Shown here: positions 1-64,000 of the stretch, one piece after another
Layout of the letters: the number at the start of each line of letters is the position of its first letter
Numbering within the stretch: position 1 is the stretch's first letter
Source of the DNA: Macrostomum lignano
Taxonomy: Eukaryota
NCBI GenBank assembly: GCA_002269645.1
Contig: NIVC01000406.1
Span: 159,494-223,493 of the forward strand
Direction of reading: 5' to 3'
Length of the DNA stretch: 64,000 bases
Notes under the pieces: generated by a model
Databases searched by the model: none
Told to the model about the DNA's origin: nothing
Seen by the model: the letters and a program-made list of their open reading frames with translations, nothing else
Translations under genes and position numbers: made by a program

Positions 1-267
1 GGTTTTAGGCTAAGGTTTGTTTGGGTTTAGGTTTAGGTTTTAGGCTAAGGTTTGGGTGTAGGGTTTAGGTTTTAGGCTAAGGTTTGTTTGGGTTTAGGTT
101 TAGGTTTAGGCTAAGGTTTGGGTTTAGGGTTTAGAGTTTAGGCTAAGGTTTGTTTGGGTTTAGGTTTAGGTTTAGGTTAAGGTTTGGTTTTTGGGTTTAG
201 GGTTTAGGCTAACGTTTGCTTGGGTTTAGGTTTAGGTTTAGGCTAAGGTTTGGGTTTAGGTTTAGAT
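1..267 (+). repeat. Degenerate telomere-like array (TTTAGG/TTAGGG/GCTAAGG variants) with a ~67-bp higher-order period
   Basis: GGTTTTAGGCTAAGGTTTGTTTGGGTTTAGG recurs at 1 and ~68. The array continues at 541-610 after the MITE. Confidence 0.85.
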
Positions 268-540
268 CAGGGGTCGGCAAACTTTTTTACCTTAAGGGCC
301 AGACAGAGAAACTAGCGCATGACTGCTGGTCAGAGGAGGGCAGAGAGAAGAGGGAGTGGAGAAGAGAGAGTTAAGATAGCTAAAAAGGAGAAGAGAGGAG
401 AGGAGTGATGAATTAGAGAGAAGAGAAGGTGAGAGAAGAGAAGAGATAAACCTTGAGCGGGTCGGATTGCCATTGTGAAGTTTCAAAGGACCAGAGGGCC
501 GGATAAAGAGGCTTGGCGGGCCGGAGTTTGCCGACCCCTG
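268..540. mobile_element. hAT-type MITE (273 bp)
   Basis: Perfect 16-bp TIRs CAGGGGTCGGCAAACT / AGTTTGCCGACCCCTG. The 8-bp flanks GTTTAGAT / GTTTAGGG are an imperfect TSD resembling the hAT NTYTAGAN target. No coding capacity. Confidence 0.85.
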
Positions 541-610
541 GTTTAGGGTTTAGGCTAAGGTTTAGGTTAGGGTTAGGGTTTAAGATAAGGTTTAGGTTAG
601 GGTTAGGGTT
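541..610 (+). repeat. Telomere-like TTAGGG/TTTAGG repeat, continuation of 1-267
   Basis: GTTTAGGGTTTAGGCTAAGGTTTAGGTTAGGGTTAGGG... Confidence 0.8.
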
Positions 611-1464
611 GGAGTCGGCAGTCAGTTTGCGGCAGTCAGTGGTCGTAGACCTCATTACTGCCATACAACACGAAATCATAGATCTATAGAGGCTTAACTA
701 ATATTAAATATAATAAAAACTATTAGGCAGAGGTTGACCGAGACAGAAAGTTCCATTGAGATTCAGAATAAAGTGGGCGAGTCTTCATGCCTGAATTTTC
801 TATATCCAAACTTCTATTTAATTTATTTTCCAATCCAACTCGCCATAATTCAATTTTTATCGTGTTGGCCCAAAGTTTTTAGAAAGAAAGTAAAACATTC
901 TAACTAGTGTTGGCCGCATGTCCAAGACATACTACTGTTATTACCTACTGTTTATGTAATCAGTAATAATTAAGTGGCAATTTTAGCTTGTTAGGAATAT
1001 TATATCAAATAGTCATTCGAGTTTCAATAGTTCCCTGTTCCATGCACTCTCACCGTCTCCCTATCATCCTCTCTATACTACTTGTATCAGCAAATTAGGA
1101 GTTTACTATTTTGACATTTTAGTATATTATATAAAGTTTATTTATATGTAGTTTTCCATCTAAGCTCTATCTATTTTTTAACGAAGGTAAACAATATATA
1201 CGGTCCAATGTTAAATCAGCGCCTTTCATAATAACTTGCTAATAATCAAAGTCTTATTAATATTTATCGGTACACTGGGCACATATTTATTTATTAGAGG
1301 TTGCTTTTGATTACAGGAAATATCTTTCTTTTAGCGACATTAATTTCAGCTTCTTGTTAAAGTGTTATAAATTATTGAAAAAACTTCTAATATAAATTCA
1401 CTTCGACACAGAAGTGAAAGCAAAGTCGATACGAAAGTCTGTTAGACACCGGTCTGGGTAGCCC

Positions 1465-1960
1465 TCACTCTGATCCTCTTAAATATGGGAAACCAGCCTC
1501 ACTCTGATCCTGTTTAATATGGGAAACCAGCCTCACTCTGATCCTGTTAGATATGGGAAACCAGCCCCACTCTGATCCTGTTAGATATGGGAAACCAGCC
1601 CCACTCTGATCCTGTTAGATATGGGAAACCAGCCTCACTCTGATCCTGTTAGATATGGGAAACCAGCCCCACTCTGATCCTGTTAGATATGGGAAACCAG
1701 CCTCACTCTGATCCTGTTAGATATGGGAAACCAGCCTCACTCTGATCCTGTTAGATATGGGAAACCAGCCTCACTCTGATCCTGTTAGATATGGGAAACC
1801 AGCCTCACTCTGATCCTGTTAGATATGGGAAACCAGCCTCACTCTGACCCTGTTAGATAGGGGAAACCAGCCTCACTCTGATACTGTTAGATATGGGAAA
1901 CCAGCCTCACTCTGATCCTGTTAGATAAGGAAAGCAGCCGCAGTCTGATCCTGTTAGACA
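1465..1960. repeat. 34-bp minisatellite, ~14 copies
   Basis: Unit CACTCTGATCCTGTTAGATATGGGAAACCAGCCT; period seen at 1501/1535. Confidence 0.95.
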
Positions 1961-2346
1961 CGGGAATACAGCCTCTAATGATTAAATCCTAATGTAACAT
2001 CTGAAAACGCTTGAGTTTCCGTAAGCTGAAATAACAACTCAAGTATGTGCAAGAAAGGAAAAATAGTCTCAACTTTGCAAAGTTTGTTAAATCTAATTAC
2101 ATGATGTACATGTATATATTGCTTTAGACGACCTAATGATAATTAAGAGTTTGAATGCATTTTATTGGCCTAATTTAATTATGCAAGTACATGTACTGTA
2201 TAATACAAGTACGTGTGCAAAGTATGCAGTGCTTGAATTATTTGGGTGCAGTTACTGTGCGCAAATGTAAATAATCATCATATCCAATCCAAGTACACGG
2301 GCTGTAATCAAGCAGCCGTCTCGACAGTCATTATTAGTGAAAGTTC

Positions 2347-2931
2347 TCAGTCTCCCAGAACCAGAACCTCGTATTCCTTGCTCTTATGCTCGGTTCCGCC
2401 GTACGGAAAGTAGGCGCAGCGGCGGCTCTTGTGCACCTTGCCCACGCACACGGAGCCATCGACCTGCATAAAGATTAGTGAACAGCAATGTTGAGCGCAA
2501 TAACTAATATACATGTACCACCTTGCAGTTCAAGGTGTCCGCAGGCTTAAGTAAACTGCAGTTTTTACCTCGCCACGAGCGATGTACAGCGGCTCCGCGT
2601 TCTTCTCTCGGCCGGCCACCAGCGCCTTCTTCGGTACGTCGCCGTCCTCCTCCTTCACCCACTTGAAGCCCCTGCCGTAGCAGCCAATGTCGGAGCGGAC
2701 CAGCACCTCGTACTCCGTGATGGAGTGCTCTGTGCCACCATAGGGCACGAAGGCAGCAGTGCAGCCCTGAGACAGCTGGCCCGGCACCCAGAAGCCATCG
2801 AGCTTGGCTCGGACAACGTAGCAGCCAGGAGCAGCCTCGACAGCGTTTGGCGGGATGTCACCGTCGGTGGCAGGCTGCCAGCTGACGCAGATCTCGATGC
2901 CCTTGAATCCGGCGTGCTTCACCTTGCTCAT
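2347..2931 (-). CDS. DM9-repeat (DUF3421, natterin-like N-terminal) protein, copy A, 159 aa, 2 exons
   Basis: Exons 2931-2569 and 2463-2347 with a 105-bp GT-AG intron. Two DM9 repeats: W..A..G.IPPNAV...YV.RA...PG...AFVPYGG.EH....YEVLV and WV...G.VP..A..AG.E...E.LYIARG...GKV....AYFPYGG.EH...YEVLV. Confidence 0.9.
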
Positions 2932-3022
2932 TGTGGTGTTGCCTGACTGTTTCGGGAATGCTTTGACTCTTGAGTGAGCTGTTGAGTTGTGTGTGAGCTT
3001 TTCGGAGTCAAACTTCTGCAGC

Positions 3023-3029
3023 TTAAATA
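3023..3029 (-). promoter_or_regulatory. TATA-like box (TATTTAA) of DM9 copy A
   Basis: Mirror of the 6816-6822 motif, ~90 bp upstream of the ATG. Confidence 0.5.
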
Positions 3030-3751
3030 GACAGCGCAGAGCTCATCTACATGACTGGCACGTCACGGCACTGACAACGTGCAATTCTAATCGCCTTTGC
3101 ATTTTAACTTTTTCACTTTCATTTCGCCTCGCTAGTTGCAGCACCTCGTGCTTCGACTGGCAGAGCACTTTGCTTGCAACGTGAGAGCTTTTAGAATTGA
3201 GGGCACAGGGAACCTACGAGCGTATTCTCACAAATACATGTACGTAAACACAAATTTGCAAAAACAGCCACAGCGAGATTTTTGAGGATGAGGCAGTTTT
3301 GTGATTTAAATTTTAACTACTAGAAATGAAGTTGTGTGAGTTGTGTGAATTAGGACTGAGATTGTTACGGATGATTTTTTCAGAGATGAGATTAATCTCA
3401 TAGTGCGGGATCCAATCCTCAAGGATGAGATTAATAATGATGATATCTGAGATAAATAGGATTATCTGGAATAAACTTATCAGAAATAAGTTTATCTGCG
3501 ATTTAAATTTTTATGTATGACATTATCAGGACTGGGAAAAAAACATGAAATAAATAAATACGAGTATACAATTATCGGGGATAAGACTATCAGGAATGAG
3601 ATAATCAGGGATAAGATTATCAGAGATTTCTTCCTAATCCTCCCCCATAAGATTGTTCGCGCTAAAATACTGAGGACAAAAGCTCTTATTGAAACTCTCA
3701 TTGCACTCATTCTGATAGCCAGGTGCAGAAACAGGTGCGAGAAGCTACTGC

Positions 3752-6240
3752 TGTTGTTTTTGTTGTTGATGCGGCAAAAGCGCCGAGCCGGTCTAAAAGA
3801 ACCGCCTCGCCAGCGCCAGCGCCCTCGCGGGGGCGGCCGTCAGAGTCTCGAGTGGAACGTCGTCGTCATCGAAGATATCCAGCCTCGCTTGACGTAGGGC
3901 TGGCCCGCACGAGAGCCAGTGGACCAGGTCTTCGGGCCCGTCCTGGCACCGTGGACAAGTCGGGTCGGCCGCGGGGTTGACCAGGGCGCCGTACGCTTTA
4001 AGGAGGCTGCAGTGCCCGGAGCGGAGGCGGAGAACAGCATCTTGGCGGCAGGAGATCTCGGCGCGGTCGCGCTGGCGGTCCAGGTCCAGGGCGTGGTAGA
4101 CCGTGGCGGTTCTCGAGTGGCTGATGGGGACCCACTGGAGGGACAGGTCCGGGAACGAAGACAGGTCAGGCAGCGGGTAGCTGTGCTGGGCGCGGCCAGC
4201 CAAGGCGGAGAGGAGCGAACTGCTGTCGGAGCAGATGAGGACCCTGCGCGAGAGAGGCGAATCCAAGACAGGGCCAGCTGGAGCGAGCGCCGCTCCTTAT
4301 CGAAGCTACTGGTCACGGGCGCCCCGCGGCACGCGATCATCTCGATGACGTCGGGGGCCGCCGAGTCTCTACGCCCCTCCGCCGTGGGCGACGCCCTCGC
4401 AGGCCGAGCCGTCGGAGTAGATTACGATGTCCTCGGCGAGTTGCCGGATGGCGGCTTCCGCCTGGCGACGAGGCTCGGTGTCAGACTCCGAGTCCGGCAG
4501 CTGGGTGGCGATGACGGGTGGACGCGTCGTCGTTGACCACGGACATTGCGGGAACGCCGGCAGCGGCTCGCGGGGGCCAGGAGTCCCGGCATACTAGCTA
4601 GGGGCAGTTGGGCGCGGTGACGCCAGCTGCTCCGGGCCGTGCAGTGCGGCACCTGACCCGCCGCGGCACGATGGCGGGGGTGGTTCTGCGGCAAACGGAG
4701 AGCTTTTTCGAATGCGATAAGGCAGATTTGATAGCAAGGGTCGCCTCGGTGCACACACCAGCCTCCAGGTGCAGGGCCTCCGTAGGAGTGGTGCACAATT
4801 GCCCGGTGACGATCCGGAGGGCCTGGTTCTGAGCTCTTTGGAGGCGGGCGATCGCGGAGTCGGAGAGCCAGGGCATCCAGGCCGGAGCGGCGTAAGTGAA
4901 GATGCTTTGGAGAAGAGCCTTGAACGTGCGGAGGAGGCTGTCTTTGGGCCACCCCCAGGACCTTGCAGCGAGGCAAGCCAGCAGGCGGCAGCGGCTATGG
5001 AGAGCGCACGGAACACCTCGGTGACCTGTTTGCGGAAGGCCAGCGAGCGGTCCAGGTGGACGCCGAGGAAGCGTGGGCTATCATTAGCTGGGATCGTGGT
5101 TTCGTTCAACAAAATGCGCGGACGGGCCGGAGCCTCATCAGGCAAACCATCTTCGCTCTTTTTGGCGTTGAGAACCATCTTGTTGGCCGAGCTCCAGATC
5201 GCGACCTGGGAGACCGCGGCTTGGAGGCGTTCGCTGGCCGTCGCGAGATTGTTGTGGCGAGTGTACAGGGCAATTTCGTCAGCGTACACAGTATCGTAAG
5301 CTACTGCACACACTATCGTGGGAAAATCTAAAGCAAAGCATTCTCGATAATTCTTTTTGAAAGACAGATTCCGCTTTGAAAAGGCTTGCATTTGAAAACT
5401 CAAATACGTGAATGAGTCCGATTGGCCTCATCAAGAAATTTGAAGTCGCTGCCAATTAAATCCAGCAGCTGGAATTTCGCTATAAATTCCAGATTCTCTC
5501 AGCCACACCCGAGAAGCATGGTAAAGCTGAGCAGATAGATTCTTTAAGCAGCAATAAAATGCTTTCTTCGCCAGGTTCATTATTCTAATCGCTTCCTCCA
5601 GCTCTTCAACGACGAACGGGGTGTTGAACTCCAGGCTTTGTTTGTCTAAACCCGTTTTGCCCGGTCCTACTTCTCGATCTTGACTTTGCTGTTGCCTGCG
5701 TACTTATTCACAAACACCGCAGCCTTTTCTGACCTCCTGCCTTTTCTCCCTCGTATCTGGTTCGGCGGGGCAGCGTCTTTTGCCGCATAAATCGATTTGA
5801 TAGTGTTCCAAGTCCTTTTCCCCAATTCTTCTTATCCTAAATTTTTCCCGTGAGCTTTCGGCCATTCTTGACTTCCTTCCGCCGTGTCTCTTAGGAAATT
5901 TTCCAGTTCATTCTGCAATGCGTCTATAGTTCCTCGCCCCAGAACGGCTTGTTAATTCGCCCACTTTCTTCTTTGGGATACTCAATTTTGCAGCCTTTAT
6001 CATGGCTTCGCTCAGACCTTTAAATTATTTACCCATTTGCACCGCTCCGCCAACTCCCCGGCTGCTAACGAGACGTCCTGTCAGCCAGTCTACTCGAGTC
6101 GGGGCTCCATCGTTCAGGACCCTGTAGCCAAATTCGTCAAATCAGTCCCCAAGTTCGGCTGCCTTTCTCTGCCCTGTTCTTCGCTGCTCCCCCATCTGGT
6201 GCTATGAAGGTTCAGGACGCCTAGGATCAGCTTCCTTCTG
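3752..6240 (-). mobile_element. Decayed, 5'-truncated non-LTR retrotransposon (I/Ingi-group-like): partial AP endonuclease, RT, RNase H, C-terminal CCHC
   Basis: Minus-strand fragments in shifting frames: GVLNLHSTRWG and GYRVLNDGAPTR (APE, ~6225-6090); FNTPFVVEELEEAI (~5630); ALDF..AYDTV and YADEIALY...RFLGVHLDRSLAF (RT); TYAAPAWMPWLSDSAIARLQRAQNQALRIVTG; ICSDSSSLL and LQWVP.SH (RNase H); LRLRSGH...CPRC......H....C; stop at 3793; short 3' UTR and (CAA)n-like tail at 3752-3768. Confidence 0.9.
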
Positions 6241-6815
6241 TTTGGCTTGAGCCAACTCCAGACACCGTTTTCCTATCGTATAATCTCATGCATGATAATC
6301 GTATGCCTGATGGTCGCATCTCGGAAAATCTCATTCCTGATAATCTCATCCCTGATTATCTCACACGAAATAATCTCACCCCTTCGCTCAACCACTCCAA
6401 TTCCTAGTTGTATAGTCAGTCAATCGACAATGGAATTTCAAAACGCTGACCCTTAGGTCACTGCTAAAGGCGCTCGTCAGTGTGCAGATATTCAGTGCTG
6501 TTCAAATTTCATAAAAATCCTGTCTTATTCTCGGCTGTTTCCAGGTAAATAACAAAGCATCTATTGCGAGCAACAGTTGCAAATTTGTGTTTACGTACAT
6601 GTATTTGTGAGAATAGGGTCCCTGTGCCCTCAATTCTAAAAGCTCTCGCGTTGCAAGCAAAGTGCACTGCCAGTCGAAGCACGAGGTGCTGCAACTAGCG
6701 AGCCGAAATGAAAGTGAAAAAGTTAAAATGCAAAGGCGATTTAACGAATTGCACGTTGTCATACGCTTAGTCAGTGCCGTGACGTGCCAGTCATGCAGAT
6801 GAGCTCTTCGCTGTC

Positions 6816-6822
6816 TATTTAA
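6816..6822 (+). promoter_or_regulatory. TATA-like box (TATTTAA) of DM9 copy B
   Basis: GTCTATTTAAGC lies ~95 bp upstream of ATG 6914 and is conserved in both copies. Confidence 0.5.
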
Positions 6823-6913
6823 GCTGCAGCAGTTTGACTCCGAAAAGCTCACACACAACTCAACAGCTCACTCAAGAGTCAAAGCATTCCCGAAACAGTC
6901 AGGCAACACCACA

Positions 6914-7501
6914 ATGAGCAAGGTGAAGCACGCCGGATTCAAGGGCATCGAGATCTGCGTCAGCTGGCAGCCTGCCACCGACGGTGACATCCCGCCAAAC
7001 GCTGTCGAGGCTGCTCCTGGCTGCTACGTTGTCCGAGCCAAGCTCGATGGCTTCTGGGTGCCGGGCCAGCTGTCTCAGGGCTGCACTGCTGCCTTCGTGC
7101 CCTATGGTGGCACAGAGCACTCCATCACCGAGTACGAGGTGCTGGTCCGCTCAGACATTGGCTGCTACGGCAGGGGCTTCAAGTGGGTGAAGGAGGAAGA
7201 CGGCGACGTACCGAAGAAGGCGCTGGTGGCCGGCCGAGAGAAGAACGCGGAGCCGCTGTACATCGCTCGTGGCGAGGTAAAAACTGCAGTTTACTTAAGC
7301 CTGCGGACACCTTGAACTGCAAGGTGGTACATGTATATTATTAGTTATTGCGCTCAACATTGCTGTTCACTAATCTTTATGCAGGTCGATGGCTCCGTGT
7401 GCGTGGGCAAGGTGCACAAGAGCCGCCGCTGCGCCTACTTTCCGTACGGCGGAAGCGAGCATAAGAGCAAGGAATACGAGGTTCTGGTGCTGGGAGACTG
7501 A
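6914..7501 (+). CDS. DM9-repeat (DUF3421) protein, copy B, 159 aa, 2 exons
   Basis: Exons 6914-7276 and 7385-7501 (GAG|GTAAAA...TGCAG|GTC). The spliced C-terminus is VDGSVCVGKVHKSRRCAYFPYGGSEHKSKEYEVLVLGD*. Confidence 0.9.
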
Positions 7502-9496
7502 GAACTTTGACAATCTGTCTAAAGGCCTAATGACAGCTTAATTACCCAGCCATTGCACTTGGATATGTGTCATTTTTATTTGCGTACAGTACTGCGCGCA
7601 CTTAATTCGACTACTGCGTACTTGCACAACGGTCGTGTCTGCGTGTGTAAGCATAGTTAAATTGATGCGAAAATAAATGGTGTAGGCGGAAATCTAAACC
7701 ATCGTTATCATTAGGTCTACAACAATATAATATGGATTTAACGATTTGTGCAAAGTTAAGGTTATTTTTGCTATTTTTTGCACATACACTCAGGGACATT
7801 GAAAAGTATCCACACTGATCTACGAGTACTGAGTCACAATTGACTCTTATTTTGGCATTCTGACCATAAAAGTCGCATCTATGACTCATCAGTTCCTATT
7901 GTGGGCAATTGAACAATGGCTACCGTTTCCTGCGCGGGATGCCATGTTGCGATCGGAGAGAAAGGGTTCACTAGATCGGGTGGAGACTTTTCAATGTCCC
8001 TGACTGCATTGAACTGTACTTCAGCTTCACAGCACAAATACATTTAGATGTACATTTAGGTTTTAGTGCTTATAAATAGCAGATATCATTGTTGAATGCC
8101 ATTGGAAGTTTAATTTGTAATGTGATATTTTAAAGCAAAATAATTTCAAAGGTAAATTTAACACTGGTTAGATATGTTACACGCATCTCGAGTGTTAAGT
8201 GTACGATAGTTCTGCTAGAGGTGGGAAAAACTTTTAAATAAATGAATTTATTATTGTTAAATGCATTTTTGAGTATATGGTGACACAATGTAGTCAAATA
8301 TACCTCAATTTATACCTCACTCTGAGCCTGCTGTGTGAATGTAAGATTGTACTGAACCTTTAGGACCAAATGAGGTGTTGTGTATCTTTAAAAGAAGCAT
8401 AGGGTCGTTGTGAATTTGAAACATGTGTTTCACATCATACATGTACGAGCGTAGCTTATCGACCTAAATAGATGGAAATATGTATCATTTATCTTACATA
8501 ACTGGCTGATTCTTGTCAATGACCTATCTTAGTGAGTGCTTGACTGCAAATGTCTACTTTTCTTACTTAGAGACTTATCTAAAGTATCAGTGTGACTTGA
8601 TTGCTTAGATAGTTGGCTTTGAACCTCTCGCTGAAATCAATCGTTGCCCGAAGCTAAAGCAAAGAATGCTTGAAATCTTGCGACTGTGACACTAGAAGAG
8701 ATTCGAATACTTAATGGGTTAAGTCGCCGAGAATGGCGATCTCTCCGATTTAATGATTGTCTGCCATTTTTCTTTCCACTTGATTACAGGCACACGATTG
8801 TAAATGAAATTTACTTTGAAGCAAACACCAAACACCGAATATTTAAGTGGGGGGTGGACGTAAAGTGTTGTGATTAAAGCGTCTGAATGTTATTGCTATA
8901 AGTTTCTAAATTAGAGACATTCCGAACAATGGATAAATAATCAGCGGTCCCAGTGCGTGACAACCATTGTCTGGCGAGCGCTTGTTGTCACGTCGTCACG
9001 TGCTGCGACCGCTGATTCTTTGCATTAAAATGCTGCTTGTCGATCCTACAAACAATGCATTTTTGTAGTATATTATTGTTCTACATAAAAAGTGTGAATA
9101 ATGATAGTCAAATTGCTAGACAATGCATTGTCATAAAAACAGCACTCAAGAAAACTCATCGATATTTTATTTTGAAAACGTTCGAAAAAAACAATATAAC
9201 CCTGCATCCCCTGCATAATATATCCCTGCATCAATGATTTACCGTTCAAATTTCGAATCGCCCAAAGCAATAAGCTGAGAAACGGCTGTTTATGAGCAAC
9301 CAGCTCAGCGGGAAATCAATAAACAAATGACACTCGCTCTGAAACACTATTGGCTGTGGGATGCAGCGGGGAATGCGATAGGAGCATATTAACAGAGATC
9401 AGGAGCAGAGTACACCAATATTTTTCGGTAACTTGGAAAACTCAATAAGAACTGAACCATTCTGCTAAGGCTTGTTCCGGTATCGGAAGCAACAGA

Positions 9497-10422
9497 ATGA
9501 GCAGCAACTGGTTTCCTCTTCTGCTCCTTCTGTTTGTCCTGCAAGACGCTGTCCAAGCCGACAGCGAGCTGCACAGCGGAGTGTCGCTCGGCGGCTGCGT
9601 GGTGCCGCAGACTCCGCAGCACTCGCTGACGGCCTCGAGCGCCCGCATGTGCGCTTCCTCCTGTGCTCTCAGCTCCGTCGTCCCTGCATCGCCTGGAGCC
9701 ACCGCGCAGGCGTCTGCAACATGTCCGACAGCCTCCAGACCGCCAGTCTGACGAACGACACCGACTGCCAGTCGTGGAGCGCCCTGCGCCAGCTCGGCCT
9801 CGTCGCCTTCTGGCCCATGAGCAACGCCACTCGGACTCGCAATGCGGTCTCGAACAGCGGCCATCTCGACCTGCAGGAGAACATCCCGATGCAGTACACG
9901 GACAGCGCCGTCAACTTCACTGGTCAGTCGGGTGTGTCAGAGCGGTTCAACATTGACGAGCTGACTTCGGTGTGTCTCACCAGCCTCAGCATGTCAGTGT
10001 GGGTCAAGGTCACCAATGCGTCAAGGGGTTCGATGCCTCTGCTGGAGGGCCTCACAATGCCTTCTTCATACCACACTCGATTTTGGCTTCATCCTACAAC
10101 TACCGACATCGAGCTCACCGTTGCATCGAATGTCCGAGTGTCCGGACCCACCGACACGGCCAGCGGTTGGACCCACATTGCCGCGGTGTACGACAGGCAG
10201 ACTCCGGAAATCAGGATCCTCGTCAACGGAACTCGACAGGCCACCAGCGGCTCGGCCACCGCTTTGACTTCGTGCGCGAACTTCGGCAGCAGCGTGCAGA
10301 TCGGAGCCATCAGCCGCAGTGCCGGCCACAACCGCGTCTTCGAGGGCTTCATGAGATGCTTCGGAGTGTCAGAGAGAGCTCTGAGGGACTCTGAAGTTGC
10401 TCTGCTGCAGGGGCTGTGCTGA
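9497..10422 (+). CDS. Secreted PAN/apple-like + LamG/concanavalin-A-like (Laminin_G_3) protein, intronless, with an apparent 1-nt deletion at 9682-9684
   Basis: Signal peptide MSSNWFPLLLLLFVLQDAVQA. Adding one C to GTCCCTGC joins MCASSCALSSVV to PCIAWSHRAGVCNMS (PAN-like cysteine spacing). LamG motifs follow: LVAFWPM, SLSMSVWVK, WTHIAAVYD, IRILVNG, VQIG, FEGFMRCFGVSERAL. About 308 aa if repaired. It may be a pseudogene or a sequencing error. Confidence 0.75.
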
Positions 10423-11949
10423 GCAGTTTCTGTTGCCACTCAAGCGCCTTCTCAAGCGGCTTTGCTGGCTCGCTGATGCTCGAGGATTACTGTTCATGGA
10501 TGCTTCTTTGACGAGAAAGTTTTTGATAAACTCAATTTCTGATAATAATCTCTAATATTGGATGTTTGAAAATATGATTAGGTAGGGACTTCAACTCTGC
10601 TTAAATAAGCGATGTACACTGGTGAACGGCTTAAAGCCATACTTTTTTTGTACATGTAACTCTTAAGTAACAATGAGATCGCAGCTGCTTTAATAAAAGT
10701 TTTCAGAATTTTCTTTGCAAAATATTTAGCCTGGATAAGCGTCATGCCTTTGGAAGAAATTTTGTGACCGCTTTGATGGCGTTTACATGTAATTGGAGGC
10801 GTATCTATTGCTGTTACCTCATGACGATTTAAATTGAATGAGGGGAAACTCTTTTCTTAGGAAATATTTTGAGGGCTGGTTTTTCGTGGAAAATAATGTA
10901 CAAATACAGAGATACCTGATAGGAACTTTTCATTTTTAAGCACAAGAAACAGATTTGACGCACGGCTCTCTCATTGTGTTGTGTATAGACAAAAGACTAA
11001 ACGGATTTTAGTTTCTCTGCATGTCTACACCATTTTACCTACTTCTTGTTCAAAAGAAACAAGCAGAACTTTAATTCAAACACTTTAAGAAATATCAGCG
11101 CTTGCGGAAATTCAATTCAAACAAAGTCCCTTTCTATTGAAACAGAAGAACTTCAATTTCAGACTGTCTGCGGCCAAAATTGTCCCCGAGTGACGCGCAT
11201 GCGCAAACTTGAAATTCAAAAGAAACAAAGTCGCATTCTATCGATTCTATCGAACAACAACTATCCCTGTTCCAATAATAGTACTTCTGTTGTCTCTGCC
11301 TAAACCCTACGGCCTCATCAGCGTTGTAAAAACTTTATTGGGCTTTACAGTAGAATTTCTAGTAGGCTGCAGTCTGCGTCTTAATAAATGAATTTTTTAA
11401 TATCTAGGATGGCTTGATTGATGCCTAAAACCAGATATTTGATAATGTACCCACCTGTCTGTTAGTATATGCTGGTGTAATAAACCTTTTGCATTAACAT
11501 TTCATTGCTTCTGCTCAGCTGAGAGAGGCTTGATGGGGTGATTGTATGGTAGCTGGCCCTTCTACCCACCTGTTGTGCGTAGAGCTGGCGGCTCCGCTAA
11601 TAAATACTTCTAAAACAGCTGCGTATCGTTGTTGCATTTTTGCTATGCTTTTTTCTGCTTTTAACGCTTATTTTGCCTGGGGAAGGGAAGAGTAGCCCCA
11701 ACACGTGTCCGACTATCGCGCTGGCCTGCAAATGGAGATTGGGAAAAACATCCCCCATAGGGCTGATCTCTAACAACTATTTTTTATTTCCTTTAAAGAA
11801 GCAGGGACGCTGCCAACTCTCGTCATCCTAATTAAAAACTTTTGGCTACGCCAGTGTTAGTCGGCTTGACTAGCTGTGTTCTCACGCACTGCCTGGGGCT
11901 TGTCCTATAGAGAAAATTTGCGAATGACACTACTGCACACTGGTAATAA

Positions 11950-13100
11950 CAACAGAAGATGGCGTCGAAGGTTGCGCACTTGGGCCAGGCCCGAACGAAG
12001 GCCACGACGCCGACCGAATGCGTGGTGTCAGAGTTAGCAAGCAGGCAGTCGACGAAACGCCGAGTGCGCGCCTGTCTGCCGGTAGCTAGGGTGCCTGTAG
12101 CGTCAGCAGCAGCAATTCCTGCGGTGGCTTGGAGATGATGTCCATGTCGTTCCCCTGGACCCGGAAGGGCAGAACCTTGAATCCGGAAATTACTGACGGT
12201 CTCTCAACGGCAACCGTGGCAAACGACGCAATCTAGAGAAGGCAGACGGCACGCCTTCTCAAGGTTGAAGGCACGCACCACGGACACCGACCTACTGTCG
12301 TCTGTCTACAATAAACTAAGCTCGGGCACGACGAAGAATACCTGCCTCCGAGCGATAATGGAGTGGCCGCACGGACGGACGGGATAGCGTTCCCGGTGCG
12401 ACCAACCGACACCACCATAACCGAGCGGGCCTAGACCCACCCCCGACCGACCTATCATCAGAACCCACCTGCAGAAAAGGACACCCTGAGGAGTGCCAGC
12501 AATGGTGCGAAGGCTGCAGAAGGCGGCGCACTGCATGCACAGAACACGAAAAAGCCAGGCCAGAACCAGAGGCGCTGAACCGCAACCCGAAGAGTCAGCC
12601 TGGAGGACCCGGATGAAGACTGCGTGTAAACGACGCCTGCTCCAAAGATACTAATAAGACAAAAACATCAACCGACAGAGGAGGGGTGATCACATTGGTG
12701 CGCACAGACGTTCGGCACTCTGAAGGACCACCTCTGGCTCGAACAGATGACAAGCAATTGACGTGGCGGCAAGGGCAAGGTGCATCACCATAATCAACAT
12801 TTGCCACCAGCACGCAGCAGGCCAGCAGGGGGATGAGCCACGAGGCAATATCGACCTGAAACGGCACGACCGAACAGGTGAGGAGCCACGCCCGGCCAAG
12901 ACCAATAAGAAAAGGCGGGCACCTGTCGCTCGTGTCCCACAACGTAGGACCGACGAGACCCATTCGTCATCGAGCCAAGGAAGCCCAGACGAAGTGTAAC
13001 TACCCAGCCCCTCTTCTCACTAGGAAGCTCGGAAAGCTTAAAAACATGGAAGGCTGCCGTGCCAGATGGCGTCATGCATGCTATGCATCAGGGACTTCTG
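11950..13100 (+). mobile_element. Degenerate 5' fragment of a non-LTR retrotransposon (AP endonuclease remnant)
   Basis: RPTVVCLQ*TKL (CLQETK with GAA>TAA, ~12289-12320), DRGGVITLVR (~12675) and RCITIINI (~12780) are APE motifs in the expected order, broken by stops and frameshifts. Confidence 0.6.
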
Positions 13101-13377
13101 GAGCTAGCACCGGATGCTACTTTTAGGGGTCTCTGCTATGTATCTGGATAATTGAGTGCAACAAGACTCGCTAATTATTTTTCAAGCCAACTTTCTTCTT
13201 TAAAAAGTTGTCCATTGAATGCAATTGTTGTGCCCTTATCCTAATTGTGCTGCTATTCGTATTGGATCGCAGCAGATTAAATAGGGACCTTTGTTGTTTG
13301 TAAAAGTCCTGGTTTCCTTAACTTTTGACACGTCAGGATGAGGAATACTGGTAGATGAAATCTGCATGTTTATATCT

Positions 13378-13560
13378 AGCAAAGCTCAGGGGTAAACGCG
13401 TTCTGACTGTCGCGCCACGACCCCTCGGTTCGACTCCGTGCGCGGCCCATTCATTTGGGGCTTGCGTGCACTCAAAATTGCAAGCCACCGAGAGTGTTGC
13501 GCCTGATGATGCTTCTAACTCTTAACATTTGAGCCCAAGGTGCGCGCTATGAAGCAAAAT
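13378..13560 (+). mobile_element. tRNA-derived SINE-like element
   Basis: A-box-like AGCTCAGGGG (~13383) and B-box GGTTCGACTCC (13427-13437). The stems do not pair into a cloverleaf and a non-tRNA body follows. Confidence 0.55.
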
Positions 13561-13589
13561 TCAAGCTCTCCAAGTGCTTTAGACAAAAT

Positions 13590-14023
13590 CCTGTTTTCAA
13601 TCCCGGGATCAGAAAAATACAGATTTTCAAGCTTCTGGGTTGAAATTTTAAGGCAAAATATGCGTTAAACGCTTTTCTGCTTCCATTTTTTTTGTTATAG
13701 AGAAAATGATCTATTTGTAGATAAAAAACAGCATTATCTTGTGACGCATGGAAGTACGTAGTATAAAAGTACTATTTAGTAGTAAAGAAGCAAATCACAT
13801 ATCAAAATTTACATTGGAATAAATTTCACATTTAAATCTGTGATGCGGGGTTTAAAAAGGTTTCACACGACGTGAGGCAATTAACGGAAATGCCTCACGT
13901 CGCAGTATAATAAACTATAGTTGTGGGCCTAATTGCGTATATATGACAGCACTTTTTGTAAAATTAATAACAAAAATTAGTGCCGGGATTCGGGACCCTG
14001 GGATCCCGGGATTGCAATCCCTA
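13590..14023. mobile_element. Non-autonomous DNA-transposon remnant, probably hAT-like
   Basis: Right end CCCGGGATTGCAATCCCTA (to 14023) with subterminal CGGGAT motifs. The left end TTTCAATCCCGGGAT (~13593) is degenerate. No TSD identified. Confidence 0.45.
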
Positions 14024-14690
14024 CTTAAGACGATTTGAAGATTTTGGGAGTGCAGGTAAAGTCTTTTATCTTGCGAGTGATGCAACTCAGACTTGAGTTG
14101 AGCAATGAAGTTAAGGGAGCGGTGTGCGAGGGTTGGACGGATTAAAGCTACCCCGATTAGTTTTCTCGCATATCTTTTATTTTAAAATGGTCCAAAAGAA
14201 ATTGCTAATTGACGCATATAGAGTGGCGACTTTTTAACGTTTCAACGTTTTCAATGCCTCCAGTGTCTCGTAAGTTCGAGTTCAAAGCCAGCGAAGATTG
14301 ATTTCGCTATACTAGCTCGTCCATGTTGGCAGTTTCACATTATTTCACTTTTACTGTAAACTGAGTCTCGAGATTATTAAGTCTAGGCGTGTGGAGCACG
14401 CTACCCTTCCTAGCCTCGTATAGGTGACTGCACTCTCACTTCGTTCTCATAAGACAGGCTAGGCTTGATGCCCACTCTTGAGCCAAAAGGACTCCTTCTC
14501 AACTTGTTTTATTGAGTCGTCGCGATAAAAATGCCAAAATTTTCAATAGATATGCAAGACTAATTAAGTGATGTACATTTGGTGTTGATGTACGTCAATA
14601 ATATAAACACGCACGGTAGACAAGGGAGCAAAAAATCGATCGCATACCAGCCTGCATTCCATATACTTAGAATCATGTTCAGCCTTTCTG

Positions 14691-14721
14691 ATTGGTTGAA
14701 AAGTTGCTCACTGTATAAATA
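14691..14721 (+). promoter_or_regulatory. Inverted CCAAT box plus TATA box upstream of the USP gene
   Basis: GATTGG at 14691-14696 and TATAAATA at 14714-14721, ~130 bp before ATG 14851. Confidence 0.55.
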
Positions 14722-14850
14722 AAATCCATGATTTGGTTATAAAACTGTTCTTCAACTTTTTTATTTAAAGCGAGTTGTAAAACCTGACTACTACTAGGTT
14801 GACAGTCTGTCAAATTGGTGTGTTAAACTTGGTAACTTCAGTATAGAAGC

Positions 14851-16917
14851 ATGGCATCTCCACCTGCAGCTATTGCTGGCGCCAGTCCGGAATCAAAAGC
14901 GCAATTACAGCACAGCAAGGCGTCGCCAACAGCGGACGAACAAGCAGTGCAAAATCGAAGCATTCTAATTGCTATCGATCGAAGCAGGCACAGCGAGCGC
15001 GCGCTTCGTTGGTACGCCAGCAAGATTCATTCGAACGAAGATCGAGTGGTCTTTGTTAACGTGACCGAGCCACCTGATCTGGCTCTGGGATTCGGCATGG
15101 CTGGTGAGTGGAGTTCAAGTCGGCTCTGTGTAAAATGGAAACTATAATTACCTTAGAAATCCCGAATAGAACCCTCGCATTCCATAGATCTAGAAAAAAA
15201 CGAATAATGCCCCACTCTATCGTAGATCTAGAGACACCGAATAGAACCGAACTCTACCCTTGATCTAGAAACACCAAATAGAACCCAACTCTACCCTAGA
15301 CCTAGAAACACCGAATAGAACTCAACTCTACCCTAGATCTAGAAACACCGAATAGAACTCAACTCTACCCTGGATCTAGAAACACCGAATAGAACCCAAC
15401 TCTACCCTGGATCTAGAAACACCGAATAGAACCCAACTCTACCCTTGATCTAGAAACACCAAATAGAACTTAACTCTACCCTGGATCTAGAAACACCGAA
15501 TAGAACTCAACTCTACCCTGGATCTAGAAACACCGAATAGAACCCAACTCTACCCTAGATCTAGAAACACCGAATAGAACTCAACTCTACCCTGGATCTA
15601 GAAACACCGAATAGAACTCAACTCTACCCTGGATCTAGAAACACCAAATAGAACCCAACTCACCCTAGATCTATTGTAGTTCTAGAAACCATAATAAATG
15701 CATGTACAACCGCCCTAGGGACCCCGAATAGAATCCCACTACCACAGATATAGAAACAACGAATAGAACCCGGTTCCGCCAGCAGGCGCCGCAGTGGCCG
15801 AAATCTACACCAAAGCCGTGGAAGAAACTGTCGAAGCCGCCAAACGTTTGGCCGTCAACGTGAAGACCATCTGTCGCTCGTTTGGTATCGAAAAAATTCG
15901 ATTTCTCGAACGAATCTCGCACTCACCAGGTCAGGCTATTATTGAAGCTGCAGAAGAAGAACAGGTGAGCCGTGTAAACTTGGCACCGGGGGTGCCAGCA
16001 TCGGGGCTTTAGCACCAGGGGCTTTAGCACCAGGGGCTTTAGCACCAGGGGCTTTAGCACCAGGGGCTTTAGCACCAGGGGCTTTAGCACCAGGGGCTTT
16101 AGCACCAGGGGCTTTAGCACCAGGGGCGCGCCAGAACCAGGGGCGCCAGAACCAGGGGCGCGCCAGCACCAGGGGCGCCAGCACCAGGGGCGCCAGCACC
16201 AGGGGCGCCAGCACCAGGGGCGCCAGCACCAGGGGCGCCAGCACCAGGGGCGCCAGCACCAGGGGCGCCAGCAACAGGGGCGCCAGCACCAGGGGCGCCA
16301 GCACCAGGGGCGCCAGCACCAGGGGCGCCAGCACCAGGGGCGCCAGCACCAGGGGCGCCAGCACCAGGGGCGCCAGCACCAGGGGCGCCAGCACCAGGGG
16401 CGCCAGCACCAGGGGCGCCAGCACCAGGGGCGCCAGCACCAGGGGCGCCAGCACCAGGGGCGCCAGCACCAGGGGCGCCAGCACCAGGGGCGCCAGCACC
16501 AGGGCCGCCAGCACCAGGGGCGCCAGCACCAGGGGCGCCAGCACCTTAAGCTTAATAATTCGCATGCTTCATTATTCTTGAATTGCCTTTATTACCTTCA
16601 TGTCTCGCATGTAAATGTAATTGCCGTCTCACCACTGCTCTACACGTATGCTGTACCAGATCCATATTTCGCGTCCCCTTCCCTCGCAGGCCGACCTCAT
16701 CATTCTCGGCAGTCGAGGCGTCGGCGTGCTTCGCCGAACTTTTCTCGGATCAGTCAGTGACTACGTGCTGCATCATTCGCGCCGCTCGGCTGTTCTGGTG
16801 GTTCCGGCCGAACAGCATCATCACTCCGAAGCAGGCGGTCAGCACTACAGTGTCCAGGGAAAGCCAGCAGTTGAAGATCAAGACGTTGGAGACCAAGCTG
16901 CTAAACAGGAGGGTTAA
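14851..16917 (+). CDS. Universal stress protein (UspA-like) domain protein, ~220 aa, 3 exons
   Basis: Exons 14851-15103, 15783 (or 15786)-15964 and 16690-16917; phases are consistent. Motifs ILIAIDRS..SERAL.W, PGQAII..AEE..ADLIILGSRG.G.LRR.FLGSVSDYVLHH...AVLVVP (ATP-binding G-x2-G-x9-GS signature). Confidence 0.93.
15215..15700. repeat. 37-bp minisatellite in USP intron 1
   Basis: Unit GATCTAGAAACACCGAATAGAACTCAACTCTACCCTG; period seen at 15373/15410. Confidence 0.95.
16003..16546. repeat. 15-bp minisatellite in USP intron 2 with two variant blocks
   Basis: GCACCAGGGGCTTTA copies followed by GCACCAGGGGCGCCA copies. Confidence 0.95.
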
Positions 16918-17953
16918 AAAGAGTTTTATTAATGTACGAGTTGTAAGAAGAGAACTAACAAAAAATTTATTGGTTTAAGTAATTGGAGTTGTAATACTTT
17001 TAATAGGTAAACAATATTTTGTATGTGAAACTACGCAAACAGAAAAAATATAATCCTTCCGAAAGTAATTTTCTTGAAATTGTTATTTTGAAATGTTCTT
17101 TAAATTCTGACTTTAAATTCGACTTTGACTTTGCATGTACTCGTACGTCGTACATGTAAATTAATTTACACATGGATTTGTACACGACTCTAGAAGCAGC
17201 GCAATAGACTGCCGGATAAAGGGAATTTAATGTGATCACACAACTTGTACATCTTATAAATGATTTGCTTGTTCATTGGTCGTTTTGAGTTGGTGGCTCA
17301 ATTGATGGCAGCGTAAATGAGCCTTTAACCAATAAATTAAAATAGCTATGAATTATTTGCTGACTAGTACAGTGTGTACTTTGATCCTAAACGTAAAACT
17401 TGCCTGTACATGTACGAGTGAACAAACTGCATGCCAGGGCATTGTATCTTTGTATGCGCAGTAAATTTGATTGTACAATAACTGTGACACTCTTCGTTCT
17501 CGTGCAATTACAGTGTATAGTGGTGGGATAACTAAACCAGCAATTATTATTTTGCATAACTGTACGCTTGACAACGTTACCCATGCATGTCGCATGTAGT
17601 GGCCTGTTTTGCAGTTGCAGTTGCAGGTTTGTTTCCAGGAATGATATCTATCTTTTAGATAACTAGACTATTGTCTTCGTACATGCACTTGTTTAAAAGA
17701 CAACTAAAACACCGGAGCGTTTTAGTTCCCTGACTTGTTTCTTAATATACTTTGTATTTTACGCAACATGTATTCATCGAGTGATACAATCGTTCCCGTC
17801 ATATCATAACTCTATCGTGCACTTTATTGAAGTAAATTTCGAATGGTGTCGATTTATTTTATAATATTTTATTGCAATACAAAGAAAACCTGCTAAAATC
17901 AAATAAATAAATGAATTGTAATTGTTGCAAAACTGCACAAGCATAATATTCTA

Positions 17954-18372
17954 TAGTATTTGTCATGCTATCTCAGCCTAGAGACATCCAAACTCAGCCA
18001 GTCCCATTCCGCAATGCGTTTTTTTGGCTCGAGCTAGTCGACTTTTACCATAGACATGCTTCTTAAGGCCATGCTAACTCAGCCTGGGACATGCAATCTC
18101 AGCCAATATAGATTTCAATTGCAAACAGATCTCAATGCTATCATTTCTATAACGTGACATGAAATGGAAACAAACAGCAATGAATGAACGCAGCAAGAAA
18201 AGTCAGTAAGGGTACGCAACAACGCTGAGATTGCATGTCCCAGGCTGAGATAGCATGGCCTTAAGAAGCATGTCTGTGGTAAAACTTGACTGGCTTACGT
18301 AAAAAATCGCACTGTCGAGATGGGCTGGCTGAGTTTGGATGTCTCTAGGCTGAGATAGCATGACAAATACTA
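17954..18372. mobile_element. MITE with ~150-bp TIRs and TA target duplication (Tc1/mariner-like signature)
   Basis: TA|TAGTATTTGTCATGCTATCTCAGCCTAGAGACATCCAAACTCAGCC ... GGCTGAGTTTGGATGTCTCTAGGCTGAGATAGCATGACAAATACTA|TA. The arms stay complementary through GCAATCTCAGC / GCTGAGATTGC. Confidence 0.85.
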
Positions 18373-19489
18373 TACTTGAAGGATAGATATTTCTCAAGGC
18401 GTGCATTTTTTGCAGCACATTAAAAAACTAAATAAACTTGCATTGAAAACTGAATACTCATATTTATTTTCGAAACTGCAGCTAAAAAAAATTATTATTA
18501 CAAAACTATAAAATTTTGTTATAACTGTTTGCACGTAATGTTTAAGTTTGCGAAATAAATTAATTATATCACAAATATAGCAATGTACCAATGTGTTAGG
18601 TGTATGTTCGTCCTGACAGCGTACATTCAGTCAGCTGTTTATACTGATTTCTTTTATTGGATGTACATCTAATCTAGAAATGAAACAACCCATATAGACA
18701 AAAGACTAATATTTATAAAACAAAAGTTTCTGTAGTTTTATGTTATGTAGTATATCAAATAGCTAGGCCCCTATGTATTTTTGTATTTTTATTGTTTTTT
18801 GACATTCTAGCTCCACGGCGCATTATACTTATAGACTCATATACTTTTGTTGCAGTAAAACTGAAAGGTCTTCACTATTTACACAACTATACTTAGTATA
18901 ATACTCAAAATTGAACCTATACGACTCAATATGATGGTAGGCCCTAGTAGGCCTAGGCCTACCTACCAGTTTTTGTAATGTCTGTATTTGTTAGGCGTAG
19001 GCCCTCGCCCCTGGCCCTATCTAGTGACGATGTTTTAGAATTTTGAGCATTTTCATTGTGCTTTAGGGCCTAAGTTAGGCCAAAACTTAAGTTCTTAAGA
19101 TTAAATTTCACTTGAAACAACCTTCTCCTTGGCTTGGGCTAAGGCAGGGCTAATTTTAGTATATTTCATTTTTTATACAAATTTATTTGCCTTAATAATT
19201 TGCTAGCTAACTATATAGTAAGCCTAGGCACTTTGTCTTTAGTAAGAAGATTAAAGTTAAAAAAATGTTTCAGTTAATATTTTCATTTATTGGCTAATTG
19301 GCCTAACATTGGCTATTATTGTAAGTCAACTTTGATCCTAGGCCTAAAGTGCCTAAAATTTTTAATTTTAGCTATGGTCTAATAAATTATAAATTGCTTA
19401 TTTGTAATTTATTACCTATTGATAACTTTATATATTTCTTTCATTTCATTATATTATAAAACAAAAACTTATATATTATACAAAGATAG

Positions 19490-20500
19490 AAAATGGTTGA
19501 CAATCATTTCGTCTGCTACCAATTTGTCTGCCACTCTTGTCTGCAAAAATATGATGCAGTCATTTTGTCTGCTAATGAAATATTAAATACAATGTCAGTA
19601 TTTATCTTCATATGTAGGTCCTATATAATATTAGAAGGAAATGTCTAGATTATATATCTTAACTCATCTTAACTAAAGATGACAAACTCATTTTTAAAAA
19701 TGTAAGCTTATCTGAAAATATTATTAAACCAATCATACATGCCCAACACCCGTCCAACCTGTCTAAACCAGATAGGTAAAATGGCCACTGGCCAAGGTAA
19801 GTCACAAAATTGAAAATGCAAAAAATGAAAAATTGGAGGAAAAAAAGAATAAAAAAAGGAAAAAAGAAAGGAGAAGAGAAAGAGAGGAGAAAGAGGAGAG
19901 AGAAAGAAAAAAAGGAAAAAAAAGAAAGAGGTAAGAAAAGTCATATACAAAGTGAAAATTAAATTGCAATCAAGAGGAACTAAGTTGCAAATCTGGACAA
20001 AACTAAGTCGCATTAGATAGGTGAAGTTTTGAGGTTGGGCATGTATGAACCCAATAGACCTTACCAAATGTCGACTAAACTTGTATATTAACTTTTTGTT
20101 TATTATGAATAAACTTTGCAACAGGAAAGCAAATACATTATTATCATTGGATGGAGGTGGGGATAGGGTCAGAGATCATGACAATGCTTATAACAGCTAG
20201 CCAATCACAATCATATTCAATTGCAAACTACTGCTGCCTTCTAATTCACTAACAATTACTATGTCACAAAACTCTTCAATGTACATGTATGTTTAAATTG
20301 AACATAATATTTCTTTGAAATATTGTGATAAACAAAATTACATACTCAAAAAAAGACATCATGCAATAACTCTTTGCATAACTCAAAATACTTATTAAAA
20401 ATAGCTTTATAAGTAATGTAGCTATACTTTACCTTTTCTTTTTGAAAAGTTGTTTCGTCTGCCAACAGACAAAGGCAGCAGACAAAATGACCACACACAT
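19490..20500. mobile_element. Possible old DNA-transposon relic with subterminal GTCTGC motifs
   Basis: Clustered (TT)GTCTGC motifs at 19505-19575 and the complementary AGCAGACAAAATGA at ~20478. No clear termini. Confidence 0.3.
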
Positions 20501-21433
20501 AGAAAACTTATCAAAGATATATAGTTTTGCAGTTGAGCTAAAATGTGATTGTGCAACAAAACTTTAAAAAGAATATTGTGAAATTATATCAAAAAGTGCA
20601 AGTATGCAATAATAAAGGTAATATTCCTATGTAAAACAAAAATAAATACAATAAAACGAAGTTGGAAAGAATTCAAATTTAGCTTTCTAAGAAAACCATC
20701 TAAAATTTGTGATCCGTTAACTTTTAAAATCATTTTGTCACAATTAACTCATATGCTATCTATTCAATTAAGTAGAATACCAAATATATTTCCCTTAATT
20801 AAGTGACTTTACATTTACCTAGAATAAACATATTTAAATTTGATTTATTTAGATATCCAATCAAGTGAAGCATTTAGACAGGTATTAGAAATGGATCTTG
20901 GATTTTTAATGTGAGAAGGAGCTGACCAAGTAAAGGAAAAAAAGGCATATTATAACTGGGTAATGCAAGGTTGCTTCATATGAGATTAGAGTTATAAATA
21001 ATCTAGTACATTTTATTTTGTTTTAACTGAAAATGATATATATTGAATATATTTCTATATTGCAATTATTAGACACTATAACTTTTATATAAATATTTAA
21101 GTAATATTAAAATAATGTCCCAGCTATAGATATTAATTTTTATATCTTGTTTAAAATAGCTTTCTAATTAAGTTAGGCTTATAGTAATTTAATAGTAGGC
21201 CTAGCCTCCTAAAAGCAATGTTCTTTCTATTGTCTTAAATTCTTGTATTTGGCATGTTTAACATAATTATGTGGTTTTTTATCATATATATGATATATAT
21301 ATATATGATATATATATATATCATATAGCATATATGCAAAATAATTTCTAACAATATAGTCACTAATGAAAACAAATAAAGTTTTAGATGAATTTTAATT
21401 CATGAATTGCTAACTGGAATTAATACCTGCATA

Positions 21434-24400
21434 ATGCTGAGTGGCACTGGTGTCAAGCCAACCTGTGCCCCTTTGCACACCTGGAGTCCTGAACTGCAAT
21501 CAGCCTATAGAATTCTGCAAGACTTTCTTGGCTCCTCGCTGCGTCACCTTGCCTATGTGTTCATCAATCCTGTGGATAGCAGCGAGCCAGGTGCAGAGGA
21601 ATACTATGACAGGATCAAAGAGCCCATGTGTCTGCTGAAGAGTGAGTTGCTCTGTTACAAATTTAGTGTCCAGGTCTTCAAAAATTGACAAAATTTGGAC
21701 TGTCTGACAGTTTGACAGTCAGTGACATTTTGACTGTCAGTGACAATTTGACTGTCAGTGACAATTTGACTGTCAGTGACAATTTGACTGTCAGTGACAA
21801 TTTGACTGTCAGTGACAATTTGACTGTCAGTGACAATTTAACTGTCAGTGACAATTTGACTGTCAGTGATAATTTGACTGAATATGTTATGACTGAATGG
21901 CAAACTTTATAACTGTGTGTCAGTCAAATCAAAAGCATCATACTATTTATTTTCCAGTGAAAGAAAAATTTGGCCAATCAGTGTACTCTCAAGTTGGCGA
22001 TTTTGTGTGCGATTTTCGTTTAATGCTGTTCAACTGCTACGTGTTTAACGGGGTGGACAGTCCGCTGGGAAAGTTGGCTACCAAGATGGAGACACTGTTT
22101 GAGCAGAAAATTGGCCTACTGGCTAGGTAAGCAATGTTTACAGTGTTAATGCTGAGGTTTGTAGAGGTTTGCCTACCTCAAAGGGCCAGATCGAGAACCT
22201 AGAGCATGACTGAGAGCCTGAGGAGGGGAGAGAAGAATAAAGGAGAGATAAAATAAGAGAGAAGAGATGAAGTAGTAGATAGGAAGAGAGGAGAGAAGAG
22301 CGTTGAGAAGAGACATAAACATTGAACGGGCCGGATTGCTGTTGTGAAGTTTCTAAGGGACCCAAGGGCCGGATAGAGAGGCTTTGTGGGTCAGAATCTG
22401 CCGACCCCTGCTTTAAGAATAGAGAACTGTCATTCACTGAATGGTTTTTATCAATCTGACGGACTGAGGATCGGGAGCAGGAAAAAAGGGTGGCTAGTAG
22501 CTCTAGTGCCGCCGTAACTACCTATACGGATACGGAGGTGTTTAGACAGAACATCAGGATATGGTTGCAGAAACACATTTCCTATATCTACGAGTATGTC
22601 CCGTATCTAGTATTATTGGCCACTCAATAACTGAGACCAACTTAAAAGATCATTGGACCCATTGAGCCTCTAGTAATTATCCATACACAAAAATTGCCCA
22701 TGCAGAGATCTACGCGAACGGTGCAGCATTGGCGCCACAATGGGCGCTGCATCGCTTGGCACCGTGATTGACTCTCGTTCCTATCTGCACGAAGGCGGTG
22801 CCAACAATAATCCAGCTTTATTAGTCGAAGATCCGGCCGCTGAATGGCGCGTCGCTCGTCGGGCCGCCGCCGCGATGCGCGTCGTTTCGGGTATCGGCGC
22901 CGGCGCCAGCGGTGGTGGCGCCAATAGCGCCGGCGGCAGCGCCGGCGGTCTGGGTTCATTTGCCGCCTGTCGGGAGAGCCTGCCGGTGCAGGCCATGGCT
23001 CGCGAAACCGAGGACGCGGCCGGCTCTCGCGAAGAGTCCGACGCTCGGATTGCCGCTATTGTTGAACGACTGCGTCGATGGGAAGTCAGGCGACACGAGG
23101 AGCGACTGTTGGGCGAATTTGAACCGTGGAGAAATTCGCTGGCTACTACTGAGACTGAGTACTGCCTGAGGCATTGCGCTGAGCTGGCCGAGGTGGCTCA
23201 CTTTCTGCTCATGATGGGGCCGGAGATGCTGGGATTGCAGGCGTCTGGTTTGGCCGAGGTAATGATAGCTTAACTGTTGATTTTGGAAATGCATTGAAAC
23301 ACTCCTTAATATCATAGCCTGGTTCATCGTTTTTAAATATCAAACACTTTAGCATCGCCCAATAAACACCCTATAAGGGTCTCAAAAAGTCTCAATAAAC
23401 TGAACTATGAATTCAACAGGCCCTAACAGTACGCGAGATCCACCTGGCACTGCTGTCGCCTCAGAGTAGCGCCCTACTTACTGGTATCATGTGCGGCCTA
23501 TTCGCTAAACTAAAATGTGGCCTAGCCAGGGCTACTAAAGACGCGGCCGCCGCAGCAGCCGCTGCAGCCAACGCCGCCCTGGGTTGCGGCGGCTCCTCCC
23601 ATTCGTTTTACAATCGGGCTCCATTGCCCGCTATTGTCTATCATCATTGGCACGATCGATTGAAACAGCGTGTCGCCGCATTCTATAGACATTTGGCCAG
23701 CCTGGCTGGAGCTAACGATAATAATCAGGAATTGAATCAACAGCAGTCTGCAGCAGTTGCTACTAGCTTCTTGTGCTCTCAATTTGCCGACGTTGTTGGT
23801 CATAGAAATCCGTTGGAGATTAGAATGTTTCACGAGCTGAGCCTGTTTCAGGTTTGTAACTTCTTATGTTACACATTTGATCGTGAGGCCGAGTAGGGTG
23901 GCTATCTTTTTATTGATAGTGCTGGGCGGAGTGGGGTGGCTGTTTTATTTTATTGATAGTGCTGGGCGGAGTGGGGTGGCTGTTTTATTTTATTGATAGT
24001 GCTGGGCGGAGTGGGGTGGCTGTTTTATTTTATTGATAGTGCTGGGCGGAGTGGGGTGGCTTTTTTATTTTATCGATAGTGCTGGGCGGAGTGGGGTGGC
24101 TGTTTTATTTTATTGATAGTGCTGGGCGGAGTGGGGTGGCTGTTTTATTTTATAGATAGTGCTTGGCGGAGTGGGGTGGCTGTTTTATTTTATTGATAGT
24201 GCTTGGCGGAGTGGGGTGGCTGTTTTATTTTATTGATAGTGCTGGGCGGAGTGGGGTGGCTGTTTTTATTTTATAGATAGTGCTTGGCGGAGTGGGGCTG
24301 TTTTACTTTATAAGATAGTGCTTGACTGAGTGGGGTGTAAAACACTTTTATTTTACCAGTGTTGCTCTTATTTGGGGACTGTCTAATTAATCAAAGATTG

Positions 24401-27400
24401 TGCGGAGCGAATGGGGTTTTCCTACTAGACAAGGGTCTCGTTACAAACCCTATCTAACAAACCCGATATGCCCAATCCATTCCACAACAGCGAGTCCACA
24501 TCTTGAAGGCGCTAATTGATTGTCTGCTGTACCGCACCGATCAATTCGTACGCGAACTGGACGAACGCTGCCAGCCAGAAGAGTATCGAGAGATTCGCCT
24601 TGGCAGCGTAGGTCAGTGGGTTTATATCAGATTAGAAGGCCTGGACCTTGAGGCCAGGCACTGGGTCTACAGGCGCTCCGAATATCCTGTGATTGAGTAT
24701 TGTGTTCAACAGTCCGCTTCAAAAAATTCTAAGAAAAAGAAAGCGACCCCCACGCCGGAGAAGGCTGGCGCCGGCGCCGCTTCTGGTCGAAAACGAAAAG
24801 CTGCGTCGCCATCGCCGTGTCAGACGCCGACGCCCAAATCAACTTCATCGACGTCGAGGGGTCGTCGTCGAAGAACCGCCGCCGCGTCGCCACCATCCAC
24901 GCCGACGCCGACTCCTAGGTCGACTTCGACTTCAACTACTAGAAGCGGTCGAGGAGGTCGACGCTCTCGTCTTGCTGGTCGACGTAGAGCTGATGGCGAT
25001 ATCGAAGTCGAAGTCAAAGCCGAAGCTGACGCCCCGACCGACTCGAAGTCGTCAACGCCGCCGCCGCCGGTGCTGAAACGCGAGGAGGAGCATGAGGCGA
25101 TGGATACGACGGAGGCTTCGGAGGTCGACAAATCGGCAGCGACAGCGGCGCCTCAGCTGTCGCTGGCCAACGGCGAGACTAACGGCAAGGAGAAGCAGGG
25201 TGTGGAGGAAGAGAAGGTTGACGACAAAACTGACGAAAATAACGATTCGACGGCTAGCGCTAACGCTGACGCTTCGGCATCCACGTCGGCGTCTACGGCG
25301 CCAGCGGCGGACGAGGAGGCTGCGGCAACCGAGGCTCAAGCTGATGAAGATGACGATGAACGGGATGAAGAGAACGATAAAAAGCTGATTGAGGAGATGT
25401 ATAAAGTTAATATTGAGGTGTGTTGCTTTGTGTCTGTATTTTAGCTGGCTTAGTGTGTCTTAAAAGTCATGCTTACCGTGCTAACATGCCCCATACTCCC
25501 TTCCGTAACGCATTTGCAGCGTCCCAATGCCTCCGAGTTCGAGCTAGTAGCGCAGACTCTGTCCGAATTGCGCGCCCTCATCTCAGGGCTGCGCGCCGAC
25601 CTCGACGCATTGCAGCGCAGCAAAGACGAATTTGACGTGAAAATTAGTAAACGCGGCCGCAAATCGAAGTCAGTGTTGGCGGTAAGCATTAGAAAATTCT
25701 GTTGGATTGAAAATGCCTGAGTGGGATATTGAATAGGGAAATCCCAGAGTGGGATATTGAGAAGGGAAATCCCAGATGCGGGGTATCAATTAGGGAGTCT
25801 CAGAGAGGGTAAGTAGGGAAATCCCAGTGTGGGATATTGAGAAGGGAAATCCCAGATGCGGGGTATCAATTAGGGAGTCTCAGAGAGGGTAAGTAGGGAA
25901 ATCCCAGAGTGGATATTAAGTAGGGAAATCCCAGAGTGGATATTAAGTAGGGAAATCCCAGATTGGATATTAAGTAGGGAAATCCCAGATTGGATATTAA
26001 GTAGGGAAATTCCAGAGTGAGGTATATAAGTAGGGAAATCCCAGAGGGGGTATTAAGTAGGCAAATCCCAGCAAGGGGTATTAAGTAGGGGAATCTTAGA
26101 TGGGGTTTTAAGTAGAGAAATCCCAGAGGGAGTAAATTAAGTAGGTAAATCCCAGAGTGTATTATATAGGGAAATCCCAGAGTGTATTAAATAGGGAAAT
26201 CCCAGGGGGGCATTAAGTAAGGAAATCCCAGAGGAATTAACACGCAAATGCTTTTCCAACTTGCAGGTGGACAGCGATGCGCTGAACAGTCAGATCAGCT
26301 CGCACAGAGAGCTACTAGACGCATTTGTGGCCTTGGAGACTGACTGGGAGGCGGCCGCGCCCAAGATCAGCCATCGCGAGAGGCGAATGCGAGTTCGAGT
26401 AATGCACGAGTTTCGAGAGTTCGAACGGAATTCCGTAAGCTTTGTTAGAGTTTATCTACGTTCGAATTGGTTTCCTTATAGTGTCGGGTTTAATGCTTAA
26501 TAGGAGTGACATTGTTGTCGTTCAAACTGTTTAAGCCCTTAAATGGCACTTAAATGTTGAAAAATGGCACTTATTTGTGAAAAATGACACTTGAATGTAG
26601 AAAATGGTACTTCTATATGAAAGATGGCACTTGAATATGGAAAATGGCACTTGAATTTGAAAAATTACAATTGAATATGAAAAATGGTACTTAAATGGGA
26701 AAAATGGCACATGAATGTGTAAATGACACTTGAATGTGGAAATGGCACTTGAATGTAGAAATGGCACTTAAATGTGGAAAATGTGGAAAAATCACACTTG
26801 AATGTAGAAAATGGCATTTGAATGTGTAAAATGGCACTTGAATTATGGAAAATGGCATTTGAATGTGGAAATGGCATTTGAATGTGTAAAATGGCACTTG
26901 AATATGGAAAATGGCATTTGAATGTGTAAAATGGCACTTGAATATGGAAAATGGCATTTGAATGTGTAAAATGGCACTTGAATATGGAAAATGGCATTTG
27001 AATGTGTAAAATGGCACTTGAATATGGAAAAATGGCATTTGAATGTGTAAAATGGCACTTGAATATGGAAAATGGCATTTGAATGTGTAAAATGGCACTT
27101 GAATGTGGAAATGGCTCTTGAATGTGAAAATGGCACTTGAATGTGGTAATGGCACTTGAATGTGGTAATGGCACTTGAATGTGGAAATGGCACTTGAATG
27201 TGAAAATGGCACTTGAATGTGAAAATGGCACTTGAATGTGGTAATGGCACTTGAATGTGGTAATGGCACTTGAATGTGGTAATGGCACTTGAATGTGGTA
27301 ATGGCACTTGAATGTGGAAATGGCACTTAAATAGGAAAATGGCTCTTGAATGTGGAAATGGCACTTGAATGTGGAAATGGCACTTGAATGTGGAAATGGC

Positions 27401-30001
27401 ACTTGAATGTGGAAATGGCACTTGAATGTGGAAATGGCACTTGAATGTGGAAATGGCACTTGAATGTGGAAATGGCACTTGAATGTGAAAATGGCTCTTG
27501 AATGTAAAAAATGGCATTTAAATATCAAAGTAGCAAAAAATGGCAAAACTGGCACGAATGCAAAAATGACGCCAAGCACGCAAACCCGAACCCCCCAATC
27601 CGCCATCAGGACTATTACCTTCGCGGCGAACTAGCGGAAGAAGCCGCCATGGACAGTCCTACAGCTGACGAAGCAGCCGAGGACGCCGACTACGACGATG
27701 ACAATGACGACGAAATCGACAGCGGCAGCGACGAGCTAGACGAGGATGACAACAACGATGATGATGGAAGCGATCAACAATCAGTTGCTATGGACGATAG
27801 CAATGTTGGAATTTCTACTAGGCGCAGAAAGTATCGAATTCGGCAGGCACCGCCGCCACCTCCACCGCCGCAGCAGCAGCAGCAGCAGAGGCAGCAACAG
27901 TTGCGCAATGTTGGTCCTCGACCGCCACCCCAGCTGCCTCAGCTGCATTCGTTTGGCCAGCAGCAGCAGCAGCAGCACAAGTCTGCAACAATTGTTAGAT
28001 TGGTGAACACTTCCGACAGTGCCGGTAGCGCTGTTGCTAATGTACACATCAAGTACGAGTCTGCCGCTCGGCAGGTGAGTTAATAATTCAATTTGCGATG
28101 TGATCCGAATTTCAACGAAGACGTTGTCTAATTAGAAGTTCTAGAGACTAGATCAACTTAAACTAGAAACACATAATAAATTAGAAGCACATCATAAACT
28201 AAAAACACACTATAAAGTGAAAAACACACTATAAAATACTCGTAGCAACACATTATAAACTAAAAAACACACTATAAACTAAAAACACATTAAAAACTAG
28301 AAACACATCATAAACTAGAAGCACATAATAGACTAGAAGCACATCATAAAATAGAAGCACATAATAAACTAAAAGCACATCATAAAATAGAAGCACATAA
28401 TAAACTAAAAGCACATAATAAACTAAAAGCACATCATAAACTAAAAGCACATCATAAACTATAAACTTAAATTAGAAACACATCAAAAACTAGAAAAATA
28501 AACTAGAAACATCTTAAACCAGAAACACATCATAAACTAGAAACATCATAAAGTAGAAACACATCATAAAGTAGAAACACATCATAAACTAGAAACACAT
28601 CATAAACTAGAAACACATCATAAACTAGAAACACATCATAAACTAGAAACATCATAAAGTAGAAACACATCATAAAGTAGAAACACATCATAAACTAGAA
28701 ACACATCATAAACTAGAAACACATCATAAACTAGAAACACATCATAAACAAGAAACACATCATAAACAAGAAACACATCATAAACAAGAAACACATCATA
28801 AACTAGAAACACATCATAAACTAGAAACACATCATAAACTAGAAACACATCATAAACTAGAAACACATCATAAACTAGAAACACATCATAAACTAGAAAC
28901 ACATCATAAACTAGAAACACATCATAAAATAGAAACACATCATAAACTAGAAACACATTATAAACTAGAAACACATCATAAACAAGAAACACATCATAAA
29001 AAAGACAAATTTTAATCAGTTTTGCTCCCTTCGCTGCAATTTTTCAGGCCACCGCATCTTCGCTGCTGCAACAGCACCTAAACAACAATACTACTAACAA
29101 TAATTCTAGCGTCAATGCAAATAATAGTACTAATAATAGTAGTAATAGCTCCGCATCAGCAGCCAACAGCATCGCTGCTAATTCTGGCACCTTGCCAATA
29201 CTAAGCATCCGATTAACTACTCCTCCAGCGGCTTCGTCATCAGCATCATCAGCGGCATCATCGGCATTAGTTGTTGGCCAAGTAGTGAATGTTGTTGATA
29301 AGCCGGTCAGCAGTACCCAGCAACAGCAGCAGCAGCAGTCTAATAATCCTCCCCCAGCTACCCTGATTCGTTCGAATTTAACTCAAACCGTGGACTGCCT
29401 TCGAGGCCCGATCCCGACTACCCGACTGCAGCAGACTCCAGCTAGTGCTCAGTCGAGCCGTTCTCAGCCTCAGCTATTTGTGCTCAGCAATCCAGGCGGT
29501 CAGCTGGTTGCTGTGCAGCAGTCTCTAGCGCCGCAGGCGCATCAGACGGTGCTGTCATCGGCTGCTAGCAGTAGTCACAGCAGTAGCGTCGGCATAGTGA
29601 AGCCTGCCAATGTTGTACTGCTTGCCGCCTCTGCTGCAACAGCTCCCGCAGCTTCCGGCGGAACCCAGACTGTACTGCGTCTGGCGCAACAGCATCAGCC
29701 GAACTCCACTGTGTTTGCGAGTTCCGCTGCTGCTCAGCCTACTATCTTGCTGCAGTCGCAGGCTACTCCTCAGCAGCAGCAGCAGCAGGCAGTCAGAAGA
29801 AATGTCACCCTCTACAAAGTTGGCGGCATATTGTTCACTCCCGACTGTCGGCCTGTTGTAGTTGAAAATCAAACAATGCGCTACCTGCCTACAGAGAATA
29901 TTGATGCTAAATTGATGAACGCTGCGAAACAGGTCATCACTGAGGCGTTGAAATCTCAACAACAGCAACAACAGCAGGCTACTGTGGTTGGCTATCGTTA
30001 G
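21434..30001 (+). CDS. BRD10: KIAA2026/BRD10-like bromodomain protein, ~1345 aa, 9 exons
   Basis: Exons 21434-21641, 21958-22126, 22706-23258, 23420-23851, 24491-25417, 25520-25681, 26267-26434, 27610-28074, 29048-30001; all phases join. N-terminal bromodomain ELQSAYRIL.DFL...FINPVD...YY.RIKEPMCLLKMKEKF...Y....DF..DFRLML.NC..FN...K.ETLFEQKI.LL.R. The downstream NPLE...FHEL..FQRV.ILKAL.D region is as recalled for KIAA2026. Long low-complexity C-terminus. An extra 5' exon cannot be excluded. Confidence 0.82.
21697..21880. repeat. 18-bp minisatellite in BRD10-like intron 1
   Basis: Unit GACTGTCAGTGACAATTT, ~10 copies. Confidence 0.95.
22150..22410. mobile_element. Diverged copy of the hAT MITE family at 268-540; left TIR lost
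   Basis: Shares AAGGGCCAGA...CTAG.GCATGACTG, the GA-rich core, GGGCCGGAT and the terminal TGCCGACCCCTG (22410). Confidence 0.75.
23895..24335. repeat. 40-bp minisatellite in BRD10-like intron 4
   Basis: Unit GATAGTGCTGGGCGGAGTGGGGTGGCTGTTTTATTTTATT; period seen at 23915/23955. Confidence 0.95.
25720..26240. repeat. ~27-bp degenerate minisatellite in BRD10-like intron 6
   Basis: Core GGGAAATCCCAGAGTGGATATTAAGTA. Confidence 0.9.
26535..27520. repeat. 19-bp minisatellite in BRD10-like intron 7
   Basis: Unit CACTTGAATGTGGAAATGG and variants. Confidence 0.95.
28155..29000. repeat. 18-bp minisatellite in BRD10-like intron 8
   Basis: Unit CATAAACTAGAAACACAT. Confidence 0.95.
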
Positions 30002-31064
30002 AAAGATCTACTACACACTCTGTTGAAATTGGCCACCGATTTTCAGTGCGTCATTACTACAAGTAGCGTAGGCAAAAAACATGGCTTGCATTTTATTGTT
30101 GTATTCGTGGCCTGCTGGTAGTAAGTCTTGTAATCATTTTTGAAAGGTGTAATAATAAAATTGGACTCTTATTGGCTTGACTACTTGTAGTAGTTATACA
30201 CCTTGTTTAGTTTAATTTAAGTAAGTCTATCATTGGTATATCTAAACCTATTTCTTTAGAAAATAACTTCTTTTATGAGATAGTGAAAATGTGCATCTCT
30301 ATCTTAATGTTATTGATAGTATGCAACACTATAATGTTAATAAAATATTGGATTGACTTAAAATTGCATTTTCAAAGTTTTGACTTGCAAAATCATATTT
30401 TTCCTTTGTCAATAAATCTTTGTAAGTTTTTTTAGTAAGTTTGTAAGCTAAAATTTGCTTTTACCTACTACTGCAAATAAGTAGTATAAACAGTTTTACT
30501 AAAAGAATTTCATAAAAAGCTGAAATCTCTCCTCTGTATGAGAGTACTTGTGCCGATGGCAATTCCATTTCGCTCACTGCCTGCTTACACTTTGCACTCT
30601 ATGCTAAATCAATGTCTGTGCATGCTTTCAAATATAATTAATATTATTATTGTCCAATTCTGTAGTCAGCACTGATTCAACTAAACTTCAACTAAATACT
30701 ACATATTTCGGCTGTCACTTCACTTACGGTACTACTTGTAATATGATTTGTGAATATGTTATTAATGTTTTCATTGCAATGTTATAGTATATCCCGGATC
30801 CACCTGTTAGTTCCCTGTTAGTTAAAACTTTCAACATTAATGTCTATGCGCCCTCTTTAATTAATTATTAATATGTACTCTTCATAATCTATGTCCCAAC
30901 CCGCCCTGTTCCGTATGCGATATTTATTTATTAAAATGCTACTGATATTTACTTCTAATAATTTTTATTGTACTGATAAATTAAACGTGAGTTGCAGTTG
31001 TGTTTCATGCTTAAGTCAATTTTTGTTTATTTTATATGATATTATTAACAGGTAGTTCTTACTG

Positions 31065-31420
31065 GCCTAGCAACCATTAACTTGGATAGATGCACTCCAA
31101 AACAGCTTAGCAACCAGCTAGCAACCAGCCAACTTGGTAGATTCAGTAAAAACACAGCTTAGCAACCGGCTAGCAACCAGTCAACTTGGTAGATTGAATG
31201 AAAACACAGCTTAGCAACCGGCTAGCAACCAGTCAACTTGGTAGATTGAATGAAAACACAGCTTAGCAACCGGCTAGCAACCAGTCAACTTGGTAGATTG
31301 GATGAAAACACAGCTTAGCAACCGTGCTACCTGTCAACTTGGTAGATTGAATGAAAACACAGCTTAGCAACCGGCTAGCAACCTGTCAACTTGGTAGTCT
31401 CTATCGAAAACGCAGCTTAG
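31065..31420. repeat. 52-bp minisatellite just upstream of NUBP1
   Basis: Unit AAAACACAGCTTAGCAACCGGCTAGCAACCAGTCAACTTGGTAGATTGAATG; period seen at 31150/31202/31254. Confidence 0.9.
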
Positions 31421-31481
31421 CATGTGGCTTAACAACTAATTCCCGCTGCGAATCGTTGCACAATAAAGCAAAATAAAAATT

Positions 31482-32961
31482 ATGTCTGACAATCTGACTT
31501 CCGCCGATCGTCCTGAAAACGCTCCCGCCCATTGTCCGGGTGTGAGTAGCGAGTCGGCCGGCAAAGCCGCCCCGTGCGCTGGCTGTCCGAACCAGGGCCT
31601 GTGCAGCAGCGGGGCTGGCCGGGCCGGACCCGACCCCGATCTGGACAGAATTCGCGATCGCCTGGCTGGAGTTCGGCGAAAACTGCTTGTGCTGTCTGGC
31701 AAAGGCGGCGTTGGCAAGTCCACTGTTAGCGTCTGCCTGGCCCGCGCCTTTGCTGCCGCTGCCGCTGATGACGGCCAGGTGGAGACACCGGTGCATCAGC
31801 AGCCTCAGTTGCAGGTGGAGTTGCTTTTTTTCAGAAATTTGTCTGCCCAGCATTCTCGTCCGCCCTTCCTATCCTCGTCTGCCCCTTCCATCCTTATCCG
31901 CCGTTCTATCCTCATCCGCCCCCTTCCTATCTTCATCCGCCCTTTTCCTATCCTCGTCCGCCCCCTTTCTATCCTCATCCGCCCCCTTCCTATCCTCATC
32001 CGCCTATTTCTTATCCTCGTCCGCCCCCTTTCCATCCTCATCCACCCCTTCCTATCCTCATCCGCCCCATTCACAACCTCAACCTCATCCGCTCCCATTC
32101 ACAACCTCAACCTCATCCGCTCCCATTCACACAACCTCAACCCCATCCGCCCCCATTCACAACCTCAACCCCATCCGCCCCATTCACAACCTCAACCTCA
32201 ACCTCATCCGCCCCCATTCACACCTCAACCTCATCCGCCCCCATATACAACCTCAACCTCATCCGCCCCCTAAACCCGCGCATCCGCAGGTGGGCCTCCT
32301 TGACGTGGACATCTGCGGGCCGTCGGTGCCCACCATGCTGGGCCTGCTGGGCGAAACTGTCCACCAGAGCGCCGACGGCTGGTCGCCCGTCTACGCCGAC
32401 GAGTCCCTCGCCGTCATGTCCGTCGCTTTTCTATTGGCCTCGCCAGACGAAGCGGTGGTTTGGCGGGGGCCCCGTAAAAACGGATTAATTAAACAGTTTC
32501 TACGCGATGTAGATTGGGGCCAGCTGGACTACCTGTTGATTGACACGCCACCTGGCACCAGCGATGAGCACCTGTCAATTGTTCAGCTGCTCAAGTCTGC
32601 CGGAGTAGACGGAGCAATTATTGTCACCACGCCGCAGGAGGTGTCCCTTCTAGATGCTCGCAAGGAGGTGAATTTCTGCCGCCGGCTAGGCGTGCCCGTT
32701 CTAGGCGTCGTTGAAAACATGTCCGGTTATGTGTGTCCGAATTGTACACGAAAGTCGGACATTTTTCCGGCCACCACCGGAGGAGCTGCGGCTATGTGCA
32801 AAGAGTTCGGACTGCCGCTATTGGCCAGGGTGCCTATTGAGCCGGGGCTGGCGCGGGCCCTGGATCAGGGTCAATGTCCGATTGACACCATGCCTGACGG
32901 TAGCGAGACCATGACCGCTATGCGGCTCTTGGTTGACCAGCTGAGGACTGCTCTTCCTTGA
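31482..32961 (+). CDS. NUBP1: Cytosolic Fe-S cluster assembly factor NUBP1 (Nbp35), ~322 aa, 2 exons
   Basis: N-terminal Fe-S motif [22 protein letters not shown]; deviant Walker [12 protein letters not shown]; [12 protein letters not shown]; [14 protein letters not shown]; [10 protein letters not shown]; [13 protein letters not shown]; [11 protein letters not shown]. Exons 31482-31778 (alternative donor after 31814) and 32290-32961. Confidence 0.95.
31860..32275. repeat. C-rich degenerate minisatellite in the NUBP1 intron
   Basis: CCTATCCTCATCCGCCCC grading into CACAACCTCAACCTCATCCGCCCC. Confidence 0.85.
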
Positions 32962-33029
32962 TGAGGCCTCACTTGATTTGTATGCTCTGCTGCATTCTGG
33001 CCTGACCACGTTTGCTCTGATATGACTAT

Positions 33030-33680
33030 ATTCATCCGTCTCCATCCGCCCCCTTATCCGTCCCCTCTCCGCCTCCATCCTTCCCTTATCCGCCTCCATC
33101 CGCCCCCCTTATCCGTCCCTTATCCGCCTCCATCTGCCCCCTTATCGGCTTCCATCCGTTCCTTATCCGCCTCCATCCGTCTCCATCCGCCCCCTTATCC
33201 GCCTCCACCCGTCTCCATCCGCCCCCTTATCCGCCTCCATCCGCCTCCATCCTTCCCTTATCCGCCTCTATCCCCCCAATTATCCGCCTCTATCCGCCCC
33301 CCTATCCGTCCCTTATCCGCCTCCATCTGCCTCCATCCGCCCTCTTATCGGCCTCCATCCGTTCCTTATCCGCCTCCATCCGCCCTCTTATCGGCCAACA
33401 TCCGTCTCCATCCGCCCCCTTATCCGCCTCCATCCGTCTCCATCCGCCCCCTTATCCGCCTCCATCCGTCTCCATCTGCCCCCTTATCCGCCTCCATCCG
33501 CCCCCTTATCCGCCTCCATCCGTCTCCATCTGCCCCCTTATCCGCCTCCATCCGCCCCCTTTTCCGCCTCCATCCGCCTCCATCCGCCCCCTTATCGGCC
33601 TTTATCCGCCTCCTTATCTGCTATCCATCCTTCCCTTCTCTACTCTTATCTGCGCTTCTATCCGCTCATTTTTTCATAAG
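33030..33680. repeat. C-rich minisatellite downstream of NUBP1, related to the intronic one
   Basis: CCGCCTCCATCCGCCCCCTTAT units. Confidence 0.85.
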
Positions 33681-34159
33681 CTCCGCCTCTATCAGCCTCT
33701 TGTTGCACGGAATGTAACTCGCCCTTCTCCCTCGCTACAGCAGACTTCTGGTCTGTGTTTTATTTGTACTCATGATTTCTCAATACCAATTATGATGCTT
33801 AATCTTCTTAACTACGTTTAAGTGCCATGTCTTCATGTGTCATCGAACTGATAAAGTTAGTGGTTAATCATATGCGTCATCTGCAATACAATAATATTAC
33901 TCCAATTATTCGGCCAATATTCATTAAGATCTGCAATTAATGCTCTGAATTTGTACAAAAACTGTTGATTGTACTTTCTAAATTCTAATGCTCTGAAGAA
34001 TGTTTGTAGTAGAGCGGTTATCTTCGGGCTTGATTGATTTATAATGAATAATATCTTTTGGTTTTTGAATTTCTTTGCCAGGCTTCGTCTTTTCTTTGTT
34101 ATAGTCATTTTGCTGCCGCATTAGGTTTACTGCAATATATTCGACACTAACCTATTCTT

Positions 34160-35705
34160 CTCTAATCCACTCTACTCTCTCCCTCCCTATTCTACACTCT
34201 GCTCTCTCTAGTCTACACTCTGCTCTCTAGTCTACACTCTACTCTCTCCATTCTATACTATACTCTCCCTATTCTACGCTCTGCTCTCTCTAGTCTACGC
34301 TTGCTCTCTCCAGTCTACACTCTGCTCTCCCTATTCTACACTCTGCTCTCCCTATTCTACACTCTGCTCTCTCTAGTCTAAACTCTGCTCTCTAGTCTAC
34401 ACTCTACTCTCTCCATTCTATACTATACTCTCCCTATTCTACGCTCTGCTCTCTCTAGTCTACGCTTGCTCTCTCCAGTCTACACTCTGCTCTCCCTATT
34501 CTACACTCTGCTCTCCCTATTCTACACTCTGCTCTCCCTATTCTACACTCTGCTCTCTCTAGTCTACACTCTACTCTCTCCATTCTACACTCTGCTCTCC
34601 CTATTCTACACTCTGCTCTCTCTAGTCTACACTCTACTCTCCCTATTCTACACTCTGCTCTCCCTGTTCTACACTCTGCTCTCCCTATTCTACACTCTGC
34701 TCTCCCTATTCTGCACTCTGCTCTCTCTAGTCTACACTCTACTCTCCCTAGTCTACACTCTGCTCTCCCTATTCTGCACTCTGCTCTCTCTAGTCTACAC
34801 TCTACTCTCCCTATTCTACACTCTGCTCTCCCTGTTCTACACTCTGCTCTCCCTATTCTACACTCTGCTCTCTCTAGTCTACACTCTACTCTCTCCATTC
34901 TACACCCTCCTCTCCCTATTCTACACTCTGCTCTCCCTGTTCTACACTCTGCTCTCTCTAGTCTACACTCTGCTCTCTAGTCTACTCTCTACTCTCTCCA
35001 TTCTACACTATGCTCTCCCTATTCTACACTGCTCTCCCTGTTCTACACTCTGCTCTCCCTATTCTACACTCTGCTCTCCCTATTCTACACTCTGCTCTCC
35101 CTATTCTACACTCTGCTCTCCCTATTCTACACTCTGCTCTCTCTAGTCTACACTCTGCTCTCCCTATTCTACACTCTGCTCTCCCTATTCTACACTCTGC
35201 TCTCTCTAGTCTACACTCTGCTCTCCCTATTCTACACTCTGCTCTCCCTATTCTACACTCTGCTCTCTCTAGTCTACACTCTGCTCTCCCTATTCTACAC
35301 TCTGCTCTCTCTAGTCTACACTCTGCTCTCCCTATTCTACACTCTGCTCTCCCTATTCTACACTCTGCTCTCCCTATTCTACACTCTGCTCTCTCTATTC
35401 TACACTCTGCTCTCCCTATTCTACACTCTGCTCTCCCTATTCTACACTCTGCTCTCCCTATTCTACACTCTGCTCTCCCTATTCTACACTCTGCTCTCTC
35501 TAGTCTACACTCTGCTCTCCCTATTCTACACTCTGCTCTCTCTAGTCTACACTCTGCTCTCCCTATTCTACACTCTGCTCTCCCTATTCTACACTCTGCT
35601 CTCCCTATTCTACACTCTGCTCTCTCTATTCTACACTCTGCTCTCCCTATTCTACACTCTGCTCTCCCTATTCTACACTCTGCTCTCTCTAGTCTACACT
35701 CTGCT
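34160..35705. repeat. 21-bp minisatellite, ~1.5 kb, upstream of SFMBT
   Basis: Units CTATTCTACACTCTGCTCTCC / CTAGTCTACACTCTGCTCTCT. Confidence 0.95.
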
Positions 35706-35912
35706 GTCTTTCTCCTCTACTCTCTACTCTCATCTACTCTAACTCTTTCGACTCCTCTCAGCTCTCTACTTACATTCTGCTCTTTTAAGTCTACTATCTC
35801 TCTCCAACTGTTCACCCAACTTCATAACCTGTTACTGAACTTCTTGCAAACTCACGACTCCTGCTCTAATTCTTTTTCCTCTTTAACTGCATCGACCCTC
35901 CGCCCTCTGCAG

Positions 35913-38900
35913 ACCGCAGAGCCGGCAACCGCCAAACCGGTTGAGACGCCCCTAGCGGCGTCAACGGGACCAGAGGATGACTCGAACCCCTGCCGCTCGT
36001 TCACCTGGGATGATTACCTGCAGAATACGGGCGCCATCGCGGCCGATTCCGACACTTTCCATCACGTAGAAGCTGCCCACGCCAGCCTCTGCCGGCCTGG
36101 CATGCTGTTCGCGTTGCCATGGAAACGCGACACTTATTGGCCAGTTCGCATAGCAACTGTTAGCGGACCGTTGCTAGGCGTTCAATTCGTTGGCGCAGCT
36201 TCGTCGGTTGCTAAGGAGCAGCATCAGCATCAGCAGCCAGTGTGGTACAGCGTGGCCAGCAAGACTGGCAAATCGCTGGATTGGTGCCGCCAGAACCCCA
36301 CGCTAGTAAAACCGCCGCCCGAAGTTCGAGTCGGCGACTCTTCAGACACTGCAGACGATGCCGTATTGAAAAGTTTATTACTAGGCAAAGGCGAAGGCGA
36401 AGGCGAGGACGCTCCGACTGAGATGCTTGATGGTGACGCCCTGCAACCGGCTGAGAGGATTCTGGAGGGCGGCCTGTTGGAGTGCTGCGACTGTCTGATG
36501 CCATACGCTCTGTGGTTTGTTAAGGTTAGCTGGGATGCAGATGGAATGCAGATTGGTTCCAGTATCGGGTAGATTGGTTCCAGTTTCGGCTTTCGGGTAG
36601 ATTGGTTCCAGTTTCTGGTAGATTGTTTCTAGTATCGGGTAGATTGGTTCCAGTATCGTGTAGATTGTTTCCAGTATCGGGTAGATTGGTTCCAGTATCA
36701 GGTAGATTGGTTCCAGTATCGTGTAGATTGTTTCCAGTATCGGGTAGATTGTTTCCAATATCGGTTAGATTGGTTCCAGTATCGTGTAGATTGGTTCCAG
36801 TATCGTGTAGATTGTTTCCAGTATCGGTTAGATTGGTTCCAGTGTCTGGTAGATTGGTTCCAGTTACTGGTAGATTGGTTCCAGTATCAGGTAGATTGGT
36901 TCCAGTTTCGGGTAGATTGGTTCCAGTTTCGGCTTTCGGGTAGATTGGTTCCAGTTTCTGGTAGATTGGTTCCAGTATCGGGTAGATTGGTTCCAGTTTC
37001 GGCTTTCGGGTAGATTGGTTCCAGTTTCTGGTAGATTGTTTCCAGTTTCTGGTAGATTGGTTCCAGTATCAGGTAGATTGGTTCCAGTTTCTGGTAGATT
37101 GTTTCAAGTATCGGGTAGATTGGTTCGAGTATCGGGTAGATTGGTTCCAGTATCAGGTAGATTGTTTCCAGTATCGGTTGGATTGGTTCCAGTTTCTGGT
37201 AGATTGTTTCAAGTATCGGGTAGATTGGTTCGAGTATCGGGTAGGTTGGTTCCAGTTTCGGCTTTCGGGTAGATTGGTTCCAGTTTCGGCTTTCGGGTAG
37301 GTTGGTTCCAGTATCGGGTAGATTGGTTCCAGTTTCGGCTTTCGGGTAGATCGGTTCCTTAATCTAATAGCGCAGTTCCAGTTTCCTCAGTGCGAGCACC
37401 TCGAACGCCATCATCCCGCCACCCAAAGGTCGTTAGCAACCGCGGCGGCCGACTCCAGCTCGTGTGGATGGACGAGCAGTGCTCGGAGCCCCGGCCCGAC
37501 AGAGAGCCGTTCTACCTGTTCTTCACCAGCCACCGACTGCATCCGTTGGGGTTTGGCGCCTCGGATAGCGAGCAGAAGTCGTCACTTCCCTACTATTATT
37601 CTCCCAGCCTGACCGAGTCGGGCCGGGTGTCCAACGAGTCGGCCACCAGCCTATCGTCGTCATGGCAACCAGCATTAGCCGGTAAATTTATGCGCAAGCA
37701 TCGGGCCCCGCCGCAGCATAGATTCCGCTTGGGCCATCGAATGGAAGCTGTGCATCCGGTGCATAGGCGGACTATCCAGCCCGCCTCTGTCGTGTCAGTG
37801 ATTGACAAGCACTTTTTCATTGTCGAATTGGACGATTTACGGCCGCCTAGTGAACGGCAGAGCGTGAAACGGTTGTGCACTGCGGAGACCTGCGAGATAT
37901 TCGCCGCTAATACTTGCGCCTCGAGGTCGCTGCCCTTGACTCCTCCGCCGGGTGAGTTTACCAGTGTCGGTTGTGGGATATTTATCAATGTGTCAGCTGT
38001 AGAATGTTATCTGTGTCGGTTATGAGGTGTTTGTTAGTGTTTGTTGTAGGGTGTTTATTGGTGTCGTTTGTGAAATGTTTATCGGAGTCAGTTGCGGGGT
38101 GTTTATCAGCTAGTCAGTGATGGGAATGTCGATCTGCTAGTTAGTGGTTGGGTTGTTTATCAGCTTGTCAGTCGTACAGCGGGGTGTTTATCAGCTAGTC
38201 AGTTGTGGGGGTGTTTATCAGCTAGTCAGTTGTGGGGGTGTTTATCAGCTAGTCAGTTGTGGGGGGTGTTTATCAGCTAGTCAGTTGTGGGGGTGTTTAT
38301 CAGCTAGTCAGTTGTGGGGGTGTTTATCAGCTAGTCAGTTGTGGGGGTGTTTATCAGCTAGTCAGTTGTGGGGGTGTTTATCAGCTAGTCAGTTGGGGGG
38401 TGTTTATCAGCTAGTCAGTTGTGGGGGTGTTTATCAGCTAGTCAGTTGTGGGGGTGTTTATCAGCTAGTCAGTTGTGGGGGTGTTTATCAGCTAGTCAGT
38501 TGTGGGGGTGTTTATCAGCTAGTCAGTTGTGGGGGTGTTTATCAGCTAGTCAGTTGTGGGGGTGTTTATCAGCTAGTCAGTTGTGGGGGTGTTTATCAGC
38601 TAGTCAGTTGTGGGGTGTTTATCAGCTAGTCAGTTGTGGGGGTGTTTATCAGCTAGTCAGTTGTGGGGTGTTTATCAGCTAGTTTATCAGTGTAGACTAG
38701 ACTAGCATAACTACAAAACGGCCCATCACAAACCACTGTACTCCCATTAACCGCAATTCCCAGGTCACAGCGGCCACTTCACCTGGGCTGGTTACCTGGC
38801 CAGCCTCCCAGCCTCATCGGACGGTCAAGCCGCCCAGGCCCCGCCCGACTCATATTTCCAGCTGCCAGACGAAGAGTTCGACTTTTGTCTGGGCGAAAAG

Positions 38901-40634
38901 TTGGAAATGGTCAGCCAAGAGGAACCAGCTAATACTCTGGTGCCGGCCACCATCACCAGGTTTATTGGCCGGCTGATGCTGCTGCATCTCAATCATCTGC
39001 CGCCGCTGTCTCCGCCAATTCTGGTTGACATGGGATCCACCAGCCTGTTCCACGTTGGCTGGGCCGAACTGAATGGCCATCGAATGTCTGTGCCGTTTTG
39101 CTATCAACAGGTATATTAATGAATACTTACTCAAATTAATTGCTTTATGTTTTCACTTTAGTCACAAGGTTCACTCTGACCCACTAATTAACCTACTCAT
39201 TGATCCACTAATTGACCTACTTTTTGGCCTACTTTTTGACCTACTTATTGACCTACTTATTGACCCACTTGTTGACCTACTTTTTGACCTACTTATTGAC
39301 CCACTTGTTGACCTACTCAGTAAAGCCTGCTAATAGGCGTACTATAACTAATTTAATAATTTTACCTCTAGTTTAGAGTACCTTATTTTTATAACTACTA
39401 TTCGATGTATTGACGCATATGCAATATATTTTACCCTTCAGTGAACATGCTTTACTTATTATTCTAATACACACGCTTCTCGCCTACTAACAGTAGCAAT
39501 CTGTAGAAAAAATGTTATAGTTAAGCCTTTTAAAAAGTCTCAACTACCCTGCCACCATTGCAGGCGGCCCATCACAAGCGCCTGCTAACTAACGTGCATC
39601 CGCCAAGCTGGTGCAGCAAAATCTACGTCAACAGCCGTTGCCACGTGGGCCCCAGCCTGTCCAAAGGCTCCGTAGATGGCCTACCAAAGTCCCTCGGTCC
39701 AGGCGACGTGTGCGTCCTACTCGAAGACCTAATCAGTCGAATAGTACAAGCGGCCTACAATCCCACGAAGGTGTTAAAAGACATCGAGCGTGATCCCGAA
39801 GAGCCGCGCGATTCTCTGGCTCAACGCCCGATGAAAGCGAAGTTCAAAGGCAAATCTTATTCGTCAATAGTGCAGCTGTGCAATAACAGCATGTTTCTAG
39901 ACGAATATTTGAAGCAGTTCTGCATCAGACTGAAGGCCTGCCCCTATTTTGTTAGCGTATTCCGTTTGCGCACCTCCTGCCCGGAGACCTGTCAGGCCAG
40001 ATTAAAGAAACTGCTCACAGTCGAACGGTTGCCAAGGAAGACTCGACCGCCTAGGCTGCTCAGACCGAATGCTTCGGCTAGCAATCTGCCTCAGCTGGAG
40101 CAGCAACCGCAGCATCAGGCAGGCGGAGACGACAGCTATCAAGGTGGCGCCGATGTTGACGACGATCTGGCTAGCAACCATTCCTCAGCTAATGGCGGCG
40201 CCGCTCGGGTGCAAACTCGCGGCGTCCGTCTGCCCAGCTACGCCCTGCTAGAGAAGCGCAAAAAGCGGCGCAATAATAATCATAACGATGATCAGCAGCA
40301 GCAGCAGCAGCAGCAGGCTTCTGCCTCGGCTGGAGCGGCCGCATCTGCTACTACTAGTAGTAGTAAGAAAGCTAAATTAGCTCCTCCATTGATATCTAAT
40401 CCGTTGCATTGGTCAATTGACGAATTGTTAATCTATTTAAAATCCAATACGGACATATCTGACGATGTCTGCGAGCTGCTCGTGTCTGAGAAGGTCGATG
40501 GACAGGCCTTCCTGTTGCTGACTCTGCCCACTGTTGTTAGCGGGCTGGGCTTGTCTCTGTCAGCCTCTGCCGAGCTCTGCCACTGCGTCTGGCAGCTTAA
40601 GAAGGCCTTCTTTCAGCAGTTCGCCAATAGCTAG
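35913..40634 (+). CDS. SFMBT: Scm-like with four MBT domains (SFMBT1/2-like): 4 MBT + SLED + SAM, ~850 aa, 4 exons; start codon not present in the first visible exon
   Basis: Exons 35913-36524, 37429-37951, 38764-39110, 39564-40634; phases join. MBT motifs FTWDDYL..TGA.AA...[30 protein letters not shown]...[14 protein letters not shown]: IYVNSRC.VGP.L.K.....LP.SLGPG...VL...I...AYNP..VL. SAM: NPL.WS.DE......[15 protein letters not shown]...CH....LK.AFF.QFAN. Confidence 0.9.
36548..37355. repeat. 21-bp minisatellite in SFMBT intron 1
   Basis: Unit GGTAGATTGGTTCCAGTATCG. Confidence 0.95.
38085..38690. repeat. 27-bp minisatellite in SFMBT intron 2
   Basis: Unit GTTTATCAGCTAGTCAGTTGTGGGGGT. Confidence 0.95.
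39175..39320. repeat. 12-bp minisatellite in SFMBT intron 3
   Basis: TTGACCTACTTA / TTGACCCACTTG variants. Confidence 0.85.
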
Positions 40635-40799
40635 TCTATGGGAAACCGAGCTGGTTCTTTGACTTTTCCTCTCTACTCACTATTTATTTTTATTAGTCTT
40701 TGTGTTTATTCGGTATTGTTGTCTCACTTGTTATCAATTTGTGTGTGTGTCTGCTTTCAGCTAATTAGCAGTGTGCACTCCCCTGTGTCTGCGTATCTT

Positions 40800-41160
40800 T
40801 GTCTGTCTCTCTACTCTAACTTGTCCAGCTCGTGTGTCTGTCTCTCTACTCTAACTTGTCCAGCTCGTGTGTCTGTCTCTCTACTCTAACTTGTCCAGCT
40901 CGTGTGTCTGTCTCTCTACTCTAACTTGTCCAGCTCGTGTGTCTGTCTCTCTACTCTAACTTGTCCAGCTCGTGTGTCTGTCTCTCTACTCTAACTTGTC
41001 CAGCTCGTGTGTCTGTCTCTCTACTCTAACTTGTCCAGCTCGTGTGTCTGTCTCTCTACTCTAACTTGTCCAGCTCGTGTGTCTGTCTCTCTACTCTAAC
41101 TTGTCCAGCTCGTGTGTCTGTCTCTCTACTCTAACTTGTCCAGCTCGTGTGTCTGTCTCT
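40800..41160. repeat. 35-bp minisatellite downstream of SFMBT
   Basis: Unit CTACTCTAACTTGTCCAGCTCGTGTGTCTGTCTCT; period seen at 40861/40896. Confidence 0.95.
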
Positions 41161-41204
41161 AGGCCTCTTACTGCCACCCCCGTCATCTATCCTTATTTCT
41201 CTCC

Positions 41205-41286
41205 TCTTCTCTTTGCTCTCTCTCTCTCTCCTTCTCCTCTCTCTCTCCTCCTCTCCTCTCTCTCCTCCTCTCTCTCTCTCCTTCTC

Positions 41287-41318
<32 letters not shown>

Positions 41319-42150
41319 CTTCTCCTCTCTCTCCCTCTCCTCTCTCTCCTTCTCCTCTCTCTCTCTCCTTCTCCTCTCTCTCTCCTTCTCCTCTCTCTCC
41401 CTCTCCTCTCTCTCCTTCTCCTCTCTCTCCCTCTCCTCTCTCTCCCTCTCCTCTCTCCCTCTCCTCTGTTTCTCCTCTCTCTCCCTCTCTCTCCTTCTCC
41501 TCTCTCTCTCTCTCTCCTTCTCCTCTCTCTCTCCCTCTCCTCTCTCTCTCTCTCCTCTCTCTCTCTCCTTCTCCTCTCTCTCCCTCTCCTCTCTCTCCCT
41601 CTCCTCTCTCTCTCTCCTTCTCCTCTCTCTCTCCCTCTCCTCTCTCTCTCTCTCTCTCCTCTCTCTCCCTCTCCTCTCTCTCCTTCTCCTCTCTCTCTCT
41701 CCTTCTCCTCTCTCTCTCTCTCTCCTCTCTCTCTCTCCTTCTCCTCTCTCTCCCTCTCCTCTCTCTCCCTCTCCTCTCTCCCTCTCCTCTGTTTCTCCTC
41801 TCTCTCCCTCTCTCTCCTTCTCCTCTCTCTCTCTCCTTCTCCTCTCTCTCTCCTTCTCCTCTCCTCTCCTCTCCTCTCCTCTCTCTCTCTCCTTCTCCTC
41901 TCTCTCTCCTTCTCCTCTCCTCTCCTCTCCTCTCCTCTCCTCTCCTCTCCTCTCTCTCTCTCCTTCTCCTCTCTCTCTCCCTCTCCTCTCTCTCTCCTTC
42001 TCCTCTCCTCTCCTCTCCTCTCCTCTCCTCTCCTCTCCTCTCCCCCTCCTCTCCTCTCCCCCTCCTCTCCCCATCGCCTCTCCTCTCCTCTCGTCTCTCC
42101 TCTTCTCACCTTTCATCTCCTTTCTCCTCTCCTCTCTTCTCTCTCTTCTC
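41205..42150. repeat. ~950-bp nearly pure polypyrimidine (CT/CCTCT) tract
   Basis: Almost exclusively C and T on the + strand. Confidence 0.95.
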
Positions 42151-42894
42151 TTCTGTTTTGCGGTAGTTAAAATCGTTTTGCTATTTAAATTTAGTTCATT
42201 TCATTAAGTATTTGTGTACAAACACGAAACACGGAACTTGTTAATATTCATTTCATTTGTCTAATAAATTCTGCTCTGACCTTAACAGGAGAATTACTGT
42301 TTTTTTCTTCTCTTCCAGAAGTGTTTGTGATTTAGATAAATTATCTATAATAAGCTCTCTATTGCTGCTCCAATTCTAAGAGACGCGTTGCCATTCTTTC
42401 TGTCCAAAAGTATCTTTTAATTGTTGTGCTAAGCTCACAAAAAATATTTATTAAATAAGGAGTTTATGTCGAAACAATATTTATTGCGTCTGCGTAAAGT
42501 ACAAATCTGTGTAGTGCTGTGACTGAAATTCCAATGTCATATTTTATTTGAAATTACCATAAACTCCTTTCCTTATCTGATGGCCAAGCAATTTTCGCTT
42601 AGTGCGATAGTGTTTAATAATAATCTTTCTTAAATTAATAAATTACAGTTCTATCTTAATTTTAGTAATAAAAAAACTAACTTTCTATTTCCAGGCACCA
42701 CGTCAGTATGCATCGTTTTTTATTACTTGTATCAACGATAATAATTCATTGTGGTTTATGATTTATAATATAATCTATTATTTAAGTTACGAGTGCGCAC
42801 CGTGTGACCGTGTGCGCGTTTATTGACTCGATAAGTTAGTTTATAACAGTTTATAAATGCAGTTAATCTCGTGTCATTTCGCTTTTAATCCTGT

Positions 42895-43570
42895 AAAAGT
42901 CATGACCTTGACTCGTGAAGGAATCGGGAATCCCGTACAAACCATGACCTTGACTCGTAAAGGAATCGGGAATCCCGTACAAATCATGACCTTGACTCGT
43001 AAAGGAATCGGGAATCCCGTACAAACCATGACCTTGACTCGTAAAGGAATCGGGAATCCCGTACAAATCATGACCTTGACTCGTAAAGGAATCGGGAATC
43101 CCGTACAAATCATGACCTTGACTCGTAAAGGAATCGGGAATCCCGTACAAATCATGACCTTGACTCGTGAAGGAATCGGGAATCTCGTACAAATCATGAC
43201 CTTGACTCGTGAAGGAATCGGGAATCCCGTACAAACCATGACCTTGACTCGTAAAGGAATCGGGAATCCCGTACAAATCATGACCTTGACTCGTGAAGGA
43301 ATCGGGAATCTCGTACAAATCATGACCTTGACTCGTGAAGGAATCGGGAATCCCGTACAAACCATGACCTTGACTCGTAAAGGAATCGGGAATCCCGTAC
43401 AAATCATGACCTTGACTCGTGAAGGAATCGGGAATCTCGTACAAATCATGACCTTGACTCGTGAAGGAATCGGGAATCTCGTACAAATCATGACCTTGAC
43501 TCGGGAAGGATTTGGAAATCCCGTGCAAATCATGACCTTGAATCTTGGGTGATCGAATCGGGAATCCCAT
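42895..43570. repeat. 42-bp minisatellite, ~16 copies, with an incipient 3-unit higher-order pattern
   Basis: Unit ATGACCTTGACTCGTAAAGGAATCGGGAATCCCGTACAAATC. Confidence 0.95.
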
Positions 43571-44394
43571 ATAAATCATCAATAATTGATTAGGTTATTT
43601 TTTTAACCAATCTACTTAAGAATGAGCTTTGTATTTGTTTAGAAAATATCGATTGAAAACGGCTACAATGTGACTTGAGACCTGATTTGTACCATATCTC
43701 TCCTAGTTAAAAGGGCAATTTTTTAAGAAACGCAAACTAAATTGGAAGTATGTGTGTACTGTACGTTTTGTGTTCTGTATATTCTCAGAAAGAGGCAGAA
43801 AAGTCACGTGTGTTAGGCCAAAACGTGTTACCCTGAAGGCACCGGGTGCACTGATCCGAGAGGGATTGAGTTTCTTTGCAACTCGCTTCGTTCGTTTCCT
43901 TGGGGGGGGGGGGTGGCTGCAGAAAAAGAGGGAGAAGAGAGACGTGCCAGATAGAAAATTGGACGAAAAATTGTTATAACCTCTGAGACGCGTTCTCAGT
44001 TCTCTGCACCTCTCCGTACTATACTAACTCTTCAATTCTATAATGCTCAATGAAACAGCTGCTGTTGCTGCTGCTGCTGCTGAGATATCTGAAAGTCCAA
44101 CAGCCAATGGGAGCAGATTAGAGGGACAGAAAGAGAGACCTGTTCGTTGTTTTCTGTCCTCTTCAAATATCCCATATCTCTATATTATATAGTGTAGTCA
44201 TATAGCTAGACCTGCTCAAGATCCTAAACACAGCTGACAGGTTGCTAAGCTGAATTTAAGACGGCTGTTGAAGAGCAAAGCTGGTTAAAGAAATAATAAT
44301 GCAGTTTAGCACTGCGGCTGATTTGAAATTCTGCTCTGCAACTAGCAGGTGAGTGTGGCGTGATTACTTTAAGGCCATGTTTTCATACTCGAAG

Positions 44395-45420
44395 GGTGAG
44401 ATTTTGAGAGCCTCTCATAACACTGATTATGAGATGTTGAGACCCTCTCCTAACACTGATTATGAGATGTTGAAACCCTCTCCTAACACTGATTATGAGA
44501 TGTTGAGACCCTCTCCTAACACTGATTATGAGATTTTGAGACCCTCTCCTAACACTGATTATGAGATTTTGAGACCCTCTCCTAACACTGATTATGAGAT
44601 GTTGAGACCCTCTCCTAACACTGATTATGAGATTTTGAGACCCTCTCCTAACACTGATTATGAGATTTTGAGACCCTCTCCTAACACTGATTATGAGATT
44701 TTGAGACCCTCTCCTAACACTGATTATGAGATTTTGAGACCCTCTCCTAACACTGATTATGAGATTTCGGGACCCTCGGCTAAAACTGATTATGAGATTT
44801 TGAAACTCTCGCCTGAAACTGATTGAGATTTTGAAACTCTCGCCTGAAACTGATTGAGATTTTGAAATTCTCGCCTGAAACTGATTATGAGATTTTGAAA
44901 CTCTCGCCTAAAACAGATTATGAATGAGATTTTGAAACTCTCGCCTAAAACAGATTATGAATGAGATTTTGAAACTCTCGCCTAAAACAGATTATGAATG
45001 AGATTTTGAAACTCTCGCCTGAAACTGATTGAGATTTTGAAATTCTCGCCTGAAACTGATTATGAGATTTTGAAACACTCGCCTGAAACTGATTATGAGA
45101 TTTTGAAACTCTCGCCTAAAACAGATTATGAGATCTTGAAACTCTCGCCTGAAACTGATTATGAGATTTTGAAACACTCACCTGAAACTGATTATGAGAT
45201 TTTGAAACTCTCGCCTGAAATAGATTATGAGATTTTGAAACTCTCGCCTAAAACAGATTATGAATGAGATTTTGAAACTCTCGCCTGAAACTGATTATGA
45301 GATTTTGAAACTCTCGCCTGAAACTGATTATGAGATTTTGAAACTCTCGCCTGAAACTGATTATGAGATTTTGAAACACTCACCTGAAACTGATTATGAG
45401 ATTTTGAAACTCTTGCTTAA
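44395..45420. repeat. 33-bp minisatellite with two variant domains
   Basis: CCTCTCCTAACACTGATTATGAGATTTTGAGAC up to ~44760, then CTCTCGCCTGAAACTGATTATGAGATTTTGAAA. Confidence 0.95.
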
Positions 45421-45809
45421 AACTTACTGAAATTTTTTCAGGGGCGCCAAAACCTATAGATTATGAATAATTATCATCCTTGCTTGGCTAGGCATATTAA
45501 TCAGTCCTTCTAGCCAGTTAGTTAAATAATATAATTATAATTGAGGCTGCAAAATGCAGAGAACACTGGGCTTGATGTGGATTTTGGTATTGCATGCGCT
45601 TGGCGATGGATTTTTGAGATTAGATAAGGCAGTGGGACACGAAGACAGATTAAGCTCGTTTCTTCCAAAGTGCCGCAAGAAAAATGAAATAATAAAAGCT
45701 CTTATTTATGTGGTTTTTTTTATTATTCGGTCGTAATACTCGTTTAAGCTACTCTTTCATTAGTAGACAAAGCGGGCATAAGTGAGATTTTTTTAATACC
45801 AAAAAACAC

Positions 45810-45840
45810 TAGGGTTAGGGTTAGGGTTAGGGTTAGGGTT
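45810..45840 (+). repeat. Short perfect interstitial (TTAGGG)n tract
   Basis: TAGGGTTAGGGTTAGGGTTAGGGTTAGGGTT. Confidence 0.9.
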
Positions 45841-46567
45841 TTGTGTAGTTACTAATATCTAATTTACTGAACTTTCTGAAATTCTCTGACCAAACCTACG
45901 ATTTGGTAACCAACAGGGTAATAAAGTATTATCTTCAAGGCCTTCAAATCTGTACACGTATACGATTATCTATACATTTAGAGTGTTAGGCCAGATCCGC
46001 TCTATAAATTGTTTAGAACAGTTTGAAACCGAAAAAACGAAACGCTGAAACCCTCGCTTAGTCAGCGATTCTCTGCTCCTGAAAAATCAGGCTCTCTGCC
46101 CCAGTTGAGACAGATTTTTTACCAGCATATCAGTGAGCAAAGCTTTTCTCAATTTACTTTTATTAGCTGCTATTTTTATTTTAACACAATCTACTAGCGC
46201 TTGCAAATGTACATCCAGTCTCGGGAGTGTACATTCTTTTCTAACCCCAGCCCCTCCCCTCCCAAACCACCGCCCTGTTCCAAGCGCTAAATTAGGCGAA
46301 GGCTCTCTCTGCAGTCGTTGGCCTCGCCCTTCGGTTGTGTGCGCTTGTCTATCGGCCCTTAACCTCAACCTCCTTACATATCTGTCACACCTTTTCCCTT
46401 CTTACCTGCCTGCCCTGCCTATGCCACCTGTATGCTATATGCAGGTGAAAGCAACCAACCACTGTGTGACCTTGTAGACTTGAATATAAATTACACACAG
46501 ACCAAATATTAGCTACAGCAACAAGGATTGCTTTCATATTAATCTGCTATAGAGTTGAGAGTTGACT

Positions 46568-47610
46568 ATGACTTTCCCAATTCATCCGAACAATTACAAC
46601 TCGATGCTGCCTGCGCCCAGCCAGCTGGACGAACCGAACACGTTCAGGTCTGTGCGGACGCCCAGTAGTAAACTTTGGTTTTAAATTGTGTTCAACATGA
46701 ATTATTGGCTACTGTTGCTTTTTGAACAACAAAATTACATTTATTTACCTAATTTACACAGCAAAGTACTTGCCCCGTCAATAGGATAAAGTACATGGAT
46801 AGTGTACATGTTTGAAAGTTTAACTATCTGCATATCCGTCTTAATCCTGCAGCGAAGGCATTCGCCGAGTTCGACTGCTGCGCAGCGCTCAGCTGGAGTG
46901 CATCACGGTGGCCCTGGTCTGGATCGATGTTGCCATGGTTACGCATCAGATTGTGCTGGACTTCTCGCTAACGGGTGAGAATGTATGGTTTATGAGTAGG
47001 AAATCTATACTTCTAAACGAGTTGGTTGTTCTCGTTTTTTGTTTGTTTGTTTGTCAATGGCAAAATTTACTGCGATCTAATTACTGTTTATGAATTCGTT
47101 CTTTGCCTTCTCAATGTTATCATACACTCAGTTCCAGGTTCTCAGCAATTCCCCATTGAGCCATGGCATCTCAGAAACTCCCCATTGAGCCAATTGGCAT
47201 CTCAGCAACTCCTTTTTTCTGTTTATTAATTTGCCTATGAGCAATCTTTGTCATCATTTTTCTTGACCCCGAACCTTGAACAGAATATGAAACTCCTCAG
47301 ACTATGGTGTGTAAAATTTCCGCATCCTAATTCCACTCCAAAATGCTACTCTGCTATATGCTATTTAAATCTTTCAACCATGCGCGCCATAATTTTATTG
47401 ATGCACCTATACTATAATACTAGTAGTAGTCTATATGGACAATTGTTTCAATTTTGACAGCCTCAAACTCCACCGACAAAAACGGCACGGACGAGCGGCC
47501 GCAGCTGGCCGAATTCAGTAGCGACCATCCGGCACTGAGTAGCCGGGCCTCCACTGGCCTCTTCATCGCCATCACCGCCATGGCCTTCCTGTTCCTGCTC
47601 GAGGTGGGAC

Positions 47611-47657
<47 letters not shown>

Positions 47658-47756
47658 GTGTCTGTGTGTCTGTCTGTCTGTCTGTGTGTCTGTCTGTGTG
47701 TCTGTGTGTCTGTCTGTCTGTCTGTCTGTCTATCTGTCTGCCTCTCTGTCCGTCTA

Positions 47757-47822
<66 letters not shown>

Positions 47823-49704
47823 ACCCTACTAAAACCTGTCATCTCCCATCTGCCCGCAGACAATCGCCAGAAATATCTACATCCGGGTATCTCAAAAACG
47901 CTTCTGCCTAATGAATGTAAGTAATGATATGAATATCATTTAGCATTTTTTAAGATAAATAAAGTTAATTCATTAAACACTATTATCTATATTATATTTC
48001 CAGGTGTGCGACTTAGTCTTGTGTGCAGCCTCGTTCTGCATCAACCTATCGCTGCTGGTGGCGCGGGTCACCCCGTTAGCCAGGGATTTCGTAGCCCTGC
48101 TAATCACTTTTAGACTCGTCAGATTGCTCACATTATTTGGAGGTTAGTTTCTTTTTCTCAGCACTTTTATTTTGAAAACTCTGCATACTCTACTATATCG
48201 CTTATTCAGTAGAGTGTTTCGCTCCTGTTTCACTATGATGAATTTCTATTTGAATAACCGCCAGGCTTAACTCGAGCTGAGAAACGGCAAATTCTGCGAA
48301 TGCTCGACGGCTACAGACGAGAGGAGAGCTTCAACCTTGAGCAGCAGCGAATGCTGCAGACTGAGCTGGAGAATCGAACTCGGGAGTGTCAGGATCTGCG
48401 AGAGTTGGTTAAGTCGGCTACTTTGTCTAGGAATCGACTGAGGCAGAGTGAGTTCTGTCAGCTATCGGGGGAGTTTTGGAATGTGAAAAAATAGGATTGC
48501 AATAAATATGGGTGCAGTAGAGATGAAGTAACAATAGAGATAGAGAGTGATAAAGAGTGAAAATAGAGAGTGATAAAGTGGTGAGGATAGAGAGTGATAA
48601 AGTGAGGATAGAGAGTGATAAAGTGAGGATAAAGAGTGATAAAGTGAGGATAGCGAGTGATAGAGTGAGGATAGCGAGTGATAAAGTGAGGATACAGAGT
48701 GATAAAGTGAGGATAGAGAGTGATAAAGTGAGGATAGCGAGTGATAAAGTGAGGATAGAGAGTGATAAAGTGAGGATAGCGAGTGATAAAGTGAGGATAG
48801 CGAGTGATAAAGTGAGGATACAGAGTGATAAAGTGAGGATAGAGAGTGATAAAGTGAGGATAGCGAGGGATAAAGTGAGAATAGAGAGTGATAAAATGTC
48901 CCCATGGCTCCATGGTCAAAAGGAAGGATTCGAGAGCAATTAGGGAAACGTACAATGCCACCATATGTTACCCCCAATCGCGTACAACTCAATCCTGCAG
49001 AGCAGATGGGCCAGCACCAGCTGAAGCAGGAAGACGGCAGTCCGAACGAAGAGTCCTGCACGGATGTCACCGGCGGCTCTCCAGACAACAGTCGGACAGG
49101 CACCAGAAGCGTACCGGACGATTCCGGGCACAGTTCCGATTCTAGTCCGGATTCGCCGCCGCGGGAGACTTTCGGTCGAGGTCTTGGTTAGTTTGTTCAA
49201 TAGTCTTTGTTGGATTGAAGTATTTTGGGTGTAGGTTCGATGTACATTAGATCCAGGGTTGAATGTACATTGGAGAGCGAAGTTGAATGTACATTGAGGT
49301 GCAGTTTGGAATGTACATTGGGGGAGCAGAGTTAAATGTACATTGGTAAGTAGGGTTAAATGTACATTGAGGTGTGTGATTCAATGTTAGGGTGCGGAAT
49401 TCAATGTACATCGGGGTGCGGTGTGAATTTAAGTATTAATAATTAGGTGTTCACAGTGCAATGTACTAAGTATGCATGCTAACTATTTAAATTTACATTA
49501 AAAATGAAATGCCAATTAGAATTCTTGTGCTCATACTATGAGTAGTGCATCACAGAAAGCGCCTGGATTCTCCTTTAACTTTCAGAGTCATCGTCGACAG
49601 AAGCGCCTCAGATTGGCATTGAGCTGGCCGAGGTCGCGGATTCGAATCCTCAGCCGGCACAGGATGAACTCGACGAAGGCGGCGCTTTTACTTCAAAATT
49701 TTAG
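46568..49704 (+). CDS. Voltage-sensor-domain-only membrane protein (Hv1/HVCN1- or TMEM266-like), ~361 aa, 8 exons
   Basis: Exons 46568-46647, 46853-46974, 47461-47603, 47860-47916, 48004-48142, 48265-48447, 48944-49186, 49586-49704 total 1086 nt in frame. S1 LECITVALVWIDVAMVTHQIVLD; S2 IAITAMAFLFLLE; S3 VCDLVLCAASFCIN; S4 ALLITFRLVRLLTLFG; then a coiled-coil (LEQQRMLQTELENRTRECQDLRELV); C-terminus FTSKF*. Confidence 0.8.
47610..47822. repeat. (TGTC)n microsatellite in Hv-like intron 3
   Basis: Direct observation. Confidence 0.95.
48530..48895. repeat. 21-bp minisatellite in Hv-like intron 6
   Basis: Unit AGTGATAAAGTGAGGATAGAG. Confidence 0.95.
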
Positions 49705-50559
49705 AGCAGTGTTCTCTCTCTCTCTCTCAGTGTTCTCATCTCCCGTCTCTTATCTTCCAGTGTGTGTACAAATCTCCCAAAATTTTCCGGATTAACGAGA
49801 ACGGCGTCCTTCTAATTTGGCTCTCGAAGTTCCACACACAAACTTTATTAATTGTAAAAGGAAATTTCAACAGAAATGTATTTGTGTTGTACTTTTTTAT
49901 TCTAGGATTACTAATTCCGGTAAATTTCTACACAAAAATCGTTAATTTGCGCATTTTGCTACTTATAGTGTCCTAATCGATCAGTAGCATGTATCGTGAA
50001 AGCTTTAATGAAATGCTTCAAAGAGCTTAAAGACTATAGAAAAAATGTCATAAAATTACTTTGCATGAAGAATCTAAGCTTAAAAGCGAGTGTTTTGTAC
50101 ACAGTTTGAAAGTACACAGTGTCCTTTCTTATCTAATCTTGAAATGTACACACCAAGTTAGTTATAAATAAATCGTAGATTGTTTTTATAATGATTTTTT
50201 GGTTTTAACATTGTCTCCGCATTAATTAAAACAAATAAAGAGCCCATTTTTAATTTGTAGGTAATCTTAGTTATCGATCTTTATGTACTTTTATTTTCAT
50301 TGTCTCAAATTGCTTCCATTTTATAATACAAAATGTCATTCAGTATTTCTGCGCGCGTTTTTCTATCTCTTGTTATAATTTATTGCTACGATGCACAATT
50401 AAACTACTGTCGTCTGGCAGTAGTATATATCGAGTATTTTAACGTGCTGTATTATATTTTAAATAACCATATCTACGCATGAAATCGTATTAAAAATTCT
50501 TTTGAAACAAAAGACGAAATTGGACTTCAGTTTATGATGCTTTTTCTGGAAATTATTTG

Positions 50560-51780
50560 TTGAATGGTCCACTTAATGCTATTGGCGCCACAATTTGATT
50601 GTGTTTGGCGCCACAAAATGAGTTTAATTGGCTCCAAATAAGTTGATAGGCGGCACAATGAGTTTTATTAGCGCCATAGTATGATTTTAATTGGCGCCAA
50701 AATATGACTTTTATTGGCGCCACAATATGAACATCATTGGCGCTGAGTTTATTTGGCGCCAAAATATGAGTTTCTTTGGTGCCACAATACGAGTTTAATT
50801 GGCTCCACAATATTGAGTTTAATTGGCTCCACAATATGACTGTCTTTAGCGCCACAATTTTGAGTTTAATTGGCTCCACAATATGACTGTCTTTAGCGCC
50901 AAAATTTTGAGTTTAATTGGCTCCACAATATGACTGTCTTTAGCGCCACAATATTAAGTTTAATTGGCTCCACAATATGACTGTCTTTAGCGCCACAATT
51001 TTGAGTTTAATTGGCTCCACAATATGACTGTCTTTAGCGCCACAATATTAAGTTTAATTGGCTCCACAATATGACTGTCTTTAGCGCCACAATTTTGAGT
51101 TTAATTGGCTCCACAATATGACTGTCTTTAGCGCCACAATTTTGAGTTTAATTGGCTCCACAATATGACTGTTTTTAGCGCCACAATATTGAGTTTAATT
51201 GGCTCCACAATACCAGTTTAATTCGCGCCACAATATTGAGTTTAATTGGCTCCACAATATGACTGTCTTTAGCGCCACAATATTGAGTTTAATTGGCTCC
51301 ACAATATGACTGTCTTTAGCGCCACAATTTTGAGTTTAATTGGCTCCACAATATGACTGTTTTTAGCGCCACAATATTGAGTTTAATTGGCTCTACAATA
51401 CGAGTTTAATTCGCGCCACAATATTGAGTTTAATTGGCTCCACAATACGACTGTCTTTAGCGCCACAATTTTGAGTTTAATTGGCTCCACAATATGACTG
51501 TCTTTAGCGCCACAAAATTGAGTTTAATCGGCTCCACAATATGACTGTCTTTAGCGCCACAAAATTGAGTTTAATTGGCGCCACAATATGACTGTCTTTA
51601 GCGCCACAATATTGAGTTTAATTGGCTCCACAATATGACTGTGTTTAGCGCCACAATATTGAGTTTAATTGGCGCCACATATGACTGTCTTTAGCGCCAC
51701 AAAATTGAGTTTAATTGGCTCCACAATATGACTGTCTTTAGCGCCACAATATTGAGTTTAATTGGCGCCACAATACGAGT
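50560..51780. repeat. 47-bp dimeric minisatellite (23+24-bp subunits) upstream of pyruvate carboxylase
   Basis: Unit AATTGGCTCCACAATATGACTGTCTTTAGCGCCACAATTTTGAGTTT; period seen at 50821/50868. Confidence 0.95.
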
Positions 51781-52096
51781 GTCATCCAAATGTCATCAGC
51801 GCGGAAAGCATAGCACCAGAAGCGTCAAATGAATCGCTTATTTACTCTAAACAGTTATGAATTGTTAACCTTAGCACTGAAAGCTTGCATATACGATCGA
51901 CTTATGACATAGACGAAATGAAAAATGCACTCTAGACGTTGGGACCAGTAAGCGCCATCGACTATACATTTGTCTATGCTGGACAAAGTTCTTAGAGAAC
52001 GCGCCTACAAGTAGCTCAGATCTACAAGTAGCCGTTCTTTAATAATTGAATAAATTAGAAATCAGTCAACTGATTGACAAAACACGAGATCACAGC

Positions 52097-55000
52097 ATGG
52101 CATCGGGCACGCTGCCTCCGGCGAGAAAATTCGAAAAAGTTCTGGTGGCCAATCGAGGTGAGATTGCCATGCGGATTTACCGAGCTCTGTCTGAAATGGA
52201 GATCAAGTCTGTTGGCGTGTACAGCGAGGCCGACACCATGCACATGCACCGCACTATGGCGGATGAGTCCTATCTGATTGGCAAAGGTCTGCAACCGGTG
52301 CAGGCGTACTTGAGCATTTCTCACATCATTCAGGTTGCCAAGGAGACTAAGGCAGATGCTGTGCATCCTGGTTATGGCTTTCTGTCCGAGAGTGCCGAGT
52401 TTGCTCAGGTTAGTGAACCTACTATGTACATCGAATGTACATTCACCCCCTACGCTACCGCATATACATCAACTCAACACCAGATGCATGCTTTATATTA
52501 TACGGTGTTCATGCACCCAAATTTACAAAAACGAACACTGTATGTAGACCCAATGTATTACATCCAACCAACCATTAACGTACACTCGATGCAGATCTAA
52601 CTAACAAAAGATGTACACTCTATGTACACCCAATCAACCAACACAATGTACACCAAATGTACACCCAATCAACCAACACAATGTACACCAAATGTACACC
52701 CAATCAACCAACACAATGTACACCAAATGTACACCCAATCAACCAACACAATGTACACCAAATGTACGCCTAATCAACCAACACAATGTACACCAAATGT
52801 ACACCCAATCAACCAACACAATGTACACTCTATGTACACCCAATCAACCAACACAATGTACACCATATGTACGCCTAATCAACCAACACAATGTACACCA
52901 AATGTACACCCAATCAACCAACACAATGTACACCAAATGTACACCCAATCAACCAACACAATGTACACTAAATGTACACCCAATCAACCAACACAATGTA
53001 CACCCACCAAATGTACACCCAATCAACCAACACAATGTACACCCACCAAATGTACACCCAATCAACCAACACAATGTACACCCACCAAATGTACACCCAA
53101 TCAACCAACACAATGTACACTAAATGTACACCCAATAAACCAACACAATGTACACCAAATGTACACCCAATCAACCAACACAATGTACACTAAATGTACA
53201 CCCAATCAACCAACACAATGTACACTAAATGTACACCCAATCCAAGGCCTGTCACGCTGCCGGCATCGCATTCATCGGTCCCCGGCCGGAGACGGTCCGC
53301 CTGCTCGGCGACAAGGTGTTCGCCAGGGAGGCCGCCGTCAGCGCCGGCGTCCCGGTGGTGCCCGGCTCGCCAGGAGCTATCGCCGACGCAGCCGCGGCCG
53401 AAGAGTTCTGCCGGGTCCACGGCCTGCCGGTCATCTTGAAGGCGGCAGCCGGCGGTGGCGGACGCGGCATGCGGGTGGTTCGACGCCTGGAGGATGTCGC
53501 CGAAGCCTTCGAACGGGCTTCGTCGGAGGCAACGGCTGCCTTTGGCAACGGGTCAATGTTTGTGGAGCGGTTCGTTGAGTCGGCCAGGCATATTGAGGTT
53601 GGGCATTGCTCGTGTCCTGAGGAAATCTGGTACCTGTTATTTCTTAGATCTCCGCTTCGAATCCCAATCTCAAGAATTCATCTCAGGAATCCCCATCTCA
53701 AGAATCCCCATCTCGAGAATCCCCATCTTGAAAATCCCCATCTCAAGAAGTCCCCATCTCAAGAATCCCCATATCAATAACCCCAACCTTAAGAATCCCC
53801 AACTCACGAAATCCCCATCTCAAGAAGTCCCCATCTCAATAACCCCCATCTTGAGAATCCCAAACTCAAGAAATCCCATCTCAAGAAATCCCATCTCAAA
53901 AAATCCCATCTCAAGAATCCTTATCTCGAGATCCCCAATCTTAAAAATCCCACCTCAAGAATCCCCGAACCGCGCCCAGGTACAAATCCTAGCGGACAAG
54001 GCCGGCTCGGTGATTCACCTGTTCGAACGCGACTGCTCAGTGCAGCGGCGCCACCAGAAGGTGCTGGAACTGGCACCTGCTCACAAGCTGCGCCAAGAGG
54101 CTCGCGAAGCAATTCTGTCTGACGCGGTGAAGCTGGCAAAAAGTGTGGGCTATGAGAATGCAGGCACGGTGGAATTTCTCTTCGAAGAGTCCACCGGGAG
54201 GCACTACTTTATGGAGGTAAACCCTCGGGTGCAGGTTGAGCACACGGTTACTGAGGAGATTACCGGTGTCGATATTGTTCGAACTCAGGTGAGGCTTGCC
54301 AACTTGATGCTCTTTGTGAGGGGTGCCATTTCATTTTGAGGGGTGCCACTTCATTGTGAGGACTGCCATTTCATTGTGAGGACTGCCATTTCATTGTGAG
54401 TGGTGCCATTTCATTGTGAGGGGTGCCATTTCATTGTGAGTGGTGCCATTTCATTGTGAGTGGTGCCATTTCATTGTGAGGGGTGCCATTTCATTGTGAG
54501 GGGTGCCATTTCATTGTGAGGACTGCCATTTCATTGTGAGTGGTGCCATTTCATTGTGAGTGGTGCCATTTCATTGTGAGGACTGCCATTTCATTGTGAG
54601 GGGTGCCATTTCATTGTGAGGGGTGCCATTTCATTGTGAGGGGTGCCATTTCATTGTGAGGACTGCCATTTCATTGTGAGGGGTGCCACTTCTTAGTGAG
54701 GGGTGCCATTTTATTGTGAGGGGTGCCACTTCTTAGTGAGGCGTGCCATTTCATTGTGAGGGGTGCCACTTCTTAGTGAGGGGTGCCATTTCATTGTGAG
54801 GGGTGCCACTTCTTAGTGAGGGGTGCCATTTCATTGTGAGGGGTGCCACTTCTTAGTGAGGGGTGCCGTTTCATTGTGAGTTGCTGCCCGATCCCCAGAT
54901 CCGCATAGCGGAGGGCCACAGCCTGTCCAGCCTCGGCCTCAACCAATCGGAGATCGCTGCCAGCGGCTGCGCCATGCAGTGCCGGGTGACCACGGAGGAT

Positions 55001-55155
55001 CCTGAGCGGGACTTTCAGCCGGACTCGGGCCGACTCGAGTACTTCCGGCCCGGACTGGGGCCCGGCATCCGGCTGGACTCGGCCAGCGCCTTCGCAGGCG
55101 CCATCATCTCGCCTTATTATGATAGCCTGCTGTGCAAGGTGAGGCTGCAGACTGG

Positions 55156-55213
<58 letters not shown>

Positions 55214-55288
55214 CTAAGACAGACAGACAGACAGACACTAAGACAGACAGACAGACAGACACTAAGACAGACAGACAGACAGACACTA

Positions 55289-55372
<84 letters not shown>

Positions 55373-58300
55373 GGACAGACGGACAGACAAATACGATGGG
55401 TCCAGCGCTCCACCTTACCAATCTCAGGTGGTCGCACACACCGGCAACTTCGCAGAGAGCACAGCTAAGATGCGCCGAGCTCTGCGCGAATTTCGCGTCA
55501 TAGGCGTCAGCACCAACATCGCGTTTCTGCTGAACCTTCTGTCTTGCGAGGAGTTCTGCACTGTTGCTGTGGACACCGGCTTTCTGGATAGAAATCCTCA
55601 ACTGATGAGGCAGCGGCCGTCGCGTGGGCGGGTGCAGAAACTGCTCAGGTTTATTGGTGAGACTATGGGTCGTGATGGGGACGAGATGGGGTCGAGATAG
55701 GTCAAGATAGGTCAAGATGGGTCAAGATAGGTCAAGATGGGTCAAGATGGGTCAAGATGGGTCATGATATGGGTCAAGATGGGTCAAGATGGGTCAAGAT
55801 GGGTCAAGATAGGTCAAGATGGGTCAAGATGGTTCAAGATGGGTCAAGATGGGTCAAGATAGGTCAAGATGGGTCAAGATGGGTCAAGATAGGTCAAGAT
55901 GGGTCAAGATAGGTCAGTATGGGTCAACGCAATCGTAGGTCGAAATGAGTCAAAGTGAGTCAATATGGGTCAACATTGCTTGCGGTGACATTAGTTTTGT
56001 AGGCTAATATTGGGTCAAGACGGATCAAGAGGTCAAGGTGCATCAGTATGGGTCAAGATTAGCAACGTTTAAGCTAAGCTGAGCAAAAATTAAGTTCGTA
56101 TCCCGTGAATTTAAATTTATGCAAATGAATTTGAAATGAGTCGAGATGGGTCATGTCAGAGATGATTCAGTAGGCTTCTGTGAGTAAACTTTTATTACAC
56201 CGCATCTCTACAAAATCAGCCGAGACCTTGGTCAACGGACCGCAGACTCCGGTGCCTAATCGAGATTTTCGAATTCCGGAAATCTGTCCAGAGCCGCCTG
56301 CAATCGACTACTGTGAGTAGAAAATCGGCAATTAGTTGCACTACTATTGTTATCAATGAAACTTGTAAACAGTAAATCCCGCGACAACCTGTAAACAATG
56401 AATCCTGTGAACAATGAATCTTGTGAACAATGAATCCTGTGAACAATGAATCCTGTGAAAAATGAATCCTGTGAACAATGAATCCTGTGAACAATGAATT
56501 CTGTGAACAATGAATCTTGTGAACAATGAATCCTGTGAACAAGGAATCCTGTGAACAATGAACTCGTGAATAGTATAACTTGTGACCTAAAAATCCTGTG
56601 AATATTAATAACTGTGAACAATGAATCTCGTGAATAGTATAACTTGTGACCAATAAATCTTGTGAATATTATAAACTGTGAACAATGAATCTCGTGAATT
56701 AAAAACAGTGAAAAAAATGAATCCTGTGAGCAACGAATCTTGTGAACAATTAAATCCCGTGAAGCATCTCCCATGAATTTCCTGGAATTTCAGTCGCGGT
56801 GCCCCCAGACGGCTGGCGCAAGATACTCAAGCAAAAAGGCCCCGAAGCCTTCGCTAAGGCCATCCTGGATCACCCCGGGGTGCTCCTGACGGACACTACA
56901 ATGCGCGACGCGCATCAGTCGCTATTAGCTACCAGGGTTCGAACCTACGACCTAGTCAAGATTGCGCCATTCGCGGCCAGACGCTTGTCGGGCCTGCTGT
57001 CAATGGAGTGCTGGGGCGGCGCCACGTTCGACGTGTCGCTCCGATTCCTGCACGAGTGCCCATGGCAACGGCTGAGGCAGCTCAGGGACCTGGTGCCCAA
57101 CATCCCATTTCAGATGCTGCTGCGGGGCGCCAATGCAGTGGGTTATACAAACTATGCGGACAATGTGGTGAGTGCTACTGGGCATGCCATGCTTCAGATC
57201 GGATAGTTTGATGGTGAGATTGCATAGATTGATAGGCAGTGAGATTAGATAGAGAGACAGTGAGATTATATCGAGACAGTGAGATTAGATGGATAGTGAG
57301 ATTGGATGAATGGATACATAGATAGTGAGATTAGATAAATAGATAGACAGATAGTGAGATTGAATAAATGGATAGATAGTGAGATTAGATAAACTGATAG
57401 ACAGATAGTGAGATTGGATAGATAGATAGATAGTGAAATTGGATAGATAGATAGATAGTGAGATTGGATAGATAGATAGTGAGATTGGATAGATAGATAG
57501 ATAGATAGTGAGATTGGATAGATAGATAGTGAGATTGGATAGATAGATAGATAGTGAGATTGGATAGATAGATAGATAGTGAGATTGGATAGATAGATAG
57601 TGAGATTGGATAGATAGATAGATAGTGAGATTGGATAGATAGTGAGATTGGATGAATGGATACACAGATAGTGAGATTGGATAAATGGATAGATAGTGAG
57701 ATTAGATAAATAGATAGTGAGATTGGATAGATAGATAGATAGTGAGGTTGGATAGATATATAGATAGATAGTGAGATTGATTAGATAGACAGTATGATTG
57801 GATAGGGACGGTGAGATAAGATAAAGAGACGGTGAGATTAGATAGACAGAGAGTGAGATTAGATAAAGAAACGGTGAGATTGGACACTCAAAGAGAAGAA
57901 AATCTAGCAATGGCAACCGGACTCAAACGAGTCACTACTCGAACTCGGCCAGGTGTACCGCTTCTGCGAGGAGGCCGTCAAGACCGGCATGGACATCTTC
58001 CGAATATTCGACTGCCTGAACTACGTCCCCAACATGCTGGTCGGAATGGACGCAGTTAGAAAAGCTGGCGGGGTTGTGGAAGCGGCGATCTGCTACACTG
58101 GCGACCTGCTGACCTCCAAGAAGTACACATTGGAGTACTATCTGGACACGGCCGAGCAGCTTGTGAGGTGCAGGAGACAGTTCATTTTCTTAGCTGGCAA
58201 TTCCTTTCTGATCGAATTTAAAACATTACTAAAAATTATTGGGAATGGGGCTTTAGCACCAAGGGGCTTTAGCACCAAGGGGCTTTAGCACCAAGGGGCT

Positions 58301-61300
58301 TTAGCACCAAGGGGCTTTAGCACCAAGGGGCGCCAGCACCAAGGGGCTTTAGCACCAAGGGGCGCCAGCACCAAGGGGCGCCAAACCAGCAGTAAAGGGG
58401 CGCCAAACCAGCAGTAAAGGGGCGCCAAACCAGCAGTAAAGGGGCGCCAAACCAGCAGTAAAGGGGCGCCAAACCAGCAGTAAAGGGGCGCCAAACCAGC
58501 AGTAAAGGGGCGCCAAACCAGCAGTAAAGGAGCGCCAAACCAGCAGTAAAGGGGCGCCAAACCAGCAGTAAAGGAGCGCCAAACCAGCAGGCACTGATGA
58601 GGCGCCATCATTTTCGAGTTTGAAAATTTGTGATGGAAAAAAATACATGTATTCATTGTTTAAAAGAATCCCAAAGGACCTGCAGACTTCACTTGAGAGA
58701 ACAAACCTTTTTTTAAACAAAACAAACAAAAAAATCATGGAATTTTCTATCCATGTAAAAATTGTCAAACCATTTCTTAGAAACGAACAGGCCTAATCCT
58801 CGATACAAATTTTTTTCGAGTTTTTGTCAAGCTGTGTTTTTCCCTCGCCATCTTCGCGCTCGACAGGGCCGGCGCGCATATCTTGGCCATCAAGGACATG
58901 GCCGGCCTGTTGAAACCTGAGTCAGCCAGGCGGCTGGTCACCGCTTTGAAGCAGAAATTCCCCGACCGCCCGCTGCACATTCATACTCACGACACGGCCG
59001 GAGCCGGGGTGGCCACCCTGCTCGCCTGCTCAGAGTCCGGCGCCGACATTCTCGACGTTTCCGTCGACGCAATGAGCGGCATCACAGCGCAACCGTCCAT
59101 GGGCGCCGTTGTCGGCTGCGTCGGCCGGTCGCCCGGCGTCCAGCCTGCCGATGTAGCCGACTACAACGCCTACTGGGAGATGACCAGGCGGCTGTACGTC
59201 AACTTCGAGTGCACCAACACCATGCGCAGCGGCAACGCCGATGTCTATGAGAACGAAATTCCTGGCGGGCAGTACACCAACCTGCACTTCCAGTCCATCA
59301 GCCTGGGGCTGGCCGACCAGTTCGCGTTGGTGAAGAAGAAATTTGCCGAGGCCAACCAGCTGCTTGGCGATTTGATTAAGGTTGGTGACGGACCTGCTGT
59401 CCTGTGCTCTCGGGGATCACCTGCTCTGTGATACCTGTGTCCAAGGATACCTGTGTCACACTCCTGTCATAAAACTCTTCAGTCATAAAACTCTCGAGTC
59501 ATAAAACTCTTCAGTCATAAAACTCTCCAGTCATAAAACTCTCCAGTCATAAAACTCTTCAGTCATAAAACTCTCTAGTCATAAAACTCTTCAGTCATAA
59601 AACTCTCCAGTCATAAAGCACTCCAGTCATAAAACACTCCAGTCATAAAGCACTCCAGTCATAAAGCACTCCAGTCATAAAGCACTCCAGTCATAAAGCA
59701 CTCCAGTCATAAAACTCTTCGGTCATAAAACGCTCTGGTCATAAAACACTCCGGTCATAAAACACTGGTCATAAAACACTCCGGTCATAAAACGCTCTGG
59801 TCATAAAACACTCCGGTCATAAAACACTGGTCATAAAACACTCCGGTCATAAAACGCTCTGGTCATAAAACACTCCGGTCATAAAACACTGGTCATAAAA
59901 AAGACCGGTCATAAAACACTCTGGTCATAAAACACTGGTCATAAAACAGACCGGTCATATAACACTCATAAAACATAACACTCATATCGGTCATAAAACA
60001 ATCTGTTCAAAAGATCCACACTCCTAACTCGCAGGTGACTCCCAGCTCAAAAGTGGTTGGCGACCTGGCCCAGTTCATGGTGCAGAACAAGCTGTCCAAG
60101 CAGGATGTGCTCAATCGAGCATCCGAGCTCTCCTTCCCCTGCTCGGTGGTGCAGTTCTTCGACGGGTGCATCGGGCAGCCGCATGGCGGATTTCCAGTCG
60201 AGCTGGCTGCCGCGGTGCTGCACGGCAGGAAGCCCAAGTGAGAACCTGTGCTCAAGGGTTTGGACTTTTATAGACTGATGGTGAAATACCGATAGATTTG
60301 CGAGACAATTATGGCATTAAATTCTAAATGAGATCTCACAGTTCTAGATGAGATCTCACAGTTCTAGATGAGATCTTACAGTTCTAGATGAGATCTCACA
60401 GTTCCAGATGGGATCTCACATTAATTTCTAGATGAGATCTCACAGTTCTAAATGGGATCTCACATAAATTTCTAGATGAGATCTCATAGTTCTAGATGAG
60501 ATCTCATATACAGTTCTAGATGAGATCCCACAGTTCTAGATGGGATCTCACATAAATTTCTAGATGAGATCTCATAGTTCTAGATGAGATCTCATATACA
60601 GTTCTAGATGAGATCTCACAGTTCTAGATGGGATCTCACATTAATTTCTAGATGAGATCTCACAGTTCTAGATGAGATCTCAAATACAGTTTTAGATAAA
60701 AAGTTTGAAGAAAATCGGTTGAGCCATTGTTTCTGAAATCTATCGCATACCTACCCACCACAGACAACTCATTTTTAGTATATTAGATCTCACATACAGT
60801 TCTAGATGAGATCTCACAGTTCTAGGTTAGATCTCAAAATTCCAGATAAGATCTCACAGTTATTGAAGAGATCTCGCACTGTAGTTTGCAATCTCATGGC
60901 TCTATTAACTATTATTTACGGTACCTACTACCCTCAAGTTAAGATTTTAGATCTCCATTTTTATCTTATCGCACGGACCCGCAACCGCCAGGTACACCAG
61001 CCGTCCAGGCGCCGAAATCCCGCCATTCGATTTCGAGAAGCTTCGCCGCGAACTGGAGAAAAAGTTCGGTCAGGGTTCGATCTCTGACTGCGATTTGATG
61101 AGCGCCGCTCTTTATCCGAAAGTGTTCGACGAATTCGCCGAATTTCGTCGACAATTTGGCGATGTGTCGAAACTGTCGACCAGAAGCTTCTTTCAGGGAC
61201 CAAAGATTGCCGAAGAGCTTGAGTTGTACCTTGACAAAGGCATCACCGTCTATGTGAAGAGTCTGGCCATCACTGAGCCTGATAAGATGGGACAGAGAAG

Positions 61301-61876
61301 GTAGGGAGCGACGTGGGTGCGAAGTGAGATGAGTGCGGAGTGAAGTGGGTGCGGAGTGAGGTGGGTGCGGAGTGAGGTGGGTGCGGAGTGAGGTGGGTGC
61401 CGAGTGAGGTGGGTGCGGAGTGAGGTGGGTGCCGAGTGAGGTGGGTGTGGAGTGAGGTGGGTGCGGAGTGGGGTGAGTGAAGAGTGGGGTGGTGCGAAGG
61501 TGCGTAGTGAGGTGGTGGTAAGTCTCGTTTAACTCTCCCGCTCAGGTGCTTCTTCGAAGTGAATGGGCAGTTGCGGGTGCTGCACACTCGAGACCGCGAG
61601 GCCTCCAAGGACCTGGTGTTCAGGCGAAAAGCTCAGCCAAAGGAAAACCTCGGCGAAGTTGGCGCCCCGATGCCCGGGGAGATCTTGAGCGTCCGCGTGA
61701 CGCCGGGCCAAGTTGTTGCCAAGGGCCAGCCGCTGCTCGCCCTATCAGCCATGAAGATGGAGCTGACGGTGGCCAGCCCGCTCGCTGGCAAGGTGCACAG
61801 CGTGTGGGTCAACGCTGGCGACAAGGTGGAAGGTAACGACCTGCTAGTGACGTTAGAAGCTGAGAAGTCCGAATAA
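52097..61876 (+). CDS. PC: Pyruvate carboxylase, ~1159 aa, 12 exons
   Basis: Exons 52097-52408, 53247-53597, 53980-54288, 54899-55138, 55428-55656, 56220-56312, 56794-57167, 57953-58167, 58867-59380, 60035-60237, 60992-61300, 61546-61876 (3480 nt, in frame). Biotin carboxylase: [53 protein letters not shown]. Carboxyltransferase: [62 protein letters not shown]. Biotinyl domain: AMKME. Confidence 0.97.
52610..53240. repeat. ~35-bp A/C-rich minisatellite, PC intron 1
   Basis: ATGTACACCCAATCAACCAACACAATGTACACCAA; runs up to the acceptor. Confidence 0.95.
53670..53965. repeat. 15-bp minisatellite, PC intron 2
   Basis: AAGAATCCCCATCTC. Confidence 0.9.
54320..54880. repeat. 20-bp minisatellite, PC intron 3
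   Basis: GTGCCATTTCATTGTGAGGG. Confidence 0.95.
55150..55388. repeat. (GACA)n microsatellite, PC intron 4
   Basis: Direct observation. Confidence 0.95.
55695..55930. repeat. 10-bp minisatellite, PC intron 5
   Basis: GGTCAAGATG. Confidence 0.95.
56385..56760. repeat. 16-bp minisatellite, PC intron 6
   Basis: GTGAACAATGAATCCT. Confidence 0.9.
57200..57885. repeat. GATA-based 17-25-bp minisatellite, PC intron 7
   Basis: GATAGATAGTGAGATTG variants. Confidence 0.9.
58245..58592. repeat. 16-bp then 22-bp minisatellite, PC intron 8
   Basis: GGGGCTTTAGCACCAA, then GGGGCGCCAAACCAGCAGTAAA. Confidence 0.95.
59465..60000. repeat. ~17-bp minisatellite, PC intron 9
   Basis: GTCATAAAACTCTCCA / GTCATAAAACACTCCG variants. 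Confidence 0.9.
60325..60860. repeat. 20-bp minisatellite, PC intron 10
   Basis: CTAGATGAGATCTCACAGTT. Confidence 0.9.
61310..61515. repeat. 16-bp G-rich minisatellite, PC intron 11
   Basis: GAGTGAGGTGGGTGCG. Confidence 0.9.
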
Positions 61877-62089
61877 ATTAAAAAAACGCTTTTCTTACTA
61901 TCAGTAGCTTGAAAGAACATTTACGTTCCTGACCGTGGAATGGCTTCTATTTTTCGCTGCTAATGAAGCCATAAAAATAATTAAAAAAATCGTTGCAACT
62001 ACGGCAGGTATGGCAGAAATAGCGAAACTTAATTTGTCTTAATGTCTTCGTTTTGTAGGAAAGTGGACACTACCATCATCATGGCTCAT

Positions 62090-62820
62090 GCCCCACCGCT
62101 CAGCTCCGCACCCACCCCATCCTTCACTATCTTTTGCCCACTGCTCAGCTCCGCACCAACCCCATCCTCCACTCTCTTTCCCCACCGCTCAGCTCCGCAC
62201 CCACCCCATCCTCCACTCTCTTCCCTCACCGCTCAGCTCCACACCCACCCCATCCTCCACTCTCTTCCCTCACCGCTCAGCTCCGCACCCACCCCATCCT
62301 CGACTCTCTTTCCCCACCGCTCAGCTCCGCACCCACCCCATCCTTCACTATCTTTCCCCACCGCTCAGCTCCGCACCCACTCCATCCTCCACTCTCTTTC
62401 CCTCACCGCTCAGCTCCGCACCCATCCCATCCTCCACTCTCTTCCCTCACCGCTCAGCTCCGCACCCACCCCATCCTCCACTCTCTTCCCTCACCGCTCA
62501 GCTCCGCATCCACCCCATCCTCCACTCTCTTTCCCCACCGCTCACCTCCGCACCCATCCCATCCTCCACTCTCTTCCCTCACCGCTCAGCTCCGCACCCA
62601 CCCCATCCTCCACTCTCTTTCCCCACCGCTCAGCTCCGCACCCACCCCATCCTCCACTCTCTTTCCCCACCGCTCAGCTCCGCACCAACCCCATCCTCCA
62701 CTATCTTTCCCCACCGCTCAGCTGCGCACCCACCCCATCCTCCACTCTCTATCCCCACCGCTCAGCTGCGCACCCACCCCATCCTTCTCTATCTTTCCCC
62801 ACGGCTCAGCTTCGCACGCA
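62090..62820 (+). repeat. 44-bp C-rich minisatellite array
   Basis: Unit CCACCGCTCAGCTCCGCACCCACCCCATCCTCCACTCTCTTTCC; period seen at 62581/62625. Confidence 0.95.
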
Positions 62821-62930
62821 CCTTCAATATCAAAACAATTAAATCAATTTTTAAATACAATCGGGAAAATTAGTTAAGCTTTACATTCAAAACTGTTGAC
62901 GTTAATGGTGAAGTCCGACTGCGGTACAAT

Positions 62931-63250
62931 TTAACTATACAAAGCAGTCTTTATCCAACCAGTGGAGAAGACCGCTATGACGCCGGCCATGCTCACAAGT
63001 ATTCCGGTCACATTGAGCGCCAGAGCCACCCGGCCCTGGCTGCGTGCCTGCCTGCGCCAATTGTCAACGCTCCGTTGGGCCAACATTCGATGAGAACGAA
63101 ACGAAAAAATCAATGCCGCAAGGCCGAACGGCATGTTGAGGAACATAGCAGTTAGAATCGACATGAGTAAGTAGGTTGTGCGATTCGAATTCAATGTGTC
63201 CGGGTTGGCTGCTTGAGAAGGATCCCCGACGACATTGAGGGACTGCGGGT
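62931..63250 (-). CDS. CD225/dispanin-family (IFITM/PRRT/TMEM233-like) membrane protein, terminal coding exon; upstream exon(s) lie beyond the window
   Basis: ...DPQSLNVVGDPSQAANPDTLNSNRTTYLLMSILTAMFLNMPFGLAALIFSFRS......A...GRVAL.LNVTGIL.S.AGVIAVF: two hydrophobic segments with the dispanin PFG.AA..FS and A...GR.A..L pattern. Acceptor CATCTTTCAG on the minus strand ends at 63251. Confidence 0.75.
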
Positions 63251-63289
63251 CTGAAAGATGGTCGCATGAAAATTACAGTTAAGCGGTCG

Positions 63290-64000
63290 GAAAAGAGAGT
63301 CGAGGATGGGGTGGGTGCGCAGCTGAGCAGTGGGGGACGATAGTGAAAAGTGGGGTGGGTGTGGAGCTGAGCGGTGGGGAAAGAGAGTGGAGGATGGGGT
63401 TGGTGCGGAGCTGAGCGGTGGGGAAAGATAGTGGAGGATGGGGTGGGTGCGGAGTTAAGCGGTGAGCGAAGAGAGTGGAGGATGGGGTGGGTGCGCAGCT
63501 GAGTGGTGGGGAAAGAGAGTGGAGGATGGGGTGGGTGCGGAGCTGAGCGGTGAGGGAAGAGAGTGGAGGATGGGGTGGGTGCGGAGCTGAGTGGTGGGGA
63601 AAGAGAGTGGAGGATGGGGTGGGTGCGGAGCTGAGCGGTGGGGAAAGATAGTGGAGGATGGGGTGGGTGCGGAGCTGAGCGGTGAGGGAAGAGAGTGGAG
63701 GATGGGGTGGGTGCGGAGCTGAGTGGTGGGGAAAGAGAGTGGAGGATGGGGTGGGTGCGGAGCTGAGCGGTGGGGAAAGAGAGTGGAGGATGGGGTTGGT
63801 GCGGAGCTGAGCGGTGGGGAAAGATAGTGGAGGATGGGGTGGGTGCGGAGTTAAGCGGTGAGCGAAGAGAGTGGAGGATGGGGTGGGTGCGGAGCTGAGC
63901 GGTGAGCGAAGAGAGTGGAGGATGGGGTGGGTGCGGAGCTGAGTGGTGGGGAAAGAGAGTGGAGGATGGGGTGGGTGCGGAGCTGAGCAGTGGGGAAAGA
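63290..64000 (-). repeat. 44-bp minisatellite array, reverse complement of 62090-62820; runs off the window
   Basis: GGTGGGGAAAGAGAGTGGAGGATGGGGTGGGTGCGGAGCTGAGC is the reverse complement of the left array unit. Confidence 0.95.

Follow-up and report, generated by a model that had tools for sequence, protein, structure and literature searches.

The window analysed here is a stretch of 64,000 nucleotides from Macrostomum lignano (assembly Mlig_3_7, contig NIVC01000406.1, positions 159,494 to 223,493 of the forward strand). Two genes lie next to each other on the same strand, separated by a region rich in satellite DNA (Table 1). The upstream gene encodes a NUBP1/Nbp35-type cytosolic Fe-S assembly ATPase. 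It has a unique GT..AG solution of 334 amino acids, which exactly matches PAA83739.1 (BOX15_Mlig025360g2), and Pfam ParA/CbiA is found at this locus. The downstream gene encodes an SFMBT protein, and the origin of its start codon is the subject of this analysis.

Table 1. Features of the NUBP1-SFMBT locus, in window coordinates.
Feature	Position	Strand	Remarks
NUBP1/Nbp35-type cytosolic Fe-S assembly ATPase	31482..32961	+	exons 31482-31814 and 32290-32961; own ATG
SFMBT intercistronic region / outron	32962..35912	+	2951 nt between NUBP1 stop and acceptor
Satellite in outron	33034-33630	+	597 nt, TRF
Unique AT-rich stretch in outron	about 33660-34170	+	between the two satellites
21-nt satellite TCTACACTCTGCTCTCCCTAT	34171..35705	+	73.6 copies, 1535 nt, TRF
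In-frame ATG inside satellite	35010..35012	+	window copy only
CT-rich unique sequence	between 21-nt satellite and acceptor	+	~200 nt
Pyrimidine tract and 3' splice acceptor cgaccctccgccctctgcAG	35893..35912	+	15/20 pyrimidines; AG at 35911-35912
Second AG (accgcAG|AGCC)	35918..35919	+	7 nt downstream of first acceptor AG
SFMBT exon 1	35913..36524	+	204 codons, both ends phase 0; N-terminal leader, MBT1, start of MBT2
Two out-of-frame ATGs (35977, 36010)	35977..36012	+	both +1 frame, ahead of Met64
First in-frame genomic ATG, codon 64	36102..36104	+	conserved Met of GM(K)LE motif, MBT1 core
SFMBT exon 2	37429..37951	+	remainder of MBT2, and MBT3
SFMBT exon 3	38764..39110	+	MBT4
SFMBT exon 4	39564..40634	+	SLED domain, Q-rich linker, C-terminal SAM-like domain, stop TAG

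A spliced four-exon SFMBT model starting at 35913 gives 850 amino acids, or 851 with a leader methionine, in line with the approximately 851 residues proposed in a previous reading made from the sequence only. The product is 100% identical to PAA83740.1 (BOX15_Mlig025360g3) and to PAA67991.1, both of which are labelled "partial". It contains four tandem MBT repeats (Pfam MBT, E = 1.1e-35), of which MBT1 gives a weak Pfam match, the Pfam MBT core starting at residue 69. The repeats are followed by a SLED domain (PF12140, residues 511-625, E = 2e-23). Pfam SAM models gave no match to the product even at E <= 10. Its C-terminal 80 residues do align, at 45% identity (E = 7e-20), with the C-terminus of echidna SFMBT1, a protein with a recorded PF00536 domain. 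The best PDB matches are the 4-MBT structures of Sfmbt, L3MBTL2 and MBTD1. Identity with fish SFMBT1 is 26% over 97% of the fish protein, and the nearest matches outside Macrostomum are about 33% identical. A homology search with exon 1 only (204 aa) returned no match, and the full-length query was required. The SFMBT gene identifiers were not matched in the supplements of two M. lignano papers.

Drosophila Sfmbt is a subunit of PhoRC. Together with vertebrate SFMBT1 and SFMBT2, it shares with the M. lignano protein the four MBT repeats and the SLED domain; the C-terminal SAM-type domain of these proteins may have its counterpart in the SAM-like end of the M. lignano protein. The short N-terminal leader of the M. 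lignano protein, about 28-29 residues ahead of the MBT1 arm, resembles that of the vertebrate and insect "Scm-like with four MBT" proteins, whereas the long N-terminus of Drosophila Sfmbt is missing. M. lignano SFMBT is nevertheless divergent from its vertebrate and Drosophila counterparts, and the function known from them is putative here.

Inspection of exon 1 revealed no cis-encoded AUG able to give the complete conserved protein: in frame, ATG does not occur before codon 64. The 35 residues that precede it (FTWDDYL...FHHVE) constitute the conserved MBT1 arm, with the pattern F.W..YL...F.HVE, present in planarian, insect, spider, mollusc, annelid and vertebrate SFMBTs and aligned to structured residues of solved MBT proteins. 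This alignment agrees with the earlier placement of ATG 36102 inside MBT1, where a start would delete the conserved arm. SFMBT orthologues begin 2-45 residues before the arm, which is consistent with the leader length in M. lignano. The two out-of-frame ATGs located ahead of Met64 open a decoy frame of 30 codons.

Exon 1 begins at 35913 (NIVC01000406.1:195406), in phase 0, directly after a pyrimidine-rich acceptor, as first noticed from the sequence. The hexamer CTGCAG at 35907-35912 matches [T/C]TNCAG, the trans-splice acceptor motif of M. lignano (PMC8629364), and is the sole such AG within about 300 nt. M. lignano uses a single 35-nt spliced leader, CGGTCTCTTACTGCGAAGACTCAATTTATTGCATG, with an ATG at its 3' end, and 30% of its genes are trans-spliced (PMC8629364). 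The sequence-only reading had stated that flatworm leaders end in AUG, and had named an organism devoid of such a leader as evidence against itself; the leader of M. lignano does end in ATG. When this leader ATG is joined to ACC GCA GAG at 35913, the frame leads into MBT1 with no stop in between. Joined at the 35919 acceptor, the leader ATG is out of frame and a stop is met after 12 codons. An in-frame leader AUG alone is a one-in-three event, so that the signal lies in the absence of any other usable AUG. For comparison, the leader is in frame in about 28% of the trans-spliced mRNAs of Schistosoma mansoni, a figure of Cheng 2006 as quoted in PMC9851317. Neither the leader sequence nor an SL RNA gene was matched in the window or in the three loci described below, even when only the last 12 nt were used.

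The region upstream of the acceptor was compared among three copies of the locus, namely the copy of the window (25913-50634, L001) and two paralogous copies (L002 and L003). Contrary to the earlier statement that the SFMBT frame begins at the acceptor, no stop interrupts it over a further 954 nt upstream in the window copy, where it includes the ATG at 35010, or over 726 nt in L002, where these open nucleotides contain no in-frame ATG. In L003 a 10-nt insertion brings a stop into frame 54 nt upstream of the acceptor. The openness of the frame comes from the 21-nt satellite, already recognised in the first reading as some 1.5 kb of repeats: its period is a multiple of three and its unit is stop-free in that frame, so the satellite keeps the SFMBT frame open by accident. 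ATG 35010 was judged to be a chance occurrence because it is absent from both paralogous copies. The outron and exon 1 are about 98-100% identical among the three copies, and this near-identity therefore provides no test of selective constraint on the acceptor. The paralogous copies were used only to dismiss ATG 35010 and to weaken one mini-exon donor (see below). No GTRAG donor occurs in the outron, but composition predicts only 0.32 such sites, and their absence was dropped as evidence.

The published M. lignano annotation was built with TBONE, which sets gene boundaries within transcriptional units where SL-containing reads peak (PMC5730564). In two of the three copies, the 5'-partial SFMBT CDS of GenBank begins exactly at the acceptor (35913 in the window). 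In L003 it is annotated 18 nt further downstream, at a position without AG although the local sequence is identical, and the annotated 5' ends are thus not uniformly at the acceptor. A CDS that starts right after the AG, despite a frame open upstream, is explicable only by a transcript that begins at the acceptor. From the way in which the annotation was built, we infer that SL reads map to the 35913 acceptor; trimming of the leader would then be the sole reason why the GenBank entries are 5' partial. No upstream cis exon is annotated in any of the three copies. Older automatic SFMBT models start at Met64, extend one codon into the outron, or are fused to NUBP1.

In each of the three copies, NUBP1 and SFMBT bear successive numbers within a single transcriptional unit (g2/g3, g3/g4 and g1/g2). 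In M. lignano, operons have been defined by adjacent genes on the same strand, the second of which is SL trans-spliced, at a repeat-adjusted distance of less than 1 kb (PMC8629364). The NUBP1 stop (32961) and the acceptor (35912) are separated by 2951 nt, of which 819 nt are left once the two TRF arrays (597 + 1535) are subtracted. The pair therefore looks like an operon by this definition, SFMBT being taken as trans-spliced. Neither AATAAA nor ATTAAA is present between the two genes, so the 3' end of NUBP1 was not placed.

We propose, with a probability of roughly 0.78, that SFMBT is the downstream gene of a NUBP1 polycistronic unit and that its start codon is supplied by the AUG of the trans-spliced leader. 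This proposal is supported by the trans-splicing-aware annotation and by sequence logic, while initiation at the leader AUG is suggested by analogy with S. mansoni. SFMBT and NUBP1 (g2) would be transcribed as one polycistronic unit. The pre-mRNA would offer no usable 5' donor ahead of 35911-35912, and the spliceosome would consequently join the 35-nt leader to base 35913, the satellite-filled outron being discarded at this step. The mature mRNA is predicted to read cap-...UUAUUGC-AUG|ACC GCA GAG CCG..., with a junction between ...TTATTGCATG and ACCGCAGAGCC or, in longer form, TTTATTGCATG then ACCGCAGAGCCGGCAACC; use of the +7 acceptor would give the leader followed by AGCCGGCAACC. The leader AUG would precede every other AUG of the message. 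Being in frame with the MBT1 exon, it would initiate an 851-aa protein comprising the four MBT repeats, the SLED domain and the SAM-like C-terminus. Full-length SFMBT would be impossible without trans-splicing at exactly AG 35911-35912. The central idea of the sequence-only reading, a gene without a start codon of its own that receives its AUG in trans, is thus supported by the acceptor, the leader, the annotated CDS start and the lack of an alternative AUG.

Could the start codon come instead from a cis-spliced upstream exon, either a small one in the region of about 33700-34170 or the last exon of NUBP1 through a fusion donor? Such an exon was the observation that the earlier reading had itself pointed to as contradictory, and the annotation contains none; the sole model of this kind is an evidently faulty ab initio NUBP1 chimera. 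In that model (UniProt A0A1I8F8R1), a NUBP1 donor at 32899|32900 (ACG|gtagcg) is joined in frame to the AG at 35919|35920, but it derives from an older assembly, lacks a Met, runs for a stretch through frame-shifted nonsense and is cut short at either end. For all three copies, the RNA-guided annotation lacks an intron linking NUBP1 to SFMBT, and NUBP1 has its own stop, its 334-aa product being annotated separately. As for a small exon, the outron holds 16 formal ATG..GT phase-0 mini-exons, one of which (33835-33855, MCHRTDK) has a passable donor, AAA|gttagt; in both paralogous copies this best donor takes the weaker form gttatt. Two of the three donors of SFMBT itself do not match GTRAG, so that its absence from the outron carries little weight here. 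In parasitic flatworms, acceptors are often common to cis- and trans-splicing (PMC12582326). On balance, a cis-spliced start appears unlikely.

The mRNA might also be trans-spliced at 35913 with the leader AUG skipped, translation starting at Met64 to give 787 aa without the MBT1 arm. The leader AUG lies 32 nt from the cap, in the context UUGC AUG A, with a weak pyrimidine at -3. In vertebrates, a pyrimidine at this position would allow leaky scanning, and one older UniProt model does begin at Met64. A scanning ribosome would, however, meet the out-of-frame ATGs 35977 and 36010 and their decoy frame before reaching Met64, itself a conserved position inside the MBT core. Moreover, a start there would remove an arm whose conservation extends from planarians to vertebrates, and full-length SFMBT orthologues all start before it, which makes a Met64 start very improbable. 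The last candidate is a transcript that is not trans-spliced and is translated from ATG 35010, with some 300 additional satellite-encoded residues. The frame is indeed uninterrupted from 35010 to 36524 in the window copy, but this is accounted for by the stop-free repeat unit with a length multiple of three. The ATG is missing in L002, L003 carries the stop mentioned above, the product would begin with pure low-complexity repeat (LPILHSALP), and the annotated SFMBT CDS leaves this ATG out. We regard such a start as close to impossible.

Initiation at a leader AUG has been known in flatworms since 2006, and SFMBT would be an instance of this established mechanism, not a new principle. According to the accounts of Cheng 2006 in PMC9851317 and PMC12582326, more than 40 S. 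mansoni cDNAs depend on the SL AUG for initiation. As described there, these mRNAs share with SFMBT an AUG-ending leader, an acceptor placed directly before a conserved ORF, a leader AUG in frame and the absence of any other AUG before the conserved domain. M. lignano differs in belonging to another flatworm order, as a free-living member of the Macrostomorpha, with another leader sequence and another gene concerned. Use of the AUG was tested by transfection in S. mansoni, as reported in the same two sources, whereas for M. lignano SFMBT it is made probable by analogy. The slORFs found with slORFfinder (PMC9851317) likewise have a leader-supplied start codon in frame with the main ORF, but in nematodes, Oikopleura and trypanosomes most of them use a non-AUG NUG, and many are alternative; the SFMBT leader AUG, unlike many of these, appears to be the sole route to the full protein. 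SFMBT also resembles the operon genes described in M. lignano (Ustyantsev & Berezikov 2021, PMC8629364; Wudarski et al. 2017, PMC5730564), in sharing a unit with its neighbour, in its [T/C]TNCAG motif and in a repeat-inflated intergenic region that falls below 1 kb once the repeats are subtracted. Like the conserved trans-spliced genes of this species, it has a homologue in human. The leader ATG as a start codon was not mentioned in PMC8629364, according to a term search.

If the proposal is correct, the true N-terminus of M. lignano SFMBT starts with the leader Met, followed by the ACC GCA GAG codons. Transgenes, antibodies and knock-ins for this gene would need this true start, and the acceptor and its phase would have to be kept. 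The same mishandling of a missing ATG probably affects other trans-spliced M. lignano genes. M. lignano is a stem-cell model and SFMBT a Polycomb-type chromatin regulator. The gene would be a clean new example that alters no principle, and it offers a testable case, in a flatworm amenable to transgenesis, of whether the conserved AUG of flatworm leaders is functionally used.

The exhaustive orthologue search returned no SFMBT from another macrostomid. Triclad orthologues start with MSSIWYEYL and a cis ATG, and in one triclad RNA-seq contig the unique 5' sequence that follows a Nextera adapter spans 75 nt or more. On the evidence of these 5' ends, a flatworm-wide dependence on the SL AUG is not supported. 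It could be imagined that Macrostomum SFMBT lost its own AUG, which triclads keep, that its translation thereby became conditional on trans-splicing, and that the tandem acceptors 35912/35919 act as an on/off switch, but we consider this combination quite unlikely. If such a switch existed, it could act between neoblasts, in which 85% of the specific genes are trans-spliced, and differentiated cells.

The interval 25913-50634, one of three genomic copies of the locus (L001), was identical to NIVC01000406.1:185406-210127 in assembly GCA_002269645.1 (Mlig_3_7). A four-exon SFMBT model built from the sequence, with GT..AG at every internal junction, encodes 850 aa, to which the Pfam models for MBT (four stretches, E = 1.1e-35) and for the SLED domain (E = 2e-23) match. 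The C-terminus shares 45% identity with the SAM end of a mammalian SFMBT1; Pfam SAM models give no match on the product. Among solved structures, the product is closest to the 4-MBT modules of Drosophila Sfmbt, L3MBTL2 and MBTD1. The product equals GenBank PAA83740.1 ('hypothetical protein BOX15_Mlig025360g3, partial') at every residue, and the two other genomic copies, Mlig021614g4 (850 aa) and Mlig010103g2 (844 aa), are both tagged 'partial'. Introns 36525-37428 and 37952-38763 consist mostly of satellite.

The sequence-only reading had placed a phase-0 acceptor directly before the SFMBT frame, and this was borne out, with AG at 35911-35912 and the exon running from 35913. Pyrimidines make up 15 of the 20 nt ahead of the acceptor, and CTGCAG is the sole fit within about 300 nt of it to [T/C]TNCAG, the acceptor motif at 9551 of 21754 M. 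lignano trans-splice sites (PMC8629364). The first in-frame ATG is, as had been claimed, at 36102 (codon 64), with a conserved part of MBT1 upstream. In an alignment of planarian, insect, spider, mollusc, annelid and vertebrate SFMBTs, Met64 is the conserved M of GM(K)LE, the motif opening the MBT1 barrel, and the 35 residues ahead of it (F.W..YL...F.HVE) are conserved in all aligned sequences; these residues also align with structured parts of solved MBT proteins. The satellite announced upstream was likewise found (21-nt unit, 73.6 copies, 34171-35705). However, the frame does not begin at the acceptor, as had been proposed: it remains open for 954 nt further upstream, because the satellite unit is stop-free in that frame and its length is divisible by three.

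Annotation and sequence together point to this AG as a putative trans-splice site. For the GenBank gene set, the TBONE pipeline maps SL-trimmed reads and cuts 'transcriptional units' at the peaks, and TransDecoder calls the ORFs (PMC5730564). In L001 and in the second copy, L002, the 5'-partial CDS opens on the first base past the AG, although no stop closes the frame for hundreds of bases upstream in either. Since TransDecoder would have lengthened the ORF in a longer transcript, the 5' end of the transcript appears to lie at the acceptor. In the third copy, L003 (Mlig010103g2; 9983-10001 corresponds to window 35913-35930), the acceptor and first codons are identical to those of the window, but the GenBank CDS opens 18 nt downstream of the acceptor (AKPVETP...), with no AG before its start; this offset may be artefactual, caused by the trimming of leaders or by the assignment of reads to copies that are almost identical. 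NUBP1 and SFMBT bear consecutive locus tags within one unit (g2/g3, g3/g4 and g1/g2 in the three copies), SFMBT never being first, and therefore a continuous precursor RNA links both. The NUBP1 stop and the SFMBT acceptor are 2951 nt apart, or 819 nt without two tandem arrays, which is below the repeat-adjusted distance threshold of 1 kb used for operon calling in M. lignano (PMC8629364). Between them (32962-35912) neither AATAAA nor ATTAAA occurs; no poly(A) signal or poly(A) site for NUBP1 is evident from the sequence.

An AUG-ending leader had been supposed, and the organism has one: the single 35-nt M. lignano leader is CGGTCTCTTACTGCGAAGACTCAATTTATTGCATG, with GTAAG after it in the SL RNA gene; trans-splicing affects 30% of genes (PMC8629364). 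All flatworm leaders reported so far end in ATG (PMC12582326). Joined to 35913, the leader gives ...UUGC AUG ACC GCA GAG..., in frame with SFMBT. Its AUG, the only one that it contains, would be the first of the mature SFMBT mRNA, and we infer, with a probability of about 0.78, that it starts the protein. Full-length SFMBT orthologues begin 2-45 residues ahead of the F.W..YL arm, and the 29 predicted here are in line with this. According to the account of Cheng et al. [quoted passage not shown] S. mansoni thus offers the precedent for a leader AUG as initiator.

Other starts were weighed against the leader AUG. Leaky scanning past it to Met64 is argued against by the two intervening AUGs (35977 and 36010), which lead into a wrong frame with a dead end after 30 codons, and by the conservation of the MBT1 arm; Met64 is an internal conserved residue, and a start there would remove part of conserved MBT1. 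The open frame upstream of the acceptor contains an in-frame ATG at 35010, a variant of one satellite unit, but read-through from it was dismissed, since this ATG is absent from L002 and the frame in L003 is stopped 54 nt upstream of the acceptor, due to a 10-nt insertion. An upstream exon may provide an ATG in cis in a rare isoform. UniProt A0A1I8F8R1 (P0011; 369 aa, named 'PWWP domain-containing protein') joins a donor in the last NUBP1 exon (32899/32900, ACG/gtagcg) in frame to a second AG (35919/35920). It is, however, an automatic annotation of an older assembly, an ab initio chimera of the NUBP1 C-terminal part and SFMBT exon 1, lacking a Met, truncated at both ends and containing a frame-shifted NUBP1 stretch, and we take it to be the way in which a gene-finder coped with the absent ATG. 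Of 16 formal ATG..GT phase-0 mini-exons in the outron, the most plausible (33835-33855, donor AAA/gttagt) is absent from the RNA-guided annotation, and the other two copies have gttatt, a weaker donor, in its place.

Other old SFMBT models start at QTAEP, one codon inside the outron, or at Met64; like the chimera, they resemble the errors that annotation typically makes where a gene lacks its own ATG. The NUBP1 copy Mlig010103g1 (P0010, L003:6212-7666), tagged '5' partial', has 8 added residues, NRCTIKKI, before the Met of the other two copies. In the window the NUBP1 frame has a TAA at 31464-31466, 18 nt upstream of the ATG, and the ORF opens from 31467; the extension is therefore copy-specific 5'UTR read as coding.

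An exhaustive protein search gave no macrostomid orthologue besides M. lignano, the nearest non-Macrostomum matches having about 33% identity. All triclad orthologues found start with MSSIWYEYL: a UniParc sequence, a Dugesia japonica protein 73% identical to it, and an RNA-seq contig (Logan SRR21676451). In this contig (L004:1-94) the Nextera mosaic end AGATGTGTATAAGAGACAG precedes about 75 nt of unique 5'UTR and ATG AGT TCA ATA TGG (MSSIW). Because at least 75 nt of unique 5' sequence is longer than assembly across a shared leader would allow, the triclad AUG appears, tentatively, to be encoded in cis; dependence on the leader AUG may in that case characterise the Macrostomum lineage, not flatworm SFMBT as a whole. 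The stretch just before that ATG, TTTAGACGGCTGAATTATATG, presumably bears a vague resemblance to planarian leaders.

Leader-AUG initiation is a textbook mechanism in flatworms, and the SFMBT coordinates and 5'-partial status are already public. The papers searched gave no link of SFMBT, or of any named M. lignano gene, to such initiation.

Coordinates of SFMBT exons and of other features in the window
Feature	Position	Strand	Remarks
SFMBT exons	35913-36524, 37429-37951, 38764-39110, 39564-40634		model built from sequence
Minisatellites, examples	26541-27516, 28159-29000, 34171-35705, 36550-37338, 38086-38683
Minisatellites, further examples	42887-43579, 44397-45424, 50752-51783, 52611-53242
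Laminin_G_3/ConA-like ORF	9469-10419	+
Universal stress protein family gene	14836-17000	+	Pfam Usp
Q-rich bromodomain/KIAA2026-like gene	from upstream of 25913 to 30001	+	1354 aa
Pyruvate carboxylase-like gene	52046-61900	+	judged by eye in ORF translations, from biotin carboxylase motifs at the N-terminus and biotinyl-type motifs at the C-terminus; introns satellite-filled

Just ahead of NUBP1, in the same orientation, comes the bromodomain/KIAA2026-like gene, which may be gene 1 of the NUBP1-SFMBT transcriptional unit. Throughout the window, minisatellites fill introns and the spacers between genes. They are numerous and unrelated, with units of 15-47 nt and lengths of 0.3-1.5 kb each; in several the unit is a multiple of 3, hence long spurious open frames. 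A large inverted duplication (2348-3216 / 6614-7500; arms totalling about 870 nt, 97-99% complementarity, about 3.4 kb between) encloses a degenerate reverse-transcriptase fragment at 4597-5427 (-), with a weak RVT_1 match (E = 0.005, below the Pfam cut-off); the whole probably represents either the remains of a retroelement caught up in a palindromic rearrangement or an artefact of the assembly.
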